A stretch of DNA of 64,000 nt from a virus (IMGVR_UViG_3300034022_000539); one strand, 5' to 3'. Shown: positions 1 through 64,000, counted from the first letter of the stretch. Notes: generated by a model from the sequence alone, not told the origin. Numbers and translations are program-made.

Positions 1-80
1 ACATATTCCTCTTTAGCTAAATCTCTGTATTGAAGCCTAGATTCAGTTGAGGTCCAATAATTTGTATTTTGTTCTTTCAT
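1..80 (-). CDS. possible 5'-partial gene start (ATG at 80-78, reading towards window edge; MKEQNTNYWTSTESRLQYRDLAKEEY...)
   Basis: Open frame runs from the ATG at 80 to the window edge. A TATAAT-containing AT-rich tract sits upstream at 95-115. Only 27 codons are visible. Confidence 0.25.
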   Translation of the reverse strand, partial: MKEQNTNYWTSTESRLQYRDLAKEEY

Positions 81-179
81 AATTCCTGTATTAATCATTA
101 TATGTTTCCTTTGCATTTAGTTTCATCTCTCATAGTTAGTTCAAGTCTCTGGGAAAATTAGATTTTGGGAAAATTTCAG

Positions 180-1000
180 CTAGGGAAAACCCCACCAAAC
201 GCTTCACACCATTAGGTACCCACATGGTCGTTCCGACCCAAATCTAGGCCCTGCTTAGTTTCTGGCACACTACTAATACACATGGATGTGGTATCCCAAT
301 TTCTATTCTGTACCAGTGATTGCTCTGGCCAACTCGCAGTTACTCTGATCCTCTTTAAATACCATTGGCGTGGACGTGTGACCATAGTAAGTCTTGGATA
401 GTCGCTGGGGTTTTTGGCATTCTGCAGGGTCAGTCTTGGTCTAGGTCACTGATTAGTTATATGGCTCAGATCAAGTGTGTAAGACACATCACTCTGTGTA
501 CTCTCTTTTTTTTCGCTGGTCCTTAAGGTATTCTGGTTCTTTAAGTACTAAGACATTTTAAGTGTCTAAGTGTCTAAGTTAATCCTCTATGGTTTATCTG
601 AGTACTCTGAATGCTCTGATACCTGGAAGTCATTTCTTGTCGCGCGCGCTTCATGTCGATCGGGCCCTTGGAGCTTAGTCCCCCGGGGACCCAATTTTTT
701 GGGAACCGGCGACATTGAACAAGTCGCGATTCTGTCGGGCCTGTCTGGCTCTTGAGTACTCTTTGTTTTGGGGGTATACAATCGAGGGTCTGATCCGAGT
801 CCTCTAAGTGGTTTGAGTTGTTTGGCGCCATGAATAGGCCCTGAAGCGCTGGCCCCGGGGCGAGATAGTTAACGCCCATAGTTGACAGTCGAAAATGCGC
901 TATAGCTAATATAGTAAGTGAAGGTCCATACCTTAAAATCGGCGTTTAATCGCGAGACATGCGCAATGCGCTTTTTAAAACCATGAATGGATCATGAGTG
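180..1000. repeat. GC-rich (~48% GC) noncoding island with multiple short palindromes (GCGCGCGC 642-649; GGGCCC 661-666; GTCCCCcGGGGAC 676-689; GCCCCGGGGC 852-861)
   Basis: No credible ORF is present. The three overlapping ORFs at 570-880 lie in different frames inside the GC tract. Composition contrasts sharply with the ~30% GC of the rest of the window. Palindromes are clustered. Confidence 0.6.
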
Positions 1001-1059
1001 CTTAGTGTCTTATATGCTCCATGTGTTATATTAGGCCTTTATATACTCTGAGGCTTATA

Positions 1060-1620
1060 GAGCTCTCATGTGTATATGCTATATGTGTATATGTTTATAC
1101 CCTATATGGTTAATTAGCTTTATTAGCTTTATTGCTCTATATGGCTTAATTAGCTTATTTGTCTTAATTGCGTACAGGCTAAGGCAGGTAAGCTCTGGCG
1201 TACTGTTGGTGCTCTAGGCTCTATAGAGCTCTGTAGCTCTCTGTCTCTCTACTGTTATTGGCTAATCAGCTGATACTGTTGGTGTGCTGGTGCTCTTGGT
1301 GTGTCTGTGCTCTCTGTAGTACCTATTAGCCTATTAGTCTATTGCTAATATTAGCTCTCTGGTGAATTATTAGTCCTCTGTAGATATTAGCGCTATATTT
1401 GCTTCCGGCGAGCGCTCTGGGAGCTTATTTGGACTTATTTAGCTCCTGGGAAGCTCCTGGTGACTATATTTAGCTCCCGGAGAGCTCCTGGGAAGCTTCC
1501 TGGGGCTTACTCTGGGGAAGCTCCTGGGGACTTACTCCTGGAAGCTTCCTGGGAGCGCTGCTGGCGCTAATCTTACCTCTGGCGTGAAATCCTACTTTAT
1601 ATGCTCCGGCGGGGCTTTTG
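1060..1620. repeat. degenerate tandem direct repeats (TATATGGYTAATTAGCTTWATT units 1095-1165; TACTGTTGGTG units 1200-1300; about 6 copies of GGGAAGCTCCTGG / GGAAGCTTCC 1400-1560)
   Basis: Short direct repeats and the palindromic cores GGAGCTCC / GGAAGCTTCC are visible by eye. The tract is noncoding. Confidence 0.6.
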
Positions 1621-1657
1621 TTTCAAAGTGATCTGGGTAGTCTGGGGTCCTTGCACG

Positions 1658-1673
1658 AAATGTTCGTAACTTT
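1658..1673 (+). promoter_or_regulatory. upstream box AAATGTTCGTAACTTT (TTGTTCGTAAC family), ~60 bp upstream of the -7 element
   Basis: This 11-mer occurs 9 times in the window, always at the head of a terminator/promoter module. Confidence 0.5.
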
Positions 1674-1716
1674 ACTAAAAATAAGTGCTTAAATATTTTT
1701 TTATTTGGATTATTAT

Positions 1717-1750
1717 GTGTATATTTACTCTATAATTAAAACACTAAACA
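1717..1750 (+). promoter_or_regulatory. conserved promoter cassette GTGTATATTTACTCTATAATTAAAACACTAAACA (TAnnTTTA -7-like element plus TATAAT), start codon 2 nt downstream
   Basis: A near-identical cassette is found upstream of 7 plus-strand genes and, reverse-complemented, upstream of several minus-strand genes. Confidence 0.7.
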
Positions 1751-1752
1751 AT

Positions 1753-2250
1753 ATGTCAAACATGATTTTTAACCAAGAGAAGATTAACCAAGTAGATTTT
1801 ATTAATGGCCGTACTGGTCAGTATAGAGCAGTAGTAAAAGTTAAAGCCGGTTTTATGACCGTAGTAGATGACTTAGGTATACAATGTAACTGGGCTTCAG
1901 GTGCCAGATGGAAGTCTGCCTTATCTGTATTCCAATCATTTAAACGTGGTGCTTTACAGACCATTGAATTTAAGGCTGATGGGTCTGACTCTTGGCTTAC
2001 TGTCTTTGCCCGTAAAGGTAATAAGATCATGTTAATGGACACTGATATGTTCTTAACTATGACTGTCGGTGATATTAACCAAGACTGGTCTACCACTAAC
2101 CTTTATAGTCAAGCTAACTATAAGATGGCTGGAGCTAAGACATGGGCTGATAAAGCCTTTGTTAGTAATACTGTTACTATAGAGGAGTTAAATCCTATTA
2201 TAGCTGGTGTTGACTTCTCTGAGTCTTTGGCTGCCTTAGCTGCTCTTTAA
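1753..2250 (+). CDS. hypothetical early protein (166 aa; MSNMIFNQEK...)
   Basis: The ORF lies immediately after the promoter cassette. The ORF-track start at 1705 runs into the promoter, so the MSN start at 1753 is preferred. The ATGTCAAA (MSK/MSN) start context is shared by sister genes. Confidence 0.65.
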   Translation: MSNMIFNQEKINQVDFINGRTGQYRAVVKVKAGFMTVVDDLGIQCNWASGARWKSALSVFQSFKRGALQTIEFKADGSDSWLTVFARKGNKIMLMDTDMFLTMTVGDINQDWSTTNLYSQANYKMAGAKTWADKAFVSNTVTIEELNPIIAGVDFSESLAALAAL

Positions 2251-2251
2251 G

Positions 2252-2268
2252 ATGTTCGTAACTTTTAT
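2252..2268 (+). promoter_or_regulatory. TTGTTCGTAAC-family upstream box (ATGTTCGTAACTTTTAT) directly after the stop codon
   Basis: Same conserved 11-mer as above. Confidence 0.5.
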
Positions 2269-2298
2269 CAGTTACCTATGTTCCATGTCATTTAAATT

Positions 2299-2333
2299 GT
2301 GTATATTTACTCTATAATTAAAACTTAAACAAT
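2299..2333 (+). promoter_or_regulatory. conserved promoter cassette (GTGTATATTTACTCTATAATTAAAACTTAAACAAT)
   Basis: The motif is identical to the cassette at 1717. Confidence 0.7.
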
Positions 2334-2729
2334 ATGTCAAAAATTAATCAATTCGATCGTCAGTCATTACGCGCACTTCGTGCAGATTTGGACTCAGCAA
2401 TGGCTGCCATTGCAACTAAGTATGGTATTCAGTTAAATGCTGGTAATATCTCATTCACATCAGATACTGCTACTATTAAAGTGGCTGCTGGTATTATCAA
2501 GAACGGTACAGCTGTTACTGCTGAAGCCAAAGCCTTTGATCAGTATAAGCGTATGGTAGGTCTGGGTCACTTAAGTGTTGGTGATAGCATTACTCTTCAA
2601 GGTAAAGCATATACCATCACTGGTTATAAGCCTCGCTCTAGTAAAGCGCCTGTATGTGTTGAACATCGTGGTCGTGGCTTTAAGGTGTCAGTTGACATGG
2701 TTAAGATGTACAACTCAGTGCCTGCCTAA
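2334..2729 (+). CDS. hypothetical early protein (131 aa; MSKINQFDRQ...)
   Basis: The ORF begins 0 nt after the cassette with the ATGTCAAA start. Confidence 0.65.
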   Translation: MSKINQFDRQSLRALRADLDSAMAAIATKYGIQLNAGNISFTSDTATIKVAAGIIKNGTAVTAEAKAFDQYKRMVGLGHLSVGDSITLQGKAYTITGYKPRSSKAPVCVEHRGRGFKVSVDMVKMYNSVPA

Positions 2730-2754
2730 CTGTTAATAACTTTTGTGAAAATAG

Positions 2755-2786
2755 GTTGACAATTGCTTTGGGTTGTCAACCTTTTC
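2755..2786 (+). terminator. hairpin GTTGACAA-ttgctttgg-TTGTCAAC followed by CTTTTC
   Basis: A perfect 8-bp inverted repeat with a 9-nt loop and T-rich tail lies 25 nt after the stop of the 2334-2729 gene. It overlaps the TTTGGGTTGTCA element of the next promoter. Confidence 0.5.
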
Positions 2787-2821
2787 ACGTATATTTACAT
2801 ATGAATTTAAAAATAAGACAC
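2787..2821 (+). promoter_or_regulatory. promoter cassette variant (CACGTATATTTACATATGAATTTAAAAATAAGACAC) driving small-RNA-like unit 1
   Basis: The TATATTTAC -7 element and spacing are conserved. Where the mRNA genes have a real ORF, this unit has the 2-codon mini-ORF ATG-AAG-TAG. Confidence 0.55.
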
Positions 2822-2945
2822 ATGAAGTAGATGCTTAAAAATCAAAAAAGAGGTAGCACCTCAACAAGGGTTCGCTTTTTTCTCGGAGCGCAGAGGGTAG
2901 ACTCCGACCTACGTGACACCCCCTCCCTCGATAGTGGTCCAAATG
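2822..2945 (+). ncRNA. candidate small RNA 1, paralogous to unit 2
   Basis: A 5' hairpin GAGGT-AGC-ACCTC (2852-2864) covaries with GGGAT-AAAA-TCCC in unit 2. The shared box GTAGACTCCGACCT is embedded in a CGGAG/CTCCG stem. The unit ends at the next TTGTTCGTAAC box. The apparent ORFs 2831-3022 and 3043-3237 share only nucleotide-level motifs and run into the next promoter. Confidence 0.4.
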
Positions 2946-2968
2946 TTCGTAACTTTTATGAAAATAAA
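2941..2968 (+). promoter_or_regulatory. TTGTTCGTAAC-family upstream box (AAATGTTCGTAACTTTTATGAAAATAAA)
   Basis: Conserved 11-mer plus the TTTTATGAAAATAA extension seen in other modules. Confidence 0.5.
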
Positions 2969-2998
2969 TGCGCAATTGTTTTGGGTTGTCATTTAAAT

Positions 2999-3030
2999 CA
3001 CGTATATTTACTATGTAATTAAAAATAAGC
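2999..3030 (+). promoter_or_regulatory. promoter cassette variant driving small-RNA-like unit 2
   Basis: Contains CACGTATATTTACTATGTAATTAAAAATAAGC, followed by the mini-ORF ATG-ACG-TAG. Confidence 0.55.
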
Positions 3031-3032
3031 TA

Positions 3033-3140
3033 TATGACGTAGATGACTAAAAATTCAAAAAGGGATAAAATCCCAACAGGGGCGGTCCTTTCAAAAGAAG
3101 GAGGAAGAGTAGACTCCGACCTGCTTTATATTTTTTTTAT
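3033..3140 (+). ncRNA. candidate small RNA 2 (contains AAGGAGG and a T8 run at 3131-3138)
   Basis: Same architecture as unit 1. The 5' hairpin GGGATAAAATCCC is at 3062-3074 and the conserved box TAGACTCCGACCT at 3109-3121. Confidence 0.4.
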
Positions 3141-3213
3141 AAAGGCTGTTCATAACTATGTTAATAACTTTATTGAATTATTTTTAGGGGCCTATGTCCG
3201 GTTAAAGAAATTT

Positions 3214-3250
3214 GTTGTATATTTACTGTATAATTAAAACACTAAAAGAT
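3214..3250 (+). promoter_or_regulatory. conserved promoter cassette (GTTGTATATTTACTGTATAATTAAAACACTAAAAGAT)
   Basis: Motif identity. Confidence 0.7.
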
Positions 3251-3568
3251 ATGTCAAACATCAAAGATCAAATTCAGTCATGGGTAGCTACCGAAGCTCA
3301 AGCTACTATTAATAACTACTATACTAAGGCATTGCCTAGTTTGCGTGTTCCAGAGCTTACCGTTAAATTTGGACAGAAATATGCCCAAGTCTGGAATGGT
3401 ACTACTATATGGGCTTTTATTGCTTTAACTGATGAGGTTGCCAAAGCACAACGTGTAGGTGACTTATTGAAGCCTGCTTCGTGGAGGGCTCCAGCTAAAC
3501 ATAGTCGTGGTAACATTATTGAAGGTACCGCTGCTTATGGTCCTTATGGTCCAGAGTACATAAAATAA
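3251..3568 (+). CDS. hypothetical early protein (105 aa; MSNIKDQIQS...)
   Basis: The start was moved from 3212, which lies inside the promoter, to the conserved ATGTCAAA context. It ends PYGPYGPEYIK. Confidence 0.65.
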   Translation: MSNIKDQIQSWVATEAQATINNYYTKALPSLRVPELTVKFGQKYAQVWNGTTIWAFIALTDEVAKAQRVGDLLKPASWRAPAKHSRGNIIEGTAAYGPYGPEYIK

Positions 3569-3612
3569 TTTGAAAATACTTGTCTAAATATTTTTTTATG
3601 TCGAGTATTATG

Positions 3613-3647
3613 TGTATATTAGCTTTATAATTAAAAACAAACAGATC
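3613..3647 (+). promoter_or_regulatory. conserved promoter cassette variant (GTGTATATTAGCTTTATAATTAAAAACAAACAGATC)
   Basis: Motif identity. Confidence 0.65.
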
Positions 3648-4025
3648 ATGCCTTATATTTCAAAAGAACAAGTTAAAGTAAAACGAGAAGCCCTTAAGAA
3701 AGCCTTACCTCAGTTTAAGATGTCTATTACTACTGATAACTATAGTGGTATTAAAGTGGCTATCATGAAAGGTCCAGTTGATTTCGGTATTGAGTATGCT
3801 CAGTTAAATGAGTATGCTGATTATCGCGAACCACGTTGGGACAGAGACACTGAACAATATGTGTCCAATCCAGCTATAGCTGACCTAATGGAGACTGTGA
3901 TGCCTATCTTAAATGATGGTATGCGTGAAGGTCATGATGATAGTGATTATGGTCATATACCTGATTACTATACTTGGGTTCATATTGGTCAATGGGATAA
4001 AGCCTACGAGGTGGTTAATGCGTAA
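3648..4025 (+). CDS. hypothetical early protein (125 aa; MPYISKEQVKVKREALKK...)
   Basis: The start was moved from 3612, in the promoter, to the first ATG after the cassette. Confidence 0.6.
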   Translation: MPYISKEQVKVKREALKKALPQFKMSITTDNYSGIKVAIMKGPVDFGIEYAQLNEYADYREPRWDRDTEQYVSNPAIADLMETVMPILNDGMREGHDDSDYGHIPDYYTWVHIGQWDKAYEVVNA

Positions 4026-4359
4026 ACTTAAAAAGTCTGATGTTAATGCTGATACACTGATGAGGTGGTCTAATCGTAAGTTAGGTCCCTCTAGGTGCAA
4101 ACGTATATTGATTGTAGATCGTAAAAGCCCTGATTACGGTTGGTATGATTGGCATGGTACAGTCTACATCAATATACGCAATATTAGTTCTATGACTTCA
4201 GTATACAGAACTATGGCGCACGAATGGACTCATGCTCAACAAACATATGGTCGGTATAATGCCTATCATAAGAAGCATGGCTATAAAAACAATCCATATG
4301 AGGTTGCTGCCCGCCGGAGAGAAAGAACTTGCTTTAGTGAATTGTTCGTAACTTTATAG
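4018..4359 (+). CDS. putative small HExxH zinc-metallopeptidase-like protein (113 aa; ...TMAHEWTHAQQ...)
   Basis: The ATG overlaps the stop of the previous gene (ATGCGTAA). It carries an HEWTH motif. The ORF-track version starting at 3913 is an N-terminal hydrophobic frame-extension. Confidence 0.45.
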   Translation: MRKLKKSDVNADTLMRWSNRKLGPSRCKRILIVDRKSPDYGWYDWHGTVYINIRNISSMTSVYRTMAHEWTHAQQTYGRYNAYHKKHGYKNNPYEVAARRRERTCFSELFVTL

Positions 4360-4366
4360 AAAATAA
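4341..4366 (+). promoter_or_regulatory. TTGTTCGTAAC-family upstream box (ATTGTTCGTAACTTTATAGAAAATAA), overlapping the end of the 4018-4359 gene
   Basis: Conserved 11-mer. Here it encodes the C-terminal LFVTL*. Confidence 0.5.
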
Positions 4367-4398
4367 TTCACAAAAAGCTTTGGGTTGTCGTTTATATC

Positions 4399-4434
4399 GT
4401 GTATATTTACTCTATAATTAAAACACTAACAGAT
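4399..4434 (+). promoter_or_regulatory. conserved promoter cassette (GTGTATATTTACTCTATAATTAAAACACTAACAGAT) with TTTGGGTTGTCG -33-like element 19 bp upstream
   Basis: Motif identity. Confidence 0.7.
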
Positions 4435-4737
4435 ATGTCAAAAGAAACAATTTTAGTCCACACTCAATTTTACGAAAACTACAACGTCGGTCCTGATGGA
4501 TTCGGTGAAACTCCATCTTGGAAAGCCAAAGGTGGTCATACCTTCTCAATTGAGATGGATGCTGATCTTTTAATGTACTCTGACTCTAAGGCTATTTTTA
4601 GCAAAATGTTAGAGATGCATAACACTATTGCAGAGCGTTTTGAATATATAGAGTATGAAATTCAATGGTCTAAACCAAGTCTTCTTGGGTATCAGGCTGA
4701 TTATATAGCAGCTAACGAGGCTTTACAAACAGCCTAA
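4435..4737 (+). CDS. hypothetical early protein (100 aa; MSKETILVHTQFYENYNVG...)
   Basis: The ORF follows the cassette. The start was moved from 4399. Confidence 0.65.
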   Translation: MSKETILVHTQFYENYNVGPDGFGETPSWKAKGGHTFSIEMDADLLMYSDSKAIFSKMLEMHNTIAERFEYIEYEIQWSKPSLLGYQADYIAANEALQTA

Positions 4738-4790
4738 TCTTTTTTTGAAACAATTCATAATTTAACCATATAAAAATAAAAACAAATCTT

Positions 4791-5942
4791 ATGTCAGCAA
4801 TCGCAACATTATCATCAGCAGTTCTTGAAAATCGTAGAGCTGAAACACGTAACTCTCAGTCAATTCGTAAAACTGTATCAGTACGTGATATTAACCTTGT
4901 TAACGATACAACTATCGAGTATCAAGGTAAACGTCTAGAGATTACATCAGACGCATTCAAGTCTCTTATGAAATTGATCGGTATGTCAGCAACCTTTGCT
5001 GCTAAGTTCGAATCTCTATTTAACCCTGAGACCAAAGCAAAATTCGTTAACCAAATGAAAAACGCTATGGCAGCTCAGTTGAATGAGATCACCATTATAT
5101 TGTCTCCACAGACTAAGAAGGTAGTTGGTTTCTCTAAGAATGCAACAGACCTTATTTCTCACGAACGTTTCATTTCATTGGCTGATCAAATTATCGATCA
5201 ACATGGCTTTGAAGTTACCAATTGGGGTGTAGATGCTACTAAAGGTTCAGTTATTATCAATGCTTTTAATCCTAAGGCACAATTTGACCTTGCAGGTCTT
5301 GGTTTAGCCAATGAGGTTTTCACCGCTGGTGTTACTCTTAAGAATTCACCTTTCGGAGGTATACAAGTTATGCCTTATGTTAACAGAATGTTCTGTACGA
5401 ATGGCTTAACTACAGGATTGGCTAGCGAATCTTATTCACTATCTAATTTAAATCCTGAATCGATGGAGAACTTTCACCAACATATGAGTCAATTGCGTAA
5501 GAATGGATTTGTACCTACTAATTTTGCTGAAACTGTGAAATTGGCTACTCAAACTCCAGCTTCTCTATGGGAAATGGAACGTGCATATAGTTCAATCAAA
5601 CCAATGGTTGGCGCACAAGCTGACTCTTGGATCCCTTTGAATGATAACTACTCAGCGTATACTAAAGCAGGTATGATGCCAGAAGGTTTCTCAGCTGCTC
5701 AAAAGAAAAACGCACGTACTGATCAATCAATCTGGTCATTGGTAAATGGTATGACTCACGTCGCTACACATGCACCAGAACAATTAGCATTTAACATGAC
5801 TGATAGAGAATCTACAGACTTGATGGTTAAAGCTGGTGGTATCTTCGGTAAGCAATTTGATTTAGGTAACACAATTCGTTCACCTTTCAAAGCAGATGCT
5901 CACTTAGAGGCTGAAATGCAAGTAGGAGCTTTATTAAACTAA
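4791..5942 (+). CDS. hypothetical protein (383 aa; MSAIATLSSAVLENRRAETR...)
   Basis: A long ORF, unusual in AT-rich DNA. Its own AT-rich promoter-like tract is at 4745-4790 and a strong terminator lies downstream. Confidence 0.7.
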   Translation: MSAIATLSSAVLENRRAETRNSQSIRKTVSVRDINLVNDTTIEYQGKRLEITSDAFKSLMKLIGMSATFAAKFESLFNPETKAKFVNQMKNAMAAQLNEITIILSPQTKKVVGFSKNATDLISHERFISLADQIIDQHGFEVTNWGVDATKGSVIINAFNPKAQFDLAGLGLANEVFTAGVTLKNSPFGGIQVMPYVNRMFCTNGLTTGLASESYSLSNLNPESMENFHQHMSQLRKNGFVPTNFAETVKLATQTPASLWEMERAYSSIKPMVGAQADSWIPLNDNYSAYTKAGMMPEGFSAAQKKNARTDQSIWSLVNGMTHVATHAPEQLAFNMTDRESTDLMVKAGGIFGKQFDLGNTIRSPFKADAHLEAEMQVGALLN

Positions 5943-5948
5943 AAACTC

Positions 5949-6011
5949 GTAACCTCATCCAGATCACAGACAATCGAAACTGTAAAATGGAGCTGTTGAA
6001 GATGAGGTTAC
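5949..6011 (+). other. long inverted repeat GTAACCTCATC...GATGAGGTTAC (11-bp arms, ~41-nt loop) in the 3' UTR
   Basis: The arms are perfectly complementary. Function is unknown (RNA structure or processing site). Confidence 0.4.
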
Positions 6012-6086
6012 TATGAAAACTGGGAGTATGGTTAGAGCAGCGTAAATTCTAGATAGCATTAAGACTCACGACCTAAGTCCCTTCCA

Positions 6087-6117
6087 AGCCGGTACTACAT
6101 GTACCGGCTTTCTTTTT
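6087..6117 (+). terminator. rho-independent terminator AGCCGGTAC-tacat-GTACCGGCT + TTCTTTTT
   Basis: A perfect 9-bp stem with a 5-nt loop is followed by a T-run. Confidence 0.8.
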
Positions 6118-6199
6118 GCTCCAAAGGCTGCCATTGGTGAATTATTTTCGCTTTTTTATGAAAATAAACGCAAATAAGCTTTGGGTTGTCATTTATTAT

Positions 6200-6235
6200 G
6201 TGTATATTTACCTTATAATTAAAACACTAACAGAT
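6200..6235 (+). promoter_or_regulatory. conserved promoter cassette (GTGTATATTTACCTTATAATTAAAACACTAACAGAT), TTTG 19 bp upstream of TATATTTA
   Basis: Motif identity. Confidence 0.7.
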
Positions 6236-6430
6236 ATGAAAGTCACAGTCAACATTTTACCATTTTTAGGAGCCTTAGTTATGGGTTTCATTAGTTACTC
6301 TATTATGCAAGGTACTGCTCAAGAAGTGGTTCATTTTGCGGGTGTATTAAACGAGATCTTCACATTGGTTATGGCCATGATGATGACCTTAGGTCTTTTG
6401 ATAATGTCAATCTCAAAGGCTGCCAAATAA
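6236..6430 (+). CDS. small membrane protein (64 aa, two predicted TM helices; MKVTVNILPFLGALVMGF...)
   Basis: The start was moved from 6116, in the promoter, to the first ATG after the cassette. The protein is hydrophobic. Confidence 0.55.
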   Translation: MKVTVNILPFLGALVMGFISYSIMQGTAQEVVHFAGVLNEIFTLVMAMMMTLGLLIMSISKAAK

Positions 6431-6449
6431 ATTGTTCGTAACTTTTACC
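6431..6449 (+). promoter_or_regulatory. TTGTTCGTAAC-family upstream box
   Basis: Conserved 11-mer directly after the stop codon. Confidence 0.5.
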
Positions 6450-6476
6450 TAATTTATTTTGGGTTGTCAAATAAAA

Positions 6477-6514
6477 GTTGTATATTAGCTCTATAATTAA
6501 AAGTCAAACACTAT
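6477..6514 (+). promoter_or_regulatory. conserved promoter cassette variant (GTTGTATATTAGCTCTATAATTAAAAGTCAAACACTAT)
   Basis: Same variant as the minus-strand modules at 36108, 58014 and 63722. Confidence 0.7.
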
Positions 6515-7657
6515 ATGTCAAAATCATCTTACACAATTCACAAATTAGAGGCTGTTCCTAATAAGAAGCCTAATTTCAATCTTAAAAATATTGCTGATTC
6601 CGAGGACCAAGTCCTGATCACAGCAGAAAATCCTAAGTATGCCTATGTAGCAGAAAATCAGGGTCGTATTATTAACATCAACGGAGTTATGGCTTCAGGT
6701 GTTTTAAAGATGACCTCATCAGCTGACTACTATGATGCTTATGGTCTTAAACAAAAAACCAAGGTTGAGGTAGCCGCACCTAAAGCAGCTCCACTTAAAA
6801 TCTCATTAACCAAGTTAGATGACCTTAATTTCTCTGACGAGTTATTTAACCCTCTAACTACTGGTTTGGCAATAGACCAATTCTTATCTAATGACGGTGG
6901 CTTTATGCCAGGTTCAAACATCATGGCTGCAGGTGCACCGGGTGTAGGTAAGACTACAGTTCTTTTAGAAACCTTATACGCAGTACAAAAGCAAGATCCT
7001 ACCAAGCGTGTGCTGTTCATCTCAGCTGAAATGAACCAATTGGACATGGCTAGATACCTAAAAAGATTCCCACATTGGGGTCAGTTACCAATCTTATTCT
7101 TAAGTGACTATGTTGACCAAGATCCTCAAGCCGTAATAGAGCAAACATTGCAACAAGGTTGGGACATAGTCTTAACAGATAGTTACACCGAGGTGAATGA
7201 CACAGTTAAAGAAGCTTGTAACATGACCAGAGGTAAAACTGAAAAGTGGTTCTTGGACATGATGATTGCCAATAACCAAGGTAAGAACCAAACCAAGAAG
7301 TATACTACCTTCATCACCATTTTACAGTTATCTAAGGGTGGTACATTCGTCGGGTCCAACAAACTAAAACACATGACCACAGCCATGCTAGAATTAAACT
7401 GGAAAGGCAATGAGAATTCAGCTGAGCGTTATATGGAATTCAGTAAGAACCGTTTAGGCCAAGTAGGTCATAAGTTATTCTTTGACTTTACAGACGGAGT
7501 TAGTTTTGACACCAAGAGATACAAGCGAGATCTACTTAACTTGGAATTAATTGAGGATGAGAGAGCTAAGCTGACATCAGAAGAGGATAGCTTTGACCGT
7601 CTTTTCGGTGCTATACCTAATGAAAGTGACTCCACCCCGGCGGTAGAAGTAAACTAA
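6515..7657 (+). CDS. RecA-superfamily P-loop ATPase (DnaB-helicase/RadA/Sak4-like), 380 aa
   Basis: Has a Walker A motif GAPGVGKTT followed by VLFISAEM, resembling the DnaB/RadA-type motif, and a Walker B-like IVLTDSY. Confidence 0.6.
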   Translation: MSKSSYTIHKLEAVPNKKPNFNLKNIADSEDQVLITAENPKYAYVAENQGRIININGVMASGVLKMTSSADYYDAYGLKQKTKVEVAAPKAAPLKISLTKLDDLNFSDELFNPLTTGLAIDQFLSNDGGFMPGSNIMAAGAPGVGKTTVLLETLYAVQKQDPTKRVLFISAEMNQLDMARYLKRFPHWGQLPILFLSDYVDQDPQAVIEQTLQQGWDIVLTDSYTEVNDTVKEACNMTRGKTEKWFLDMMIANNQGKNQTKKYTTFITILQLSKGGTFVGSNKLKHMTTAMLELNWKGNENSAERYMEFSKNRLGQVGHKLFFDFTDGVSFDTKRYKRDLLNLELIEDERAKLTSEEDSFDRLFGAIPNESDSTPAVEVN

Positions 7658-7659
7658 TT

Positions 7660-8375
7660 GCTCATTGGGCTCAGTGGAGCTCTTCAAATAATATCCGACC
7701 CGGCGGAGACATAGCACCGGGGCTTTTAATTATATCATGGGAGGCTTTGACACCTCCGTGCCCACACCAGACCTGACTAGTTTGGTGTTGTGGGATCCAG
7801 GGAGCTGACAGGGCTGTGGGAGCCTCTGGAGTGTGTATGTGTTAGCGTTCGCGTTTGACTCATCTCCTGGCGCACCGCAACACCAATGAACGATACTAAT
7901 AAGCGCTATATATCTGATCCCCTGGGGACCTTACTGGATACGAGTTCGTTTTAAATTGTGGGGTTTGGTATTCTTACCACTTTTTACCACTTTATACCAC
8001 TAAATACCATAACGGGGCTTAAAACCTTAAAAGGGCTTAAAAGAGACGCTAAGGCGCTCCATTGGTGGTGGGACCATTACCATTTTTGTCTATTGGTATA
8101 TCTGGTCTTTATTGCCCATACTATATAAGGGATTGCTAGAAGGATTACTATGTATATCATATTGGTTTATCTGGTATCTGGGTTAGGGTTTGAGTTTATC
8201 CTTATCCCTTTGGAATTATCTTATATCTATCTAGTCTATTAGGATATGGTGTTTATTGTGTTGGTAGCGCGCGTTTTGGTTATGCTGGTTTTGATGGAAA
8301 TAATTGGGTTGGGTTGCGTGCAAAAAAAAGACCTCTTAATTAGAGGCCTTCTGTGTGTGTATTGTGTGTGTTTGA
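7660..8375. repeat. second GC-enriched noncoding island with palindromes and iteron-like repeats. TCCCCtGGGGA at 7921-7931. Four phased ~11-bp repeats TACCACT at 7975-8020. GGGCTTAAAA x2 at 8024-8052. TATCTGG repeats at 8095-8185. GT-rich run at 8350-8372.
   Basis: No ORF. The short direct repeats sit at helical-repeat spacing. The tract lies between convergent plus-strand and minus-strand gene blocks. Confidence 0.6.
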
Positions 8376-9065
8376 TTATACGCTATAACCTTCACCTTTT
8401 AAATAGTCTGTAACATCGTTAAGTGCATCTTCAAATCCTTTAGAAGATTCAACACCAGCATTAGGTCCCCATTCTTGATCCATCCAATCTTCTAATGAAG
8501 ACCACATACTATCTTTCCAGTCTTTGTTTTTTGGAAATTCATCCATAAATTCATCTCCAATATTATAAGAGTCAATATCAGACCATTTTTTCTTTTCGTT
8601 TAATGTTTTAGAAAATTGTTCGAATAGTTTAATGTGTTTCATTCCGTGTTTGGTACTCGATGTGTTTGATTCATTAATATCGTATCCATCCCAGTCCCAT
8701 TTGTAACCTTTACCATCAGCAGCTGTACCTTGATAACCATACATTCCTTTTGTAAATCCATCAAAGAATATAGCAACTCCATTGTCTTCAAGCTCTTGAG
8801 CTTTTTCTCTTGCAGCATCTTCATCGATGGCTTCAACTGTAACATCACCATTGTATACTATGTATAAGATTCCTTTATCAAATGTTAATTCAGCTCCATG
8901 GAACCATTCTTCACCATCATTTTCTTCGTCATTCATTGGTTCTTCACCCATTTCGAAGTTAGGTATTTGTGAGAGTCCAAATTTTAGAGCCTCTTTTTCT
9001 GTTTTATAGAAATTTACTTGAGAATAATCAGGTGCATTTTCTGCTACGTAATATACTTTTGCCAT
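8376..9065 (-). CDS. leader-family protein, apparent fusion: a 141-aa leaderless N-part plus a C-part that begins with an internal MKHIKLFEQF leader (Met142, ATG at 8642)
   Basis: The conserved leader sits in the middle of a continuous ORF. This could be a lost stop codon or an internal start. Confidence 0.5.
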   Translation of the reverse strand: MAKVYYVAENAPDYSQVNFYKTEKEALKFGLSQIPNFEMGEEPMNDEENDGEEWFHGAELTFDKGILYIVYNGDVTVEAIDEDAAREKAQELEDNGVAIFFDGFTKGMYGYQGTAADGKGYKWDWDGYDINESNTSSTKHGMKHIKLFEQFSKTLNEKKKWSDIDSYNIGDEFMDEFPKNKDWKDSMWSSLEDWMDQEWGPNAGVESSKGFEDALNDVTDYLKGEGYSV

Positions 9066-9082
9066 TTTATTTTTATTTTATT

Positions 9083-9769
9083 TTATTTATCTAACATTGC
9101 ATTCTGCAATTCTTTAAGTTTTGCTTCAGCTTCTTTTTGTCCTTTTTCTGTTTTTTTATAGACCTCTTTTTTTTCTTTAACATTATCACAACCAATCTTA
9201 TAATCACTACAAGAATATTGTGCTCCTGTTAAAGAATGTGCTGCTTCACTAAATGCTGCCCCAGCATTTTTGTACTCAGTAATGTAATATGAAAGCCAAG
9301 CTTTAGTTTCTGCAGAAAAATCTTTGCTTATTTTTTGCATTTTATCTTCAAGTTTTTTTGCATTAACTTCATTTTCATCTTCGATAGCTTTGTCTCTTTT
9401 AGCAAGACCGTCCATCATTCTTTCTTCTTCAGCTGGACAATTGTTTTTCATATAAGACCATCTAAAAGATTGTCTACTATTTATGAGCGTGTTATATTTG
9501 TTTATAAATTTAGCAAGTTGACCATATTCCTCTTTGGCATCAGCTCCACCTTGTAGTTCTGCTAATTCACCTTCCATTTCAACTTTCTGTGCATCCAAGT
9601 CTGATAATTGAAGCTCAGCTTCATCTTCATCCATGTCTCCTTTTTCTACAGCAGACTGAATTTCTTCCATTCTATCATCAAGTTCAGTTAGATCATTTTG
9701 AAGATCTTTGATTTTTTTGTCATTACTAGCCTCACCAATAAATTGTTCAAATAGTTTAATATGTTTCAT
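9083..9769 (-). CDS. leader-family protein (228 aa; MKHIKLFEQFIGEAS...), acidic coiled-coil-rich
   Basis: N-terminal leader present. Codon use is synonymous relative to paralogs, so conservation is at the protein level. Confidence 0.65.
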   Translation of the reverse strand: MKHIKLFEQFIGEASNDKKIKDLQNDLTELDDRMEEIQSAVEKGDMDEDEAELQLSDLDAQKVEMEGELAELQGGADAKEEYGQLAKFINKYNTLINSRQSFRWSYMKNNCPAEEERMMDGLAKRDKAIEDENEVNAKKLEDKMQKISKDFSAETKAWLSYYITEYKNAGAAFSEAAHSLTGAQYSCSDYKIGCDNVKEKKEVYKKTEKGQKEAEAKLKELQNAMLDK

Positions 9770-9804
9770 GTTTGTATTTTGTTTTTATTTTTGTTTTTAT
9801 TTAA

Positions 9805-10548
9805 TTAGTCCCAAACTTCAGTGTATGTACCACCTACTAACATTACTCCTTGTTGCCAATCAAAATCTAAACGATCCTTTTTGAACATGTAATGTAATTT
9901 AATAATAGATTCAGTTTCTTCTTCTGATAAACCTAATGCAATATTAAGATCTTTTATTTTGTATGCTTTATCGTAAGATTTTGTGATGTGTACTGATGCT
10001 TGACTTCCGTAACCTTGATCTCTTGATCCAATTTGTTTATACTCTGCTTTATCTGCTTTCCAAAATGCAAGTATACGTTGGATCATATCGCTGGTTAGAG
10101 CTTCTTTTTGTGTAGATTTAATCCAATTTTTAATATCTTTAGCGAAATTAACTTTCTTTGGATTTGATACATCAATTGCTGTGTAATAATTTATGTAATC
10201 TTGTCCAGATACACCTATACTAGCTCTACCTGGTTTTGGTTGTGCTTTACTAATAACTTCAAAATACGTATAAGAAGCTTTAATATACATTGGACTTATA
10301 TTACAGTCTTGTAATATCTTTGCTCGTTTTTTGTCAATCCATGACCAATCAGGAGCCTCATATGAATTAGTTATTTGCACATATCCATTACTGTAGTCAT
10401 ATGTTTTAGAATCTTTACCACCTCTTTGGTAACCTACATCTGAAAGGTTTGATAATAAAGCTTTTTCGAAATCTTGTACTAATGCAACTTCTTCAGGATT
10501 TACTTCACCTTCATTAATGAATTGTTCAAATAATTTAATCTTCTTCAT
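9805..10548 (-). CDS. leader-family protein (247 aa; MKKIKLFEQFINEGE...)
   Basis: N-terminal leader. Confidence 0.65.
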   Translation of the reverse strand: MKKIKLFEQFINEGEVNPEEVALVQDFEKALLSNLSDVGYQRGGKDSKTYDYSNGYVQITNSYEAPDWSWIDKKRAKILQDCNISPMYIKASYTYFEVISKAQPKPGRASIGVSGQDYINYYTAIDVSNPKKVNFAKDIKNWIKSTQKEALTSDMIQRILAFWKADKAEYKQIGSRDQGYGSQASVHITKSYDKAYKIKDLNIALGLSEEETESIIKLHYMFKKDRLDFDWQQGVMLVGGTYTEVWD

Positions 10549-10558
10549 ATCTGTTTTA

Positions 10559-11107
10559 TTATTTTGCGTCTATTGATAAGAATAGGCTTTGTCTAATCTC
10601 TATGTTGTTTTGACCAACACTCGACATATATTCTCCTGCTATGATAGTTTCAATTCCAGATACTAATGCGTCGTTTTGCATTCCACTTAGTTTTCTTACA
10701 TATTTACCAGCATCTACATCATCTGCAAATCCAACGTTAATTACAAAATCACTAGGAATTCTAACGAATAACTCTGTACCATCTGGTCTATTAAGACCAT
10801 TAATTTGATCATCTACCCATTCTTGTTTGCTTAATGCAGCCATAATATAAACAATAGCTTCTTTATCTTTGACTTGTTTCATAACTTCGTCAGCAATAAT
10901 CTCAGCTCCTTCTTTATCAGCCCATTTTGACCAAACTTGATTAATTTCTTTAAGAGTATCTTGAACGTCTCCTTCAAATTTTATTTTTTCAACCTCTTTT
11001 TTAAATGCAAATAACACTTTTCCAGCGATACCTTTAGCACCATACATACCTGTCATTTGATATGCTTTTTCATTTACGAATTGTTCGAATAATTTAATGT
11101 GTTTCAT
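10559..11107 (-). CDS. leader-family protein (182 aa; MKHIKLFEQFVNEKA...)
   Basis: N-terminal leader. Confidence 0.65.
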   Translation of the reverse strand: MKHIKLFEQFVNEKAYQMTGMYGAKGIAGKVLFAFKKEVEKIKFEGDVQDTLKEINQVWSKWADKEGAEIIADEVMKQVKDKEAIVYIMAALSKQEWVDDQINGLNRPDGTELFVRIPSDFVINVGFADDVDAGKYVRKLSGMQNDALVSGIETIIAGEYMSSVGQNNIEIRQSLFLSIDAK

Positions 11108-11110
11108 GTT

Positions 11111-11428
11111 CTATTTAGATATTTTATTCTTGCTTTCAAATTCAGTTACTTTAGCATATGCCGAAGACTTCATATCGCCTTTTGCTTTTTTAACAAGTTC
11201 TGCGAACTCTTTAGCTGTTTTCATGTCTGGAAATGGAAGTGAAGTTGTATAATCTGGTCCACTATATACATCAAATGGTGCATATTGATCATATTCTTGT
11301 TCTGTATAAACTCCAAATTGATCACTTTCTATATCAATGATGTTTTCTTTTTTAATAGGAAGGAATACTATCCATTCTTGAGATTTTCCTTCTTTTACGA
11401 ATTCTTCATATAATTTTGCGTACTTCAT
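11111..11428 (-). CDS. leader-family protein (105 aa; MKYAKLYEEFVKEGK...)
   Basis: N-terminal leader. Overlaps the next gene by 1 nt. Confidence 0.65.
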   Translation of the reverse strand: MKYAKLYEEFVKEGKSQEWIVFLPIKKENIIDIESDQFGVYTEQEYDQYAPFDVYSGPDYTTSLPFPDMKTAKEFAELVKKAKGDMKSSAYAKVTEFESKNKISK

Positions 11429-12021
11429 TATGTCATTTTTGGGTATTTTTTCTTAATTTCTTTATAGAATTTCTTGTAGTTTGTACCAGACATGTGATCT
11501 TCAGCTGCTCTAAGCAAATCTTCTAAAGAAGTCCACATTGTATTTGCTAATTGGTCTTGTGTTGTTGAAACTTGAGCCATTCTGTCTAGAATAGAATCAA
11601 TTATTTCAGGATTTAAAACAGTTTCAGTGCTAGGTTTTTCTGGACCCGCTGCTCTTTTAAGTGTCCACCAATCAACTTTCTTAGGAATAGTGTATGAAAC
11701 AATTCCTTTTTGTTGGTCATTTGGACTAATTTGTCCAGGTTTTCCAATATTACTAGTGATTTTATCTAAATCTAAATTATCATCAAAACCTTTTAATGCT
11801 TTCTGAATATCTTTAGTTAGATCCACATCTGCCATATTTGGCTCGGTTCTAAGATATATCATTGAAGTCGATGACATGTTAAATTCAACGCCTTTTACTT
11901 TAGAAAGCTCTTTCTTAAATTGTTTTTGATACTCATCAACATCTAACCCATTATTATATCCTGGGAAAATATCCATCTTAGCTTCATTAATAAATTCTTC
12001 GTATAGTTTTATGTACTTCAT
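11428..12021 (-). CDS. leader-family protein (197 aa; MKYIKLYEEFINEAK...)
   Basis: N-terminal leader. Confidence 0.65.
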   Translation of the reverse strand: MKYIKLYEEFINEAKMDIFPGYNNGLDVDEYQKQFKKELSKVKGVEFNMSSTSMIYLRTEPNMADVDLTKDIQKALKGFDDNLDLDKITSNIGKPGQISPNDQQKGIVSYTIPKKVDWWTLKRAAGPEKPSTETVLNPEIIDSILDRMAQVSTTQDQLANTMWTSLEDLLRAAEDHMSGTNYKKFYKEIKKKYPKMT

Positions 12022-12305
12022 TATTTCTTTTTTATGTTTTTACCATTTGGTGTTAATTCTCCGTTATCATCCATCACCGTAAAATGTTCTCTCGAATTTC
12101 CTTGTGTTAATTCTATAGATAAACCTTTGTTCATACCACCTGATTCAGTTGAAGACCACAATCTAACTACAGTCCAAATACCTTTTTCACCTTCAACTTT
12201 AACCTTATCCCATGTCTTAACTTCAGTTTGATCAGTAAATGATTTTATTAATTTATCTTCATTAGACTCGTTAATAAAATCTTCGTATAGTTTTGCATAT
12301 TTCAT
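12021..12305 (-). CDS. leader-family protein (94 aa; MKYAKLYEDFINESN...)
   Basis: N-terminal leader. Confidence 0.65.
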   Translation of the reverse strand: MKYAKLYEDFINESNEDKLIKSFTDQTEVKTWDKVKVEGEKGIWTVVRLWSSTESGGMNKGLSIELTQGNSREHFTVMDDNGELTPNGKNIKKK

Positions 12306-12326
12306 TTGATTGTCTGTATTATTTTA

Positions 12327-13208
12327 TTATATATCATAATCTTCTATTGTTTCAGGACGAGTCCATCTTCTAAGATCACCTATCCAATCTTCTAATCTAT
12401 AAGGGTGTTCCCAATATGGTGGTTTAGGTATGGTTAGTTTAGGTACTTTTAATCTATCACCATCTCTGGCTTCTAACCATTTGGTTTTCTTTTTAAGCTT
12501 TTTTACTATTTGTAGTAGAGTTACTTTGTCTTCAGAGTGCAGCGCCCATTCACCATTAATAGGTAAAAGATCATGACGAGTACATGCTAATGCAATTGAT
12601 TCTACTCTTGTAAAGATTCTTATTTGAGTTCCAGGTTCAACGATAGTTATTGCTTGTTGATTCTTGATTTGATTTTCCCATATACCTAAGACAGTTGCGT
12701 ATGCACCTTCTGTAATTTGTCCAGGTCCATATGCATTAAAGAAATAAAATATGTGTGATTTAAGATTGCTCCATTTTTGGTGCTTTTTAATAAGATCTAC
12801 ATTTTGTTTTTTGTACCAACTATATGGTGAAAGATCTTGATCTTTTTGTCCAAAATGTGATGAAGATGCTGAATAAATTAGGATTGCATTTTGATTTATA
12901 GCTAATCTTATAATTTGACTAGTTCCTTCAACACATGAAGATTGCACCTTTTCTATTTCTTGATATGATTGATGTATACGAGAATATTCTCCAAAGTGGT
13001 AGATTTTATCAATCTCAAATCTTTCTAGTAATCGAAGAGCATCTTGAGTTCTACCTTCTATATACTGTACACCTTGAATATGATTAGATTTTAGGCCAGT
13101 AGAATAATCATCTAGTGAAACTATTTTTGTATGCGGTTTCTCAGTAAGCAATGACTTAATAAGATGTGTTCCGATGAATCCTGCTCCTCCTGTTACTAAT
13201 GTATACAT
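12327..13208 (-). CDS. NAD(P)-dependent sugar epimerase/dehydratase (SDR, Rossmann TGGAGFIGTHL), 293 aa
   Basis: Has the N-terminal GxxGxxG Rossmann motif typical of UDP/GDP-sugar epimerases/dehydratases. It is first in an operon of glycan genes. Confidence 0.75.
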   Translation of the reverse strand: MYTLVTGGAGFIGTHLIKSLLTEKPHTKIVSLDDYSTGLKSNHIQGVQYIEGRTQDALRLLERFEIDKIYHFGEYSRIHQSYQEIEKVQSSCVEGTSQIIRLAINQNAILIYSASSSHFGQKDQDLSPYSWYKKQNVDLIKKHQKWSNLKSHIFYFFNAYGPGQITEGAYATVLGIWENQIKNQQAITIVEPGTQIRIFTRVESIALACTRHDLLPINGEWALHSEDKVTLLQIVKKLKKKTKWLEARDGDRLKVPKLTIPKPPYWEHPYRLEDWIGDLRRWTRPETIEDYDI

Positions 13209-13215
13209 ATTTTAA

Positions 13216-13992
13216 TTATTTAGTTCCTAGCCAACTGTAATATTCTCTCCATCCATGCTTGACTAATGTAAATTGTTTAGGATCTCTTAAATATGTTAGA
13301 TCAAAAATCTTTTCATCGCTTCCAATAAAATTCCTATCTAAGCAAAAACCTATTGTCTTATTTATCTCATTCATGTACCAATCTATTTTCCATGCTGGAC
13401 AAACGAATGCTCCACCTTGTATATGTCTTTGTTGTGAAAGAGTGTGCCATTCTGGATCTGGTATTGCAAAATCTAAATTGTGTGTAAAATGCATTATAGT
13501 ATCCATTGATAGTTTTTCTATATTAGGCCAAGTTTCTGGATAATCCATATCTTCTCTAATACCACCTGCATCTACCCATATTAAATGAGTTGCGTCTTTA
13601 TGTAATTTAAGTGCTTCATTTAAAAAGAAGATCTTATTGAACATTACTATATTATATAAAGGATAATTCATTTCAGGTACATGATCCCAATGTCTTTTCT
13701 TTAAAAATTCATCATCATGCATAACTTGATCTATTTTAGTGAACCAAGTCTTGTATGCTTCTAAATCTTCTATTGAGTTTATTACGTATGTGGTCATTTC
13801 TCCAGTTGGATCTACTTCAGATCTCATCTGTCTAATTCTTTCTTCGAACTTAGATTCTGTAAAAACCACCATATTAGCCCTAAGACTAAGTGCTCTTTGC
13901 ATCCAATGTAAATATGTGTGATATGATTGTGCGAAATCTTTCCATTCAGATCTACCAATATCATAAAGTGCCGTAATAACTAATGGTTTCAT
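13216..13992 (-). CDS. hypothetical protein in glycan cluster (258 aa)
   Basis: A long ORF tightly packed in the operon. No motif was recognised. Confidence 0.55.
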   Translation of the reverse strand: MKPLVITALYDIGRSEWKDFAQSYHTYLHWMQRALSLRANMVVFTESKFEERIRQMRSEVDPTGEMTTYVINSIEDLEAYKTWFTKIDQVMHDDEFLKKRHWDHVPEMNYPLYNIVMFNKIFFLNEALKLHKDATHLIWVDAGGIREDMDYPETWPNIEKLSMDTIMHFTHNLDFAIPDPEWHTLSQQRHIQGGAFVCPAWKIDWYMNEINKTIGFCLDRNFIGSDEKIFDLTYLRDPKQFTLVKHGWREYYSWLGTK

Positions 13993-14005
13993 TGCTAAAT
14001 TTTAT

Positions 14006-14740
14006 TTATATCCAAGACCACTCTACTCTAATGCCCTTATGTTTAATATGTATCTTATCTACATCAAAATGATTTGATCTACTTTGATTATTAAAAATAG
14101 TGTCAAGTGTAAATCCGTCTTTATTTAATATAGTTGGCACAAATCCTTCAGAATATCCATGTACACCATTTAGTAATAAATCTGTTATGTGACGTAGACT
14201 TTTATTTGAGAATCTAACAATTGGAAAGAATGATCCAAATAATTCACCATTTTTATTGATTTGGTCACCATCACCTGGAAATCTATCAAACCATAATGTA
14301 TTACTGTATGTGTTAGCATCAATTTCGGGAATGTTAGGTTGACTAGTCACTCCTTTGTTCTTAAATATGTAATAAGAAATAAAATCAGTATTGTTATTTT
14401 CAAATGCTTTAAAGAATTCTGACCAATTATCACATACTAAGTCATCATCCATAAACCAATACCAATCTTCATTGGGATTAAGCATATAATAATATGCCAT
14501 TCTAAGATGTGCATAGAACCAAATAATATTTCTATTACCTTGTTGATTCCACCAATGTAATTTACTAACATCACTTCTAAAATTAAAAAGATCTCTTACT
14601 TTTTGTTCATCATATTCTATTCCAATAGGTGCTCTATCAGATAAAAATTCAAAGTCAAAATCTACAGTTTTCCAATACGATTCATATGATTTAAATGTAT
14701 TAGCACATGTACATACTATTGTTTTAGACATATTGTTCAA
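14006..14740 (-). CDS. hypothetical protein in glycan cluster (244 aa), possible glycosyltransferase
   Basis: Operon context only. Confidence 0.5.
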   Translation of the reverse strand: MNNMSKTIVCTCANTFKSYESYWKTVDFDFEFLSDRAPIGIEYDEQKVRDLFNFRSDVSKLHWWNQQGNRNIIWFYAHLRMAYYYMLNPNEDWYWFMDDDLVCDNWSEFFKAFENNNTDFISYYIFKNKGVTSQPNIPEIDANTYSNTLWFDRFPGDGDQINKNGELFGSFFPIVRFSNKSLRHITDLLLNGVHGYSEGFVPTILNKDGFTLDTIFNNQSRSNHFDVDKIHIKHKGIRVEWSWI

Positions 14741-15545
14741 TTATTTTTTCATTCCATTCAGGAATTCTATTATATTGATGTGCAATTTTGTACACTATGT
14801 TGTTTGAGTCAATCAAAACATTTTCTTGTAATTTAGGTAAACCATATTTTTTATCAATAGCTTTTCCTAAACCCCATTCTATATGTTGAAACGTAGGACC
14901 TGATAATGAACAGTGAACTACCCAACCTTCATTAGGTTTAAAGATTTTACAATTATCAATTAAGTTCTTATAAATTAAAATATTAAATGCAGCTTGATCC
15001 CTTATATCATGGCCTTTTAATGAACCATCTACTAAGTGTTGTTGCATTCTTAATGTTTTTACTAATGAATCTTTTTTACCACACATTACTCCACTACAAA
15101 CCACCTCATATTGTCTAATAAAATCTACATATTCTGGAAATGCTTTATTCATAACATCCATATTCCAAGGCTCTTCATTATGTAATACACCTTCTGATCC
15201 AGCAAAGAAATCATATTTGTCTAGTTCTAACATTTCAAATGGATCTGCTTGAAAGCAAACGTCAAATACATCGGTTACCATAAATAAATCATAAGGACTA
15301 TTCTCTATCCAATTTGCAGTATGAATTAATCTACTATCATTAATTGTTAATCCTGGATCTGATTCAATAGCATGGAATTTAATTCCATTTAGATTTAAAA
15401 CATTTCTATCTTGAGCATTCATATCAGCTCCAATAAGTACTACTTCACCGTCTTTTACATGTTTTTTAAAACTATTAGCCCAAACCCTAATTTTATCGAT
15501 ATTATTGGTTACATTGTTGCTAACTCCTGTTAATACTTTTTTCAT
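14724..15545 (-). CDS. hypothetical protein in glycan cluster (273 aa), possible GT-A glycosyltransferase (DVFD)
   Basis: Operon context. Has a DxD-like motif MVTDVFD. Confidence 0.5.
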   Translation of the reverse strand: MKKVLTGVSNNVTNNIDKIRVWANSFKKHVKDGEVVLIGADMNAQDRNVLNLNGIKFHAIESDPGLTINDSRLIHTANWIENSPYDLFMVTDVFDVCFQADPFEMLELDKYDFFAGSEGVLHNEEPWNMDVMNKAFPEYVDFIRQYEVVCSGVMCGKKDSLVKTLRMQQHLVDGSLKGHDIRDQAAFNILIYKNLIDNCKIFKPNEGWVVHCSLSGPTFQHIEWGLGKAIDKKYGLPKLQENVLIDSNNIVYKIAHQYNRIPEWNEKIIEQYV

Positions 15546-15546
15546 T

Positions 15547-16179
15547 TTAACAATTATGTAATTTATGTGTCAACATTTCATTTACACCAAATATTGTAGG
15601 CCAACTATACTCTAGTGCCCATATTTGTGGATCGTTTCCATGTGCTCCTCCAGAAAATGAAGAAGTTGATATATTTTTTGCTATACTTTCCATTAGTTTT
15701 ACGTAAAAATCTAATGATCTTTTCTTAATTTGATCTTTCTTTACAATACATTGCATACCACCTATAAACATAAATGGCAATTTATATTCAATTTCCATTT
15801 TTTCACAGTAATCAATAGCTTGCTTAATACAACCATCATTATCTCTGATATAAGTTGGTCCAATTGGATAAAATGGTTTTGTAAAATCACAATCATTGAT
15901 AAATTCTACACAAGTTTCACAATCATGTTCGAATGGATTTCCTTGTAAGAATATTGTGTAATCAGCTAAATTGTACCAATTTGTTACAATATGATGTAGG
16001 TGTGTATGCGCATCTTTACCATAATTTAACAGATTTCTTTCAAATAAATGATTATCTGCTGCATTTTTATTGTAAATAGTTACTTTATACTTAAGTTTTT
16101 TTGTCCAAGATACATCTTCATTGTATTTAGCAACAACTGCTTCTATTGTCATAAAACTCTTTCTATTTTTGTACACCAA
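15547..16179 (-). CDS. hypothetical protein in glycan cluster (210 aa)
   Basis: Operon context. Confidence 0.5.
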   Translation of the reverse strand: MVYKNRKSFMTIEAVVAKYNEDVSWTKKLKYKVTIYNKNAADNHLFERNLLNYGKDAHTHLHHIVTNWYNLADYTIFLQGNPFEHDCETCVEFINDCDFTKPFYPIGPTYIRDNDGCIKQAIDYCEKMEIEYKLPFMFIGGMQCIVKKDQIKKRSLDFYVKLMESIAKNISTSSFSGGAHGNDPQIWALEYSWPTIFGVNEMLTHKLHNC

Positions 16180-17396
16180 CCTTTTGATGCGCTATGTGGC
16201 CAAACAATCCACTTATATGGTTTTGGTCCTTGCAAGTCTACATGAATGTGTATCCAATCACCAGGTTGTTGTAATTTCTGAGAAATCTCATGGTCGTTTA
16301 AATCCTTTCTATAAACTGAAGTACCATCTTCTGATTCCATAATCACTGCACAAAAAGTGTAGTCTGTTTCAGTAAGCACAGATCTATGCACATCTATAAT
16401 GTGTTTGAATATATGATGAAAACTATTATCATAATCTTCTACATGAGGATTAGGTGCAAGTTTATTAGATGTGGTCCATTGTTGTACTGCACGATCTCTA
16501 AGTCTAATACCTGCGTATCTTTCCCAATCTGCAATAGTTCTAACTCTACCTAATCCATATTTACCATAAATATCTTCTTCTGAATCAAATGACTCTCCAT
16601 CAATTCCTAATAGTTTACGAGTTTTTTCATGAGTTCTTGTGTTTCTCTTACCCCATTCTGAATCATCATCCCATTGTTTAGTTCTACCTTTACGAGTATA
16701 TTCATGCCACGCAATAATTTTATGTGGATGGAATAAATCATATCCGTGTGTAAATGCTCTAACTGCAATAGTAATCTCTTCACCATGAAAATAGAATTCT
16801 GGATCATGTTGTACCTCTATTGCAAATTGACCTACTGTAAATGCGAAGTGTGCTGAATAAAATCTTGAAGGAATTGGTTCTGTCATATTTTCCCATCCTG
16901 GAATTGTAGCAGGTAAAAAGAATATTACACCTTCTGGAGTAAATCTATCAAAATTCATTAACCATGGTGCTTGAGTTCTGCCCTTTGGATCGATTTCTGG
17001 ATTATATGATGAAATATAGCTTGTAAGTAATGGTTTAGCATGACCTTTAGCTTGTAAACCCCTTAGCATATTAATCAATTCAGTGTCCCAGTTTCTAATA
17101 AACCTATGATGACTATCTAATTGAAATGTATAAGTTTCACCTTGATAAAGTTGTTGAATGCTATTTCGTGCCCAACATGCTCCAGTTGAATCTTTATAAT
17201 TTACATCTAAAATTCTAAATCGCGAATCGTTTTTATATTGATCTAATGTATCCCATGTATCTTCTTCGGAATGTTGCCAACATATACCAAATCTAAGACG
17301 ATCTGGAAATTCAGCGTTTAGTAAACAATCCTTAAGAGTATTCAATAACTCTGGATCTCTGTAACTTGCAATTTGAATAAATATGGTTTCTTCCAT
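16149..17396 (-). CDS. putative glycosyltransferase (415 aa; QIASYRDPELLNTL...FGICWQHSEED...)
   Basis: The N-terminal region is a GT-like fold. It is the first gene after the promoter at 17408-17432. Confidence 0.5.
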   Translation of the reverse strand: MEETIFIQIASYRDPELLNTLKDCLLNAEFPDRLRFGICWQHSEEDTWDTLDQYKNDSRFRILDVNYKDSTGACWARNSIQQLYQGETYTFQLDSHHRFIRNWDTELINMLRGLQAKGHAKPLLTSYISSYNPEIDPKGRTQAPWLMNFDRFTPEGVIFFLPATIPGWENMTEPIPSRFYSAHFAFTVGQFAIEVQHDPEFYFHGEEITIAVRAFTHGYDLFHPHKIIAWHEYTRKGRTKQWDDDSEWGKRNTRTHEKTRKLLGIDGESFDSEEDIYGKYGLGRVRTIADWERYAGIRLRDRAVQQWTTSNKLAPNPHVEDYDNSFHHIFKHIIDVHRSVLTETDYTFCAVIMESEDGTSVYRKDLNDHEISQKLQQPGDWIHIHVDLQGPKPYKWIVWPHSASKGWCTKIERVL

Positions 17397-17407
17397 ATGA
17401 TATAATA

Positions 17408-17432
17408 GTTTTAATTGTTATATTATATATCG
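17408..17432 (-). promoter_or_regulatory. promoter cassette variant (minus strand: CGATATATAATATAACAATTAAAACTATTATATCATG)
   Basis: Shares the ...AATTAAAAC element and spacing to the ATG with the plus-strand cassettes. Confidence 0.5.
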
Positions 17433-17448
17433 GGTTTTTGTTTATAGC

Positions 17449-17482
17449 AAAAAAAAAGGGTCGCTTTGCGTCCCTTTAATAT
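17449..17482. terminator. bidirectional terminator A9-GGGTCGC-ttt-GCGTCCC-TTTAATATTTT
   Basis: A 7-bp stem with one mismatch is flanked by an A-run and a T-run, between two minus-strand transcription units. Confidence 0.6.
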
Positions 17483-17499
17483 TTTATGTTAAACTATAA

Positions 17500-20220
17500 T
17501 TATGGTGCTATAGGATCTTCTTTTCTATTGTGTGTAATTATACCATTTGCTACGTATACATCATTAGACTCTACGTCTAATTTATAAACTTTAAATGATC
17601 CACTATTTTTTACAATAGAAGTAATTAGATGTTCATATCCATCTTGATTAATAAATGAATCGCCAACTAAAATATCATTAGCTTTCATTACAGACCATAC
17701 TGAATTTCTTTTTATAATATGCACGTGATCTTCACTTGAAGTTAATAAACCATCATTAAAACTTAACACGCTATTTACAATGTGTTCAGTATTTTGAGTA
17801 ACTGTAGCCGATGTATTAGATAAAGTTGGATTTGTTTGAGACCATTGTATTAAATTCTGATAATTATCTCCATCTGGCATATTACCTATTATCATTGAAG
17901 ATAATTCCATACCAATTGTTAACGATTCTATTGTAGCGTGAGTACCGTTTGATAATTTAACTAAAGTTCCTTCTAGTAAACATCCTCCTGGAGTTCCGGC
18001 ACATAATTCAAATATAGTATACTCAGGTGGTGTTGTATCAGGCTGAACTAATCTCCAACACGTTCCAGATGCATCGTCTACATATACTAATTGATCAAGA
18101 TTATATAAATCACTATATGGTCCCACATACGAATATACACCTCCATCATTTCTTTCTGCTAACCATGATCTATATACAGTTGGAGTAGGTTTATCTGGTG
18201 TTGCTGTAGGATTTGGAATATATTCGCTGTAACTACATCCAAATTCACTTGTACATCCAATAGTTTGGTCAATTACGAAAATATCATCTGAAATTATAAA
18301 TACCATTTCTGATGAGTCCCATGTACTTGGCACTGAACTACTACATACTGAATATACTGCTCCAGATCTTCCATTATAATAATAAGGTGAAGCTAGCATT
18401 TCATTAAATGTTCTTTGTATATAACTTCCAAAATTATAACCTAATCCATATCTAAATATGTCCACTGTATCAGCTACCCATACATGATAACATGTACCCG
18501 AAGGTGCATCAGTTGGTCTCGGAGTTGATGTCGGAGGAACTAAGGTCGGTTCTGGTATATATGTAGTTGGTGTTGGTGGAATCGGTGTTGCTGTTGGATA
18601 ACCTGCACCTGCACCCGAAGATGAATAACATTGAGATCCAATTTGTGTTATAATAATATTTTGATAATATGCAATTGCTTTTACACATAAAACAACAGGT
18701 TGAGAATATGGTGTTAAATACACTGTATCACTTCTACCATCACACATTGTATATTGTATGTAACCACTATTCCAACTATCTGTTAATTGAAAATTATAAG
18801 TATAACAAGGTACAGCTGTTGCTGTTGGTGGAATTGGCGTTGCCGTTGGTAGGTTTAACGAACTGTCAAGTATTCTTACATTAACTGTATCTAATACAAT
18901 ACTACTAGCATTAGTAAGTTTTACAATCAACCATTCATCACCTTCTGTTAAATTATCAGATTTTGTGGTTAATTCAAATACACCTTGACCATTTACACCC
19001 GAAGTAGTAGTAATTACTACATAACCATTGTTGATAGCTTCAACCAAATCACTTGCATTTGCATTATATGGTCCTAATTCCCACCAAAGTGTTGTTGGTG
19101 ATGCATTTAAATATTGTGTGTCAACTACAAATGTAATTTTTACATTTTCTTCATTGACTTGTGTTTTATTAGCAGAAATACTATAAGTAGGTGGAAACCA
19201 ATACTCATCAGTTACATAACCAAGTACACTATCGTAGTATACAGCATATGCTGATCCTGCTTCATAATACCATCCACTGGGCGCTGTTTCACACGTAGCT
19301 ATATAACTATTGTCACATAAAGTTTGTATGCCAGAGATTAAGCCTGTGTTGATCCAGTTACCGTTACTATCAAATGTAACTTGATCGTATCTTCCAACTG
19401 GAGTAGTTGCAGTAGATAAGCCATAATAATAATTACCAGGATATGTTGATGCTAATGAACTTTGTACCATTAATTGTGCATCGTATGAATTACAAATACC
19501 TAATAAATTATATTCAAAATAAGTTTGATCTGTTGAATTATTAACATCGTCATTTCCACCTGGAACATCATCAGTTATTAAAATAATAAGTTTAATTGCA
19601 TCAGATCTAAATGATCCTGCAATATTATTAGACAATATTTCATTGATCCCTAAACCACCGGGTTCTGGCGCACCTTGACCATATCCTAAAGGAAAACTAG
19701 GTGTAGCTAATAAATTAAGTTTTGTTTGAAAATCAGTAATTGAACCAACATTACCTAATGGTTGCATACATGTAATAAATTGAGTTCTATTATTAAATGT
19801 GTTTATCACAGCTTTTTGTGATGCTGGTAAATTTAAGTATATAGATGTCTGTCCATAGTTGTTTGACGGTGGAGATGTTAGATTACCGGCATATTCATCA
19901 AATATGCAAAGTCCTACTCTATAATTACCTAATGATTCACTATCGATAGTACTTAAAATATTAGCAATACCAGCTTTAACACCATTGATTGCACCGTCCA
20001 TAGATCCAGTATAGTCAACTAAAAATACTATATCTAACCCTGTAGTACATTGAGTTGGAATAGTTAATTTATTTTGGTTTATAGCTAGACCATTTGTAGA
20101 ATAAGTCTTAAAAACATTTGAATTGTTAATATTATTAGGACTTAATGGATCATAAGCTAAACTTACAAAACTAGTCGGTGGTACACAAGATTGCCCATAT
20201 GAGCTTACAGATAATGCCAT
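17500..20220 (-). CDS. large structural/surface protein: N-terminal vWA domain (DIVFLVDYTGSM, MIDAS-like), PT-rich linkers (PTATPIPPTATAVP), C-terminal Hint/BIL-type autoprocessing domain; 906 aa
   Basis: vWA motif at aa ~60-230. The Hint domain has blocks CLLEGTLVKL (Cys747), TSSEDHVH and VYKLDVESNDVYVANGIITHN, followed by an RKEDPIAP tail. Confidence 0.8.
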   Translation of the reverse strand: MALSVSSYGQSCVPPTSFVSLAYDPLSPNNINNSNVFKTYSTNGLAINQNKLTIPTQCTTGLDIVFLVDYTGSMDGAINGVKAGIANILSTIDSESLGNYRVGLCIFDEYAGNLTSPPSNNYGQTSIYLNLPASQKAVINTFNNRTQFITCMQPLGNVGSITDFQTKLNLLATPSFPLGYGQGAPEPGGLGINEILSNNIAGSFRSDAIKLIILITDDVPGGNDDVNNSTDQTYFEYNLLGICNSYDAQLMVQSSLASTYPGNYYYGLSTATTPVGRYDQVTFDSNGNWINTGLISGIQTLCDNSYIATCETAPSGWYYEAGSAYAVYYDSVLGYVTDEYWFPPTYSISANKTQVNEENVKITFVVDTQYLNASPTTLWWELGPYNANASDLVEAINNGYVVITTTSGVNGQGVFELTTKSDNLTEGDEWLIVKLTNASSIVLDTVNVRILDSSLNLPTATPIPPTATAVPCYTYNFQLTDSWNSGYIQYTMCDGRSDTVYLTPYSQPVVLCVKAIAYYQNIIITQIGSQCYSSSGAGAGYPTATPIPPTPTTYIPEPTLVPPTSTPRPTDAPSGTCYHVWVADTVDIFRYGLGYNFGSYIQRTFNEMLASPYYYNGRSGAVYSVCSSSVPSTWDSSEMVFIISDDIFVIDQTIGCTSEFGCSYSEYIPNPTATPDKPTPTVYRSWLAERNDGGVYSYVGPYSDLYNLDQLVYVDDASGTCWRLVQPDTTPPEYTIFELCAGTPGGCLLEGTLVKLSNGTHATIESLTIGMELSSMIIGNMPDGDNYQNLIQWSQTNPTLSNTSATVTQNTEHIVNSVLSFNDGLLTSSEDHVHIIKRNSVWSVMKANDILVGDSFINQDGYEHLITSIVKNSGSFKVYKLDVESNDVYVANGIITHNRKEDPIAP
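17527..17982 (-). other. Hint (Hedgehog/intein-like, BIL-type) domain at the C-terminus of the 906-aa protein
   Basis: Intein blocks A (C-L-L-E-G-T-x-V), B (T-x-x-H) and F/G (VANGIITHN) are all present. HN is followed by Arg, not Cys/Ser/Thr, and there is no C-extein. This points to autoprocessing rather than splicing. Confidence 0.7.
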
Positions 20221-20233
20221 TATTTATTTTATT

Positions 20234-23200
20234 TTATTTCGGTGTACAATTTGAGTTAGTAAATATTGCAGTTACTGTAAATCCAACTCCATCGTAGTCT
20301 GATTGATTACCAGTAACATATACATATTTATTATCCCATAATTGAGCAGCGACATTATTGTATATGCTTTCTGCAAATTTAGTATTACTTGCATGATCCC
20401 AAACTAATAATACTGATGCGGTTCCAGTTGCATCTACACCCCATAGAGTGTATCTAACTTCTTGTGTATTATCACTTACACCGTATGAAGACTCAATTCC
20501 AGTTAAAATCATACCTTCTAAAGCAAATGTATATGGTATTAATACAAATGATTTTTGAAGTGATTGATTTGTAATTTTTTCATCTCTTGGAGTTGCACAA
20601 ATTGATACATGTTCATAACATGATCCTATGCCCGCTTCTCCAGGTTGTCCAGGTTGTCCATTGATACCTGATGTACCATTTGTTCCTGAAGAACCATTTG
20701 TACCATTTGTTCCTGAAGAACCATTAGTTCCAGATGTACCATTTGTACCATGTGTTCCTGAAGTTCCATTAGTACCACTTGTACCATCTCTACCAGAAGA
20801 ACCGCTTGTACCATCTTTACCTGAAGTTCCATTAGTACCACTCGTACCATTTAAACCAGAAGTACCATTAGTTCCTGATGTTCCATTAGTTCCATTAATT
20901 CCTGAAGAACCATTAGTTCCAGATGTACCATTAGTACCACTTGTACCATTAGTTCCAGATGTACCATTAATACCGCTTGAACCGCTTGTACCATCTCTAC
21001 CTGAAGAACCATTTGTACCAGAAGTACCATTAGTTCCTGAAGAACCATTAGTTCCTGATGTTCCATTAGTTCCAGATGTACCATTAGTACCATGTGTTCC
21101 TGAAGTTCCATTAGTTCCAGAAGTTCCATTAGTACCGCTTGTACCATTAGAACCATTTATTCCTGAAGATCCATTAGTTCCTGAAGTTCCACGCTCACCG
21201 TTTGTACCACTAGTTCCATTTGTACCTGAAGAACCATTAGTTCCTGAAGTACCATTTGCGCCAGATGTACCATTAGTTCCTGAAGAACCATTAGTACCAC
21301 TTGTACCGTTAGTTCCATGTGTTCCTGAAGAACCATTAGTTCCTGATGTTCCATTAGTTCCTGATGTTCCATTAGTACCACTTGTTCCATTAGTTCCATT
21401 AGTTCCTGAAGTTCCACGCTCTCCGTTTGTACCACTAGTACCATTTAAACCAGATGTTCCATTAGTTCCTGAAGAACCATTAGTACCACTAGTACCATTA
21501 ATTCCAGAAGAACCACTAGTACCATTAATTCCAGAAGAACCATTTGCACCTGAAGTTCCATTTATACCATCTCTACCTGAAGAACCATCTGTACCTGAAG
21601 TTCCACGCTCTCCGTTTATACCATCAGTTCCACTTGTTCCATTTATACCACTAGTACCATTAGTTCCAGAAGTTCCGTTAGTTCCTGAAGTTCCGTTAGT
21701 TCCATGTGTACCTGAAGTACCATTAGTTCCAGAAGTTCCGTTAGTTCCACTTGTTCCATTTGCACCTGAAGTTCCGTTAGTACCATCTCTACCTGAAGAA
21801 CCATTTGTACCACTAGTACCATTAGTTCCTGAAGTTCCGTTAGTTCCACTTGTTCCATTTGCACCTGAAGTTCCGTTAGTTCCATGTGTACCTGAAGTTC
21901 CGTTAGTTCCAGAAGAACCATTAGTTCCTGAAGATCCATTTGTTCCAGAAGAACCATTAGTACCTGATGTACCACGTTCTCCATTTATACCACTTGAACC
22001 ATCAGTTCCAGAAGTTCCATCTAATCCATTACGACCATCAATACCACTAGTTCCATTAGTTCCAGAAGTTCCATTTATACCGCTTGTGCCATTTGAACCA
22101 TTAGTACCACTAGTTCCATTTGTTCCAGAAGAACCATTAGTTCCATTTGTTCCAGAAGAACCATTAGTACCAGATGTACCATTAGTTCCACTAGTTCCAT
22201 TTGTTCCAGAAGAACCATTAGTTCCTGAAGTTCCATTTGAACCATTAGTACCACTCGTACCGTTTGTTCCAGAAGAACCATTAGTTCCTGATGTACCATT
22301 AGCACCGCTTGTGCCATTTGAACCATTTAAACCCGATGTACCATTAGTTCCAGAAGAACCATTAGTTCCAGAAGTTCCAGTATCACCTTTAGCGCCTGAA
22401 GTTCCATTAGTACCAGATGTACCATTAGTTCCAGAAGAACCATTAGTTCCTGAAGAACCATCAGCACCATCAAATCCAGATGTACCATTATTACCATTAG
22501 TTCCTGAAGTTCCGTTAGTTCCTGAAGTTCCGTGTGATCCATCCATTCCACTAGTACCATTAATACCAGAAGATCCATCATTACCTCTTGAACCTGAAGT
22601 TCCATCAGTTCCATTTGAACCTGAAGTTCCATTAGTTCCTGAAGTTCCATTAGTTCCTGAAGAACCATTAGTTCCTGAAGTTCCATCAGATCCATTTGTA
22701 CCATTTGTTCCATTTGTTCCAGAAGATCCATCAGAACCATTAGTTCCATTAGTTCCATTTGTTCCAGAAGAACCATTAGTTCCATTTGTTCCAGAAGAAC
22801 CGCTTGTTCCAGGATTTCCAGTTACACCGCTTGTTCCATTTGTTCCATTTGTTCCAGAAGAACCATTTGTTCCAGAAGAACCATTAGTTCCTGAAGAACC
22901 ATTTGTTCCTGAAGAACCATTAGATCCATTTGTTCCAGATGTACCATTAGAACCCGCAGGTCCTTCAGTTGCACCTAAAGATGAAACTATATGTGAATAA
23001 TTTGAAACGCCTTCTGTATAAAATTTAATAGTTCTATTTTGATTATCATCGTTAATAGCATAAATTTGAACTAATACTTTATCAGTAGGACTTATATAAT
23101 GTTGTTCTAAAAATAAGTCTTGATATACATCCACTGGAATTGCAGTAGAAGTGTCCCATCCTATTAATGTAGGTGTAGTTGTTCCCCACACAGCAATTGG

Positions 23201-24118
23201 TATTCCACCTGCATCTGTACGAGTAACCTTAACATATACTTGAATAGCATGTGAATCTACTTCTTTAGTGAAGTGCATTAAAAATGATTGAATACCAGCA
23301 GATACTACTGCAACACCTAATCCAACTGGAGTTATAAATTGAGTAACTAATACATCTGATTGCAACGGAGTTAAATCAGTAGTTACTATTTGTTGTACAC
23401 TAGATACTGGGATTGGTGAAATTTCATTAAGATCATTTGCACCGCCACCATTATTAACTACAGTAACTGATTCATTCATATAGAATATTTGACCAGTGCT
23501 ATAACCTGCTTCTCCTTGTAAACCATTAACTCCACTTGAACCTGAAGTTCCATCAATTCCTGATGTACCATTAGTACCACTTGTTCCATCAATTCCAGAA
23601 GTACCATTAGTACCATCTAAACCGTTTAAACTAACTTCTACCCATGGATCATTACCATTAGTTGAAGATGGTGTATATAATTGTGGTAAAAATGTTGGAG
23701 GTCCACCTATAACATTTGTGTATATTTGTGTACTATTAGGTTTTAAAAGACCTGCGCGAACCCATTGTGGTAACGCTTGCCATTCAGTATCACCTAAAAC
23801 ACCATTATTGCCCCAATATCCTTTAGGTATTAAGACATAAAATTTATTTTCTTCAATGACATAAACTAGCATACCAACTGATCGAATACCCGTTGTATAT
23901 CCACCATCGTTTGAAACTGTAAAACCAATATGTGTAACTGGTGCAGGTGCTTCACCCCAAATAGGTAAGGCATTTCTTTCTTCAATTGTAAATACCTTTT
24001 GATACCCACCCTTTACATGTTGTGCATGTACAATTCCTTCATAAGGACTTAATGATGAACTTGGCGAAATAAAATTACCAAAGGCGTATTGTGTTGAAAC
24101 TGGTCTAGTAAATCCCAT
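20234..24118 (-). CDS. collagen-like repeat protein, 1294 aa (Gly-X-Y with X,Y = T/S/N/D; about 250 triplets) with N- and C-terminal globular domains
   Basis: A GTSGTNGSSGTNG tract (uninterrupted Gly every third residue) spans aa ~385-1140, with a shorter one at aa ~166-212. It ends GQPGQPGEAG before the C-terminal domain. The plus-strand 790-aa PLVPxVP ORF is its antisense artefact. Confidence 0.8.
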   Translation of the reverse strand: MGFTRPVSTQYAFGNFISPSSSLSPYEGIVHAQHVKGGYQKVFTIEERNALPIWGEAPAPVTHIGFTVSNDGGYTTGIRSVGMLVYVIEENKFYVLIPKGYWGNNGVLGDTEWQALPQWVRAGLLKPNSTQIYTNVIGGPPTFLPQLYTPSSTNGNDPWVEVSLNGLDGTNGTSGIDGTSGTNGTSGIDGTSGSSGVNGLQGEAGYSTGQIFYMNESVTVVNNGGGANDLNEISPIPVSSVQQIVTTDLTPLQSDVLVTQFITPVGLGVAVVSAGIQSFLMHFTKEVDSHAIQVYVKVTRTDAGGIPIAVWGTTTPTLIGWDTSTAIPVDVYQDLFLEQHYISPTDKVLVQIYAINDDNQNRTIKFYTEGVSNYSHIVSSLGATEGPAGSNGTSGTNGSNGSSGTNGSSGTNGSSGTNGSSGTNGTNGTSGVTGNPGTSGSSGTNGTNGSSGTNGTNGTNGSDGSSGTNGTNGTNGSDGTSGTNGSSGTNGTSGTNGTSGSNGTDGTSGSRGNDGSSGINGTSGMDGSHGTSGTNGTSGTNGNNGTSGFDGADGSSGTNGSSGTNGTSGTNGTSGAKGDTGTSGTNGSSGTNGTSGLNGSNGTSGANGTSGTNGSSGTNGTSGTNGSNGTSGTNGSSGTNGTSGTNGTSGTNGSSGTNGTNGSSGTNGTSGTNGSNGTSGINGTSGTNGTSGIDGRNGLDGTSGTDGSSGINGERGTSGTNGSSGTNGSSGTNGSSGTNGTSGTHGTNGTSGANGTSGTNGTSGTNGTSGTNGSSGRDGTNGTSGANGTSGTNGTSGTNGTSGTHGTNGTSGTNGTSGTNGTSGINGTSGTDGINGERGTSGTDGSSGRDGINGTSGANGSSGINGTSGSSGINGTSGTNGSSGTNGTSGLNGTSGTNGERGTSGTNGTNGTSGTNGTSGTNGTSGTNGSSGTHGTNGTSGTNGSSGTNGTSGANGTSGTNGSSGTNGTSGTNGERGTSGTNGSSGINGSNGTSGTNGTSGTNGTSGTHGTNGTSGTNGTSGTNGSSGTNGTSGTNGSSGRDGTSGSSGINGTSGTNGTSGTNGTSGTNGSSGINGTNGTSGTNGTSGLNGTSGTNGTSGKDGTSGSSGRDGTSGTNGTSGTHGTNGTSGTNGSSGTNGTNGSSGTNGTSGINGQPGQPGEAGIGSCYEHVSICATPRDEKITNQSLQKSFVLIPYTFALEGMILTGIESSYGVSDNTQEVRYTLWGVDATGTASVLLVWDHASNTKFAESIYNNVAAQLWDNKYVYVTGNQSDYDGVGFTVTAIFTNSNCTPK
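20700..22970 (-). repeat. collagen-like (Gly-X-Y) coding repeat tract, also low-complexity at nucleotide level
   Basis: Nonamer-scale repetition of GGWACWRSTGGWACHART units is visible in the sequence. Confidence 0.75.
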
Positions 24119-24138
24119 TTTATTTTATATTATTTTTA

Positions 24139-25491
24139 TTATACTACGTTTAGTGTTAATGCACCAGATAGAGGTTGGTCAAATACTTCATATAAAGTGT
24201 ATGCATTTCCTAAATGTGTGAAATCTAATTTAGATACAAATGTAAATGGAATTCCATTCGCAGCATCTGCGAATTTAGCTGTCGTTACATAGTCAGTTGT
24301 ACTAACTGATTTTGGAATTGCAATGTAATATCTTTGTGAAGAAGCCACATTAGCCGCAAAATACAATGTACCGTTAGGTATTTCAGTATTATTTATAGCA
24401 CTAAATGTATCAAAATAAATTTGTTCTACATTATTAGCAGTTCCTTCATTCGCTAACATATCGACAAATACTAAATCAAAATTAGTTGTAGTTGTATTAT
24501 CGTTTAAGTAATAATCAGAAGAAGGTGTAGTTAATGAATTAACTCCTGGATAACCTCCATTTCCGTTCCAGTGGAACCAGAATGTAGATGATCCTTCAGG
24601 AACTGGCGTTGCAGTCGGTTCTGGAATTGAAGTTGCAGTCGGTGCAGGAACTGGCGTTGCAGTCGGTTCTGGAATTGAAGTTGCAGTCGGTGCAGGAACT
24701 GGCGTTGCAGTCGGTTCTGGAATTGAAGTTGCAGTCGGTGCAGGAACTGGCGTTGCAGTCGGTGCAGGAATAGCTGTCGCTGTAGGTGCAGGAACTGGCG
24801 TTGCAGTCGGATCTGGAATTGCTGTCGCTGTAGGCGCAGGAACTTCAGTCGCTGTAGGATCTGGAACTGGCGTTGCAGTTGGGATCACTTCAGTCGCTGT
24901 AGGATCTGGAACTGGCGTTGCAGTCGGGATCACTTCAGTTGCTGTAGGTACAGGAACTTCAGTCGCTGTAGGATCTGGAACTGGCGTTGCAGTCGGGATC
25001 ACTTCAGTTGCTGTAGGATCTGGAACTGGCGTTGCAGTTGGATCTGGTATAGCTGTTGCTGTAGGTGCAGGAACTGGCGTTGCAGTCGGGATCACTTCAG
25101 TTGCTGTAGGATCTGGAACTGGTGTTGCAGTCGGAATAATCGCAGTCGCAGTTGGCAAAATTGTTGCCGTAGGAACAGGAACTGGTGTTGCAGTAGGTGG
25201 TATAGGTGTAATATCAGTAACAAATAAAGTATTTGAAACGGTTTCACATAAATTAGAGTCAATTATTTTAACTTTATATTGACCCGGTGCTAAACCACTA
25301 TTACCCGTATTATCGGTTGCATTACCAAATGTAAACGTATTGGATACAATGTTATTGACAGGATTTTGAAATGTCGGATATGCATTGTTAGGTATCGGTT
25401 GATTTGTACCTGCGTTCAGTAAAGTATATTGGTAAGGTCCGACTCCTCCAACTACTTGTACTGTAACTGTTCCATTATTAATGTTTGCCAT
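24139..25491 (-). CDS. Pro/Thr-repeat protein (450 aa): N-terminal ~95-aa domain, ~20 copies of PTATPVP(D/A)PTATE(V/A)I, C-terminal ~140-aa domain
   Basis: Tandem repeats of 21-42 nt are visible at 24564-25209. Flanking globular parts are conserved. Confidence 0.75.
   Translation of the reverse strand: MANINNGTVTVQVVGGVGPYQYTLLNAGTNQPIPNNAYPTFQNPVNNIVSNTFTFGNATDNTGNSGLAPGQYKVKIIDSNLCETVSNTLFVTDITPIPPTATPVPVPTATILPTATAIIPTATPVPDPTATEVIPTATPVPAPTATAIPDPTATPVPDPTATEVIPTATPVPDPTATEVPVPTATEVIPTATPVPDPTATEVIPTATPVPDPTATEVPAPTATAIPDPTATPVPAPTATAIPAPTATPVPAPTATSIPEPTATPVPAPTATSIPEPTATPVPAPTATSIPEPTATPVPEGSSTFWFHWNGNGGYPGVNSLTTPSSDYYLNDNTTTTNFDLVFVDMLANEGTANNVEQIYFDTFSAINNTEIPNGTLYFAANVASSQRYYIAIPKSVSTTDYVTTAKFADAANGIPFTFVSKLDFTHLGNAYTLYEVFDQPLSGALTLNVV
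24564..25209 (-). repeat. tandem coding repeats (PTATPVPDPTATEVI units)
   Basis: Near-identical 42-nt units (GGAACTGGCGTTGCAGTCGG...) are repeated. Confidence 0.75.
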
Positions 25492-25516
25492 TTGTTTATA
25501 TTTTTATTTTAATTTT

Positions 25517-27196
25517 TTATCTAAAAGGTTCGCCTTCATATCGACATTCAAAGTTTGATGCACATTCTCCGCCCATCGGTAATGCATATACGCCTTCTGG
25601 ATATGCCATTATAAAGTTATTTATGCTATCCCAATAATTAGGTTGCAATGTGCTACATATATTATATACAATACCTCGTGTTCCATTTATTTCAGCTGGT
25701 GCAGACATAAGTTCACTGAATAGTGTATTTTGTATTCCATTAAGATTATAATTTAAACCGAAACCTTCTGTTTGTTCAGTTTCTGGTACGAATATGAAAT
25801 GACAAAAACCTGTTTTACCTAAATCTTCAGGTGTTGGAGTAGGTCTTATAGCTTCTCCTCCACTACCACTATCTGGTGTAGATGTTGGTTCTATTGGTAT
25901 CTCAGTTGCAATTGGTGCAGGAATTAGCGTTGCAGTTGGTGCAGGAACTGGTGTTGCAGTTGGAATAACTGGTGTTGCAGTCGGTGCAGGAATAGCTGTT
26001 GCAGTCGGTGCAGGAACTGGCGTTGCAGTCGGTGCAGGAACTGGTGTTGCAGTTGGTCTTCCCTCAATTGGATCTGGATCTGGTGTTCTAACACCTTCGC
26101 ATCCAAATATATTATGTGTTAATATTCTCTCAAGACTTAAATCAGTACTCGGTGTTACACTTCTAAAAATGTAAACAGCACCTGTATTTAATTCACCTTC
26201 TATTGTAATTGTATCGTCAAGAGTTGGTGGTATAATAGTAAATCCAGCTTCAGTTAATGTTTCAGCTGTACATATATAATTAGGTTGTGCTTTTCCTTCA
26301 GGATTAAAGCAAACTATAAATTCATAATTTAATCGACCATCTATAATTGGTGTTGCGGTAGGTCTTATTGCTTCTGTTGCAGTAGGATCTGGAACTGGCG
26401 TTGCAGTTGGGATCACTTCAGTTGCAGTTGGATCTGGTAAAACTTCAACATCTGTTGGTGTTGGTGTAGGTCTAATAGATTCATCTAATGTTGCAGTCGG
26501 TGTAGGTCTAATAGATTCATCTAATGTTGCAGTAGGATCTGGTAAACCACTTCCTCCACTTCCTCCTCCACTACCACTATCTGGTGTAGATGTTGGTGTT
26601 ATACCAGCACCTCCATCACCTGAACCTCCACCTGAACTAATTGCAGTTGCAGTTGGTGGAATTGGTGTTGCAGTTGGTGGAATTGGTGTTGCAGTCGGTG
26701 TTATACCTGAACCTCCACCACTTCCACTTCCACTGCTATATACAGTAGTTGGTATTGGTGTTGGATCTGGAATTTGCGTTGCATTTGTAGTTGATGCTAA
26801 CGTAATAATAAATCCTCCACAATTATCGATTGCATCTGTTTTAGATGCAAAATTAACATAAAAATCATTACAATCATATTGAGGCGTAATCCAAATATAT
26901 TGACCTGAAGTATAACCAGCGGCTACATATCTGTCGTAATCAGTATCTAATGCACTAATTTTCCAAAATATTAATGATTTTTCTAATTCATTATCAGAAA
27001 GAGTTAAATTAGTATTCTGACCAAATATTCTCCAACCTGCCATAGTTTGTTGAGAATACAACAAATTATAGTCCATTTCAGAATGGGTTAGTGGTCTTCC
27101 TAAAGTATGCGGATGTAATGGAAACCATTTTCCATTAACCATGTTTCTATGAAGTCCGTGTATAAAACTATAATTTTCGATGTTACCGATATCCAT
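25517..27196 (-). CDS. Pro/Thr- and Gly/Ser-repeat protein (559 aa) with PTATP(I/V)P repeats and GSGSGGGSG tracts
   Basis: Repeat composition is like the neighbouring gene. An N-terminal globular domain is present. Confidence 0.75.
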   Translation of the reverse strand: MDIGNIENYSFIHGLHRNMVNGKWFPLHPHTLGRPLTHSEMDYNLLYSQQTMAGWRIFGQNTNLTLSDNELEKSLIFWKISALDTDYDRYVAAGYTSGQYIWITPQYDCNDFYVNFASKTDAIDNCGGFIITLASTTNATQIPDPTPIPTTVYSSGSGSGGGSGITPTATPIPPTATPIPPTATAISSGGGSGDGGAGITPTSTPDSGSGGGSGGSGLPDPTATLDESIRPTPTATLDESIRPTPTPTDVEVLPDPTATEVIPTATPVPDPTATEAIRPTATPIIDGRLNYEFIVCFNPEGKAQPNYICTAETLTEAGFTIIPPTLDDTITIEGELNTGAVYIFRSVTPSTDLSLERILTHNIFGCEGVRTPDPDPIEGRPTATPVPAPTATPVPAPTATAIPAPTATPVIPTATPVPAPTATLIPAPIATEIPIEPTSTPDSGSGGEAIRPTPTPEDLGKTGFCHFIFVPETEQTEGFGLNYNLNGIQNTLFSELMSAPAEINGTRGIVYNICSTLQPNYWDSINNFIMAYPEGVYALPMGGECASNFECRYEGEPFR

Positions 27197-27242
27197 TTGA
27201 TACTTTTCTTTTTTTTATATATTCAATTTTTATTACTTAGTA

Positions 27243-27797
27243 TCAAATATCATAGTTTTGTGTTAGATAATAATGATTAGCTATTAGTTCTTTATAAAAA
27301 TCATTGGAAACTATCTCTATATAGTCACATGGATTTACATAGTTACCTTGTCGTTGAATATAACTTTCACAGATATAATTCTCTTTAAGAAAATCTAATC
27401 TTAAGTTACCTTCAAAAACCTCTTGTACCTTTTTAACACTTAAATTATTTAATTGTAATTCTTTAATTGATTCAAAATCTCTTCTTAGATTATTAACAAA
27501 AATTGCATGTTTGGATTCTTTTTGAGTTTTTAAATCTTTTAAATACACATTAAATGATAGTAAACGTTGTATACTTTCTACTCCAGTACCGCAATCACAA
27601 TCAGGATCGAAATATTGATAAGGAAATTCATTTGTGATATATGCTTTTAACTCAGCTATGTCTTTAAATCTTAAACTGGTTTTTGTACCATAGAAAGCTT
27701 GTCTATTAAATAAAATTTCAGTGACTCTACCGTCATTGTCATTTACATATTTAAGAGCTTTGTAAGCAGATACTAAAGAGATTCTATCAAATATCAT
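27243..27797 (-). CDS. hypothetical protein (184 aa)
   Basis: Long ORF with 4-nt overlap coupling to the upstream gene. Confidence 0.6.
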   Translation of the reverse strand: MIFDRISLVSAYKALKYVNDNDGRVTEILFNRQAFYGTKTSLRFKDIAELKAYITNEFPYQYFDPDCDCGTGVESIQRLLSFNVYLKDLKTQKESKHAIFVNNLRRDFESIKELQLNNLSVKKVQEVFEGNLRLDFLKENYICESYIQRQGNYVNPCDYIEIVSNDFYKELIANHYYLTQNYDI

Positions 27798-28180
27798 TTT
27801 TTAAATGTATTAGTTATCATATAAGCTATTACACCTACAGTTGTTGTAAATATTGTCCAAAAGATTTTAACAAAGCCAGTTTTCCACTTCAAAAGATCTC
27901 TATGCTCTTCTTGAAGTTTTTCTAGTTCTTTTTGTTTTCTTTCCCATTCATGTCTAAACTCAGTATTCTTTCTGATCTCAACAATAACACCATCATAAGG
28001 ATTTAGTAATCTTTGTTTAAGATCACCAATATCATCTTTCATGCTATTTTGATTATCGATAAGTTGTTTAATGGATCCTTCTAATTGAACATAATTTGGA
28101 TCTTCCATTTTATGTTTAAGTGCAGAGAATGCTTCGAGTAATTCTCTAACTAATTCGCTATTTGATCTGTTGTCTGACAT
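27794..28180 (-). CDS. hypothetical protein with C-terminal TM anchor (128 aa)
   Basis: ORF with a hydrophobic C-terminus WTIFTTTVGVIAYMI. Confidence 0.6.
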   Translation of the reverse strand: MSDNRSNSELVRELLEAFSALKHKMEDPNYVQLEGSIKQLIDNQNSMKDDIGDLKQRLLNPYDGVIVEIRKNTEFRHEWERKQKELEKLQEEHRDLLKWKTGFVKIFWTIFTTTVGVIAYMITNTFKK

Positions 28181-28187
28181 TGCTATA

Positions 28188-28916
28188 TTATTGTTTTTTT
28201 GCTGCTAGTTGTTCTTGAATCCAACGTTTACCTAATGGATTTTGAACTGGTGTACCCAAGTTTCTGTTAATTTGCTTTTCGGCTTGATCTAATAGATCTT
28301 CACCATATGCTGAATTATCAACAATTAACATTTTATCAGATCCAAATAGTTTTTGAAAGTGACCTAAGTTATTTTGAACTTCTTTCCACATTTTTTCAAC
28401 CATTTTATCTTCTAACTTTCTTTCTCTCATTTGATTTCGCTCTAATGCAACTTCTAATGATGTATTAACGAAAACCATATATGTATCATAACCTAAGTTT
28501 TGATAAATATCTCTAGTTTTACTAATCTTATCAAAATCTTTACCAGTTCCATCAATTACTTGACCTAATCTAGAATTTAAATAGTTATTTTGAAGTCCTC
28601 TGGTCAAGTTTTTAGCTTTATCTCTAATAACCATAACTTCAGCCCATTTTTCAGGATCTTTTGCTAAATCTGCAAGATCTCCTGCATTATATCCAGCATC
28701 TTTTAAGCCTTTTTCGAATGCATTATCGTTATTAACTAATTTAAGTCCAGTTGCATAAGACACTGAACCTACTTTTCCTTTTGGAAAATCAAAAAGTTCT
28801 GTTGCAACATAAGATTTACCACTTCCTGGTCCACCTGCCATAAAGAATGCCTTAAGGATTCCTGGATCATATACGCCCTCGCTTACAAATTCTTCAAATA
28901 ATTTGATATATTTCAT
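28188..28916 (-). CDS. leader-family P-loop nucleotide kinase-like protein (242 aa; MKYIKLFEEFVSEG...MAGGPGSGKSYVA)
   Basis: N-terminal leader plus a Walker A motif GGPGSGKS 25 aa in. This is the adenylate/dNMP-kinase-like arrangement. Confidence 0.7.
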   Translation of the reverse strand: MKYIKLFEEFVSEGVYDPGILKAFFMAGGPGSGKSYVATELFDFPKGKVGSVSYATGLKLVNNDNAFEKGLKDAGYNAGDLADLAKDPEKWAEVMVIRDKAKNLTRGLQNNYLNSRLGQVIDGTGKDFDKISKTRDIYQNLGYDTYMVFVNTSLEVALERNQMRERKLEDKMVEKMWKEVQNNLGHFQKLFGSDKMLIVDNSAYGEDLLDQAEKQINRNLGTPVQNPLGKRWIQEQLAAKKQ

Positions 28917-28956
28917 GATTATAAATTTATTTATATACTATATATCAAAATAAAAA

Positions 28957-28982
28957 AGGAGGTAACTTTAAAAGTACCTCCT
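28957..28982. terminator. bidirectional terminator AGGAGGTA-actttaaaag-TACCTCCT flanked by A6 and T-runs
   Basis: A perfect 8-bp stem. The minus-strand sense is followed by TTTTTTATTTT. Confidence 0.7.
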
Positions 28983-29007
28983 TTGAAATATTATTTAATA
29001 TATCTAA

Positions 29008-29385
29008 CTATTTTGCTATAAAAGCCGAAGTTGTTTTTTCACCATTTCTTAAAAGATTAGCAACTCTAGAATATCCATCTAATAAAACACCATCAACGAC
29101 AACTATTTCTAATGAAAGATCTCTTGGACTTACATCGTCATCAGTGTAACGTTCTTCTCCTGAATCATAATATTCTTTAAAATCAGGATCGGTTTTTAAT
29201 AAAGACTTCATATCAAAATCATCTACGTTTGCAAATGTTCTACCAACAATATCTTTTTTAAATCCATTTGGAATATTTTCTTTTTCAGGTGTAATATCTT
29301 TAATATGTCTCCATACTTCTGATCCCTTTAAATCATTATATTCATTTAAATTGTTGTAGTCTTCATATGTTTTAACGTGTCTCAT
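29008..29385 (-). CDS. leader-related protein (125 aa; MRHVKTYEDYNNLNEY...), divergent leader
   Basis: The N-terminus keeps M-[KR]-H-[VI]-K-x-[FY]-E-[DE]-[FY]. Confidence 0.55.
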   Translation of the reverse strand: MRHVKTYEDYNNLNEYNDLKGSEVWRHIKDITPEKENIPNGFKKDIVGRTFANVDDFDMKSLLKTDPDFKEYYDSGEERYTDDDVSPRDLSLEIVVVDGVLLDGYSRVANLLRNGEKTTSAFIAK

Positions 29386-29405
29386 AATCTAATGTACTTT
29401 TGTTA

Positions 29406-31841
29406 TTATCTTGGCCAAAGCATTACTGTTCCTGGATCTGCAAATTGACCATACCATCCACACTTATCTAAAAATTTAGCAAGATCTTTGTGAATACCTT
29501 GTGGAAATTTAGATCCTCCATGGTAATAGTTAAACATTTCATCTTTCGCATTTGGCATTAATAAACCGTCGTTACCACCTAACCAAATACCACCTTCTTC
29601 ACCGTCAAACTCTTCCGAATTTTTTACGAAACTAAGACCATATTTAGTAACCATTACGTTTTTCATTTCTACTCTTGATAAAATCTTAGCTTCATTCAAG
29701 TACTTAGATTCCTGTAAAGAATGCTCGTTAACAATAGACTCATCAACCTTAATTCCTCTTTTCTTAAGAAGTTTTTCAATTTCTTGATATGCTTTCTTAT
29801 AATCTGCTTTTGGATATTCAAATCCTTTTAACCAATTAGCATATCCACTTAATGCGTCATCATACATTTTCTTTAGATCTTCATCAGATGTTGAATTACT
29901 AAAGAAAAATGGTCCTACAAATGCCTCGTCAATAGAACCTGACATTAATTTATATTTCCATGATTTTAGTTTCTTTTCTAATTCAGCTTTATCTTCTGCT
30001 TCAAAATCAAACTCATCATTGTAACCATAGTATCCTTTACCACGTTTTTCAATGTAAGTTAATCCATCTTCACCGTCGTAGATTGCAATTTCTCTATCGT
30101 TATTATAAGTACCTTCTAAGATCTTTACACGTACGATGTCTTTTTTGGCAATACTATCTCCGTTAAAAACTAAATCATTATACATTTTACCAACAGAACC
30201 TTTAATTCCTTTTTTGGACTTTGTATCGATTGATAATACTTTATTAGTTCTGCTAAAATAATCTAACATATCGTAATCAAGATCTTTAGCATCTACTGTT
30301 TCGCCAGGACCTGGAAAGTTTTCATCTAAAGATTCAGTTTGAAAATGATTTCTATTAATCTTATTCAAATAATTTAATTCTTCGTCATTTAATTTAGTTG
30401 CAACTAATGATCTAAATTTACCACGTTGTTGAGAAGGCGTAAGCTTCATAAATTCAACAATATCTTTGTCATCTTTAATTTTATCAATGATTGATTTTAC
30501 AGCTTTATCAGATTTTCTTTTTTGCCACCAATTTTTTAAATCTTCAATTGGAGTAGTACCACCACCTGCACTTATTTTATTACCTAATAATGCTAATTGT
30601 CCCATAACCATGGCAGATTGCATTAGTATTAAAAATGTGGTTGCAGCATCTTCATTAATTGTAGATTCTAACATTTCTTCTTGCTCTGGAAAGTTTAAAC
30701 TTTTACCAGCTGCAACTTGAATACCCGTAGCACCTCTTAATGAAACTCTTAAATTGAATTTATCTCCATTTTCATTTTCAGCTTCAAAATCTCTAGTTGC
30801 TCCAGTTTTTGAACCAAATCCAGTTATTGTGTAAGTTCCTTTTTGAGTTTTAATTTTGTTTCCAATTTTAAAACCATTTGCCATTTTAGGACTAATCATT
30901 CCTTCAACTAATTTCACCAATTTCGAATCGATCCATTCTTCACTAGAACCATCCCATCTAATTAGAGATTTATTAGCTCTAGTTTTTACTAACTCACCAG
31001 TTCCTTGTAATTCACCTTTAGTATCATAAACATGTACTAACTCAACTGCTTCATCGATTGATTCATCACCGAATCTATAACCACTAAACATGTTTTTAGC
31101 TTTTACAAGATCATCTTGTGTACCCGTTCCTTGATATAATATTTTACAACTATCAGAATAGTTTTTTGCGTCACTTAGAACTTCTCTTACATCTGCTGCT
31201 CCAATTGCAATATAACCCGCACTGGTTGAATTTCCAGGATTTGTATATAAAACAAATTTTTGTTTTTTAGCTTCATTAAGGGTTGATTCTAACAATATTA
31301 ATCCAGCTGCCTTTGCTTCATCTCGTAATTCATCAAATTCTTCTATATCACTTCCTTTGATATAATCTGTTAAACCTCTAAAATTTTTAAAGTTTAACTT
31401 CTGTATTATATTAGTATTGCTATTATAAATAGCTCTTAAAAAATCTTTAACACCAGCAGAACTTAAATGTAATTCATTTAAAGTTTCTTCAAGGCTAATT
31501 GATTCCAATACTTTAGAATTATCTTCAATAGCTTCTAATGTATCTGGCATTGTTCTAATTCCCACTCCGAATTTTTCATCCCATCTTTCAGATTTATATC
31601 CTGTACAATATTTGTCTTTAAGATCTTTATGATTTGCAAAAACACCACCTGGTAAATTAGTGATAATAGTACCCTTTGGTAAAACTACATTAATATAATT
31701 ACCAATCTTAGCATCTTTGACATCCTTCTTTAATTCGTATTTACGATTATCTAAAGTGGTGATAGTTCTACCGCTTGTTCCAGAAATCATTTGCTTTGAA
31801 ACTTCGCTTATGAATTCTTCAAATAATTTAACTTTCTTCAT
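29406..31841 (-). CDS. leader-family large protein (811 aa; MKKVKLFEEFISEVS...)
   Basis: N-terminal leader. The body was not recognised. Confidence 0.7.
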   Translation of the reverse strand: MKKVKLFEEFISEVSKQMISGTSGRTITTLDNRKYELKKDVKDAKIGNYINVVLPKGTIITNLPGGVFANHKDLKDKYCTGYKSERWDEKFGVGIRTMPDTLEAIEDNSKVLESISLEETLNELHLSSAGVKDFLRAIYNSNTNIIQKLNFKNFRGLTDYIKGSDIEEFDELRDEAKAAGLILLESTLNEAKKQKFVLYTNPGNSTSAGYIAIGAADVREVLSDAKNYSDSCKILYQGTGTQDDLVKAKNMFSGYRFGDESIDEAVELVHVYDTKGELQGTGELVKTRANKSLIRWDGSSEEWIDSKLVKLVEGMISPKMANGFKIGNKIKTQKGTYTITGFGSKTGATRDFEAENENGDKFNLRVSLRGATGIQVAAGKSLNFPEQEEMLESTINEDAATTFLILMQSAMVMGQLALLGNKISAGGGTTPIEDLKNWWQKRKSDKAVKSIIDKIKDDKDIVEFMKLTPSQQRGKFRSLVATKLNDEELNYLNKINRNHFQTESLDENFPGPGETVDAKDLDYDMLDYFSRTNKVLSIDTKSKKGIKGSVGKMYNDLVFNGDSIAKKDIVRVKILEGTYNNDREIAIYDGEDGLTYIEKRGKGYYGYNDEFDFEAEDKAELEKKLKSWKYKLMSGSIDEAFVGPFFFSNSTSDEDLKKMYDDALSGYANWLKGFEYPKADYKKAYQEIEKLLKKRGIKVDESIVNEHSLQESKYLNEAKILSRVEMKNVMVTKYGLSFVKNSEEFDGEEGGIWLGGNDGLLMPNAKDEMFNYYHGGSKFPQGIHKDLAKFLDKCGWYGQFADPGTVMLWPR

Positions 31842-32631
31842 TTGTTTTAAATGTTTTTATATGATTCTTTATTTCTTCTTCTTTTAATTCTTGATCCCAT
31901 TTTATAAAGAATATGGTTTCATATACATTATCTCCCATCATGTCATACATTGATTTGAGTTGTATTAATTCAAATTCTTCTTGATCTTTATCAGAATCTT
32001 TTAAATGGGATATTAATCCTCTGAAGTTATATATCTCGTTGTATTTAAGATCAGTCTCTTTGTAATTCATTATCTTGGAACCATAGTACTCCAAATGAAA
32101 TCCCAGCTCTTCTAAAGGCTTAATTAAATTTAACTTATGATTCTTAATGATACGCTTACTAGGCAGACCAGCGTTTCCATAAAAACAAATGGCTATCTGT
32201 TTAGACCATTTAGAAACCCAATCAGAACACACACCCACAACCTTATCGATGTTCGTGTCATTACATGAAATAGTATTAGAAGTGTATTGATTTGTGATAT
32301 TAGACCAAGGAATACCCTTAGAAGTTATTGTAATATTATCACTTTTGTTATAGAAGAAATTAAGAGATGGAGCATTCTCTAATAAAAAAGAAAACGTTTG
32401 AGTATCCATGCAATTAATCCATAGATATTCTAAACGTTTTATATTTGTAAGCCAATCCCAATCTATTTGGGTTTTTGGTCCATTTGCACCTAAAAAGAAT
32501 TTATTGTCTTGATACCAAAAATCTATTTTGACATTGTATCCTTGTTGAATTGCGAAATCTATATAATCTGGTGTATTTTCTAATAATACGTTAGGTCCTG
32601 TAATATTACCTTTGTTCGATATTAATAACAT
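31828..32631 (-). CDS. hypothetical protein (267 aa)
   Basis: Long ORF. Its start overlaps the end of the 811-aa gene. Confidence 0.6.
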   Translation of the reverse strand: MLLISNKGNITGPNVLLENTPDYIDFAIQQGYNVKIDFWYQDNKFFLGANGPKTQIDWDWLTNIKRLEYLWINCMDTQTFSFLLENAPSLNFFYNKSDNITITSKGIPWSNITNQYTSNTISCNDTNIDKVVGVCSDWVSKWSKQIAICFYGNAGLPSKRIIKNHKLNLIKPLEELGFHLEYYGSKIMNYKETDLKYNEIYNFRGLISHLKDSDKDQEEFELIQLKSMYDMMGDNVYETIFFIKWDQELKEEEIKNHIKTFKTNEES

Positions 32632-32644
32632 AAACGTTTATTAG

Positions 32645-32884
32645 TTATACATCTAAACTATCATGTGTTTCATTCTCTTTACGCTTTAATTGCCAGCGAA
32701 ATAATATGGATAGCCCAAAGAACGACGCCGCAATAAAATACATAACGAAATTGGCGCGCCAAAGACTTCCAGTCGTCTGGATCAACCAGTACTGAATTAC
32801 GTCGAACCCAAGCGGATTGAAAAATAGGGCTACCATCATGCTCCATGTTGATAGACGGCTTTTTAGTTTTTTCGTTATACTCAC
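32645..32884 (-). CDS. small membrane protein (79 aa), in a locally GC-richer segment
   Basis: Two overlapping candidate frames exist (32645-32884 and 32679-32900). The frame with TM-like hydrophobic helices was chosen. The segment 32690-32830 has atypical GC content. Confidence 0.35.
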   Translation of the reverse strand: MSITKKLKSRLSTWSMMVALFFNPLGFDVIQYWLIQTTGSLWRANFVMYFIAASFFGLSILFRWQLKRKENETHDSLDV

Positions 32885-32901
32885 GACTGTCTGCTTCCAT
32901 A

Positions 32902-33867
32902 TTAGTTAATATACATATTCAATTCAAATTTATCGTTTCCTCTATTATAAATTTGAACATGTAAAGATTTCTTTTGTTCCTTATCGTTTTTAAAAAGTGT
33001 TAAGGTATCTTTTTTGGTTTTACCATCATTTGGTTTAAAGAATGCATCTATATAAGCATCACCGTATTCTTTAGGATCTAATGTATATCCTTGAGAATTA
33101 GCATATATTTCAACTGCATTAATAGCTGAGGAATAGAGATTGTGATAAACTGGATAGTCATCTTTCTTCTCATTAACTACGCTTTCTTTTAAACCTAATT
33201 CTTTGTGTAATACTGACATGAATGGTCCAAAATTATGTGTACCGTATTCATCGATCAATACCTTAGCAACTGCTAATGCAAAATCAGTGTATGACAAAGA
33301 GTCATCAATTTTAATAATTGCTGAATCAATTCCTTTTGCTAATGCATCAGAATTTTTAGATTCACTAATATAAACGAATTTATCGCCTTTGAATGCTTTA
33401 TTTAAATCTTTAAGTAAATCTTCTGGTCCAGTGTGTTCTGCTGTTGAAAACCATTTACCTCTGTATTGAAAATCTCCATCATAATCAACTTTAACCATAC
33501 CATCATCTGAGAATATAAATGCATTTTCATCATCTTCCCAATCAACTGTGATTTTCTTTTCTTTAATACCATCAACACCATCCATTGCATCATGAACTGC
33601 GTTTAGATTGTCCACCGCTCCAGTGATTTGAGAAAACATCCAAGATTCTAATTTTTGACCGCCTTTCATGCGATCTCCGATCATTTCAGCATAATCTTCA
33701 ATTCTTTCTAATTGACCTAAAGTCATATTATTTAATTCAGTAAGAGTATCACCTTCTTCAGTAATTGATTTTTCTGACATATAAAATGCAGCATACTGTT
33801 CTCTTGACATATTCTGCTGAGAAGCAGCAATATTTAGATAATCGTCGAATAATTTAACTATTTTCAT
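32902..33867 (-). CDS. leader-family protein (321 aa; MKIVKLFDDYLNIAAS...)
   Basis: Divergent but recognisable leader. Confidence 0.65.
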   Translation of the reverse strand: MKIVKLFDDYLNIAASQQNMSREQYAAFYMSEKSITEEGDTLTELNNMTLGQLERIEDYAEMIGDRMKGGQKLESWMFSQITGAVDNLNAVHDAMDGVDGIKEKKITVDWEDDENAFIFSDDGMVKVDYDGDFQYRGKWFSTAEHTGPEDLLKDLNKAFKGDKFVYISESKNSDALAKGIDSAIIKIDDSLSYTDFALAVAKVLIDEYGTHNFGPFMSVLHKELGLKESVVNEKKDDYPVYHNLYSSAINAVEIYANSQGYTLDPKEYGDAYIDAFFKPNDGKTKKDTLTLFKNDKEQKKSLHVQIYNRGNDKFELNMYIN

Positions 33868-33881
33868 GATTTGTATTTTAT

Positions 33882-34220
33882 TTAATATTCAAATGGTGGT
33901 GTACCATAATCAGCACGTTTAACAGCATACCAAACTCGACCTACTCTGAAATACCAGAATGTTGGTGTGTCAATGATATAGTGTTGTCCTTTAATAGTTA
34001 CGTCTTTGTAACCACCTCTTGTAAAGTTCTTTGTTACAGGAACTCCGTCGTCCCATGTTTTATCAGTAGATTGTGCTTTGAAAGTTTTACCACTAAAGGT
34101 TGCTAAATAAATTTCTGCAGGTTTACCTTCTGATTTTTCGTCTTTAGTAAAAGCTTCTAAACCGATTGGCATTTCATTACCTTCGTTTACGAATTCTTCA
34201 AATAATTTAGTGTGTTTCAT
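33882..34220 (-). CDS. leader-family protein (112 aa; MKHTKLFEEFVNEGN...)
   Basis: N-terminal leader. Confidence 0.65.
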   Translation of the reverse strand: MKHTKLFEEFVNEGNEMPIGLEAFTKDEKSEGKPAEIYLATFSGKTFKAQSTDKTWDDGVPVTKNFTRGGYKDVTIKGQHYIIDTPTFWYFRVGRVWYAVKRADYGTPPFEY

Positions 34221-34408
34221 TTGTAATCTTGTTTTTCACGAGGTTGTCTCTTTCTTAAATTAATTTCGTCTCTTAATTCTTTGATCCTATCTTTGATAAT
34301 CATAATTCTATAATTATGCCATTTTCTAACTATAAAACATTTAGATTTATTTGCTTCTAAGTTTTCTAGTTCGGATTCAAAAAATTTAACCAATTTAAAG
34401 AGTGCCAC
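34217..34408 (-). CDS. small basic protein (63 aa)
   Basis: ORF with a 4-nt overlap to the downstream gene. Confidence 0.4.
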   Translation of the reverse strand: MALFKLVKFFESELENLEANKSKCFIVRKWHNYRIMIIKDRIKELRDEINLRKRQPREKQDYK

Positions 34409-34421
34409 CGTGTGTATTGTT

Positions 34422-34760
34422 TTATTGTTTTTCGTTAGCTCTGCACCAAACTACTGCATCTTTTGGAGTTTTTAACTCTTCATCATATCCACTTAAGTCA
34501 TAAATACCTAAGATAGTTTGACCATCGTCATTTAAATAGAATGAAAATTCTTCCATGTCACCTTCGTGTCTTGGAGCTTCAGATTCTAATCCATTTGCAA
34601 AGTGTACAATATGTGGAAATTCTTCTTGATCGTCATGTCCCCAAATAAGTTTTTCTACATTTTTGGCTTTAGCAAGTTCTTTAAATAATTTTACTAAAAT
34701 CTCTGGTTTAGGTGATTTAGCTTCATTTAAGAATTCTTCGAATAATTTAGTGTGTTTCAT
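34422..34760 (-). CDS. leader-family protein (112 aa; MKHTKLFEEFLNEAK...)
   Basis: N-terminal leader. Confidence 0.65.
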   Translation of the reverse strand: MKHTKLFEEFLNEAKSPKPEILVKLFKELAKAKNVEKLIWGHDDQEEFPHIVHFANGLESEAPRHEGDMEEFSFYLNDDGQTILGIYDLSGYDEELKTPKDAVVWCRANEKQ

Positions 34761-34766
34761 AATATC

Positions 34767-35096
34767 TTATTTATATTCTTTTTCGTATTTAGCTTTTAAT
34801 TCTTCCCAAGCTGCTTTGTATTTAGCAGGAATTTTAGAAGGTTCATAAATTCTTGAATTTGATCTTTTGCTTGATCCTACTTTATAGTTTGAACCAGTGT
34901 ATTGTTCCATGAATTCATCTCCAACTTTTTTATCACCATCAGCTTTAACATAAATACCATATGTGATAAATGTATCACCGTCTAAGTGACCTTCTAAAAT
35001 ATCACAACAAGGATTATGATCCTTGTTAGAATTAAATTTAAAGTCAATGAATTTACCTTCGTTGATAAATTGTTCAAATAGTTTAATGTGTTTCAT
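34767..35096 (-). CDS. leader-family protein (109 aa; MKHIKLFEQFINEGK...)
   Basis: N-terminal leader. Only 5 nt separate it from the upstream stop. Confidence 0.65.
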   Translation of the reverse strand: MKHIKLFEQFINEGKFIDFKFNSNKDHNPCCDILEGHLDGDTFITYGIYVKADGDKKVGDEFMEQYTGSNYKVGSSKRSNSRIYEPSKIPAKYKAAWEELKAKYEKEYK

Positions 35097-35101
35097 AATT
35101 A

Positions 35102-35371
35102 TTAAATTAATTTTGCTTTTGCTAATTTTGCTTTTAAAAGTTTACCAACTCTAGATTCAATTCCAGGAGATCTAAAAGAACCACCTATTTCGTTAGCTTC
35201 TTTTTTAATTAAAGTGATTAAGTCATCGATAGCAACTTCAACGTTAGCCATTAAATCTTCTTCTCTTGCTTCTTCGTCATCTGAAATAGTACCATCAGAT
35301 TTCTTTTCAGTAATCGTCTTAGGTAATTCAATTTTATTTGCGAAAGCTTCGAAAGGTTTTGCGTATTTCAT
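35102..35371 (-). CDS. leader-related protein (89 aa; MKYAKPFEAFANKIE...)
   Basis: Divergent leader. Confidence 0.55.
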   Translation of the reverse strand: MKYAKPFEAFANKIELPKTITEKKSDGTISDDEEAREEDLMANVEVAIDDLITLIKKEANEIGGSFRSPGIESRVGKLLKAKLAKAKLI

Positions 35372-35404
35372 ACTATAAATATTTTTTTAATTATATTATA
35401 TATC

Positions 35405-35992
35405 TTAATTAAAAAGCTCTTTTAGTTTTTCGTTTTTTATCATATTTGTTACAGCTAATTCATAATTACTAGCCTCTGCATAATTTGCACCCAAATAACT
35501 TAAATATTGTTCTTCTGTATTAAGGTCTCTAAGATAAGCTGATTGAAATATTGCATAATCTAAGATTGATTCTTTCCAATTATCGTAATAAGCATGACCT
35601 AAATTAGTTCCACGTGCAGTAGTAGTTCTTTGTTTAGCTTCTTTCATACCAAACAAATTATTATTAGATCTAAAGATATTACTTTGAAAATGGCCGCTTT
35701 CTATAAGAGCTTGAGCTAATACAATATGTGGGTATTTTACATTAAGTCGCTTAAGTTCTTCTACCACAGCTTCTTTTGAAAACTCATTCTTGGATATTTC
35801 ATTAACTATTAAGACTTTTTGTTCATATGACATGTTAGTCATGGATTTAGCGGAAGCTTTCTGTGTGGCCACATTGTATGTGGTATAATAAGTAATGCCT
35901 AAGAAGAGCAAAGATGCTCCTATGGCTTTAAGCATTTTTCGGGGATTAATTCGTTTAAAAGTTAACGAGTCTTTACAATAAGTGTATAACAT
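35405..35992 (-). CDS. membrane-anchored peptidoglycan hydrolase, mannosyl-glycoprotein endo-beta-N-acetylglucosaminidase (FlgJ-like glucosaminidase) domain; 195 aa
   Basis: An N-terminal TM/signal-anchor (LLFLGITYYTTY) is followed by LAQALIESGHFQSNIFRSNNNLFGMKE, the glucosaminidase signature. Confidence 0.7.
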   Translation of the reverse strand: MLYTYCKDSLTFKRINPRKMLKAIGASLLFLGITYYTTYNVATQKASAKSMTNMSYEQKVLIVNEISKNEFSKEAVVEELKRLNVKYPHIVLAQALIESGHFQSNIFRSNNNLFGMKEAKQRTTTARGTNLGHAYYDNWKESILDYAIFQSAYLRDLNTEEQYLSYLGANYAEASNYELAVTNMIKNEKLKELFN

Positions 35993-36107
35993 AGTTTTAA
36001 ATTTAATTGGTTAATATTGTTAATGTACACGAAAAAAACGACATAAAAAACTATTTATCGTTTATTTTCAATTTATTCATACTATTTATATGAAAGCTTC
36101 TAATTTT

Positions 36108-36131
36108 GTTTTAATTATAGAGCTAATATAC
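36108..36131 (-). promoter_or_regulatory. promoter cassette on minus strand (GTATATTAGCTCTATAATTAAAAC)
   Basis: Reverse complement matches the plus-strand cassette at 6477. Confidence 0.65.
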
Positions 36132-36139
36132 AAAAAAAA

Positions 36140-36161
36140 GCCCAAACTAAAAAATTTGGGC
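36140..36161 (-). terminator. rho-independent terminator GCCCAAA-ttttttag-TTTGGGC + T8
   Basis: A 7-bp stem followed by an 8-T run (minus-sense), downstream of the 1192-aa gene. Confidence 0.8.
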
Positions 36162-36170
36162 TTAATTATT

Positions 36171-36192
36171 TTCATAAAAGTTGCGAACAATT
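36171..36192 (-). promoter_or_regulatory. TTGTTCGCAAC upstream box (variant of TTGTTCGTAAC) + TTTTATGAA
   Basis: Same module order as on the plus strand. Confidence 0.45.
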
Positions 36193-39100
36193 TAGAATAC
36201 GAACTGGAATGTCTTTAATAAGTCTTTTCCTTTTGTTGAATTTGCTTCAACATTGAACTCATTGTATAGTTTTGTATACATTAAGTCCCATTCGTCTTTA
36301 TCAGCTAAAGTGTTTAATTCATTTGCATTGTCTTTGATAAATTTCTTAACATCAGATCTTAAATCTTCGTTAACCTTTACCTCAAACATTTCTACTAAAG
36401 CATCTAACGTTAATTTAGATTCTTCTACGAATTCCTTAGCATTTTTTTTATCGTCTGGTCCAGCGTCTTCTACTTTATAAGTTTCGCCTTCAAATTCAAA
36501 TTCTTTTGCACCATCTGCAATAGCTTTTGCTCTTGCTGCACCGAATGCATTTCCTTCTTCAATAACTGGAAAGGTTTTACCATTAAATTCAAATTCTTCA
36601 GCATCTTCTTCGATTGCTTTAGCTCTTGCAGCCAAGAATGCATTTCCTTCTTCTACGAATTCTTTTGCATTTTCTTTATCGTCTGCTCCAACATCTTCAA
36701 CTTTATAAGTTTCACCTTCAAATTCAAATTCTTTAGCACCATCTGCAATTGCTTTAGCTCTTGCGGCACCGAATGCATTTCCTTCAGATACTACTAATTC
36801 AAGATCTTTATCTTTACCAGCAACAGCTGCGTCTAATTCTGCTTCTAATTCTCTTTTCTTAGCTGTCAATGCTTTCATTTCATCCAACAATTCAGATTTT
36901 CTATCGCCTTCAGCTACTTTCCACTCACCTGCTTTTTGTTGCATTTTAGTAGTAGTTTCACTCCATTCTTTTTGGATTTTATTGATTGATCTACCTTCAT
37001 TAACAACAGATTCATCAATAGCATTTGGATATTTAGTATCTTTAGCTAAATCTAAAAGAGCTTTAATATCTTCTGCCTTATTTCTATTGTATTTGTCAGC
37101 ATTCTTTTTATCTTTGAATATCGCAGATACTTGTTTACCATTATCATCAATCATAATGATAATACCTTTTTTACCATAAACTCTCTCGTCTGTAACAGAT
37201 ATACCTTCAATAACTACTGATTCTTTAGTCAATTCATTAGGTGCGTGCTTGTGCATTTCTCCGTTTGGTAATTCTACATTATAGTATTTTTCATCCTCTG
37301 CGCCATCTTCTTTATCTAAAGAAACAATTACACCAGTTCCACCATGTGACATTTTTACTTTGTCGCCAACTTTAAAATGTGATTCAGTAACTTTAGATTC
37401 ATATTTATCAGCTTGATTATTTTTAATATCATCTGCTGACATTTGATCAACTAATCTTTTAAATAAAGTTATTGTAGCTGGACCATAAAAACCATCTTCT
37501 TCATATCCTCTAGTAGGTCTGCCCATTTCATAGTCTCCAATGTGTGAAGCAAGTTCCATTGCATTATCTAATAGATTTTGACCATTACCACCACCTTTGA
37601 AAGTTTTTTCAGATGCGGTTTCAACATATTTTATTAGATCAGCCGCAGATTCATTAACTTTAGATTCTGACATATTTGCATCTAATACTTTTTGGAATGA
37701 TTTAGCATCAGTAACTTCTTCGCCAAATAATTCAATTGTTTCGTCATTTAGATTAATATAAATTTCAGAACCTTGATGTTTCATGTCTAAAATTATAGTC
37801 ATATAATCTTTACCAATTGCAGTACCACCGCTAATATACTTACCAGCTTTTTCAGCCCATGTAGCAGCTTTCTTAACCAATGAAGTTGCATAACTTCCTT
37901 TTCTTTTAGCAAAATCTAAAACATTAGAAGGTACTCTTGCTGCTTCAGTAACTTTAGATTCATCATACTCTTCATAATCATCATCGTACTCTTCTTCTTG
38001 GTACCATGATTGATTTGGATCATGTTCTGCTTCTTGTGTAAAATCGTGCTTTTTGAAGTTGAAACGTTTTGGATCTTCAACTAAAGCTGGGAAAAGAACT
38101 TTTCCACTAACTTTCTTTTTATCAAATGCAATATCAATACCATCTTGTCTATTAGGATTTTCAATTCCATTCATTTGAGCTAATAATTCGTAGTAATCTT
38201 TACCACCGAATTCACCGTAACCGTCATATTTCTTTTCTTCCCATTTATTACCTTTGTCATCAAACATTGTAATAGTAATGGTATTTTGTTTTTCAGAACC
38301 AATTTGATTTCCAGTATCTTGAGCCATCCATGAGAATTGACCTTCGTTAACTACTGACTCGTCCATGTTTTCTTTAGCAGTATCGTAAATTGTTTGTAAC
38401 CATGCTTCAAATTGACCTGGTTCACCAGCACTAGATAAGTCATGATGTTCTTTTTTAAACTCTTTTACAAATGATTTAAAATCTTTTGCTTCTTGAGCCA
38501 TAATATCAATATCTGACATTGCACTCTCGTGTAATTTTGGATTTTTTATGTTTTTTACAATAGTATCAAGCTTATCATCAAAATAACCATATACCGGTGA
38601 TCCTGGAACTGCATGATTAACTACTTCTCCGTTATGATAAATATTGTAAGATCCACCTGCATATTCTTCGCCATCTACATCTAAATCAAATGAATCTTCT
38701 TCTAGTGATTTTTTATTAACAGTAGCTTTAACACCATCTGCTTTAGAAAGAGCGCTAGCATATAATTCTGCAACCTTTTTTGTATCGTCTAATGTAAGAC
38801 CTGCTGGTTTTTTAGAAGATTCTAAAAGTTCAGGATAGTATTCTTCAATAGTTTCTTGATCCATTTCATAGAAATCACTTTTAAGATATGCAAGAATGTC
38901 TTTTTTCTTACCAGTTACTTCGAAAGTTCCTTCTTGACGAATGTCCTGACTACCGCGACCCAGACTCATTGGTTCAACTTTGATCTTATATTTCTTGAAA
39001 GCTGCTTTAGCTGCTTTGTCTTCTTCTTTGTCTAAATCATCCCATGCCATATCAACCTCAACAGTGATGACTTCACTTTCACCTACAAAAGATTCAAATT

Positions 39101-39770
39101 TAAAATCTTGATTCTTTTGTGATTCAGCACTTACTACAGCTAATAAACCAACTTTAGATTTAGGTACCTTTAATTCGATGATTGCTTTTTGTTTAGCATC
39201 CCAAAGATCTTTACCTTCTACTTCGATTTTCTTGTTATTAAAGAATGCAAAGAATAAAGTTTCGTTAACCTTATTTGCTTCTAAAGACTCTTTAATACTT
39301 AAGTCTTTTAAACTTCTAACAGGTACACCTTTTGTTTCACCATCTTCTGGATTTGAAAATGCTAATAAACCTGCAGCAATTAATCTCTTATAAAGCTCGG
39401 TTTTAACTAATTCAAAATCAATAGAGTCTGATGAATTTTCCCAAGTATCTGCTACATATTCTGGATCAATCCAACCAATACCTCTCTTGATACTGGTTTC
39501 CATATCCTTGTAATCCGTTTCGAATTGCTTGATCTTTCCTTCATTGATCTCTGCATTTGCAAGAGATAATGATTTCATGGCTGATAATTTATCAGTAAAA
39601 AATACTAAAGCCTCATTTAAAGACAAAGGTTCTTTGATATTTTTTGTAAGCGTTTCAGCTTTTATAGAGCTTTTAGTCTCTGACTTTAATAAAGCTATTT
39701 TAACCGCTTCAGCAGTATAGCTTGCTCCAGTCGTAACTTCTTTATTATTGAAATTAATAAATGATGACAT
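36192..39770 (-). CDS. large acidic protein (1192 aa) with three near-identical internal repeats EGNAFGAARAKAIADGAKEFEFEGETYKVED (nt ~36470-36895)
   Basis: Long ORF. Nucleotide-level near-identity between repeat copies suggests recent duplication. Confidence 0.75.
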   Translation of the reverse strand: MSSFINFNNKEVTTGASYTAEAVKIALLKSETKSSIKAETLTKNIKEPLSLNEALVFFTDKLSAMKSLSLANAEINEGKIKQFETDYKDMETSIKRGIGWIDPEYVADTWENSSDSIDFELVKTELYKRLIAAGLLAFSNPEDGETKGVPVRSLKDLSIKESLEANKVNETLFFAFFNNKKIEVEGKDLWDAKQKAIIELKVPKSKVGLLAVVSAESQKNQDFKFESFVGESEVITVEVDMAWDDLDKEEDKAAKAAFKKYKIKVEPMSLGRGSQDIRQEGTFEVTGKKKDILAYLKSDFYEMDQETIEEYYPELLESSKKPAGLTLDDTKKVAELYASALSKADGVKATVNKKSLEEDSFDLDVDGEEYAGGSYNIYHNGEVVNHAVPGSPVYGYFDDKLDTIVKNIKNPKLHESAMSDIDIMAQEAKDFKSFVKEFKKEHHDLSSAGEPGQFEAWLQTIYDTAKENMDESVVNEGQFSWMAQDTGNQIGSEKQNTITITMFDDKGNKWEEKKYDGYGEFGGKDYYELLAQMNGIENPNRQDGIDIAFDKKKVSGKVLFPALVEDPKRFNFKKHDFTQEAEHDPNQSWYQEEEYDDDYEEYDESKVTEAARVPSNVLDFAKRKGSYATSLVKKAATWAEKAGKYISGGTAIGKDYMTIILDMKHQGSEIYINLNDETIELFGEEVTDAKSFQKVLDANMSESKVNESAADLIKYVETASEKTFKGGGNGQNLLDNAMELASHIGDYEMGRPTRGYEEDGFYGPATITLFKRLVDQMSADDIKNNQADKYESKVTESHFKVGDKVKMSHGGTGVIVSLDKEDGAEDEKYYNVELPNGEMHKHAPNELTKESVVIEGISVTDERVYGKKGIIIMIDDNGKQVSAIFKDKKNADKYNRNKAEDIKALLDLAKDTKYPNAIDESVVNEGRSINKIQKEWSETTTKMQQKAGEWKVAEGDRKSELLDEMKALTAKKRELEAELDAAVAGKDKDLELVVSEGNAFGAARAKAIADGAKEFEFEGETYKVEDVGADDKENAKEFVEEGNAFLAARAKAIEEDAEEFEFNGKTFPVIEEGNAFGAARAKAIADGAKEFEFEGETYKVEDAGPDDKKNAKEFVEESKLTLDALVEMFEVKVNEDLRSDVKKFIKDNANELNTLADKDEWDLMYTKLYNEFNVEANSTKGKDLLKTFQFVF

Positions 39771-39802
39771 ATGTTTGTTTGTATATTTTACTTTATATAT
39801 TC

Positions 39803-40234
39803 TTATTTTTTACCAGCACCGGAACCTTTACCGCTTCCGCTTCCAGAACCTGAACCACTTCCACTTCCAGAACCTGAACCTTTACCACTTGAACGGCCAG
39901 AACCTGTACCATAAGCATATCCTGTTCCACCTACATTTGATCCACTTCCAGAGCCTGATCCTGATCCAGAGCCTGAACCACTGGTAGCATTTTTACCTGT
40001 TTTTGGTTTTTTAGGTGTAAGTTTTTTAGCTTTTGCTTCTTTAGCAATTGGTGCTACTTCTTTTGCTGGTTTAGCAGCTTTAATTTTAGTAGGTTTTTTT
40101 ACTGTAGGTTCTACAATAGGATCAAGTACTGAACCTCTTTTAGAATCTTCTTTCTCTTTTTTTGCAATTGCTTTAAAAATAGTTATAATAACTACTAAAG
40201 AGACTAATGCTACTGCGATGATTGTTGTACTCAT
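39803..40234 (-). CDS. membrane-anchored basic protein (143 aa) with (GS)n low-complexity tracts
   Basis: An N-terminal TM helix is followed by a Lys-rich segment and GSGSGSGS repeats. Confidence 0.5.
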   Translation of the reverse strand: MSTTIIAVALVSLVVIITIFKAIAKKEKEDSKRGSVLDPIVEPTVKKPTKIKAAKPAKEVAPIAKEAKAKKLTPKKPKTGKNATSGSGSGSGSGSGSGSNVGGTGYAYGTGSGRSSGKGSGSGSGSGSGSGSGSGKGSGAGKK

Positions 40235-40305
40235 AATTTTGTTTTTTATTATTTTAGATTATATATTTATATTATTTATCTTCATTTTGTTTCATAAAAG
40301 AAAAA

Positions 40306-40324
40306 AGCAGCTAAAAAAGCTGCT
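40306..40324. terminator. bidirectional terminator AGCAGC-taaaaa-GCTGCT flanked by A6/T-runs
   Basis: A perfect 6-bp stem flanked by A/T runs. Confidence 0.55.
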
Positions 40325-40335
40325 CTTTGTTCTGT

Positions 40336-40539
40336 TTAAGCTGGACCACCGACTCCGAAATAGACCCAATTAGCGTAATCATCTGCTATGTCATAAAGAT
40401 CGTCCAATGTGATTTGGAACATGTAATCGTTTTTAACACTTGTAACTTCTACGGTCTTTGAATCATGCTCAGAAGCAGGAACAACTTCTGGGATAAATTC
40501 TGCCATTGTAAAACTAGATATTTTTAAAGGGTAAGGCAT
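40336..40539 (-). CDS. small hypothetical protein (67 aa)
   Basis: ORF between a terminator and kdsA. Confidence 0.4.
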   Translation of the reverse strand: MPYPLKISSFTMAEFIPEVVPASEHDSKTVEVTSVKNDYMFQITLDDLYDIADDYANWVYFGVGGPA

Positions 40540-40609
40540 ATTGCGCTCTGATTATATATCTGGGCAATTCATTTAGTTTTTTAAAAAAACACCTTTTTTA
40601 AAAAATAGT

Positions 40610-41356
40610 TTAAATGTTTTTTAGATTTTCTACCATCCAATCCAATTCTACTTGACTAGCTGCATCTGAGATGGCATTATCAGGATCTGGATGTGTTTCA
40701 ATAAATACTCCATCATACTCAAAAATACGTGCAGCTAAAGAATATTGCTTTGCAAGTTTTCTACTTCCACCTGTAATACCATCACCTGACATTTGAGTTG
40801 AGTGCGTACAATCAAAGATAACTTTATCTGCAAATTGTTTCATTACATCAACTCCTCTGAAATCTACAATTAACCTATCAAAACCAAATTGAGTACCACG
40901 TTCAGTAATCCATACTTGACATGTTGGATTTACTTCTTTAATCTTGGTAACAGCATGTTTCATTGCATCAGCAGATAACCACTGACCCTTCTTAACGTTG
41001 ATAATATTAAAGTGTTTTGCACATTCTATAAGAAGATCTGTTTGTCTACATAAGAATGCTGGAATTTGAATCACATCTACTACATCTGATAATGGTAATG
41101 CTTGATCTGCTGTGTGAATATCTGTAACGATTTTAAGACCTGGAAATTTAGCTTTGACATTTCGCATAATCTCGATACCTTCGTCTAAACCCGGACCTCG
41201 ATTAGAATGAATTGAAGTTCGATTGGCTTTATCAAAGCTACCTTTAAGATACCAATCTTTTCCTTGCATTATAGGATATAGTGCATTTGCTACTTCTGTG
41301 AAGTTGTCCTCGCTTTCAATGCTACAAGGACCTAAAATATATGTGTAATTTTCCAT
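40610..41356 (-). CDS. kdsA: 3-deoxy-D-manno-octulosonate 8-phosphate (KDO8P) synthase, 248 aa
   Basis: The whole length aligns by eye with bacterial KdsA: GPCSIES, KGSFDKANRTSIHSNRGPGLDEG, VVDVIQIPAFLCRQTDL, INVKKGQ, FDCTHSTQ, FIETHPDP. These are the DAHP/KDO8P-synthase family active-site blocks. Confidence 0.9.
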   Translation of the reverse strand: MENYTYILGPCSIESEDNFTEVANALYPIMQGKDWYLKGSFDKANRTSIHSNRGPGLDEGIEIMRNVKAKFPGLKIVTDIHTADQALPLSDVVDVIQIPAFLCRQTDLLIECAKHFNIINVKKGQWLSADAMKHAVTKIKEVNPTCQVWITERGTQFGFDRLIVDFRGVDVMKQFADKVIFDCTHSTQMSGDGITGGSRKLAKQYSLAARIFEYDGVFIETHPDPDNAISDAASQVELDWMVENLKNI

Positions 41357-41387
41357 TTATAATTTATATGAAAATGGTAGAAATAGT

Positions 41388-41555
41388 TTATTTTTTGCGT
41401 AACATCATTTCAATGATTGGTCCATGAGATTGGTAAACCGCTAAATGTTGACCATTTAGCCTTTCACCTTTCTTAAGAGATTCTACCATTGATTTGAAAA
41501 AATGCATTGGAACCTCACCTTTGTCTACATAATGTTGCCACTCTTGAGGATTCAT
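41388..41555 (-). CDS. small protein (55 aa; MNPQEWQHYVDKGEVPMHFF...) not in ORF track
   Basis: The open frame starts 3 nt after the upstream stop and fills the otherwise empty 200-bp gap before kdsA. Confidence 0.35.
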   Translation of the reverse strand: MNPQEWQHYVDKGEVPMHFFKSMVESLKKGERLNGQHLAVYQSHGPIIEMMLRKK

Positions 41556-41558
41556 CAA

Positions 41559-43100
41559 TTACTTAATTACTTTTATTCCCATATTAGCATTAAATGGGTT
41601 AGGCATACTTCCTTTTTGTTCAAATTGAAAGTTAGCTGATTTAAATGGTATTGTTTTAAATATAAGAGTTCCTTTGTTTACAGAAACATCTAAATATAAT
41701 TGTTTTACATCTGTTACCATTCTTCCAAATTTAGATAATTCATTAGAATACGTATTAGTTAATAATGTAGCTATTTCAACCATTAAAGCATAAAATACTA
41801 TTCCAATTTTGTTTTTACCCATTGTAGGATATGACTTTATCATCTCATTTAATTTAGCTTTATTCCATTGCATTTTACTCAAATCCCATAATTTAGATAT
41901 GAAATTGCTAAATTCATCTACATTAGAATCGTATAATATATCTAGAAAACTAACAACAGCATCTTGAGTTAGCATCGAGGGATCTAATTTAGATTCTGAA
42001 CAAAGAAGCCAATATCCTGAATTTGAATGATCTTTTATATTAACATTACACAAATTCATTATATTGTCATAAGTACCACTTCTAGCTAATTTAGGAGGAT
42101 TAACCCACTGCTCTACAACATTAGTAAGGAAATCTGATTCTAGTGCAGTTTCTGCTTGTATTAAAGAATCTTGTTTGGCTTGGTATATTTTTTGAATTAT
42201 AGTATCTCCACTCGGTGTTCCTCCTTTTCCGCCTTTTGAAGAAATAGAATATCCGCTAAAATAAAAATCTACTAATTTTTCATTAGATGATTTTGGATAA
42301 GATAATCCCACACCATATGATTGAAGTATATTAAAAAACATAAAGCCTCCTAATATTTCTCCGTAATCATTTTGGAAATGTTGGATTGAAATAGGATCAA
42401 TACCCTCAAATATATTATTGTCAACACTATAAGATATGTCATGTACTCCAGCTGCTAAATAAGCATCAAAATCTTTAAATTTATTTTTATTTGATGAATT
42501 ATTCATAATAGATTCAGTTACTGTAATAAAACATTTTTTATAGTTTTCTGGTAAACTGCTATTAGATATAGCCGGAGAGACAACTGCAAATAAACTTTCA
42601 GCTGATTGATATATGTTTTTTGTTATACCTAGATTATCAGGTGTAAGATCTTTTCTACCAACAACACCCTGCTCTCCTTTTTTATTAACTTTAAATCTAT
42701 TGGTAATTGTTATAAAGTCTCCTTTTTTATAATCTTTACCTAAAGCATCTGATACTTTAGTATTGAAAATTATTGTATATCCTGCGAAATCACTAGAAAC
42801 AATTCCTTGTTGTTTAAATTCTATACTATAAGACGATGGATCAATACCACCTACTTCTTTAAGAAATTCTATAATTTTAGTTTCTGCCGTTCCGTCATTT
42901 GCGCCGAAATTTGCTCTTAACACTTCACCTGTTCCACTTATTCTACTGGAAACACCAGCAAAATCTTTAGAATTCATAAACTTTTTAAAACCTTCTAGCC
43001 AAAACTCTTCAATTGCTTTTTTAGTTGGTTGTTTTGATTCATGAATAGCTTTATCCATTGCTATTTGAAAATTATTTCTAATGTCTTTAAATGTACTCAT
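41559..43100 (-). CDS. hypothetical protein (513 aa)
   Basis: Long ORF. No motif was recognised. Confidence 0.65.
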   Translation of the reverse strand: MSTFKDIRNNFQIAMDKAIHESKQPTKKAIEEFWLEGFKKFMNSKDFAGVSSRISGTGEVLRANFGANDGTAETKIIEFLKEVGGIDPSSYSIEFKQQGIVSSDFAGYTIIFNTKVSDALGKDYKKGDFITITNRFKVNKKGEQGVVGRKDLTPDNLGITKNIYQSAESLFAVVSPAISNSSLPENYKKCFITVTESIMNNSSNKNKFKDFDAYLAAGVHDISYSVDNNIFEGIDPISIQHFQNDYGEILGGFMFFNILQSYGVGLSYPKSSNEKLVDFYFSGYSISSKGGKGGTPSGDTIIQKIYQAKQDSLIQAETALESDFLTNVVEQWVNPPKLARSGTYDNIMNLCNVNIKDHSNSGYWLLCSESKLDPSMLTQDAVVSFLDILYDSNVDEFSNFISKLWDLSKMQWNKAKLNEMIKSYPTMGKNKIGIVFYALMVEIATLLTNTYSNELSKFGRMVTDVKQLYLDVSVNKGTLIFKTIPFKSANFQFEQKGSMPNPFNANMGIKVIK

Positions 43101-43102
43101 AT

Positions 43103-43702
43103 TTATTTGTATGCTCTAATTGTTGATATTTGTATTCCTTCATGTTCTTGTTCTAATGATTTTACTAATACTAAATTAGCCTCATCATCATCGTAAAATT
43201 GTAGGTCACTGTAACCCATATCGATCAATTCTCTAAACGCTTGTTTTTTACGATCCGATATACTACCTTTGAATTTATGTACTGAATCATTCACTGCAAA
43301 AATAAGATCTTTGTCGATTCTAAATCCAACATGTTCTCTTAACCATCTATAAATCATTTCTCTATCATCTCTTGCTGTAACAATTCCAACTGCGATGCGT
43401 GATTTATAAGCTTCTTTAAATATGTCTAAGTAATGTTCAATCATTTGACCAGCTTTCATAATCTCTAATGATTTAAATTCATCAAAGTTTAATTCATGAT
43501 CTGCATGTTTTTCATAACTATTAAATTCTTCTGGAGTCAGTGAATAACATTCTCCTGTTTTCTTATTGCAAACCTTTATTTTTGCTGATGAAATTACTAA
43601 AGTATCGTCAAGATCAAACACAAGAATCTTGGAACCATGATATGGTTTTCCAGCTCTGTTTACCTCATTTAGGTATTCTGTGTAATTTTTAACGTGTTTC
43701 AT
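43103..43702 (-). CDS. leader-family HAD-superfamily phosphatase (199 aa; MKHVKNYTEYLNEV...LVFDLDDTLV)
   Basis: A divergent leader is followed by HAD motif I DxDxT (FDLDDTL) and a later T-A-R-D motif. Confidence 0.7.
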   Translation of the reverse strand: MKHVKNYTEYLNEVNRAGKPYHGSKILVFDLDDTLVISSAKIKVCNKKTGECYSLTPEEFNSYEKHADHELNFDEFKSLEIMKAGQMIEHYLDIFKEAYKSRIAVGIVTARDDREMIYRWLREHVGFRIDKDLIFAVNDSVHKFKGSISDRKKQAFRELIDMGYSDLQFYDDDEANLVLVKSLEQEHEGIQISTIRAYK

Positions 43703-43732
43703 CTTAGCTTATACTTAAAAATCTAATAATGT

Positions 43733-43996
43733 TTATTTATTAGATTCTATTTTTATTTTCAATGCAGTAAGTTTTATATCAATTTTTGATATTTCTGCTT
43801 GCATGGAAAGTTTCTGTGCAGTTAATGCTAACATTTCAGATTTTAATGGATCCTCTTCGTTTCTCATTGCTTTTGCAGTTTCAGCAGCTTTAGTTTTAAT
43901 CTCGTTTCTTTTAGAATCTAATTCTCTAACTTTAAGATTTAGGTCAGCTACTTTTTGAGCATCCTCAAATAATTGGAAAGTTTTCAGGTGTTTCAT
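43733..43996 (-). CDS. leader-related coiled-coil protein (87 aa; MKHLKTFQLFEDAQ...)
   Basis: Divergent leader. Confidence 0.55.
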   Translation of the reverse strand: MKHLKTFQLFEDAQKVADLNLKVRELDSKRNEIKTKAAETAKAMRNEEDPLKSEMLALTAQKLSMQAEISKIDIKLTALKIKIESNK

Positions 43997-44288
43997 CTTT
44001 TGGTATTTCTTTTTCTATTTCTAGAGTCCATAGTCTATTATTAGGTACTACGAATTTTCTTTCATGTCCAAAAACATAAAAAGTTGTTTTGTATATATTT
44101 TGTCTAACTATTCTAGCTTTCTTTGCGCCTTTAATATAAACTATATCATCTACATTAAAATCATTGCCCCATAAAAACTGCATACCAATAACAAGATTAG
44201 CAATCATGTCTTTGAATGTAAATGAAATTATAGCTACTGCTGTCACCCAACCCCATTCTGATATGTATTGTCCTATTAACTCTTTCAT
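43965..44288 (-). CDS. small membrane protein (107 aa)
   Basis: ORF with an N-terminal hydrophobic helix. Its end overlaps the start of the next gene. Confidence 0.5.
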   Translation of the reverse strand: MKELIGQYISEWGWVTAVAIISFTFKDMIANLVIGMQFLWGNDFNVDDIVYIKGAKKARIVRQNIYKTTFYVFGHERKFVVPNNRLWTLEIEKEIPKDETPENFPII

Positions 44289-44773
44289 ATTAGTCCCATT
44301 GCACTTAAATTTTGTAGAACCACTTGTTGACTTAACATTATAACTTGTGAAGCTTCTATTTTGTCCATAAATTTGGCATTATCAATTTCTTCACGCTGTA
44401 ATTGCCCTTTAGGTACCACTAGATCTTTAAGTCCTATTTTAGACAGGTCATCTATTTCAACTATAAAATAATAAATAACTTTATTATACTTATACTTTCT
44501 AGAAGTTAAAACAAATGTACGTTCAATTTTACTTATTAAAGATTTAGGAACTTTAATACCGAACTCTTCATAAGTTTCTCTGATAGCAGCATCTAAATGT
44601 GATTCACCTTCTTCGATGCCACCTTTAGATATACCATAACCAGTTCCTTCTTTTCTACCTCTAGATTGACCTAACAAAATTTTACCATCAAACACAATCG
44701 CAAGACCAGCTGAATATCTAGTGTCTAGATATTTCTCGTTGATAAATTGATCATATTTTTTTAGGTGTTTCAT
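44285..44773 (-). CDS. leader-family NUDIX hydrolase (162 aa; MKHLKKYDQFINEKY...)
   Basis: Has an intact Nudix box GGIEEGESHLDAAIRETYEEFGI (Gx5Ex7REUxEExGU). Confidence 0.8.
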   Translation of the reverse strand: MKHLKKYDQFINEKYLDTRYSAGLAIVFDGKILLGQSRGRKEGTGYGISKGGIEEGESHLDAAIRETYEEFGIKVPKSLISKIERTFVLTSRKYKYNKVIYYFIVEIDDLSKIGLKDLVVPKGQLQREEIDNAKFMDKIEASQVIMLSQQVVLQNLSAMGLI

Positions 44774-45063
44774 TATGCCGCAGTTTCGTCATCTAATCTT
44801 TTAATCTCTTCTTGTATTTCAAATAATCTCCATTCGAAATCAAATAATTCTTGACGACTTAATTTATTTTGTTTAAATGACTTTTTAGCTCTGCTGTATT
44901 CTTCAGTCAATCGCTTAAGTACTTTCTTTAGTTCACTCTTTGTTTGATTAGCGCCAATCGAATGTTGAGTATTACTCTTGTCTATTTTTACCTCATTCGT
45001 TTTTTCAACAACGATCATCTCGAAGTCTGAAAATAGCATTAGAAATTTTTCTGTAGTGCTCAT
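44773..45063 (-). CDS. hypothetical coiled-coil protein (96 aa)
   Basis: ORF with a 1-nt overlap. Confidence 0.5.
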   Translation of the reverse strand: MSTTEKFLMLFSDFEMIVVEKTNEVKIDKSNTQHSIGANQTKSELKKVLKRLTEEYSRAKKSFKQNKLSRQELFDFEWRLFEIQEEIKRLDDETAA

Positions 45064-45136
45064 GATGTTTTTTATGTTTTTAATTTAAACACTTATAACT
45101 TATATATCGAGTTTATATTTTTCTTTAACTCTATCA

Positions 45137-45742
45137 CTAATTGATTTTATATTCAATCCAGTCATGTCCAGTTGAGTTAATGTTTGGAAAATAAAATTCA
45201 AATTTATTATTATTAACTCTAATTATTTTTGTAAATCCTATTGGTACTAATGCTCCAGTACTTAACCAATTTTGAGGTTTATCTAGAAAATGTACTCTAA
45301 TTTCTATAGTTACATTTGAAAATACTTTTGATAAATCCTTTTCAAAATGTTCTAGTTCTTTCCATGGTCCTCTATTTAATGATTCATGTTGTAATGCACA
45401 ATTTAAATAAGAGAATGTATTTCGTAAATTAGTTATATTACATGTAAATGCACCAGCAGGTGCCATATGACCTTTGTCCCATATATTATCAACATAGTCA
45501 TCATCGTCACTTGTTACAACACCTGTCCATTTCTTAAATGACATACCATCTCTTTCTTCATCACCAGTTGGGCATTGAACTTTATATTTAATAACCAAAG
45601 GTTGTTGAAATCTTTGAGAATATTCAATTTCAAATATACTCGTTTTGATTTTAACATTTGCAAGACCTGTTTGTGCATTTGCACTTGTAATTAACAATAA
45701 TGTTAGGAACGTTATTGCAATTATGTTTTTTATTTGTTTCAT
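45137..45742 (-). CDS. secreted DNA/RNA non-specific endonuclease (Serratia nuclease/EndoG family), 201 aa with Sec signal peptide
   Basis: Has an N-terminal signal MKQIKNIIAITFLTLLLITSANAQ and the active-site motif DKGHMAPAG (D-R/K-G-H-x-A-P). Confidence 0.7.
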   Translation of the reverse strand: MKQIKNIIAITFLTLLLITSANAQTGLANVKIKTSIFEIEYSQRFQQPLVIKYKVQCPTGDEERDGMSFKKWTGVVTSDDDDYVDNIWDKGHMAPAGAFTCNITNLRNTFSYLNCALQHESLNRGPWKELEHFEKDLSKVFSNVTIEIRVHFLDKPQNWLSTGALVPIGFTKIIRVNNNKFEFYFPNINSTGHDWIEYKIN

Positions 45743-46626
45743 TTAATTGATTTTATCCAGGATAATAGGTTTGTTTCTGGTTTCCAACCTAATTGCCTAG
45801 TGATTTTTGTAATATCTGCAGCGGAACGCATAGGTTCCTCTCTTTTTTCTACATGTTTGATTTCACCACCAAATGCCTCAGCCACTTCAATAACTTGAGT
45901 TTCTGTACCAGATCCAACATTATAAATTGGCATAGTGGTCTTAAATTCGGCCTGACTACTCATTATAATAGCATTTACCACATCTTTAACATAAATCCAA
46001 TCTCTAGTTTGTGTGCCATCACCAGTTACGGTAATAGGTTGATAAGATTCATATTGTTGTAAGAATATGGGCACTGCACTTCGGTATCCACCAGTAGCCC
46101 TTTGACCTTCACCAAAGACATTAAAAAATCTTAGAGCTGTACACTTAAACTGAGGTTTATTATAACTCATCATCATGTGTTCCATTTCCAATTTAAATTC
46201 GGCATAAGGACTCATCGGATTAGGTGTATCACTCTCTTTTAATGGCACTTGTTCTGAATCACCATAGACCGCAGCAGTGGATGCAGCTACCATTGAAGTA
46301 GCTCCCATTTCATAAGCCCAACTCATAACTCTTCTACTTGCAACACATATGCCATTCCAATATTTCATTGGTTGTTCTATGCTTTCAGGTACACTAATCG
46401 GTGCAGCTAAATGAAATAGAGTATCAAATTTATAAGTTGGCAATTTACTACTAATAATATCAGTAGCTTCAATAATTAAATTTGGATGTGGTTCTAAATT
46501 GTCCATGTCACCAGTACTAAAATTATCAAGTACAATTACTGACCATCCATTGTTTAGTAATTCTTTAACCAGATATGAACCAATAAAACCAGCTCCACCT
46601 GTAACTACAGCTTTTCTATTCTCCAT
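45739..46626 (-). CDS. NAD-dependent sugar epimerase/dehydratase (GalE/WcaG-like), 295 aa
   Basis: Has VVTGGAGFIGSYLV Rossmann motif and an SDR-type fold. Confidence 0.75.
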   Translation of the reverse strand: MENRKAVVTGGAGFIGSYLVKELLNNGWSVIVLDNFSTGDMDNLEPHPNLIIEATDIISSKLPTYKFDTLFHLAAPISVPESIEQPMKYWNGICVASRRVMSWAYEMGATSMVAASTAAVYGDSEQVPLKESDTPNPMSPYAEFKLEMEHMMMSYNKPQFKCTALRFFNVFGEGQRATGGYRSAVPIFLQQYESYQPITVTGDGTQTRDWIYVKDVVNAIIMSSQAEFKTTMPIYNVGSGTETQVIEVAEAFGGEIKHVEKREEPMRSAADITKITRQLGWKPETNLLSWIKSIK

Positions 46627-49600
46627 ATAATTCTTTATTTATGACAGCAATAACTCTGTCTGATCCAATGGTTTTAGTACACTCAAATTGACGATGTGTT
46701 CCTTTCCATAAAGGGCACCAATTCCAGTCACCTTTGTCAAATGTATCCCAACCCCAACAACCATGACATACTTTATGATTGTTAATATAGATAGCTGATT
46801 CAAATTCCACATAAGGATCTGTAAAGCCACTAATAACAATTACTTTGGCTCCAAGTGCCCATGCGAACCAAGATAAGCCAGAGGAAATTCCAATAAACAG
46901 TTCGGCTTCATTAATAGCTCCTGCTACTAATGCCAACTCTTCTGGCAATTGTTTAACTCCTTTTAATTGACTACCTTCTTTACTAGCATGGTACACACTA
47001 ATCTCTTTACTATTACACCAGTCAATTGTTTCTTGCCATCCAGTAGGATTATTCCAGTACTTAGCTTGCGCTGTACTTTGGGTAGCGATTACAATAGAGC
47101 GTTTTTTTGCAGTAGACTTGATCAAGAATTCGCGCGCTAGTTGAGGTCTTTGTTCTACGTACTCAGTACCTAAGCGATCTGAGGCGATTTTCCCCAGAGG
47201 TATAGTCCTCCAGTCGTATTTATGTTCTGAACGTTTCCATGGTTCTTCCATGGTGTAAAAGACTCCGATAGTGATTAGCGCACCCTTGTTAGGCACTGAC
47301 CAGTCAATGATGTCTATGCCCTTTGAGCTATACCATGCTTTGTCAAACAGCCAGGGTTTGTGTGTCTTCACATATAATCGTGATAGCTTATGTGTGTCTA
47401 TCACTGTGTGCAGCTGTCCCATGAAGCTCAATGTGTCTCCAAGTGATGAACTTGCCATTTCCACTGTAAGTTCCTGGCCTTCAAGGCTCAGACGTTCTGA
47501 ATGAACTAGTTGGTCATTACTGTAAACCTTAACAGTCCACTGAGTCCACCAATTTCTTGCGGGCTTGTACCAGTTTCCTGCCTGTAAGTCTGTTGCGTTC
47601 CATACTAGATCTTCATGATCGTAGAACTCGGCCCGTAATTGAGTGCCTCCAGTTTCCTTGATCGTTAATTTCGGACCATCTTGATATTCTAATGTCCATT
47701 CAGGTTGTTTGTATATCGGAGCTTTTTGAGGGCCTCGTGGGGTAGTTAAACATTGTTGGTACCATTGGATATGCTGATCAGTGAAACGTTTTAGATCATC
47801 AGCTGGGATATTTTTTCCTTGTGCCTCGGATGATTTGAGTGTTTTGATTAATTGGTCAACATTTTCATGGAGATCGTTTGTGAATGGGACAATGTAAGGT
47901 GTAAACATGTCTTTATATTGCTCTAAGTCCCTAGAGAATGTGATTAGACCATGACCGATTGCTTCACGTAGTGCGAGTGGACTACACTCCCATGTTGAGT
48001 TAAACATAAATGCGTCACATGCACTCATAAAGACGTCAACATCGTTTCTCTCACCCCATACAGTAACATTACTTGGCAACTTCTTCATAATTGGTCCCCA
48101 ATATTGTTCGAAGTTTTCTGCTTGATTACCTACGAAATGAAATTGATACTTTCCAGGAAATCTAGCTTCAACTATTCTGGCAATATCAACACCTTCTGCT
48201 TGATTCTTACCTTGTGTCCAAAGACCTACATTTAATATATGTGTCTTATCAATGGCTAAACCTAATTTAGCTCTTGATTTTGCTTTATCAAACGCTGAAG
48301 GTTTTTGATTTAATATAGGATATTCTACAACTGGTTTTAAACCATCTCTATTTCCGAAAGTTTCTAAATGATATGGAGTACACATCATGTACATATCTGG
48401 ATCATTAATCTTATCGTTTGGATCAAACCAAATATTGTGAGATGTTTCTACAATTTTCCATTGCTTATTGTAAAGCCATTCCATTGCACTTTGATCAATT
48501 TTATTAAATCCATCAAATGATTCTGGACATTCATCAATATGAATAATATCTGGGTTTATTTCTAAAATCTTTGCCTTTAATCTTTCACCTCGTTCGGTAA
48601 TGTCTATTGAATTTAAGAATCCTAATGAATGAAATCTAGCACCTAATTTTTCTATAAGTTGATCTCGTTGCACATTGTAAATATCACTATATTGTGTATA
48701 CTCTACTAAGTGAATTTCATATTCTTTTACATCTAACATAGCTTCGACTCTCTTTAAGACAAATTGAGGCATGCCTCCTGTACTTAAATGTGGTGCTAAG
48801 AATAGTAATTTAGTTTTGTTTGTCATTTCTTTGGTATTAGGTTTCATATAGACATTGTCTACTAATAAGTCATTATACAAATCTATAACTGCATCGAATG
48901 TTTTATCTACTGTAGGATGACACTCGAATGTTGGTTTATATTCTAAACAATATAATTGTGGCGGAACAGCTTGAATAGTTCCATGTTCAATAATATTGTA
49001 TTTCATATTACTGGAACAGAAAATATCGCAACTTCCACCAATATATTTGTATTTATAATCTTGTGAACCCTTTCTATAAGGTGCTCTTAATTTTGGATCT
49101 ATTGAACTACCTAATTGAATAATATTTACGTCAGTAGTTCCTGCAATGTGCAATAAACCAGAATCCATAGTTACTATAGCTCTAGCTTTATGATTCATCA
49201 TCCATCTTAATTCAGCTGGATCATTTGTTGCATCATTAAGTAAGTTAACTCCAAGCTTTATATTCAAATCCATTACGGGTTTGTCTATTGAGAATGTACC
49301 GAATTCATGAGAATCTCGGCCAACCGCAACCACTGGAATACCTCTATCATTTAATTTATCAACAAGTTCTTGCCATTTATCTTGATCCCATGTTCTAGTT
49401 GCCCAGGTATAAGTTGGGTGTATTATAACATAGTTTTCAAATCCAAGATTTCTTTCACGTTCAATATACAAATCCATTTCCATTTCATCTTGAGTTAAAC
49501 TAAACCCTAATGAAACTGCATGAAATTGTCTAATATCCATATTAGAAGATCTGAATTCTACTTGTTCACCTCTTAGATCATATGCTTTGCCAACGATTGG

Positions 49601-49822
49601 CATAAATGTACGATAAACCTTTATGTCGGAGTCATATCTAAGAGGGTCATCCAACTTTAATGCTTTTGACACAAGTGGATGACCCTCAAATAAGAAAGGT
49701 TTACTAGAAAATACTATAAGTTGTGACTCACACGCTTTAGCTAACTTCCTAAGTGTAGGAATTGCTGCTATCGTGTCACCTAATGCAGGTGTATCTATAC
49801 ATATCGCAACTTGTTTTGACAT
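46616..49822 (-). CDS. three-module glycosyltransferase, 1068 aa: GT9 (heptosyltransferase-like) / GT4-like (E-x7-E) / GT9
   Basis: The N-module has LGDTIAAIPTLRKL (GT9 N-motif). The middle has WECSPLALREAIGHGL (the GT4 retaining-GT E-x7-E motif). The C-module has SLGDTLSFMGQL and GISSGLSWFAWALGAKVIVISGFTDP (GT9 C-motif). Confidence 0.75.
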   Translation of the reverse strand: MSKQVAICIDTPALGDTIAAIPTLRKLAKACESQLIVFSSKPFLFEGHPLVSKALKLDDPLRYDSDIKVYRTFMPIVGKAYDLRGEQVEFRSSNMDIRQFHAVSLGFSLTQDEMEMDLYIERERNLGFENYVIIHPTYTWATRTWDQDKWQELVDKLNDRGIPVVAVGRDSHEFGTFSIDKPVMDLNIKLGVNLLNDATNDPAELRWMMNHKARAIVTMDSGLLHIAGTTDVNIIQLGSSIDPKLRAPYRKGSQDYKYKYIGGSCDIFCSSNMKYNIIEHGTIQAVPPQLYCLEYKPTFECHPTVDKTFDAVIDLYNDLLVDNVYMKPNTKEMTNKTKLLFLAPHLSTGGMPQFVLKRVEAMLDVKEYEIHLVEYTQYSDIYNVQRDQLIEKLGARFHSLGFLNSIDITERGERLKAKILEINPDIIHIDECPESFDGFNKIDQSAMEWLYNKQWKIVETSHNIWFDPNDKINDPDMYMMCTPYHLETFGNRDGLKPVVEYPILNQKPSAFDKAKSRAKLGLAIDKTHILNVGLWTQGKNQAEGVDIARIVEARFPGKYQFHFVGNQAENFEQYWGPIMKKLPSNVTVWGERNDVDVFMSACDAFMFNSTWECSPLALREAIGHGLITFSRDLEQYKDMFTPYIVPFTNDLHENVDQLIKTLKSSEAQGKNIPADDLKRFTDQHIQWYQQCLTTPRGPQKAPIYKQPEWTLEYQDGPKLTIKETGGTQLRAEFYDHEDLVWNATDLQAGNWYKPARNWWTQWTVKVYSNDQLVHSERLSLEGQELTVEMASSSLGDTLSFMGQLHTVIDTHKLSRLYVKTHKPWLFDKAWYSSKGIDIIDWSVPNKGALITIGVFYTMEEPWKRSEHKYDWRTIPLGKIASDRLGTEYVEQRPQLAREFLIKSTAKKRSIVIATQSTAQAKYWNNPTGWQETIDWCNSKEISVYHASKEGSQLKGVKQLPEELALVAGAINEAELFIGISSGLSWFAWALGAKVIVISGFTDPYVEFESAIYINNHKVCHGCWGWDTFDKGDWNWCPLWKGTHRQFECTKTIGSDRVIAVINKELYGE

Positions 49823-49825
49823 GTA

Positions 49826-50215
49826 TTAGTATGATTCATAGGATTTCTCTTCTACAAATAAAGATCCCGTTAACAAATTGATTTTTTTCTTGACATCAGA
49901 TCTGTCATCATTTGTGTAATACACTGATCTTGCCAATTCAACGAAGTCTTCACCAAATGATTCTCGACGTTCGCATTCACGAATCATATCTTCAATATTC
50001 CAAAGGGTTTTATTTACATTAAATAAATCTTTATGTAATACATCTAATTCGCGATAGTCATCAGCTTCATTGTAGATGTGATCTACGACAGATTTAAGTG
50101 AATCATACTCTTTTTGAATGTTTGCTAATTTTTCAGGATCAGAAATCTCTTTAAGTTTGATTTCTAAAATAGTAAATTTATCAATAATCTCTCCGTTTGA
50201 TACCTCGATTTTCAT
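49826..50215 (-). CDS. hypothetical protein (129 aa)
   Basis: ORF. Confidence 0.5.
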   Translation of the reverse strand: MKIEVSNGEIIDKFTILEIKLKEISDPEKLANIQKEYDSLKSVVDHIYNEADDYRELDVLHKDLFNVNKTLWNIEDMIRECERRESFGEDFVELARSVYYTNDDRSDVKKKINLLTGSLFVEEKSYESY

Positions 50216-50421
50216 TATTTAGCTTTTTTATCTGTGAAAGGTTTTGTTAACAATTCTGCTGCAGCTGCAACAAATACTGAATCTCGTACACTTAATACTC
50301 CTGCTCCTTGAGCTGCATTAGCTGCTTGAATTAAAATATTAAGAGCTTGTACATCGGTCATAGTTTTCACTTCTTCGAAAGGTGAAACCTGTGGTTTTTC
50401 TTGTGTTGTTTGTTCTGACAT
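50215..50421 (-). CDS. small hypothetical protein (68 aa)
   Basis: ORF with a 1-nt overlap. Confidence 0.4.
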   Translation of the reverse strand: MSEQTTQEKPQVSPFEEVKTMTDVQALNILIQAANAAQGAGVLSVRDSVFVAAAAELLTKPFTDKKAK

Positions 50422-50479
50422 TTTTAAATAGTTTAATACTTATACCAAATTTATACTAATAGTTTATATTGGGGATTAA

Positions 50480-51445
50480 TTATAAACCCAATAGCATTGT
50501 AATTAATTCTTGTTGTGGAAATACATCTGATTTATCTTTTCTAACTTGACCATGTGTTAATACACCTTTGATCTTTCCTAGATTTGCATCTTCGCTATAG
50601 TCAAAAGCATTAGCATTACCAGGAATTGGATAATATTGAGAAATACCTGGTTTTGTTGAACTAGTTAATTTTTCAACTATACCTGATTTTAAATTAATAC
50701 CATGTTTATCTGCTATTAATAACAATAATGCTTTAGTAGCTTTAATTTGTTCTGGTGAATATTTATGATAATATTTAAAACCTCTATATTCAGAATCTAA
50801 TCTTGCGACTTGTGATTCATGAACTTGAGCACCATACCATGTGTAATATTTACCATCTTTTTCTGTTAAACATCCTGCAGAACAGATTTCTATACTAATA
50901 GAACCCTTATGCATTTTTGAAGATTTGACAGCACCTAAATGATAACCCCAATATTCATCTTTAATGGCTTGTAAAATTTTACCATCCCATTCAGATTCTT
51001 TTTCTGTTAGTTTATTCATATCTACAGTTGATGGAATTCCACCAATAACATAATGTGTTCCTATTCTACCACGTTGATCCTTAGCCCATTGGTCAATTGT
51101 ATCTTTTGGATTATGTCTACCTGCGGTATGATGTAAAAATATCCATTCTTTGTGAGTTGTCTCTTTAAGGTATTCACCTTCTGGTAAAAGATGTTGTTGA
51201 ATCCATGTTGCACCAGTGGCAACATCAGTATCAGCATCTAATTCAAGTGGATTATATTTAAGAGTTTTCCAAGTTAATGGTCCTACTGTACCATCTGCTT
51301 TTAAACCATTAGCTTTTTGAAATTTAATTACAGCAGCATGCGTATCGTTACCAAATTCTCCATCTACTTTAAGATCTAATAGTTCTTGAAGAACTCTTAC
51401 TAGATCACCAGTTTGGCCTAATTTTAAAATGTATTTGCTTTGCAT
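50480..51445 (-). CDS. endolysin: N-terminal peptidoglycan-binding domain + N-acetylmuramoyl-L-alanine amidase (amidase_2/PGRP-like), 321 aa
   Basis: Has a PG_binding_1 signature (LQELLDLKVDGEFGNDTHAAVIKFQKANGLKADGTVGPLTW) and IFLHHTAG (amidase_2). Confidence 0.75.
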   Translation of the reverse strand: MQSKYILKLGQTGDLVRVLQELLDLKVDGEFGNDTHAAVIKFQKANGLKADGTVGPLTWKTLKYNPLELDADTDVATGATWIQQHLLPEGEYLKETTHKEWIFLHHTAGRHNPKDTIDQWAKDQRGRIGTHYVIGGIPSTVDMNKLTEKESEWDGKILQAIKDEYWGYHLGAVKSSKMHKGSISIEICSAGCLTEKDGKYYTWYGAQVHESQVARLDSEYRGFKYYHKYSPEQIKATKALLLLIADKHGINLKSGIVEKLTSSTKPGISQYYPIPGNANAFDYSEDANLGKIKGVLTHGQVRKDKSDVFPQQELITMLLGL

Positions 51446-51858
51446 AATTGTTCTGTTTTTTTGTGAAATTTATCTATTAACATATATATTTCCTTTTTAC
51501 TTGAACACACATGTCTAAAAGAAAAGACTTCCCTGACATTCTCTTTTAATATTATCTTATAAGAAATTGAAAATAGTGGTCTTTGTTTGTACTTATCGAT
51601 CATTGATTTAACAACACCTATTTGTTGTTTTGCTTTACCGCAATATCCATGTTGGACACTAATATATGCACTTACGTCATATAGCGGATGATCTTCTAAT
51701 GAAATGAAATAGTGCATAGCCTTCAATTCATTCGTTATTAAATATAACGAATGAATTGTGTTAGGATGCTCATTAATAACTTTGAGGAAAGTTTCTTTTT
51801 CTAATGGCTTTGAAATATAAAGATCTTCAATATTGATCTTAAGTCTATTTGTTAGCAT
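51424..51858 (-). CDS. hypothetical protein (144 aa)
   Basis: ORF. Confidence 0.5.
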   Translation of the reverse strand: MLTNRLKINIEDLYISKPLEKETFLKVINEHPNTIHSLYLITNELKAMHYFISLEDHPLYDVSAYISVQHGYCGKAKQQIGVVKSMIDKYKQRPLFSISYKIILKENVREVFSFRHVCSSKKEIYMLIDKFHKKTEQLCKANTF

Positions 51859-52894
51859 TTTTATTGTTTATAAAAGCTTCCATTTCTTCTTTGGCTTTTT
51901 TAGCCATGGCTTCATTCCAAAGTTGGTCTTCGCTTTTAGGTTGATCTTCATTTGTTGGTAAATGCGGTGTAGATATTTTTTGTACTATTGAACCCACTGA
52001 TGTTGGATTTACATTTGTATTCTCATCATCAATTTCCAATTCAAGTATGTCTAACATATCGTTTTCACGTACTTCAACTTCTTCTAATGTTGAATCATCT
52101 GGGCCTTCTGTACCTTTAATACCTATTGGTCCTTCCCACCATGGTTTTTCTTGTAATTCTTCTGGAGTTGCAAATGGTTCTGGTACAGTTTCATTAATAA
52201 GATCTTCAATTAATTTTTCATCGTAATCTTCATCTTCTAATCCATCCATTAAAGTCTGATCCCATATTTCATCATATAATCCAAGCTCTTGATCATTTTT
52301 CATCATCTCAGCAAGAATTTCTGCTCTTTCTTCTTTAGTAGGTTCTTTTACAAATTGCTCAATATCTTCAAAATATTCTTCTGATGGTGCTTTATCAAAT
52401 CCATGGGGCATTTCCATATTTTCACCTAATATACCATCTGTTAATGCTTCTTGTTCATCTTCTTCTGGTTTAATATAATCGACTAGTGATTTAATAAATC
52501 CTAATGCAATTAATGGTAAAATAGCTCCAGAAACAAATGCTAAAATTCTTTTTTGGTAAAGTGGATCTTCTTCTATTAAATTAAATAATTGTGACCAATT
52601 TGTGTAATCTTTTAAATTAACAAACGCATAATACATGTTACCTTGCATCTGCATTAAAGTAATTGTAATGAATAATGCCCACACTAGAGTTTTATTCATT
52701 TTCTTTAATATAACTAATGATGCTAATGATGCTGCTGCACCCACCTCAAATCCGACTGCTAAAGTCACTGCTAACCAATATGGATTTGACAATTCAAAGA
52801 AGTCAATAACGTGAATTGTTGAAATCACAGAAACCAATAAGTATAAAGATACAAAGGTTCCTACTACAAAATTTCTTACTAATTTATCTTTCAT
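51845..52894 (-). CDS. membrane protein with acidic C-terminal region (349 aa)
   Basis: Has 4-5 N-terminal TM helices followed by a long acidic tail. Confidence 0.6.
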   Translation of the reverse strand: MKDKLVRNFVVGTFVSLYLLVSVISTIHVIDFFELSNPYWLAVTLAVGFEVGAAASLASLVILKKMNKTLVWALFITITLMQMQGNMYYAFVNLKDYTNWSQLFNLIEEDPLYQKRILAFVSGAILPLIALGFIKSLVDYIKPEEDEQEALTDGILGENMEMPHGFDKAPSEEYFEDIEQFVKEPTKEERAEILAEMMKNDQELGLYDEIWDQTLMDGLEDEDYDEKLIEDLINETVPEPFATPEELQEKPWWEGPIGIKGTEGPDDSTLEEVEVRENDMLDILELEIDDENTNVNPTSVGSIVQKISTPHLPTNEDQPKSEDQLWNEAMAKKAKEEMEAFINNKNANK

Positions 52895-52905
52895 AATTTT
52901 TGTTT

Positions 52906-53268
52906 TTATTTATCCCATTTACCTAATGGACATATAGAATGTGGTGACATAGATTTTGCAGATATATTACATCCGCATCCTTTTACTATTTCGCCAGTTA
53001 CATTATTTTTCATTTGCTTCCTTGGATCACATGAATTACCAGTTCTCATATAACATGAATTACAGTGTATTAAACGCAAGCGACTAATCTCTTTAGTCTC
53101 TGCATCTAGTAAACCAAACACATCTTTAAACCTATTGCCCCATCCAGAAAGGATTTGACTAATTTGAGATGTTTCCTCTTGTGGTGTCTCAATACTAGAT
53201 GGTGGTGGAGTATTGTTTATCTTATTAAGATCTTCGTTAAAATTCTGTGTTTTATCTTCGGATGCCAT
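52906..53268 (-). CDS. Cys-rich small protein (120 aa; CxxC pairs)
   Basis: ORF containing CNSCYMRTGNSC and CGCNISAKSMSPHSIC. Confidence 0.5.
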   Translation of the reverse strand: MASEDKTQNFNEDLNKINNTPPPSSIETPQEETSQISQILSGWGNRFKDVFGLLDAETKEISRLRLIHCNSCYMRTGNSCDPRKQMKNNVTGEIVKGCGCNISAKSMSPHSICPLGKWDK

Positions 53269-53273
53269 GATTA

Positions 53274-53558
53274 TTATTTGCTAAGTTTTTCTATTTCTTT
53301 TTCGATTACATTTTGACGTTGAACATCTAACATTTTACGATCAGTTGCTTGAATCATTCTTTTTTCAACCTTTAAACCTTCGATTTGTAATTGCTTCGAG
53401 GTTGGTAAAGTATTGATAATTTCTTGATTTGCCTTAGCTTCTTTTTTTAATTTGCTGACTTCAGAATCAATGCTACATGATTTCATGTAAGTTAACAATA
53501 GTAATACTAATACAATCTTTGTACCGTGATTTTCCAGGAATTGATTAAATTTGTTCAT
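53274..53558 (-). CDS. small exported/lipoprotein-like coiled-coil protein (94 aa)
   Basis: Has an N-terminal signal-like segment LVLLLLTYMKSCS. Confidence 0.5.
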   Translation of the reverse strand: MNKFNQFLENHGTKIVLVLLLLTYMKSCSIDSEVSKLKKEAKANQEIINTLPTSKQLQIEGLKVEKRMIQATDRKMLDVQRQNVIEKEIEKLSK

Positions 53559-53573
53559 GACTTTGTGTTTTAT

Positions 53574-54335
53574 TTATATATTAAATTTTTCTTTAAACAT
53601 TTTTCTTCTTCTCATGAATTCTTTTGAATAGAATTCTAAATCTTGTTGTGTTAATGAGAAACATTGTGGTAAATTATCTTCTTCGTTTGCGATCCAAATT
53701 TCTGCTCCATCTGCCTTAATACCAGTTCTATCCCAATATGCTATAAAATAAGCACCTGTTTGAATGAAATAATCTTGAATCCAATGTTCTTGTTTTGGTT
53801 TACGTGAATTTTTGTAGTCAATGATCTTAATCAAATTATCTGTCATTTCAGATATGTTATCTACTGTACCTGCCCAACCTCCAGCTTTTGTAGTCCATAA
53901 GAATGTTTCAGCTTCTAATACTTTTTTAATTCTGTCAAAATAATCTGAACTATTAAAGTAGAATTTGTAAAAGAATTTCCAAGCTTCTGCTAAGTACAAA
54001 GCTCCGTTCTCATCATCACTGAATTGGTTGCACTCATCATCTTCTTTTGCCAAATCTTTAAGAATAATAAGCCTTTCGTTAGCTTCGCCAGAAGTGCCCT
54101 TATATAGTTCTATAAGTCTGTGCATAATAGTACCTCTATTCATAGATAGCGTTGAAATTCGATCAGCTTCTGCTTCACCGACTTTTTGACGCCATTTGTC
54201 CAATCCAGATTGATCTTTAGTTTGACCTAAAACTGTGGTAACAGATGGTAATTTAGCTATTACTGTATCGCCTTCGGTAACTTGATAAAATCTAAGACCA
54301 TCTTCATGAACTCGTACTATTTTATACTGATCCAA
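53574..54335 (-). CDS. YqaJ/lambda-exonuclease-like PD-(D/E)xK recombination exonuclease (253 aa)
   Basis: Has LPSVTTVLG...GLDKWRQ...GTIMHRLIE and IIDYK (E/D-x-K), typical of the YqaJ viral recombinase family. Confidence 0.6.
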   Translation of the reverse strand: MDQYKIVRVHEDGLRFYQVTEGDTVIAKLPSVTTVLGQTKDQSGLDKWRQKVGEAEADRISTLSMNRGTIMHRLIELYKGTSGEANERLIILKDLAKEDDECNQFSDDENGALYLAEAWKFFYKFYFNSSDYFDRIKKVLEAETFLWTTKAGGWAGTVDNISEMTDNLIKIIDYKNSRKPKQEHWIQDYFIQTGAYFIAYWDRTGIKADGAEIWIANEEDNLPQCFSLTQQDLEFYSKEFMRRRKMFKEKFNI

Positions 54336-54824
54336 TTAGTTTAAGATTACGTGTGTAAATTTATCCCATAATGCAACCCAAAGATCTAGATTAACAAAGA
54401 TAAATTTATAAATGAAGAATAATAAAGTTCCAACAATTGCTGATTTTAAAATATTACCAAGAATAGGCAATATTGCAAGTTCGTCAAAAACTGGCCATAA
54501 TATAACCAAGTATGATGCTGATTGTGGTAGCTTTTGAATTTGTGGATATACCATATCTGCTAAACCAATTTGTAACATATAGTTACCATAAGTTGAGATC
54601 TTATTAAGAACATACGCTTGTTGAATTTCACCTGAAGCTGTTTGTACTTCTTCTGGTAAATTAACTACACCATAAATTCTTCCTAACCAGTCAACTCTCA
54701 ATTGAAAATCTTTATTCAATTGATCTTTATATTGATTTGCAGTTCTACGAAAGATCCACCATATTCTGACATCTTTGGAGAGTTCTCGCCAAAAACTAAA
54801 TGTACTTAAAAATGATTTCCACAT
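54336..54824 (-). CDS. hypothetical membrane protein (162 aa)
   Basis: ORF with a C-terminal hydrophobic segment. Confidence 0.5.
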   Translation of the reverse strand: MWKSFLSTFSFWRELSKDVRIWWIFRRTANQYKDQLNKDFQLRVDWLGRIYGVVNLPEEVQTASGEIQQAYVLNKISTYGNYMLQIGLADMVYPQIQKLPQSASYLVILWPVFDELAILPILGNILKSAIVGTLLFFIYKFIFVNLDLWVALWDKFTHVILN

Positions 54825-54825
54825 A

Positions 54826-55110
54826 TTAATTAATTTTAGTAAATTCTTTTAATTGGTCCATGCTTTTTGTACCTGTAGTTCTGTCAATTAATTGACCATC
54901 TTCCATGTACAATAATGCTGGTATTGATCTAACACCATATTCTGCTGATAAATCTTGGTGTTCATCAACGTTTACTTTAACTACTTTTACATCAGTAATT
55001 TCAGTTTCATATTTCTCTAGAGTTTTACCTAAGACTCTGCATGGTCCACACCAATCTGCGTAAAAATCTACAAGTACTCTTCCTGTTTTAATTTGTTCTT
55101 TAATTTCCAT
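54826..55110 (-). CDS. thioredoxin (94 aa; WCGPC)
   Basis: Has the canonical VDFYADWCGPCR active site. Confidence 0.85.
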   Translation of the reverse strand: MEIKEQIKTGRVLVDFYADWCGPCRVLGKTLEKYETEITDVKVVKVNVDEHQDLSAEYGVRSIPALLYMEDGQLIDRTTGTKSMDQLKEFTKIN

Positions 55111-55113
55111 GTT

Positions 55114-55332
55114 CTAATATTGTAATGTCCATTCTGTTAATAATTCATTGTCTGTTAATCTAATAAACGTGTCCAATGACATATTAATAGCAACCTGACC
55201 TTCCATTGTTAATACCTTAGTATATTCTACTGAATCTTCAAAAGCTTGCTCAGCATCACCTTGATATTTTTCAGAGCTAATTTTAATAAGGTTCTCAATA
55301 GCTTCTTCTTGTATCCAAATTTGTATATTCAT
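55114..55332 (-). CDS. small hypothetical protein (72 aa)
   Basis: ORF. Confidence 0.45.
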   Translation of the reverse strand: MNIQIWIQEEAIENLIKISSEKYQGDAEQAFEDSVEYTKVLTMEGQVAINMSLDTFIRLTDNELLTEWTLQY

Positions 55333-55372
55333 AACTAATGTTTAGTTTTATATGAGGTAATATTGAAATGTT

Positions 55373-56074
55373 TCAAAATATTCGTTTATTCTGTATTTTG
55401 TAAAAAGTGTCATCATCCATAGATAAAAATTCTTTATAGTGTAAATGATGAATAAATTTACTTGATTCATCAAACTTCAATATCTTTTGTGCTATTTTAT
55501 TATTATGAGGAGTGTCTTTGACATTAATTCTATAAAGATAATTTTCTGTAAGAGGTTGTTTTCTTTCATTATATGTTAAATCAGTTTCTTGTGATATTTC
55601 ACCGACTTGTTTTTTAATGTAACCTATTTTTACAAATACTGAACTTTCTATTGGACCTCTTTGACATTCATATTCTGATTCATCTTTTCCTTTATTATAT
55701 TCTCTTAGTTCACTTTTAGATGGAAATTGAAATGAATGATCAATTTTATCAAACATAGTAAGATCTACTAATATGTGGTGTTTGTTTAAAGCAGCATCAT
55801 GTAAAGTATTCAAATCTTGTTCAATTGTATTCCAATTTGTAAATTCATTCCAGTTATGAATTAAGATTAAATCAATATCCCATGTATTAAAATCCCATAA
55901 ACATCCTCCAGTAAGGTGTACATTATATTTTTCAAGTAAATGAGAAATTGATTCATCTTGAAAAAATCTTGCTATCTTTTCAAAAGATGGTCTACTCCAT
56001 GGAATTGTTGTAGTAACAGAACCTACTTGATAAAAAAACTTTTGACCAGATTGTGAAGTTAGATCGAATGCCAT
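55373..56074 (-). CDS. hypothetical protein (233 aa)
   Basis: ORF. Confidence 0.55.
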   Translation of the reverse strand: MAFDLTSQSGQKFFYQVGSVTTTIPWSRPSFEKIARFFQDESISHLLEKYNVHLTGGCLWDFNTWDIDLILIHNWNEFTNWNTIEQDLNTLHDAALNKHHILVDLTMFDKIDHSFQFPSKSELREYNKGKDESEYECQRGPIESSVFVKIGYIKKQVGEISQETDLTYNERKQPLTENYLYRINVKDTPHNNKIAQKILKFDESSKFIHHLHYKEFLSMDDDTFYKIQNKRIF

Positions 56075-56111
56075 GTTTAAGATTATTTTAAATATTTATC
56101 TAACTAAAAAA

Positions 56112-56130
56112 GGGCACTAAATTAGTGCCC
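56112..56130 (-). terminator. rho-independent terminator GGGCACTA-aat-TAGTGCCC + T6 (minus sense)
   Basis: A perfect 8-bp stem. A6 precedes it on the plus strand and T6 follows on the minus strand. Confidence 0.75.
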
Positions 56131-56152
56131 TTAAGTTTATTGTTTGTTTGGT

Positions 56153-57076
56153 TTATTTAATACCGATCATAGCATTGGTTTTGTCACCTAGCATAGTTTC
56201 TGGTAATTTACCATTCCATTTGTTAATCCATTCTAATTGAAGTAACATTGGTGTAATAGTTTGTTGTTTTAATCTATTTGCTTCAGCTTCAGCTTTTGCA
56301 GATGCTAACATTGCAGAGGCATTACCATTTGCAGTTGCAACTTTAATTTTAGCTTGTGCTTCTGCTGTTTTAACTTCATTTTCTGCTCTTAACGCTGATT
56401 GTACTGCATTATTCTTAGCTTCAATTGATCTCTTAAATGTTTCAGGATAGATTAAGTTAGATGTGAATTGATTAATAATAAATCCTTCTTGTAATAATTG
56501 TCCTTCTAATAGTCTTCGTACTTCTACTTCAAAAACTGCACGATTTGAAATTAACTCGTCTGCTGTATATTTATTAGTTGCCAATCGGAATGCATCATAA
56601 ACCGCGGTCTTTAAGAAACCTTCTTCGATTTCTGGTAATGATCTACGATACTTTGCAAAGATAGCTGGTACTTTTTCACGTTGAACTGAATAGTTCATGA
56701 TTGGTGAAACTTGAAACTCTGAACCATCTTTAGAGTTTACAATAAACGAATTATCAATATCTTCGGTTTTCTTGTACTCTTTGTGTTGGATATAAGTAGG
56801 GAATTCATAAATCTTTGTAGTAATAGGATTATAGAATACCATACCTGTACATTCTGTTACATCATCTACACCTTTACCACTTCCATATAAATTAACTTTT
56901 ACTCCTACGTGTCCTGCGTCAATACGCTCACATGATTGAAATACTACTACTAAAGCGATAAACGCTACTACTCCGATTAAAATTTTCTTTACCATTTTTT
57001 TAATTTTTAATTGTTTGTTTAATTTTTCTTGTTCTCTTTGTTCTTGCTGGATTTCCCAGTAGCTTTTTTCTGACAT
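56153..57076 (-). CDS. SPFH/band-7 (prohibitin/HflK-like) membrane protein, 307 aa
   Basis: An N-terminal TM helix is followed by an SPFH-like core and a C-terminal Ala/Glu coiled coil. Confidence 0.6.
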   Translation of the reverse strand: MSEKSYWEIQQEQREQEKLNKQLKIKKMVKKILIGVVAFIALVVVFQSCERIDAGHVGVKVNLYGSGKGVDDVTECTGMVFYNPITTKIYEFPTYIQHKEYKKTEDIDNSFIVNSKDGSEFQVSPIMNYSVQREKVPAIFAKYRRSLPEIEEGFLKTAVYDAFRLATNKYTADELISNRAVFEVEVRRLLEGQLLQEGFIINQFTSNLIYPETFKRSIEAKNNAVQSALRAENEVKTAEAQAKIKVATANGNASAMLASAKAEAEANRLKQQTITPMLLQLEWINKWNGKLPETMLGDKTNAMIGIK

Positions 57077-57291
57077 TCTTCAGATTGTTTATAATTGTGA
57101 ATAATTGATTTGCATCTCTCATAGATTAATAATCCAGCAGCAAATCCTACGCTGAATAATAAGATTGGACCTAAATATGCAAAATCTGATTTTGCACTCA
57201 TAAGATTAAAAATCTGATCTCCCACTGGCAATAACGCAATAGTGATTGTCAAGATAATTAAAATGTCCCTAAATAGATTTTTGTAGTTCAT
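57019..57291 (-). CDS. small membrane protein (90 aa), possibly an SPFH partner (NfeD-like role)
   Basis: Has two TM helices and overlaps the start of the SPFH gene. Confidence 0.4.
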   Translation of the reverse strand: MNYKNLFRDILIILTITIALLPVGDQIFNLMSAKSDFAYLGPILLFSVGFAAGLLIYERCKSIIHNYKQSEECQKKATGKSSKNKENKKN

Positions 57292-57320
57292 GTGTATTGT
57301 ACTTGTTAATTGTAAAAAGT

Positions 57321-57527
57321 TTATTTAACGTATTTTCTAATGATTTTGGTTTCCTTCTTGTTTATAACTAAAATGTACTTTTTGTCATATTTAGTTTTAT
57401 ACAATTGATACCTTTGACCATCTTTAAAATACCATTCTTTGGTATAACTATACGCTTTGATTCTTTCCTCTGCGGGTTTACATGAAAACGAGAGGATCGT
57501 CATTAAAAGTATAAGTAAGTATCTCAT
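57321..57527 (-). CDS. small lipoprotein-like protein (68 aa; LSFSC lipobox)
   Basis: Signal peptide plus Cys. Confidence 0.45.
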   Translation of the reverse strand: MRYLLILLMTILSFSCKPAEERIKAYSYTKEWYFKDGQRYQLYKTKYDKKYILVINKKETKIIRKYVK

Positions 57528-57787
57528 TATTTTTCGTTAATGATTACTTGTCCTTCCATTACTCCAAAACCAGATTTCTCAGTAAAGTAATAAGTAGATG
57601 CTTCAGTGGTATCTTTTTTAGTCAAGATCCAAAGACTTGCATCTTTACCTTTCCAGGTAACATTTACTACTCGTGTTCCAGCTTCTAGGTTAATAACCTC
57701 AGTTCCACCAAATGATCTAGCTCTTTGATTTTCTGTACAAGATGCTAGTGAAATAGCTGCGATAGCTATAATGAATAATTTTTTCAT
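57527..57787 (-). CDS. lipoprotein (86 aa; MKKLFIIAIAAISLASC)
   Basis: Classic lipoprotein signal with an LASC lipobox. Its own promoter cassette lies upstream. Confidence 0.6.
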   Translation of the reverse strand: MKKLFIIAIAAISLASCTENQRARSFGGTEVINLEAGTRVVNVTWKGKDASLWILTKKDTTEASTYYFTEKSGFGVMEGQVIINEK

Positions 57788-57800
57788 TTTTAATTGTTTT

Positions 57801-57830
57801 TAATTGTTATAGGGTAAATATACATATAAT
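57801..57830 (-). promoter_or_regulatory. promoter cassette on minus strand (ATTATATGTATATTTACCCTATAACAATTA...AAAAC)
   Basis: Reverse complement nearly identical to the plus-strand cassette GTATATTTACCTTATAATTAAAAC. Confidence 0.65.
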
Positions 57831-57853
57831 TTTCGACATAAAAAAATATATTT

Positions 57854-57873
57854 TAATAAAGTTACGAACAATC
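57854..57873 (-). promoter_or_regulatory. TTGTTCGTAAC upstream box; its TAA is the stop codon of the 47-aa ORF
   Basis: Conserved 11-mer. Confidence 0.5.
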
Positions 57874-58005
57874 TTTCTTTTTATGTTTGTCTTTACGAAA
57901 ATACTTCTTTTTATTACGATAAGGCGCAGGCACTTTAAGAGCATCAAACCATTCCTGTAATGTTATGTTAATTTTTTCTAATTTGATTTTTTTAGTCTCT
58001 TTCAT
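57862..58005 (-). CDS. small very basic protein (47 aa; MKETKKIKLEKINITLQEWFDALKVPAPYRNKKKYFRKDKHKKKDCS), not in ORF track
   Basis: Placed behind the promoter cassette at 58014-58037 with exactly the spacing of the plus-strand genes (TAATTAAAACAGTAGATC-ATG). It ends in the conserved TTGTTCGTAA box. Confidence 0.45.
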   Translation of the reverse strand: MKETKKIKLEKINITLQEWFDALKVPAPYRNKKKYFRKDKHKKKDCS

Positions 58006-58013
58006 GATCTACT

Positions 58014-58037
58014 GTTTTAATTATAAGGCTAATATAC
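58014..58037 (-). promoter_or_regulatory. promoter cassette on minus strand (GTATATTAGCCTTATAATTAAAAC)
   Basis: Motif identity. Confidence 0.65.
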
Positions 58038-58045
58038 TAAAAAAA

Positions 58046-58067
58046 GCCCAAACTAAAAAATCTGGGC
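58046..58067 (-). terminator. rho-independent terminator GCCCAGA-ttttttag-TTTGGGC + T7
   Basis: Hairpin plus T-run. It is paralogous to the terminator at 36140. Confidence 0.8.
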
Positions 58068-58077
58068 TTAACTATTT

Positions 58078-58098
58078 TTAAAAAAGTTACGAACAATT
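58078..58098 (-). promoter_or_regulatory. TTGTTCGTAAC upstream box
   Basis: Conserved 11-mer. Confidence 0.5.
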
Positions 58099-58114
58099 GC
58101 ATATTAAACCAAAA

Positions 58115-58136
58115 AGACCCATCGAATGATGAGTCT
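58115..58136 (-). terminator. hairpin AGACtCATC-attc-GATGgGTCT + TTTTTGG directly 3' of the tRNA
   Basis: A ~9-bp stem followed by a T-run (minus sense). Confidence 0.55.
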
Positions 58137-58143
58137 TCTTTAG

Positions 58144-58217
58144 TGGAGGTGACAGGAATCGAACCTGCGACCCTCTGCGTGCAAGGCAGATGCTCTAGCC
58201 AACTGAGCTACACCCCC
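58144..58217 (-). tRNA. tRNA-Ala (anticodon UGC)
   Basis: The sequence folds into a cloverleaf by hand. The acceptor arm is GGGGGTG/CACCTCC with the G3:U70 Ala identity pair. The D-arm is GCTC/GAGC. The anticodon arm is TCTGC-CTTGCAC-GCAGA. The T-arm is GCAGG-TTCGATT-CCTGT. The discriminator is A and no CCA is encoded. Confidence 0.85.
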
Positions 58218-58440
58218 GCGATACTTATATATCGTATTAATTTTAGCGATGTGAGAAACTAGCCTATTCCATTTAAAACTCATATCACTTCGGGATCTAA
58301 CCGCTCTAATCTCAAGTTCAGTATCAGAACCATTCTGGTATGTGTTGATTAGTAACCTTTATCGTATATATGGTGTCCACCACTTTAGCATCAGAGTGAA
58401 TAAGTCTTAATGCCTACTCGAACAGTTTTTTAAGGTTTAA

Positions 58441-58614
58441 TTAGGCGTTGTTTTTCTCAGATACTTCTGTTCTAACAACTTGCGCTAAGTTTTTGATCTC
58501 TTGCATAGCTTTACGAACTCTTGTTCCAGCTGCTTTGTTTCCGTTTTCAAAGAATTTTGTTGCGTCAGCTTGAACTGCGTTTAATACTTCTTGAATTTGT
58601 GCTAATGTTTCCAT
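58441..58614 (-). CDS. small histone-H1-like / Bacteroidetes-type DNA-binding protein (57 aa; METLAQIQEVLNAVQADATKFFENGNKAAGTRVRKAMQEIKNLAQVVRTEVSEKNNA), not in ORF track
   Basis: The ORF has an AT-rich TATATAAT-type tract upstream. The NKAAGTR(V/A)RKA...IK.LAQ block recalls small proteins annotated as histone H1-like in Bacteroidetes genomes (from memory, not verified). Confidence 0.45.
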   Translation of the reverse strand: METLAQIQEVLNAVQADATKFFENGNKAAGTRVRKAMQEIKNLAQVVRTEVSEKNNA

Positions 58615-58684
58615 GTTTTATATTTGTTTTATTTATTATATATGTTATACTGGGCTGTTCTGGTTTGTTTCAATAGTGTATGAA

Positions 58685-58846
58685 TTAATCTTCTTCTAAT
58701 AGTCCTATCCACAATGCAACATATATCCAGAAGGTATATGGTATAAGTAGGAATATTAATCGCCATGCTATAGCTGATGTTCCGGTCGCTTTAGCAATAC
58801 CACCGCAGACACCTCCAAGGTAACTGTTTGTTTTACTTCTTCTCAA
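58685..58846 (-). CDS. PspC-domain small membrane protein (about 53 aa from a TTG start; ...YLGGVCGGIAKATGTSAIAWRLIFLLIPYTFWIYVALWIGLLEED)
   Basis: A GGVCGG-IA-x5-x-W-R-L-I-F core followed by a TM helix matches the PspC N-terminal domain. There is no ATG. The start is either TTG or a +1 continuation from the overlapping 49-aa ORF. Confidence 0.35.
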   Translation of the reverse strand: MRRSKTNSYLGGVCGGIAKATGTSAIAWRLIFLLIPYTFWIYVALWIGLLEED

Positions 58847-58982
58847 TTTTATCTTTTTTTATTATGTTACCGTTTTCGTCCACTTCTGGTGCCTTATACA
58901 TATGATATGCAATAAAGCATCCTGTTATCAATAAGTAACCAATGATTACTTCTACTGTATTGTTTTGTATTAATCCCACCAT
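58833..58982 (-). CDS. small TM protein (49 aa; MVGLIQNNTVEVIIGYLLITGCFIAYHMYK...), start overlaps the stop of the upstream gene
   Basis: ATGGTGGGATTAA start/stop overlap with the 58970-59605 gene. Confidence 0.35.
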   Translation of the reverse strand: MVGLIQNNTVEVIIGYLLITGCFIAYHMYKAPEVDENGNIIKKDKIEKK

Positions 58983-59605
58983 CTTTGAATATTTTCTTCC
59001 ATTAACTTAAATAACAATTTGCTTGCTCTATTATGGTTGATGTGCCCAATATTCATTGCAATAACTTGTTTGTCATCTTCACGACCATCACGACCAAATG
59101 GACCTTCACCTGCTAAAACTCTTTTATAGATCAATGGATATTTCTTAAAGAAATCATCAAAATTCTCTTCTAATAAACGAGATTCCCATGAGCTATAACC
59201 TTCTTTTCCTGGCACGTCTTCAAACCAATGTTTTGTTTTATGATAATCAGAGTATTCTGAGCTGTAAAAATCATCATCAATTAGTTTCATTAATCGAACG
59301 CATGTCATCATAATTTCAGCATCTCTTTGAGCTCTTGTGTGAATATCGCGGGCTCCAATATATTTTGATTGAGCTTTGATTTTGTGCATCATGATTTCAA
59401 AGATATAGTGAGAATCCCAATTACGATCTTTCCAAATGATAGGAAACCAATAAATTATATTCTTAACTCCGGTTTTGAACATCTTAGGGTAATACTTACC
59501 TTCATGATCCCACCAAAGTGGTATAAACCTAAGCTTTCTCACTATCCATGGTTTTTTGGATCTCTCTTCTTCCCATTGGTCGAATACGTCTAATTCTGGT
59601 TCCAT
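58970..59605 (-). CDS. hypothetical protein (211 aa)
   Basis: ORF. Confidence 0.6.
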   Translation of the reverse strand: MEPELDVFDQWEEERSKKPWIVRKLRFIPLWWDHEGKYYPKMFKTGVKNIIYWFPIIWKDRNWDSHYIFEIMMHKIKAQSKYIGARDIHTRAQRDAEIMMTCVRLMKLIDDDFYSSEYSDYHKTKHWFEDVPGKEGYSSWESRLLEENFDDFFKKYPLIYKRVLAGEGPFGRDGREDDKQVIAMNIGHINHNRASKLLFKLMEENIQRWWD

Positions 59606-59623
59606 CTTATTTATATTTAAATT

Positions 59624-60355
59624 TTAATTAATGTTTATGATAAAATCAAAGTCTTTTGAATATTTCTTTTTAAGTTCATTCAAGATTATCTGAGTATATA
59701 TTTTAGCACCTTCTGGTGTAGTATGTGACTTATCAGTTGGTGAATAAAAGTCTTTTGCTTTATCTTGTCCAATCTCTTCTAAAAACACTGACAGTATTTC
59801 ATTTGTATCTAGAAAACCAACTTTAGTTTCATTTGCAATGTCTTCCATAATTCTAGCATATTCTATTGAATAAGTTCTTTTATGGTGACCATCTTCCCAT
59901 GTATTTCTTGGTATTTGACTTAAAAAATATAGTTTTGCGCCTTTGTCTTTTACCATTTGAGCTAGTCTTCTTAGATATTCGCCAAATGTATATACCGTAT
60001 ACTCAACTTTATAATGTTCATCATAGACTATTTCAAATCTATCATCTTTTCCGGGTAATGATCCTCTTGCACCAAATCCACCAAAATCTGTTCTTGATAA
60101 TGGTGATCTTTCTAATGTACCAAAAGATGCTAACAATATATCGTTTTCTTTAAGATTAGATACTATCAAATCTAAGATCTTAGCCTTGCGATTAAAGAAA
60201 TCACGAATACCCCAACCAATCATACATTTATTTTCACTAATACATTTAGTGGTATCTAGATATTCATTGACATATTCTGCCCAACCTATCGTATCATCAC
60301 TGCAATCTTTTAGTCTGGCACCAGATGTTGAATCTCCTATAACTACCAGTTTCAT
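59624..60355 (-). CDS. SGNH/GDSL-family hydrolase (esterase/acylhydrolase), 243 aa
   Basis: Has the N-terminal block-I motif VVIGDSTS. Confidence 0.65.
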   Translation of the reverse strand: MKLVVIGDSTSGARLKDCSDDTIGWAEYVNEYLDTTKCISENKCMIGWGIRDFFNRKAKILDLIVSNLKENDILLASFGTLERSPLSRTDFGGFGARGSLPGKDDRFEIVYDEHYKVEYTVYTFGEYLRRLAQMVKDKGAKLYFLSQIPRNTWEDGHHKRTYSIEYARIMEDIANETKVGFLDTNEILSVFLEEIGQDKAKDFYSPTDKSHTTPEGAKIYTQIILNELKKKYSKDFDFIININ

Positions 60356-60360
60356 ATTGA

Positions 60361-60735
60361 TTATTTTGTTTTATGATTTTCTTCTAAATATTCATATAAT
60401 GATTCAAATGAATAACATATTGGATTACCTTCTTTGTCGTGTGCTCCGAATCTAACTTCACCGCTTTTGTGTTCAAGTTCCATGTTACCCTCTTCGTTTA
60501 TTTTATATGAATCAGATGTTGACCAATCTTTTTGACCATATTCACTGTCATGACAAAACCAACTAAACCAATCGTAACCCTCTTCGCCATATATTTCTTT
60601 GATCAATTCTGAAATAATCTCATGATATGGATCAACAAAATTAATTAGATCTACACCATTCGTATATAATGCGTTAATGGTTCTGTCTTCTTTTTGAAGG
60701 CTTAGAATTACTTTTAAAAATCTTTCGTATGTCAT
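60361..60735 (-). CDS. hypothetical protein (124 aa)
   Basis: ORF. Confidence 0.55.
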   Translation of the reverse strand: MTYERFLKVILSLQKEDRTINALYTNGVDLINFVDPYHEIISELIKEIYGEEGYDWFSWFCHDSEYGQKDWSTSDSYKINEEGNMELEHKSGEVRFGAHDKEGNPICYSFESLYEYLEENHKTK

Positions 60736-60947
60736 TTGTTGTCAAATTTTTCATGGTCAATTTTACCAGTTAATTGATATGCTTGCCATAAACTAGATAC
60801 TGCATCATCTATATGTTTGCCAATCTCAGATTCTATTTTTGCGACTGGATGTTGCTGTAAATGATCGTCAGCCATACACATTATAACATGTAATCTGTCT
60901 AACATTTCGTGATAATGAAACTTATCTAATTTAGGTTTGGTACTCAT
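60732..60947 (-). CDS. hypothetical protein (71 aa)
   Basis: ORF with a 4-nt overlap. Confidence 0.5.
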   Translation of the reverse strand: MSTKPKLDKFHYHEMLDRLHVIMCMADDHLQQHPVAKIESEIGKHIDDAVSSLWQAYQLTGKIDHEKFDNK

Positions 60948-60950
60948 TAA

Positions 60951-61151
60951 TTATATATTTCTAGACAAAATACTAACCTCTTCCTCTTTTACTAGTTCCT
61001 CAATATCACTCCAACATAATTGAATTTCATGTGATTCTGGACTGCCTTCTTCGATTTCATCAATACATAACTGAACTAATGATTTTACCTCTTCTTTAAG
61101 TTGAGGATATTTGGTCATAACCAAATTTGCGAATTCTATTAAATTTGTCAT
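60951..61151 (-). CDS. hypothetical acidic protein (66 aa)
   Basis: ORF. Confidence 0.45.
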   Translation of the reverse strand: MTNLIEFANLVMTKYPQLKEEVKSLVQLCIDEIEEGSPESHEIQLCWSDIEELVKEEEVSILSRNI

Positions 61152-61576
61152 TTTTTTGTTTTTAAATTAATGTTTGCAATAATATTATCTAGTGAATGTG
61201 TAACGTTTTCCATGATCTCATCTTCCATTTCTAACCTTATTCCATTTAATTTTAAATCGAAAAAGTTTTTTAATTTAATATTGTGTGAGCCATAAAATGA
61301 TATATCGTAACTATAAACATGATTTACAATTTTAAGACTTGATTCGTCTATAATTATAAAGTAATCACCGTTTTTAACATATCTTCTGTCTAAATATGGA
61401 CCTGAATATAATAATTCTGAATCCGGATCATTTAAGAGTCTCATACAAATTGTTCTTGCCTTTTGTTGAGTAGGATCTAATTTTCTACTAGAATATGCAA
61501 CAGGATCAAAAGTTTTCTTAACTTTGATTTTTGCTTTTACAAAAGCTCTTTTGAAATAATGGAGTATACGTTTCAT
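61148..61576 (-). CDS. hypothetical protein (142 aa)
   Basis: ORF with a 4-nt overlap. Confidence 0.55.
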   Translation of the reverse strand: MKRILHYFKRAFVKAKIKVKKTFDPVAYSSRKLDPTQQKARTICMRLLNDPDSELLYSGPYLDRRYVKNGDYFIIIDESSLKIVNHVYSYDISFYGSHNIKLKNFFDLKLNGIRLEMEDEIMENVTHSLDNIIANINLKTKK

Positions 61577-61582
61577 TTTTTC

Positions 61583-61843
61583 TTAGTTTAGTTCCTCAAT
61601 AATAAGTTCACTTTCGTGAGCACTTTGTATACTTAAACCATATTCATTAAAGATGGCTTCAAACTGACTAGGATTCATTGCTATTTGAATAGCAGCATCT
61701 GAATGATCAGTACCAAGTTCAATTGCATCTTGTGGATCTATATTAATAAATCCTAAATAATTTTCATGGTTCTTATCGAATTGATAATCCTTTGAAATCA
61801 TCTCGATGTATGCCCTTGTTGTAATTTTTGCTTGTTTAGCCAT
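61583..61843 (-). CDS. hypothetical protein (86 aa)
   Basis: ORF. Confidence 0.5.
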   Translation of the reverse strand: MAKQAKITTRAYIEMISKDYQFDKNHENYLGFINIDPQDAIELGTDHSDAAIQIAMNPSQFEAIFNEYGLSIQSAHESELIIEELN

Positions 61844-61872
61844 CTTATTTTTTAGTTATACTGTTAAATTAA

Positions 61873-62505
61873 TTATTGTTTATCTTGTAATTTCTCTAAT
61901 TCTTTCTCTAATCTTGAAATGCTACCCCAAATTGGATTTGCAGTTGGATCTATTGCTATGATTTGATCTCTCAATTCAGTTTGTCTACCTCGACTATAAA
62001 ATCTTTCTTCGATTGCAGATGCCAATTCTTGTAAATGATCTGGTGCCCAAATACTAATTCTTAAATCATAATTAGACCATTTGGTTTTCCAATCAACAAA
62101 CATAATACCACCTGTAAGTTTCTTTGATAGATTGTGTAGTCTGCGATTTCTAACTCTAACAATTGAATTATCACTACCAAATAAGTGCAAGAATCTTAAG
62201 AACCATCTTGGACACCATTTTGGTTTGGCTTCATAATCTAATGCAAGTACTAATGGAAATAATGCTTTATAATATACACTATCTTCTCGCCAAACACTAG
62301 TTCCTAAGTATCGATATTTCTCACCGAAATTCTTTGGAAAGAAAACAGCCCAAACATCTTTGAATCTAATGTTCATTGTGCCAATCATTCCTTTAGAACG
62401 ACCTTTCCAAAATATCACGCAATACAATAACATTGTAGCAAAGTCTTTTGCTTTTTTGCTAAATGGTCTATTGTCTTTAAATTCAAATTTGCTTTTCTGT
62501 TTCAT
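61873..62505 (-). CDS. hypothetical protein (210 aa)
   Basis: ORF. Confidence 0.55.
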   Translation of the reverse strand: MKQKSKFEFKDNRPFSKKAKDFATMLLYCVIFWKGRSKGMIGTMNIRFKDVWAVFFPKNFGEKYRYLGTSVWREDSVYYKALFPLVLALDYEAKPKWCPRWFLRFLHLFGSDNSIVRVRNRRLHNLSKKLTGGIMFVDWKTKWSNYDLRISIWAPDHLQELASAIEERFYSRGRQTELRDQIIAIDPTANPIWGSISRLEKELEKLQDKQ

Positions 62506-62510
62506 GTTAA

Positions 62511-63218
62511 TTATATAAAAGTTATTTCATTAGTTTCAGGATCCCAATCAAACGTTACTGGCTTGTTTACATATTCATATCTTTCGTTTAAGATTGATGC
62601 GTTAAAGAAGTGAGTACCATTATGGAATTTGTAACCATATCCACCATGAATGTGTCCAAATACATGAATCTTAGGTGGTTGCTCGTCTACTTTTTCTCTA
62701 AGCAATTCACATCCTAAATGAGGCTCATTATATGGAGGTCCACTCATATCTAAATGATCTTGTGGTGGTCCATGTGTGATAAGAATATCTGTGTCTTTTG
62801 GAATTGCTTCCCATTTTGACATCAAACCTGGACCGCATCTTGGTAAATTAAATGCCCAACTATAAAATTCAGGTTGCCAAGGCGTACCATAAATAACAAT
62901 TTGTTGGTCATTTTCATCCCATAGATCTAATCGATTATCTTGAAGATAATCAATGTTCTTATAAGAAGTATAAATCTCACTTGCCATTTCTGGGTCAGTT
63001 TCAAAGATTCTATCGTGGTTTCCTGCAATAAAAACTTTATTGCTATATTGCTCTAATCCTTCAAACCATTTACAAAATTGGTTAATATCCACTGGATTTC
63101 TACCAGAATTCATAATGTCTCCTGCGTGGATTAATAAGTCTCCACCTGGGAGATCTTTAGGATCGTAAGATAACTCATCATGCTTTGTGTGAGTATCTGA
63201 AATTAATGTTATTCTCAT
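62511..63218 (-). CDS. calcineurin-like metallophosphoesterase (235 aa)
   Basis: The motif series is present: ISDTH (DxH), GDIMNSG (GDxx), AGNHD (GNH[DE]), ITHGPP, FGHIHGG. Confidence 0.75.
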   Translation of the reverse strand: MRITLISDTHTKHDELSYDPKDLPGGDLLIHAGDIMNSGRNPVDINQFCKWFEGLEQYSNKVFIAGNHDRIFETDPEMASEIYTSYKNIDYLQDNRLDLWDENDQQIVIYGTPWQPEFYSWAFNLPRCGPGLMSKWEAIPKDTDILITHGPPQDHLDMSGPPYNEPHLGCELLREKVDEQPPKIHVFGHIHGGYGYKFHNGTHFFNASILNERYEYVNKPVTFDWDPETNEITFI

Positions 63219-63387
63219 ATGTTATTGTTCTAATCTTTCTTTGATTTGTTCTATACAATCCTCTATACTACTACCACATCCCATTGTTTCATCGCAATCT
63301 TCAGTATTATTAAACACATACTTAGATTCAGGGTGTGATGGCCAATAGTTTTCGTTTTCTTCGATAAGATAGTTCTTGTAGTTCATA

Positions 63388-63711
63388 TTATGATACTTTA
63401 GATTTTAATGTAGATTCAACATGTGATATGAATTCTGTAGCACGAGACTTACTACCAACGTTCCATCTAGTTAATTGATTCATGGTATATTCTTGGTCAT
63501 ATGTTTTCCAATCATAAACCGTATAGATTTCTCCATTAAATTCAAAGATCCATTCAAAATTAACTTTACCGTCACCAGAATCTTCAGGTGTACATGTAGG
63601 CTCTCCGAAGGCTTCACATAAATTACCGTAAGTTACATTGTCTAAATAACCACTTAATGATGTTCCTGAAGCATCAGCTTCTGATCTTGAAAGTTTTTTA
63701 AAATTTGTCAT
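63388..63711 (-). CDS. hypothetical protein (107 aa; MTNFKKLSRSEADASG...)
   Basis: The ORF sits behind the promoter cassette at 63722-63745 with the conserved spacing (TAATTAAAACACTAATCAAT-ATG). Confidence 0.6.
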   Translation of the reverse strand: MTNFKKLSRSEADASGTSLSGYLDNVTYGNLCEAFGEPTCTPEDSGDGKVNFEWIFEFNGEIYTVYDWKTYDQEYTMNQLTRWNVGSKSRATEFISHVESTLKSKVS

Positions 63712-63721
63712 ATTGATTAGT

Positions 63722-63745
63722 GTTTTAATTATAAGGCTAATATAC
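63722..63745 (-). promoter_or_regulatory. promoter cassette on minus strand (GTATATTAGCCTTATAATTAAAAC)
   Basis: Motif identity. Confidence 0.65.
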
Positions 63746-63754
63746 TAAAAAAAA

Positions 63755-63776
63755 GCCAAACAAAAAAATGTTTGGC
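63755..63776 (-). terminator. rho-independent terminator GCCAAACA-ttttttt-GTTTGGC + T8
   Basis: A 7-8-bp stem plus a T-run (minus sense). Confidence 0.8.
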
Positions 63777-63788
63777 TGATTATTTTTT

Positions 63789-63807
63789 AAAAAGTTACGA
63801 ACATTTG
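63789..63807 (-). promoter_or_regulatory. TTGTTCGTAAC upstream box (CAAATGTTCGTAACTTTTT), containing the stop codon of the partial gene
   Basis: Conserved 11-mer. Confidence 0.5.
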
Positions 63808-64000
63808 CAGATTTTGATGTTAATATCTTTAAGGAATTCATGTATTTTAAAAAGTGATGGTTTTGCGTTCTCGTGTTCTAATGTAAACCACCAACCTTTA
63901 CCTTCACTATCAGTGATACTTATAGTACCCGATATGAATTCATATACCCTTTCTACTGTAATATTCTGCATTACAGTTTGACCATATTGATCTTTAACAT
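63795..64000 (-). CDS. 3' end of a gene continuing beyond the window (ends ...DINIKICKCS*)
   Basis: 68 codons are open in this frame up to the window edge, followed by a stop inside the TTGTTCGTAA box. AT-rich DNA rarely stays open this long by chance. Confidence 0.45.
   Translation of the reverse strand, partial: VKDQYGQTVMQNITVERVYEFISGTISITDSEGKGWWFTLEHENAKPSLFKIHEFLKDINIKICKCS

What the first reader, a model, noticed from the sequence alone, without database searches (positions are those of the whole stretch)
46616..49822. 1068-aa three-module glycosyltransferase (GT9 / GT4 / GT9) next to GalE-like epimerase
Two heptosyltransferase-like GT9 modules flank a GT4-like module in one polypeptide. 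The GT9 N-terminal motifs are LGDTIAAIPTLRKL and SLGDTLSFMGQL. The GT9 C-terminal motif is GISSGLSWFAWALGAKVIVISGFTDP. The GT4 module carries E-x7-E. GT9 enzymes act on KDO/heptose in the LPS inner core. A fused multi-GT is more typical of giant-virus glycosylation machinery than of phages. Combined with kdsA, it predicts assembly of an inner-core-like oligosaccharide.
Basis: partly seen in the sequence, partly recalled or inferred. Interest (0 to 1): 0.6.

Follow-up and report, generated by a model that had tools for sequence, protein, structure and literature searches.

The report
Phage three-enzyme fibre-glycosylating fusion protein
A jumbo-phage gene fuses three sugar-adding enzymes, two of them related to a bacterial enzyme that puts sugars on proteins rather than on cell-wall lipid, and gene-neighbourhood evidence suggests it sugar-coats the phage's own serine/threonine-rich collagen-like tail fibre.

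Summary
Window 46616..49822 (-) is an intact 1068-aa ORF with three GT-B modules (GT9-like, GT4, GT9-like), and it overlaps an SDR sugar-epimerase gene by 11 nt.

The LPS inner-core reading is not supported. Residues 701-1063 are a full-length relative of TibC, the autotransporter protein O-heptosyltransferase:
- PDB phmmer E 3e-31; Foldseek TM 0.76; NCBIfam TIGR04414 208 bits against a cut-off of 200.
- It keeps TibC's beta-barrel, catalytic Asp, phosphate and sugar contacts, and Cys4 finger.
- It lacks the adenine-reading Arg-286 and the dodecamer-forming beta-hairpin thumb.

The N-terminal module is also structurally closest to TibC and has its own Cys4 insert.

Across 112 non-redundant bacterial and viral loci, these non-classical TibC-like genes lie within 1 kb of a collagen-like (Gly-Ser/Thr-Ser/Thr)n gene in 33 of 75 cases. 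Classical TibC-type genes do so in 0 of 26 (p=6e-6). The window encodes such a fibre (20234..24118; 822 aa of GTN/GTS/GSS triplets).

Best explanation: a cytoplasmic assembly line that O-glycosylates the phage's collagen-like fibre. The acceptor and the sugars are inferred, not shown. I rate it a new variant of a known kind.

The parts
46616..49822 (-). Whole gene: 1068-aa tri-modular glycosyltransferase (stop codon at 46616-46618)
   Evidence: ORF list and translation; Pfam; 23-sequence alignment of full-length homologues; AlphaFold2 model with pLDDT 77
48833..49822 (-). Module 1 (aa 1-330): divergent GT9-type GT-B domain without a beta-barrel. Invariant L14-G15-D16-T17 (putative catalytic base D16), H135-P-T137-x-T139-W140-x-x-R143, and D220-S-G222-x-x-H225
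   Evidence: PF01075 E 2.6e-11; best Foldseek match is TibC (TMq 0.60, E 2e-8), ahead of 3tov, WaaF and WaaC; only weak sequence-profile matches to WaaC/WaaF; invariant residues
48920..49030 (-). Module 1 Cys4 insert (C265-x3-C269-x22-C292-x8-C301), invariant in 23 homologues and positionally equivalent to TibC's iron finger
   Evidence: Invariant columns; low pLDDT there, as expected for a metal site that the model does not include
47738..48817 (-). Module 2 (aa ~336-695): GT4-type (Glycos_transf_1) GT-B domain with E612-x7-E620
   Evidence: PF00534 at 35.1 bits against 26.4, and PF13692; Foldseek matches to BshA, HepE, WaaG, PimB' and MshA, E 1e-10 to 1e-12; E612 invariant and E620 in at least 90% of sequences
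47453..47722 (-). Module 3a (aa 701-790): TibC-type N-terminal flattened beta-barrel
   Evidence: phmmer alignment covers TibC residues 15-97; seven strands modelled across aa 708-789; Foldseek aligns ~395-400 columns of TibC at TMt 0.76
46619..47452 (-). Module 3b (aa 791-1068): TibC-type catalytic domain. D796 = TibC D110; T917/K921 = T226/K230; S980 = AAH S294 / TibC P300; W985 = W305. It lacks Arg-286 and the beta-hairpin thumb
   Evidence: residue roles taken from PMC4358343
46679..46768 (-). Module 3 Cys4 finger (C1019-x2-C1022-x13-C1036-x11-C1048), matching TibC C339/C342/C358/C370
   Evidence: Alignments; invariant
45739..46626 (-). NAD-dependent nucleotide-sugar epimerase/dehydratase (GalE-like), overlapping the GT gene by 11 nt; likely tailors a donor sugar
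   Evidence: PF01370 E 8e-51; GalE model 174.8 bits (below cut-off); homologues within 10 kb of the TibC-like gene in 18 viral loci
49826..50215 (-). DUF6165 protein, 3 nt upstream of the GT gene; a conserved neighbour of unknown role
   Evidence: PF19662 E 1e-15; same position in relatives; present in 13 of the 80 viral TibC-like loci
20234..24118 (-). Proposed acceptor: 1294-aa collagen-like tail-fibre protein. G-X-Y tracts at aa 166-207 and 386-1165 (822 aa). Triplets GTN x86, GTS x78, GSS x37. X/Y positions are 32% Thr, 30% Ser, 22% Asn
   Evidence: PHROG tail-fibre / collagen-like hits; composition; same repeat type as the proteins encoded next to non-classical TibC-like genes elsewhere
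16149..17396 (-). Probable further member of the same glycosylation kit: PF11397 'GlcNAc' glycosyltransferase (Skp1-type protein GlcNAc-transferase family)
   Evidence: PF11397 E 1.6e-74; homologues lie within 10 kb of the TibC-like gene in 15 other viral loci

Best explanation
The gene encodes a soluble, cytoplasmic, three-active-site glycosyltransferase of an uncultured marine jumbo phage. I propose that it O-glycosylates Ser/Thr residues of the phage's own collagen-like tail fibre (20234..24118) before virion assembly.

Proposed steps:
1. The C-terminal TibC-type module (beta-barrel, GT9 catalytic domain, Cys4 metal finger) recognises the repetitive (Gly-Ser/Thr-Ser/Thr/Asn)n fibre and attaches the first sugar. 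D796 acts as catalytic base. The sugar is most likely a heptose or similar, taken from a host nucleotide-sugar pool.
2. The GT4 module (a retaining-type family, E612-x7-E620) and the N-terminal barrel-less TibC-type GT9 module add further sugars.
3. The translationally coupled epimerase supplies or tailors one of the donors.

Relatives swap extra modules (FkbM methyltransferase, GT8, GT34) in between module 1 and the GT4 module, which would diversify the glycan.

Shown: the three-module architecture, conservation of catalytic residues, kinship of module 3 with TibC and the specific features it lacks, and the statistical and physical linkage of this enzyme clade to Ser/Thr-rich collagen-like genes.

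Inferred: the acceptor in this phage, the order of the steps, and the identity of the sugars.
For: - Module 3 matches full-length TibC: phmmer E 2.8e-31 over aa 701-1063 against TibC 15-385; Foldseek TMt 0.76, E 1e-23; TIGR04414 at 208 bits against a cut-off of 200.
- The residues TibC needs for catalysis, phosphate and sugar binding and the Cys4 finger are all present and invariant in 23 homologues (roles from PMC4358343).
- Module 1's best structural match is also TibC.
- In a joint alignment the phage module groups with a non-classical clade that lacks Arg-286 and the thumb tip.
- After de-duplication, 33 of 75 non-classical loci (17/33 bacterial, 16/42 viral) have a collagen-like ORF within 1 kb, against 0 of 26 classical loci (Fisher p=5.6e-6). 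The X/Y positions of those ORFs are 70-100% Ser/Thr.
- Clean same-strand pairs exist, for example L122: 709-aa GT, 49 bp gap, 1288-aa (GTS/GSS)n protein; also L158 and L097.
- In L007, the adjacent protein is confirmed as PF01391 Collagen.
- The closest cellular relatives of module 3 (L004-L006, 35-39% identity, same short spacing) are flanked by (GSS)n ORFs at gaps of 87-178 bp.
- The window contains exactly this type of fibre. Fibre homologues and TibC-like GT genes share two IMG/VR contigs.
- GT4-module, module-1, GT60-like and epimerase homologues recur around TibC-like genes in 62, 34, 15 and 18 of the 80 viral loci.
- The gene sits in a tightly packed same-strand block next to the endolysin gene.
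Against: - No biochemical or proteomic data exist for any member of this clade.
- In the window, and in its six closest viral relatives, the collagen-like gene is not adjacent: 0 of 6 have one within +-10 kb, and it is 22.5 kb away here. The link for this sub-clade therefore rests on extrapolation from sister clades and on co-occurrence in the genome.
- The TIGR04414 and second Pfam GT9 scores are only marginally above their cut-offs.
- The loss of Arg-286, which reads the adenine of ADP-heptose in TibC, leaves the donor uncertain.
- No heptose-pathway genes are in the window. The relatives' small nucleotidyltransferase cannot be assigned: 49 bits against 48 bits for two models, both far below cut-off.
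- The window also encodes Pro/Thr-rich mucin-like proteins that could be the real or additional acceptors.
- Inter-module geometry is not reliable (pTM 0.42).
- The association test used classical BAHT loci as the control, not random phage DNA.
Confidence: 0.55

Rival explanations
1. One reading: the enzyme builds an LPS inner-core-like (Kdo/heptose) oligosaccharide, or remodels the host's LPS core, for example to block superinfection. It would use Kdo made with the help of the phage kdsA.
For: Both outer modules hit PF01075. Module 1 keeps a WaaC/WaaF-like D-S-G-x-x-H motif and has weak WaaC/WaaF profile matches. kdsA is present in the window and in relatives. An HtrL/YibB-family gene, a family annotated from the E. 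coli LPS-core region, is also in the window.
Against: All LPS heptosyltransferase equivalog models are far below cut-off. Both modules are structurally closer to TibC. Module 3 carries TibC's beta-barrel and Cys4 finger, which are TibC-specific additions to the GT9 core; the paper implicates the finger in TibA recognition and raises substrate recognition as one possible role of the barrel. No Kdo transferase (GT30), KdsB or heptose-pathway gene was found in the window. Module 1 motifs are absent from 185,579 bacterial species representatives, which is unexpected for a borrowed core enzyme. kdsA lies near the TibC-like gene in only 1 of 80 viral loci.
Confidence: 0.1
2. It is a protein O-glycosyltransferase, but with a different acceptor: the window's mucin-like Pro/Thr-repeat proteins (24139..25491, 25517..27196, 17500..20220), other virion proteins, or a host surface protein such as an autotransporter.
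For: TibC kinship. The window encodes three proteins with long PTATPVPxPTAT repeats next to the fibre gene. Some TibC-like viral loci have Ser/Thr/Pro-rich ORFs that are not collagen-like nearby, for example L104, L114 and L135. In this sub-clade the collagen-like gene is not adjacent.
Against: The clade-wide partner is specifically G-X-Y with Ser/Thr, not Pro/Thr linkers. No autotransporter is evident in the window. The non-classical clade lacks the thumb, and TibC's mode of autotransporter hyperglycosylation is tied to its dodecamer. A GT60-family enzyme in the window is a more natural candidate for the Thr-rich mucin-like repeats (own knowledge of CAZy GT60).
Confidence: 0.2
3. It is a multi-enzyme polymerase that makes a free or lipid-linked polysaccharide (capsule-like or EPS-like) rather than modifying a protein.
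For: Foldseek also aligns the whole model to the Actinobacillus capsule multi-enzyme 8qoy (E 2e-13, 857 columns). Multi-GT fusions are typical of capsule polymerases (own knowledge).
Against: That match has TM 0.26 and rmsd 19.9, so it shows only generic similarity between repeated GT-B domains. No transporter, flippase or lipid-carrier genes are nearby. The TibC-specific barrel and finger and the collagen-like linkage are not explained.
Confidence: 0.07
4. It glycosylates phage DNA or a small molecule, as an anti-restriction or metabolic function.
For: GT-B enzymes glycosylate DNA in T-even phages (own knowledge). A non-specific endonuclease and a Nudix hydrolase lie downstream.
Against: No hydroxymethyl-pyrimidine pathway genes were seen in the window. 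No homology to known DNA glycosyltransferases appears in any search. The endonuclease recurs near TibC-like genes in only 3 of 80 viral loci.
Confidence: 0.03

Closest known systems
TibC / AAH bacterial autotransporter heptosyltransferases (BAHT family; PDB 4RAP/4RB4; NCBIfam TIGR04414)
   Same: Module 3 aligns end to end with TibC. It has the N-terminal beta-barrel, the GT9-type GT-B catalytic domain, the catalytic Asp (D796 = D110), the beta-phosphate contacts (T917/K921), the heptose-O4 Trp (W985) and the four-Cys metal finger. It has Ser at the position that lets AAH accept both heptose epimers (S980). Module 1 shares the catalytic fold and a positionally equivalent Cys4 insert.
   Different: It has no Arg-286 (adenine contact). 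The beta-hairpin thumb that builds the TibC dodecamer is deleted; the spacing is 54 aa against 65 aa. It is fused to two more GTs rather than being a ~400-aa stand-alone enzyme. It is encoded by a phage. No autotransporter is adjacent; the clade's partner is a collagen-like (G-S/T-S/T)n protein instead of a beta-helical passenger domain.
LPS core heptosyltransferases WaaC / WaaF / WaaQ (CAZy GT9)
   Same: Same Pfam family (PF01075) and GT-B fold. Module 1 keeps a WaaC-like D-S-G-x-x-H segment and an N-terminal G-D catalytic motif.
   Different: Scores are far below every curated equivalog cut-off. The structural similarity is lower than to TibC. There are extra Cys4 inserts. There is no waa-cluster context.
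Glycosylated bacterial collagen-like proteins (Bacillus BclA, C. difficile BclA1) and Mimivirus collagen modification (PMC8968730)
   Same: A collagen-like surface fibre rich in Thr is modified with sugars. In Mimivirus, the virus encodes the modifying enzyme.
   Different: The enzymes are unrelated: the BclA pathway and the Mimivirus lysyl-hydroxylase/glucosyltransferase are not TibC-like. The repeats here are Pro-poor, with Ser/Thr/Asn at both the X and Y positions.
Mycobacteriophage virion glycosylation (Freeman et al. 2023, as cited in PMC12582341)
   Same: Phage-encoded glycosyltransferases extensively glycosylate the phage's own virion proteins in the host cytoplasm.
   Different: The phages and hosts are different, and in those phages the enzymes are separate genes rather than a fusion (own recollection; the paper could not be opened). 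No TibC-type or fused multi-GT enzyme is known to me from that system.

Membership tests
BAHT (TibC/AAH) protein O-heptosyltransferases | Curated family HMM (TIGR04414 equivalog) at or above its cut-off | tested here: met
   208 bits against a cut-off of 200, aa 730-1063. The margin is small.
BAHT (TibC/AAH) protein O-heptosyltransferases | GT-B catalytic domain with Asp-110 as base, Thr-226/Lys-230 phosphate contacts and Trp-305 sugar contact | tested here: met
   D796, T917, K921 and W985 are aligned and invariant; residue roles from PMC4358343.
BAHT (TibC/AAH) protein O-heptosyltransferases | N-terminal flattened beta-barrel (TibC residues 1-97) | tested here: met
   Aligned to TibC 15-97. 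Strands are modelled across aa 708-789. Foldseek covers the whole TibC chain at TMt 0.76. The Pfam TibC_1st model itself was not reported.
BAHT (TibC/AAH) protein O-heptosyltransferases | Four-Cys iron finger (C339/C342/C358/C370) | tested here: met
   C1019/C1022/C1036/C1048 are aligned and invariant. The identity of the metal cannot be tested here.
BAHT (TibC/AAH) protein O-heptosyltransferases | Arg-286 reading adenine N1 (ADP-sugar specificity) | tested here: not met
   It falls in a gap, and there is no Arg in LPEELALVAGAINEAELFIG. It is absent from the whole non-classical clade: 0 of 75 loci, against 16 of 26 classical loci by a strict motif.
BAHT (TibC/AAH) protein O-heptosyltransferases | Beta-hairpin thumb with hydrophobic tip (F265/V266) that builds the dodecamer | tested here: not met
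   The GFVWNHIPW segment is deleted. The spacing from KYW to GxxSGLSW is 54 aa against 65 aa in TibC.
BAHT (TibC/AAH) protein O-heptosyltransferases | Encoded next to its autotransporter substrate | tested here: not met
   No autotransporter lies near the gene. The clade is instead linked to collagen-like genes.
BAHT (TibC/AAH) protein O-heptosyltransferases | Transfers heptose from ADP-heptose to Ser of a protein | not testable with these tools
   This needs an enzyme assay or mass spectrometry.
LPS core heptosyltransferases (WaaC/WaaF/WaaQ) | Curated equivalog HMMs at or above their cut-offs | tested here: not met
   Scores against cut-offs: TIGR02193 49.8 / 185.3; NF008204 45.7 / 437; NF007742 35.6 / 467; TIGR02195 28.2 / 134.6.
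LPS core heptosyltransferases (WaaC/WaaF/WaaQ) | Pfam PF01075 domain and GT-B fold | tested here: met
   This is a feature of the superfamily, shared with TibC.
CAZy GT4-type (Pfam Glycos_transf_1) glycosyltransferases | PF00534 above the gathering score, GT-B fold and the E-x7-E motif | tested here: met
   35.1 bits against 26.4. E612 and E620 are conserved. Foldseek matches BshA, HepE, WaaG and PimB'.

The most novel reading that the evidence does not exclude
Non-classical TibC-like enzymes are a widespread, undescribed class of collagen-specific protein O-glycosyltransferases. In many environmental phages and in several bacterial lineages (Methylococcales, Polaromonas, marine Gammaproteobacteria) they hyper-glycosylate (Gly-Ser/Thr-Ser/Thr)n triple-helical fibres. 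In phages they have been fused with GT4, a second TibC-type GT9 module, methyltransferases, GT8 or GT34 into programmable glycan assembly lines. These would set the surface chemistry of tail fibres, with consequences for host range, stickiness and protease resistance.
Probability: 0.45. Interest if true: 0.8.

Novelty: new variant of a known kind. Interest (0 to 1): 0.62.

Why it matters
The TibC/AAH family is known only as a virulence-associated modifier of autotransporter adhesins. If the reading here is right, a larger sister clade has a different substrate class, collagen-like fibres, and is common in uncultured phages.

That would make glycosylated tail fibres a frequent feature of environmental phages, not a peculiarity of mycobacteriophages and giant viruses. 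It would also explain what the unusual Pro-free (GTS/GSS)n 'collagens' are for, and it would offer single-polypeptide, multi-step glycosylation enzymes for glyco-engineering.

It is directly testable. The enzyme and a fibre fragment can be co-expressed in E. coli, which makes ADP-heptose.

It also corrects a likely mis-annotation. Public pipelines already name these proteins 'autotransporter strand-loop-strand O-heptosyltransferase', yet there is no autotransporter in sight.

Tried and rejected
- Near-identity DNA search of 50,697 phage records: no match. A protein search found only four distant partial hits: Microcystis phage Mel-JY01, where the region is annotated as FkbM methyltransferase, and three metagenomic huge-phage records. 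The window is therefore from an uncultured lineage.
- Sequence-profile search of module 1 against the PDB gave only weak WaaC/WaaF hits (E ~0.1). A separate structure prediction was needed to classify it.
- A scan of bacterial species genomes with module-1 motifs found nothing, so I could not name a host or a donor lineage. The best cellular relative of module 3 is only ~40% identical. A CHU_C (type IX secretion) domain protein in relatives hints at a Bacteroidota host. I did not pursue this.
- Donor sugar: I looked for GmhA, HldE and GmhB in the window and found none. The small nucleotidyltransferase in relatives ties between heptose-1-P adenylyltransferase and glycerol-3-P cytidylyltransferase, both far below cut-off. 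The adjacent epimerase cannot be assigned to GalE or HldD. The donor remains undetermined.
- My first motif-based detection of TibC-like ORFs missed about half of the loci. I replaced it with tblastn-anchored ORFs and de-duplication.
- Literature searches found nothing that links TibC-like enzymes with collagen-like proteins or with phages: heptosyltransferase + TibC + phage; collagen-like + heptosyltransferase; TibC + collagen, which was swamped by clinical 'TIBC' papers. The Freeman 2023 paper could not be opened.
- I did not interpret the inter-module arrangement in the full-length model because pTM is 0.42.

Full report
**1. Observation**

Window 46616..49822 (minus strand) is an uninterrupted ATG-initiated ORF of 1068 aa.

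Pfam finds Glyco_transf_9 in two stretches and Glycos_transf_1. With each third scanned on its own, all three pass Pfam's gathering scores:

| Module | Family | Bits | Cut-off |
|---|---|---|---|
| 1 (N-terminal) | GT9 (PF01075) | 43.8 | 22 |
| 2 (middle) | GT4-type (PF00534) | 35.1 | 26.4 |
| 3 (C-terminal) | GT9 (PF01075) | 23.0 | 22 (marginal) |

The downstream gene 45739..46626 overlaps the GT gene by 11 nt. It is an SDR sugar epimerase/dehydratase; GalE is its best model, but below cut-off. kdsA (40610..41356) passes its equivalog cut-off.

The surroundings identify a phage. They include an endolysin with PG_binding_1 and Amidase_2 domains, tail-fibre PHROG hits, and a glycosyltransferase 42-47% identical to those of jumbo Xanthomonas and Stenotrophomonas phages. 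Near-identical proteins lie on metagenomic contigs of 225-261 kb, some from marine (Tara) samples. No cultured phage is close.

**2. What the modules are**

*Module 3.* The decisive result is that aa 701-1063 align end to end with TibC, the enterotoxigenic E. coli autotransporter heptosyltransferase:
- PDB 4RAP/4RB4, E 2.8e-31.
- NCBIfam's equivalog model for this family is passed (TIGR04414, 208 bits against 200). Every LPS heptosyltransferase model is far below its cut-off.
- An AlphaFold2 model (pLDDT 77) superposes on TibC with a TM-score of 0.76 normalised to TibC, E 1e-23.

*Module 2.* The middle module matches GT4 enzymes (BshA, HepE, WaaG, PimB') in the same fold search.

*Module 1.* It has only weak sequence-profile matches to WaaC and WaaF. 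Folded alone, its best structural match is again TibC (TM 0.60, E 2e-8), ahead of WaaF, WaaC and 3tov.

*Conservation.* In an alignment of 23 full-length homologues (49-96% identity), the following are invariant:
- both L-G-D-T motifs;
- two sets of four cysteines, C265/269/292/301 and C1019/1022/1036/1048;
- E612 of the GT4 E-x7-E motif.

All three active sites therefore look functional.

**3. Test against TibC's published defining features** (PMC4358343)

| TibC feature | Role | Phage protein | Status |
|---|---|---|---|
| Asp-110 | catalytic base | D796 | kept |
| Thr-226 / Lys-230 | beta-phosphate contacts | T917 / K921 | kept |
| Trp-305 | heptose O4 contact | W985 | kept |
| Cys-339/342/358/370 | iron finger | C1019/1022/1036/1048 | kept |
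| Residues 1-97 | beta-barrel | aa 701-790 | kept |
| Pro-300 (AAH Ser-294) | heptose epimer selectivity | S980 | AAH-like Ser |
| Arg-286 | hydrogen-bonds adenine N1; the paper gives it as the basis for using an ADP-activated donor | none | missing |
| F265 / V266 | tip of the beta-hairpin thumb that assembles the dodecamer | deleted segment | missing |

Module 3 is therefore a TibC relative that fails two family-defining features.

**4. A distinct clade with a distinct partner**

Module 3 has 318 relatives among bacterial species representatives, the best about 40% identical, and 294 in IMG/VR viral contigs.

A joint alignment with TibC splits them into two groups:

| Group | Spacing, KYW motif to GxxSGLSW motif | Thumb motif | PLQERV Arg |
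|---|---|---|---|
| Classical enzymes | 64-66 aa | present | present |
| Non-classical enzymes | 60-62 aa, or 54-56 aa as here | absent | absent |

After de-duplication to 112 loci, I counted ORFs with at least 15 consecutive G-X-Y triplets within 1 kb of the TibC-like gene:
- 33 of 75 non-classical genes have one (17/33 bacterial, 16/42 viral).
- 0 of 26 classical genes have one (Fisher p = 5.6e-6).

These neighbours are unusual collagens. Their X and Y positions are 70-100% Ser/Thr, with some Asn, Ala or Asp and almost no Pro.

Supporting examples:
- Same-strand gene pairs separated by 49-61 bp, for example L122, L158 and L097.
- In L007 the neighbour is confirmed as Pfam Collagen.
- The closest cellular relatives of the window's module (L004-L006) are flanked by (GSS)n ORFs at gaps of 87-178 bp.

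Viral members are nearly always fused to a GT4 module (34 of 36 are longer than 600 aa). Around the 80 viral loci, homologues of the window's proteins recur as follows:

| Window protein | Viral loci with a homologue (of 80) |
|---|---|
| GT4 module | 62 |
| Module 1 | 34 |
| Epimerase | 18 |
| GT60-like enzyme | 15 |
| DUF6165 | 13 |

**5. Back to the window**

Gene 20234..24118 encodes a 1294-aa tail-fibre-like protein. It has 822 residues of G-X-Y made of GTN, GTS and GSS triplets, and its X/Y positions are 32% Thr, 30% Ser and 22% Asn. This is exactly the partner type seen elsewhere.

It lies 22.5 kb from the GT gene, on the same strand. Homologues of its non-repetitive N-terminal domain are found on two IMG/VR contigs that also carry a TibC-like GT gene. 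On the 256-kb contig the two genes are about 15.5 kb apart.

I therefore propose that the tri-modular enzyme glycosylates this fibre. Module 3 would prime Ser/Thr, and the GT4 and N-terminal modules would extend the glycan.

Relatives insert an FkbM methyltransferase, a GT8 or a GT34 between module 1 and the GT4 module, or split module 1 off. This fits diversification of a glycan rather than conservation of an LPS core.

Module 1 belongs to a modest, highly modular family. It has 114 clusters at E<=1e-30 and occurs N-terminal, internal, C-terminal or stand-alone. Its motifs were not found in bacterial species genomes.

**6. Limits**

- Nothing here is biochemical.
- For the window's own sub-clade, the collagen-like gene is never adjacent (0 of 6 viral loci).
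- The donor is unknown. The heptose-contacting residues are kept, but the adenine contact is lost. No heptose-pathway genes are in the window, and the neighbouring nucleotidyltransferase in relatives cannot be assigned.
- The window's Pro/Thr-repeat proteins are alternative acceptors.
- kdsA remains unexplained by the fibre model. It may feed Kdo into the glycan or simply boost host LPS synthesis.

**7. Comparison with what is known, and novelty**

- It works like TibC/AAH, that is, cytoplasmic hyper-glycosylation of a repetitive surface protein. It is not a full member of that family: two defining features were tested and not met, and the substrate context differs.
- It is not an LPS core heptosyltransferase.
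- Precedents for the proposed biology are glycosylated collagen-like BclA proteins and virus-encoded collagen modification in Mimivirus (PMC8968730), and extensive virion glycosylation in mycobacteriophages (cited in PMC12582341).
- I found no paper that links TibC-like enzymes to collagen-like proteins or to phages.
- Public pipelines already label these proteins as autotransporter heptosyltransferases, which is probably misleading.

**8. Verdict**

| Item | Assessment |
|---|---|
| Observation | confirmed |
| Novelty | new variant of a known kind |
| Interest | 0.62 |

Noticed in passing
window 24139..25491 and 25517..27196 (- strand): Two adjacent proteins (450 and 559 aa) are dominated by mucin-like repeats of the type PTATPVP[AD]PTAT[EA][VI] (Thr 14-19%, Pro 12-16%). 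They lie directly upstream of the collagen-like fibre gene and are likely further virion fibre or decoration proteins and candidate O-glycosylation acceptors.
   Followed up: partly
window 17500..20220 (- strand): A 906-aa protein with a vWA-like N-terminus (weak PF00092), PTATP linkers and a C-terminal Hint/intein-like segment (GGCLLEGT...GIITHN; weak PF14890 Intein_splicing, below cut-off). This suggests an autoprocessing fibre or adhesin protein.
   Followed up: no
window 8376..17396 (- strand): A second sugar-related gene cluster lies downstream of the fibre genes. It contains a PF11397 'GlcNAc' glycosyltransferase (E 1.6e-74; 42-47% identical to jumbo Xanthomonas and Stenotrophomonas phage proteins), DUF3431, a weak nucleotide-diphospho-sugar transferase, an HtrL/YibB-family protein, and a second SDR epimerase whose best (sub-threshold) model is ADP-heptose 6-epimerase. 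Homologues of the PF11397 enzyme recur next to TibC-like genes in 15 viral loci.
   Followed up: partly
window 40610..41356 (- strand): A phage-encoded KdsA (3-deoxy-8-phosphooctulonate synthase) passes its equivalog cut-off and is conserved in close relatives. No KdsB, KdsC, KdsD or Kdo transferase was recognised in the window. A 199-aa HAD-like protein (43103..43702) could be a phosphatase.
   Followed up: partly
window 20628..23000 (+ strand) and several shorter ORFs inside 20234..24118: A 790-aa antisense ORF and several nested ORFs lie inside the collagen-like gene. They are almost certainly artefacts of the G-X-Y codon periodicity rather than genes.
   Followed up: no
window 28188..28916 (- strand): A Zeta-toxin / AAA_33-type kinase domain protein (E 8e-10). 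By my own recollection, zeta toxins phosphorylate UDP-GlcNAc, so it might act on a nucleotide sugar. This is untested.
   Followed up: no
window 49826..50215 (- strand) and L001 9605..9997: A DUF6165 protein is encoded 3 nt upstream of the GT gene and in the same position in relatives. It is present in 13 of 80 viral TibC-like loci and in no bacterial ones. It may be an accessory factor of unknown role.
   Followed up: partly
L001 338..670 (relative of the window on a 240-kb contig): A 110-aa protein with a CHU_C domain (type IX secretion sorting domain) hints that this phage lineage infects Bacteroidota.
   Followed up: no
window 58143..58217 (- strand); 56153..57076; 43965..44288: The window also holds a single tRNA-Ala(TGC), an SPFH/Band-7 protein, and a small protein with a mechanosensitive-channel beta-domain.
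   Followed up: no
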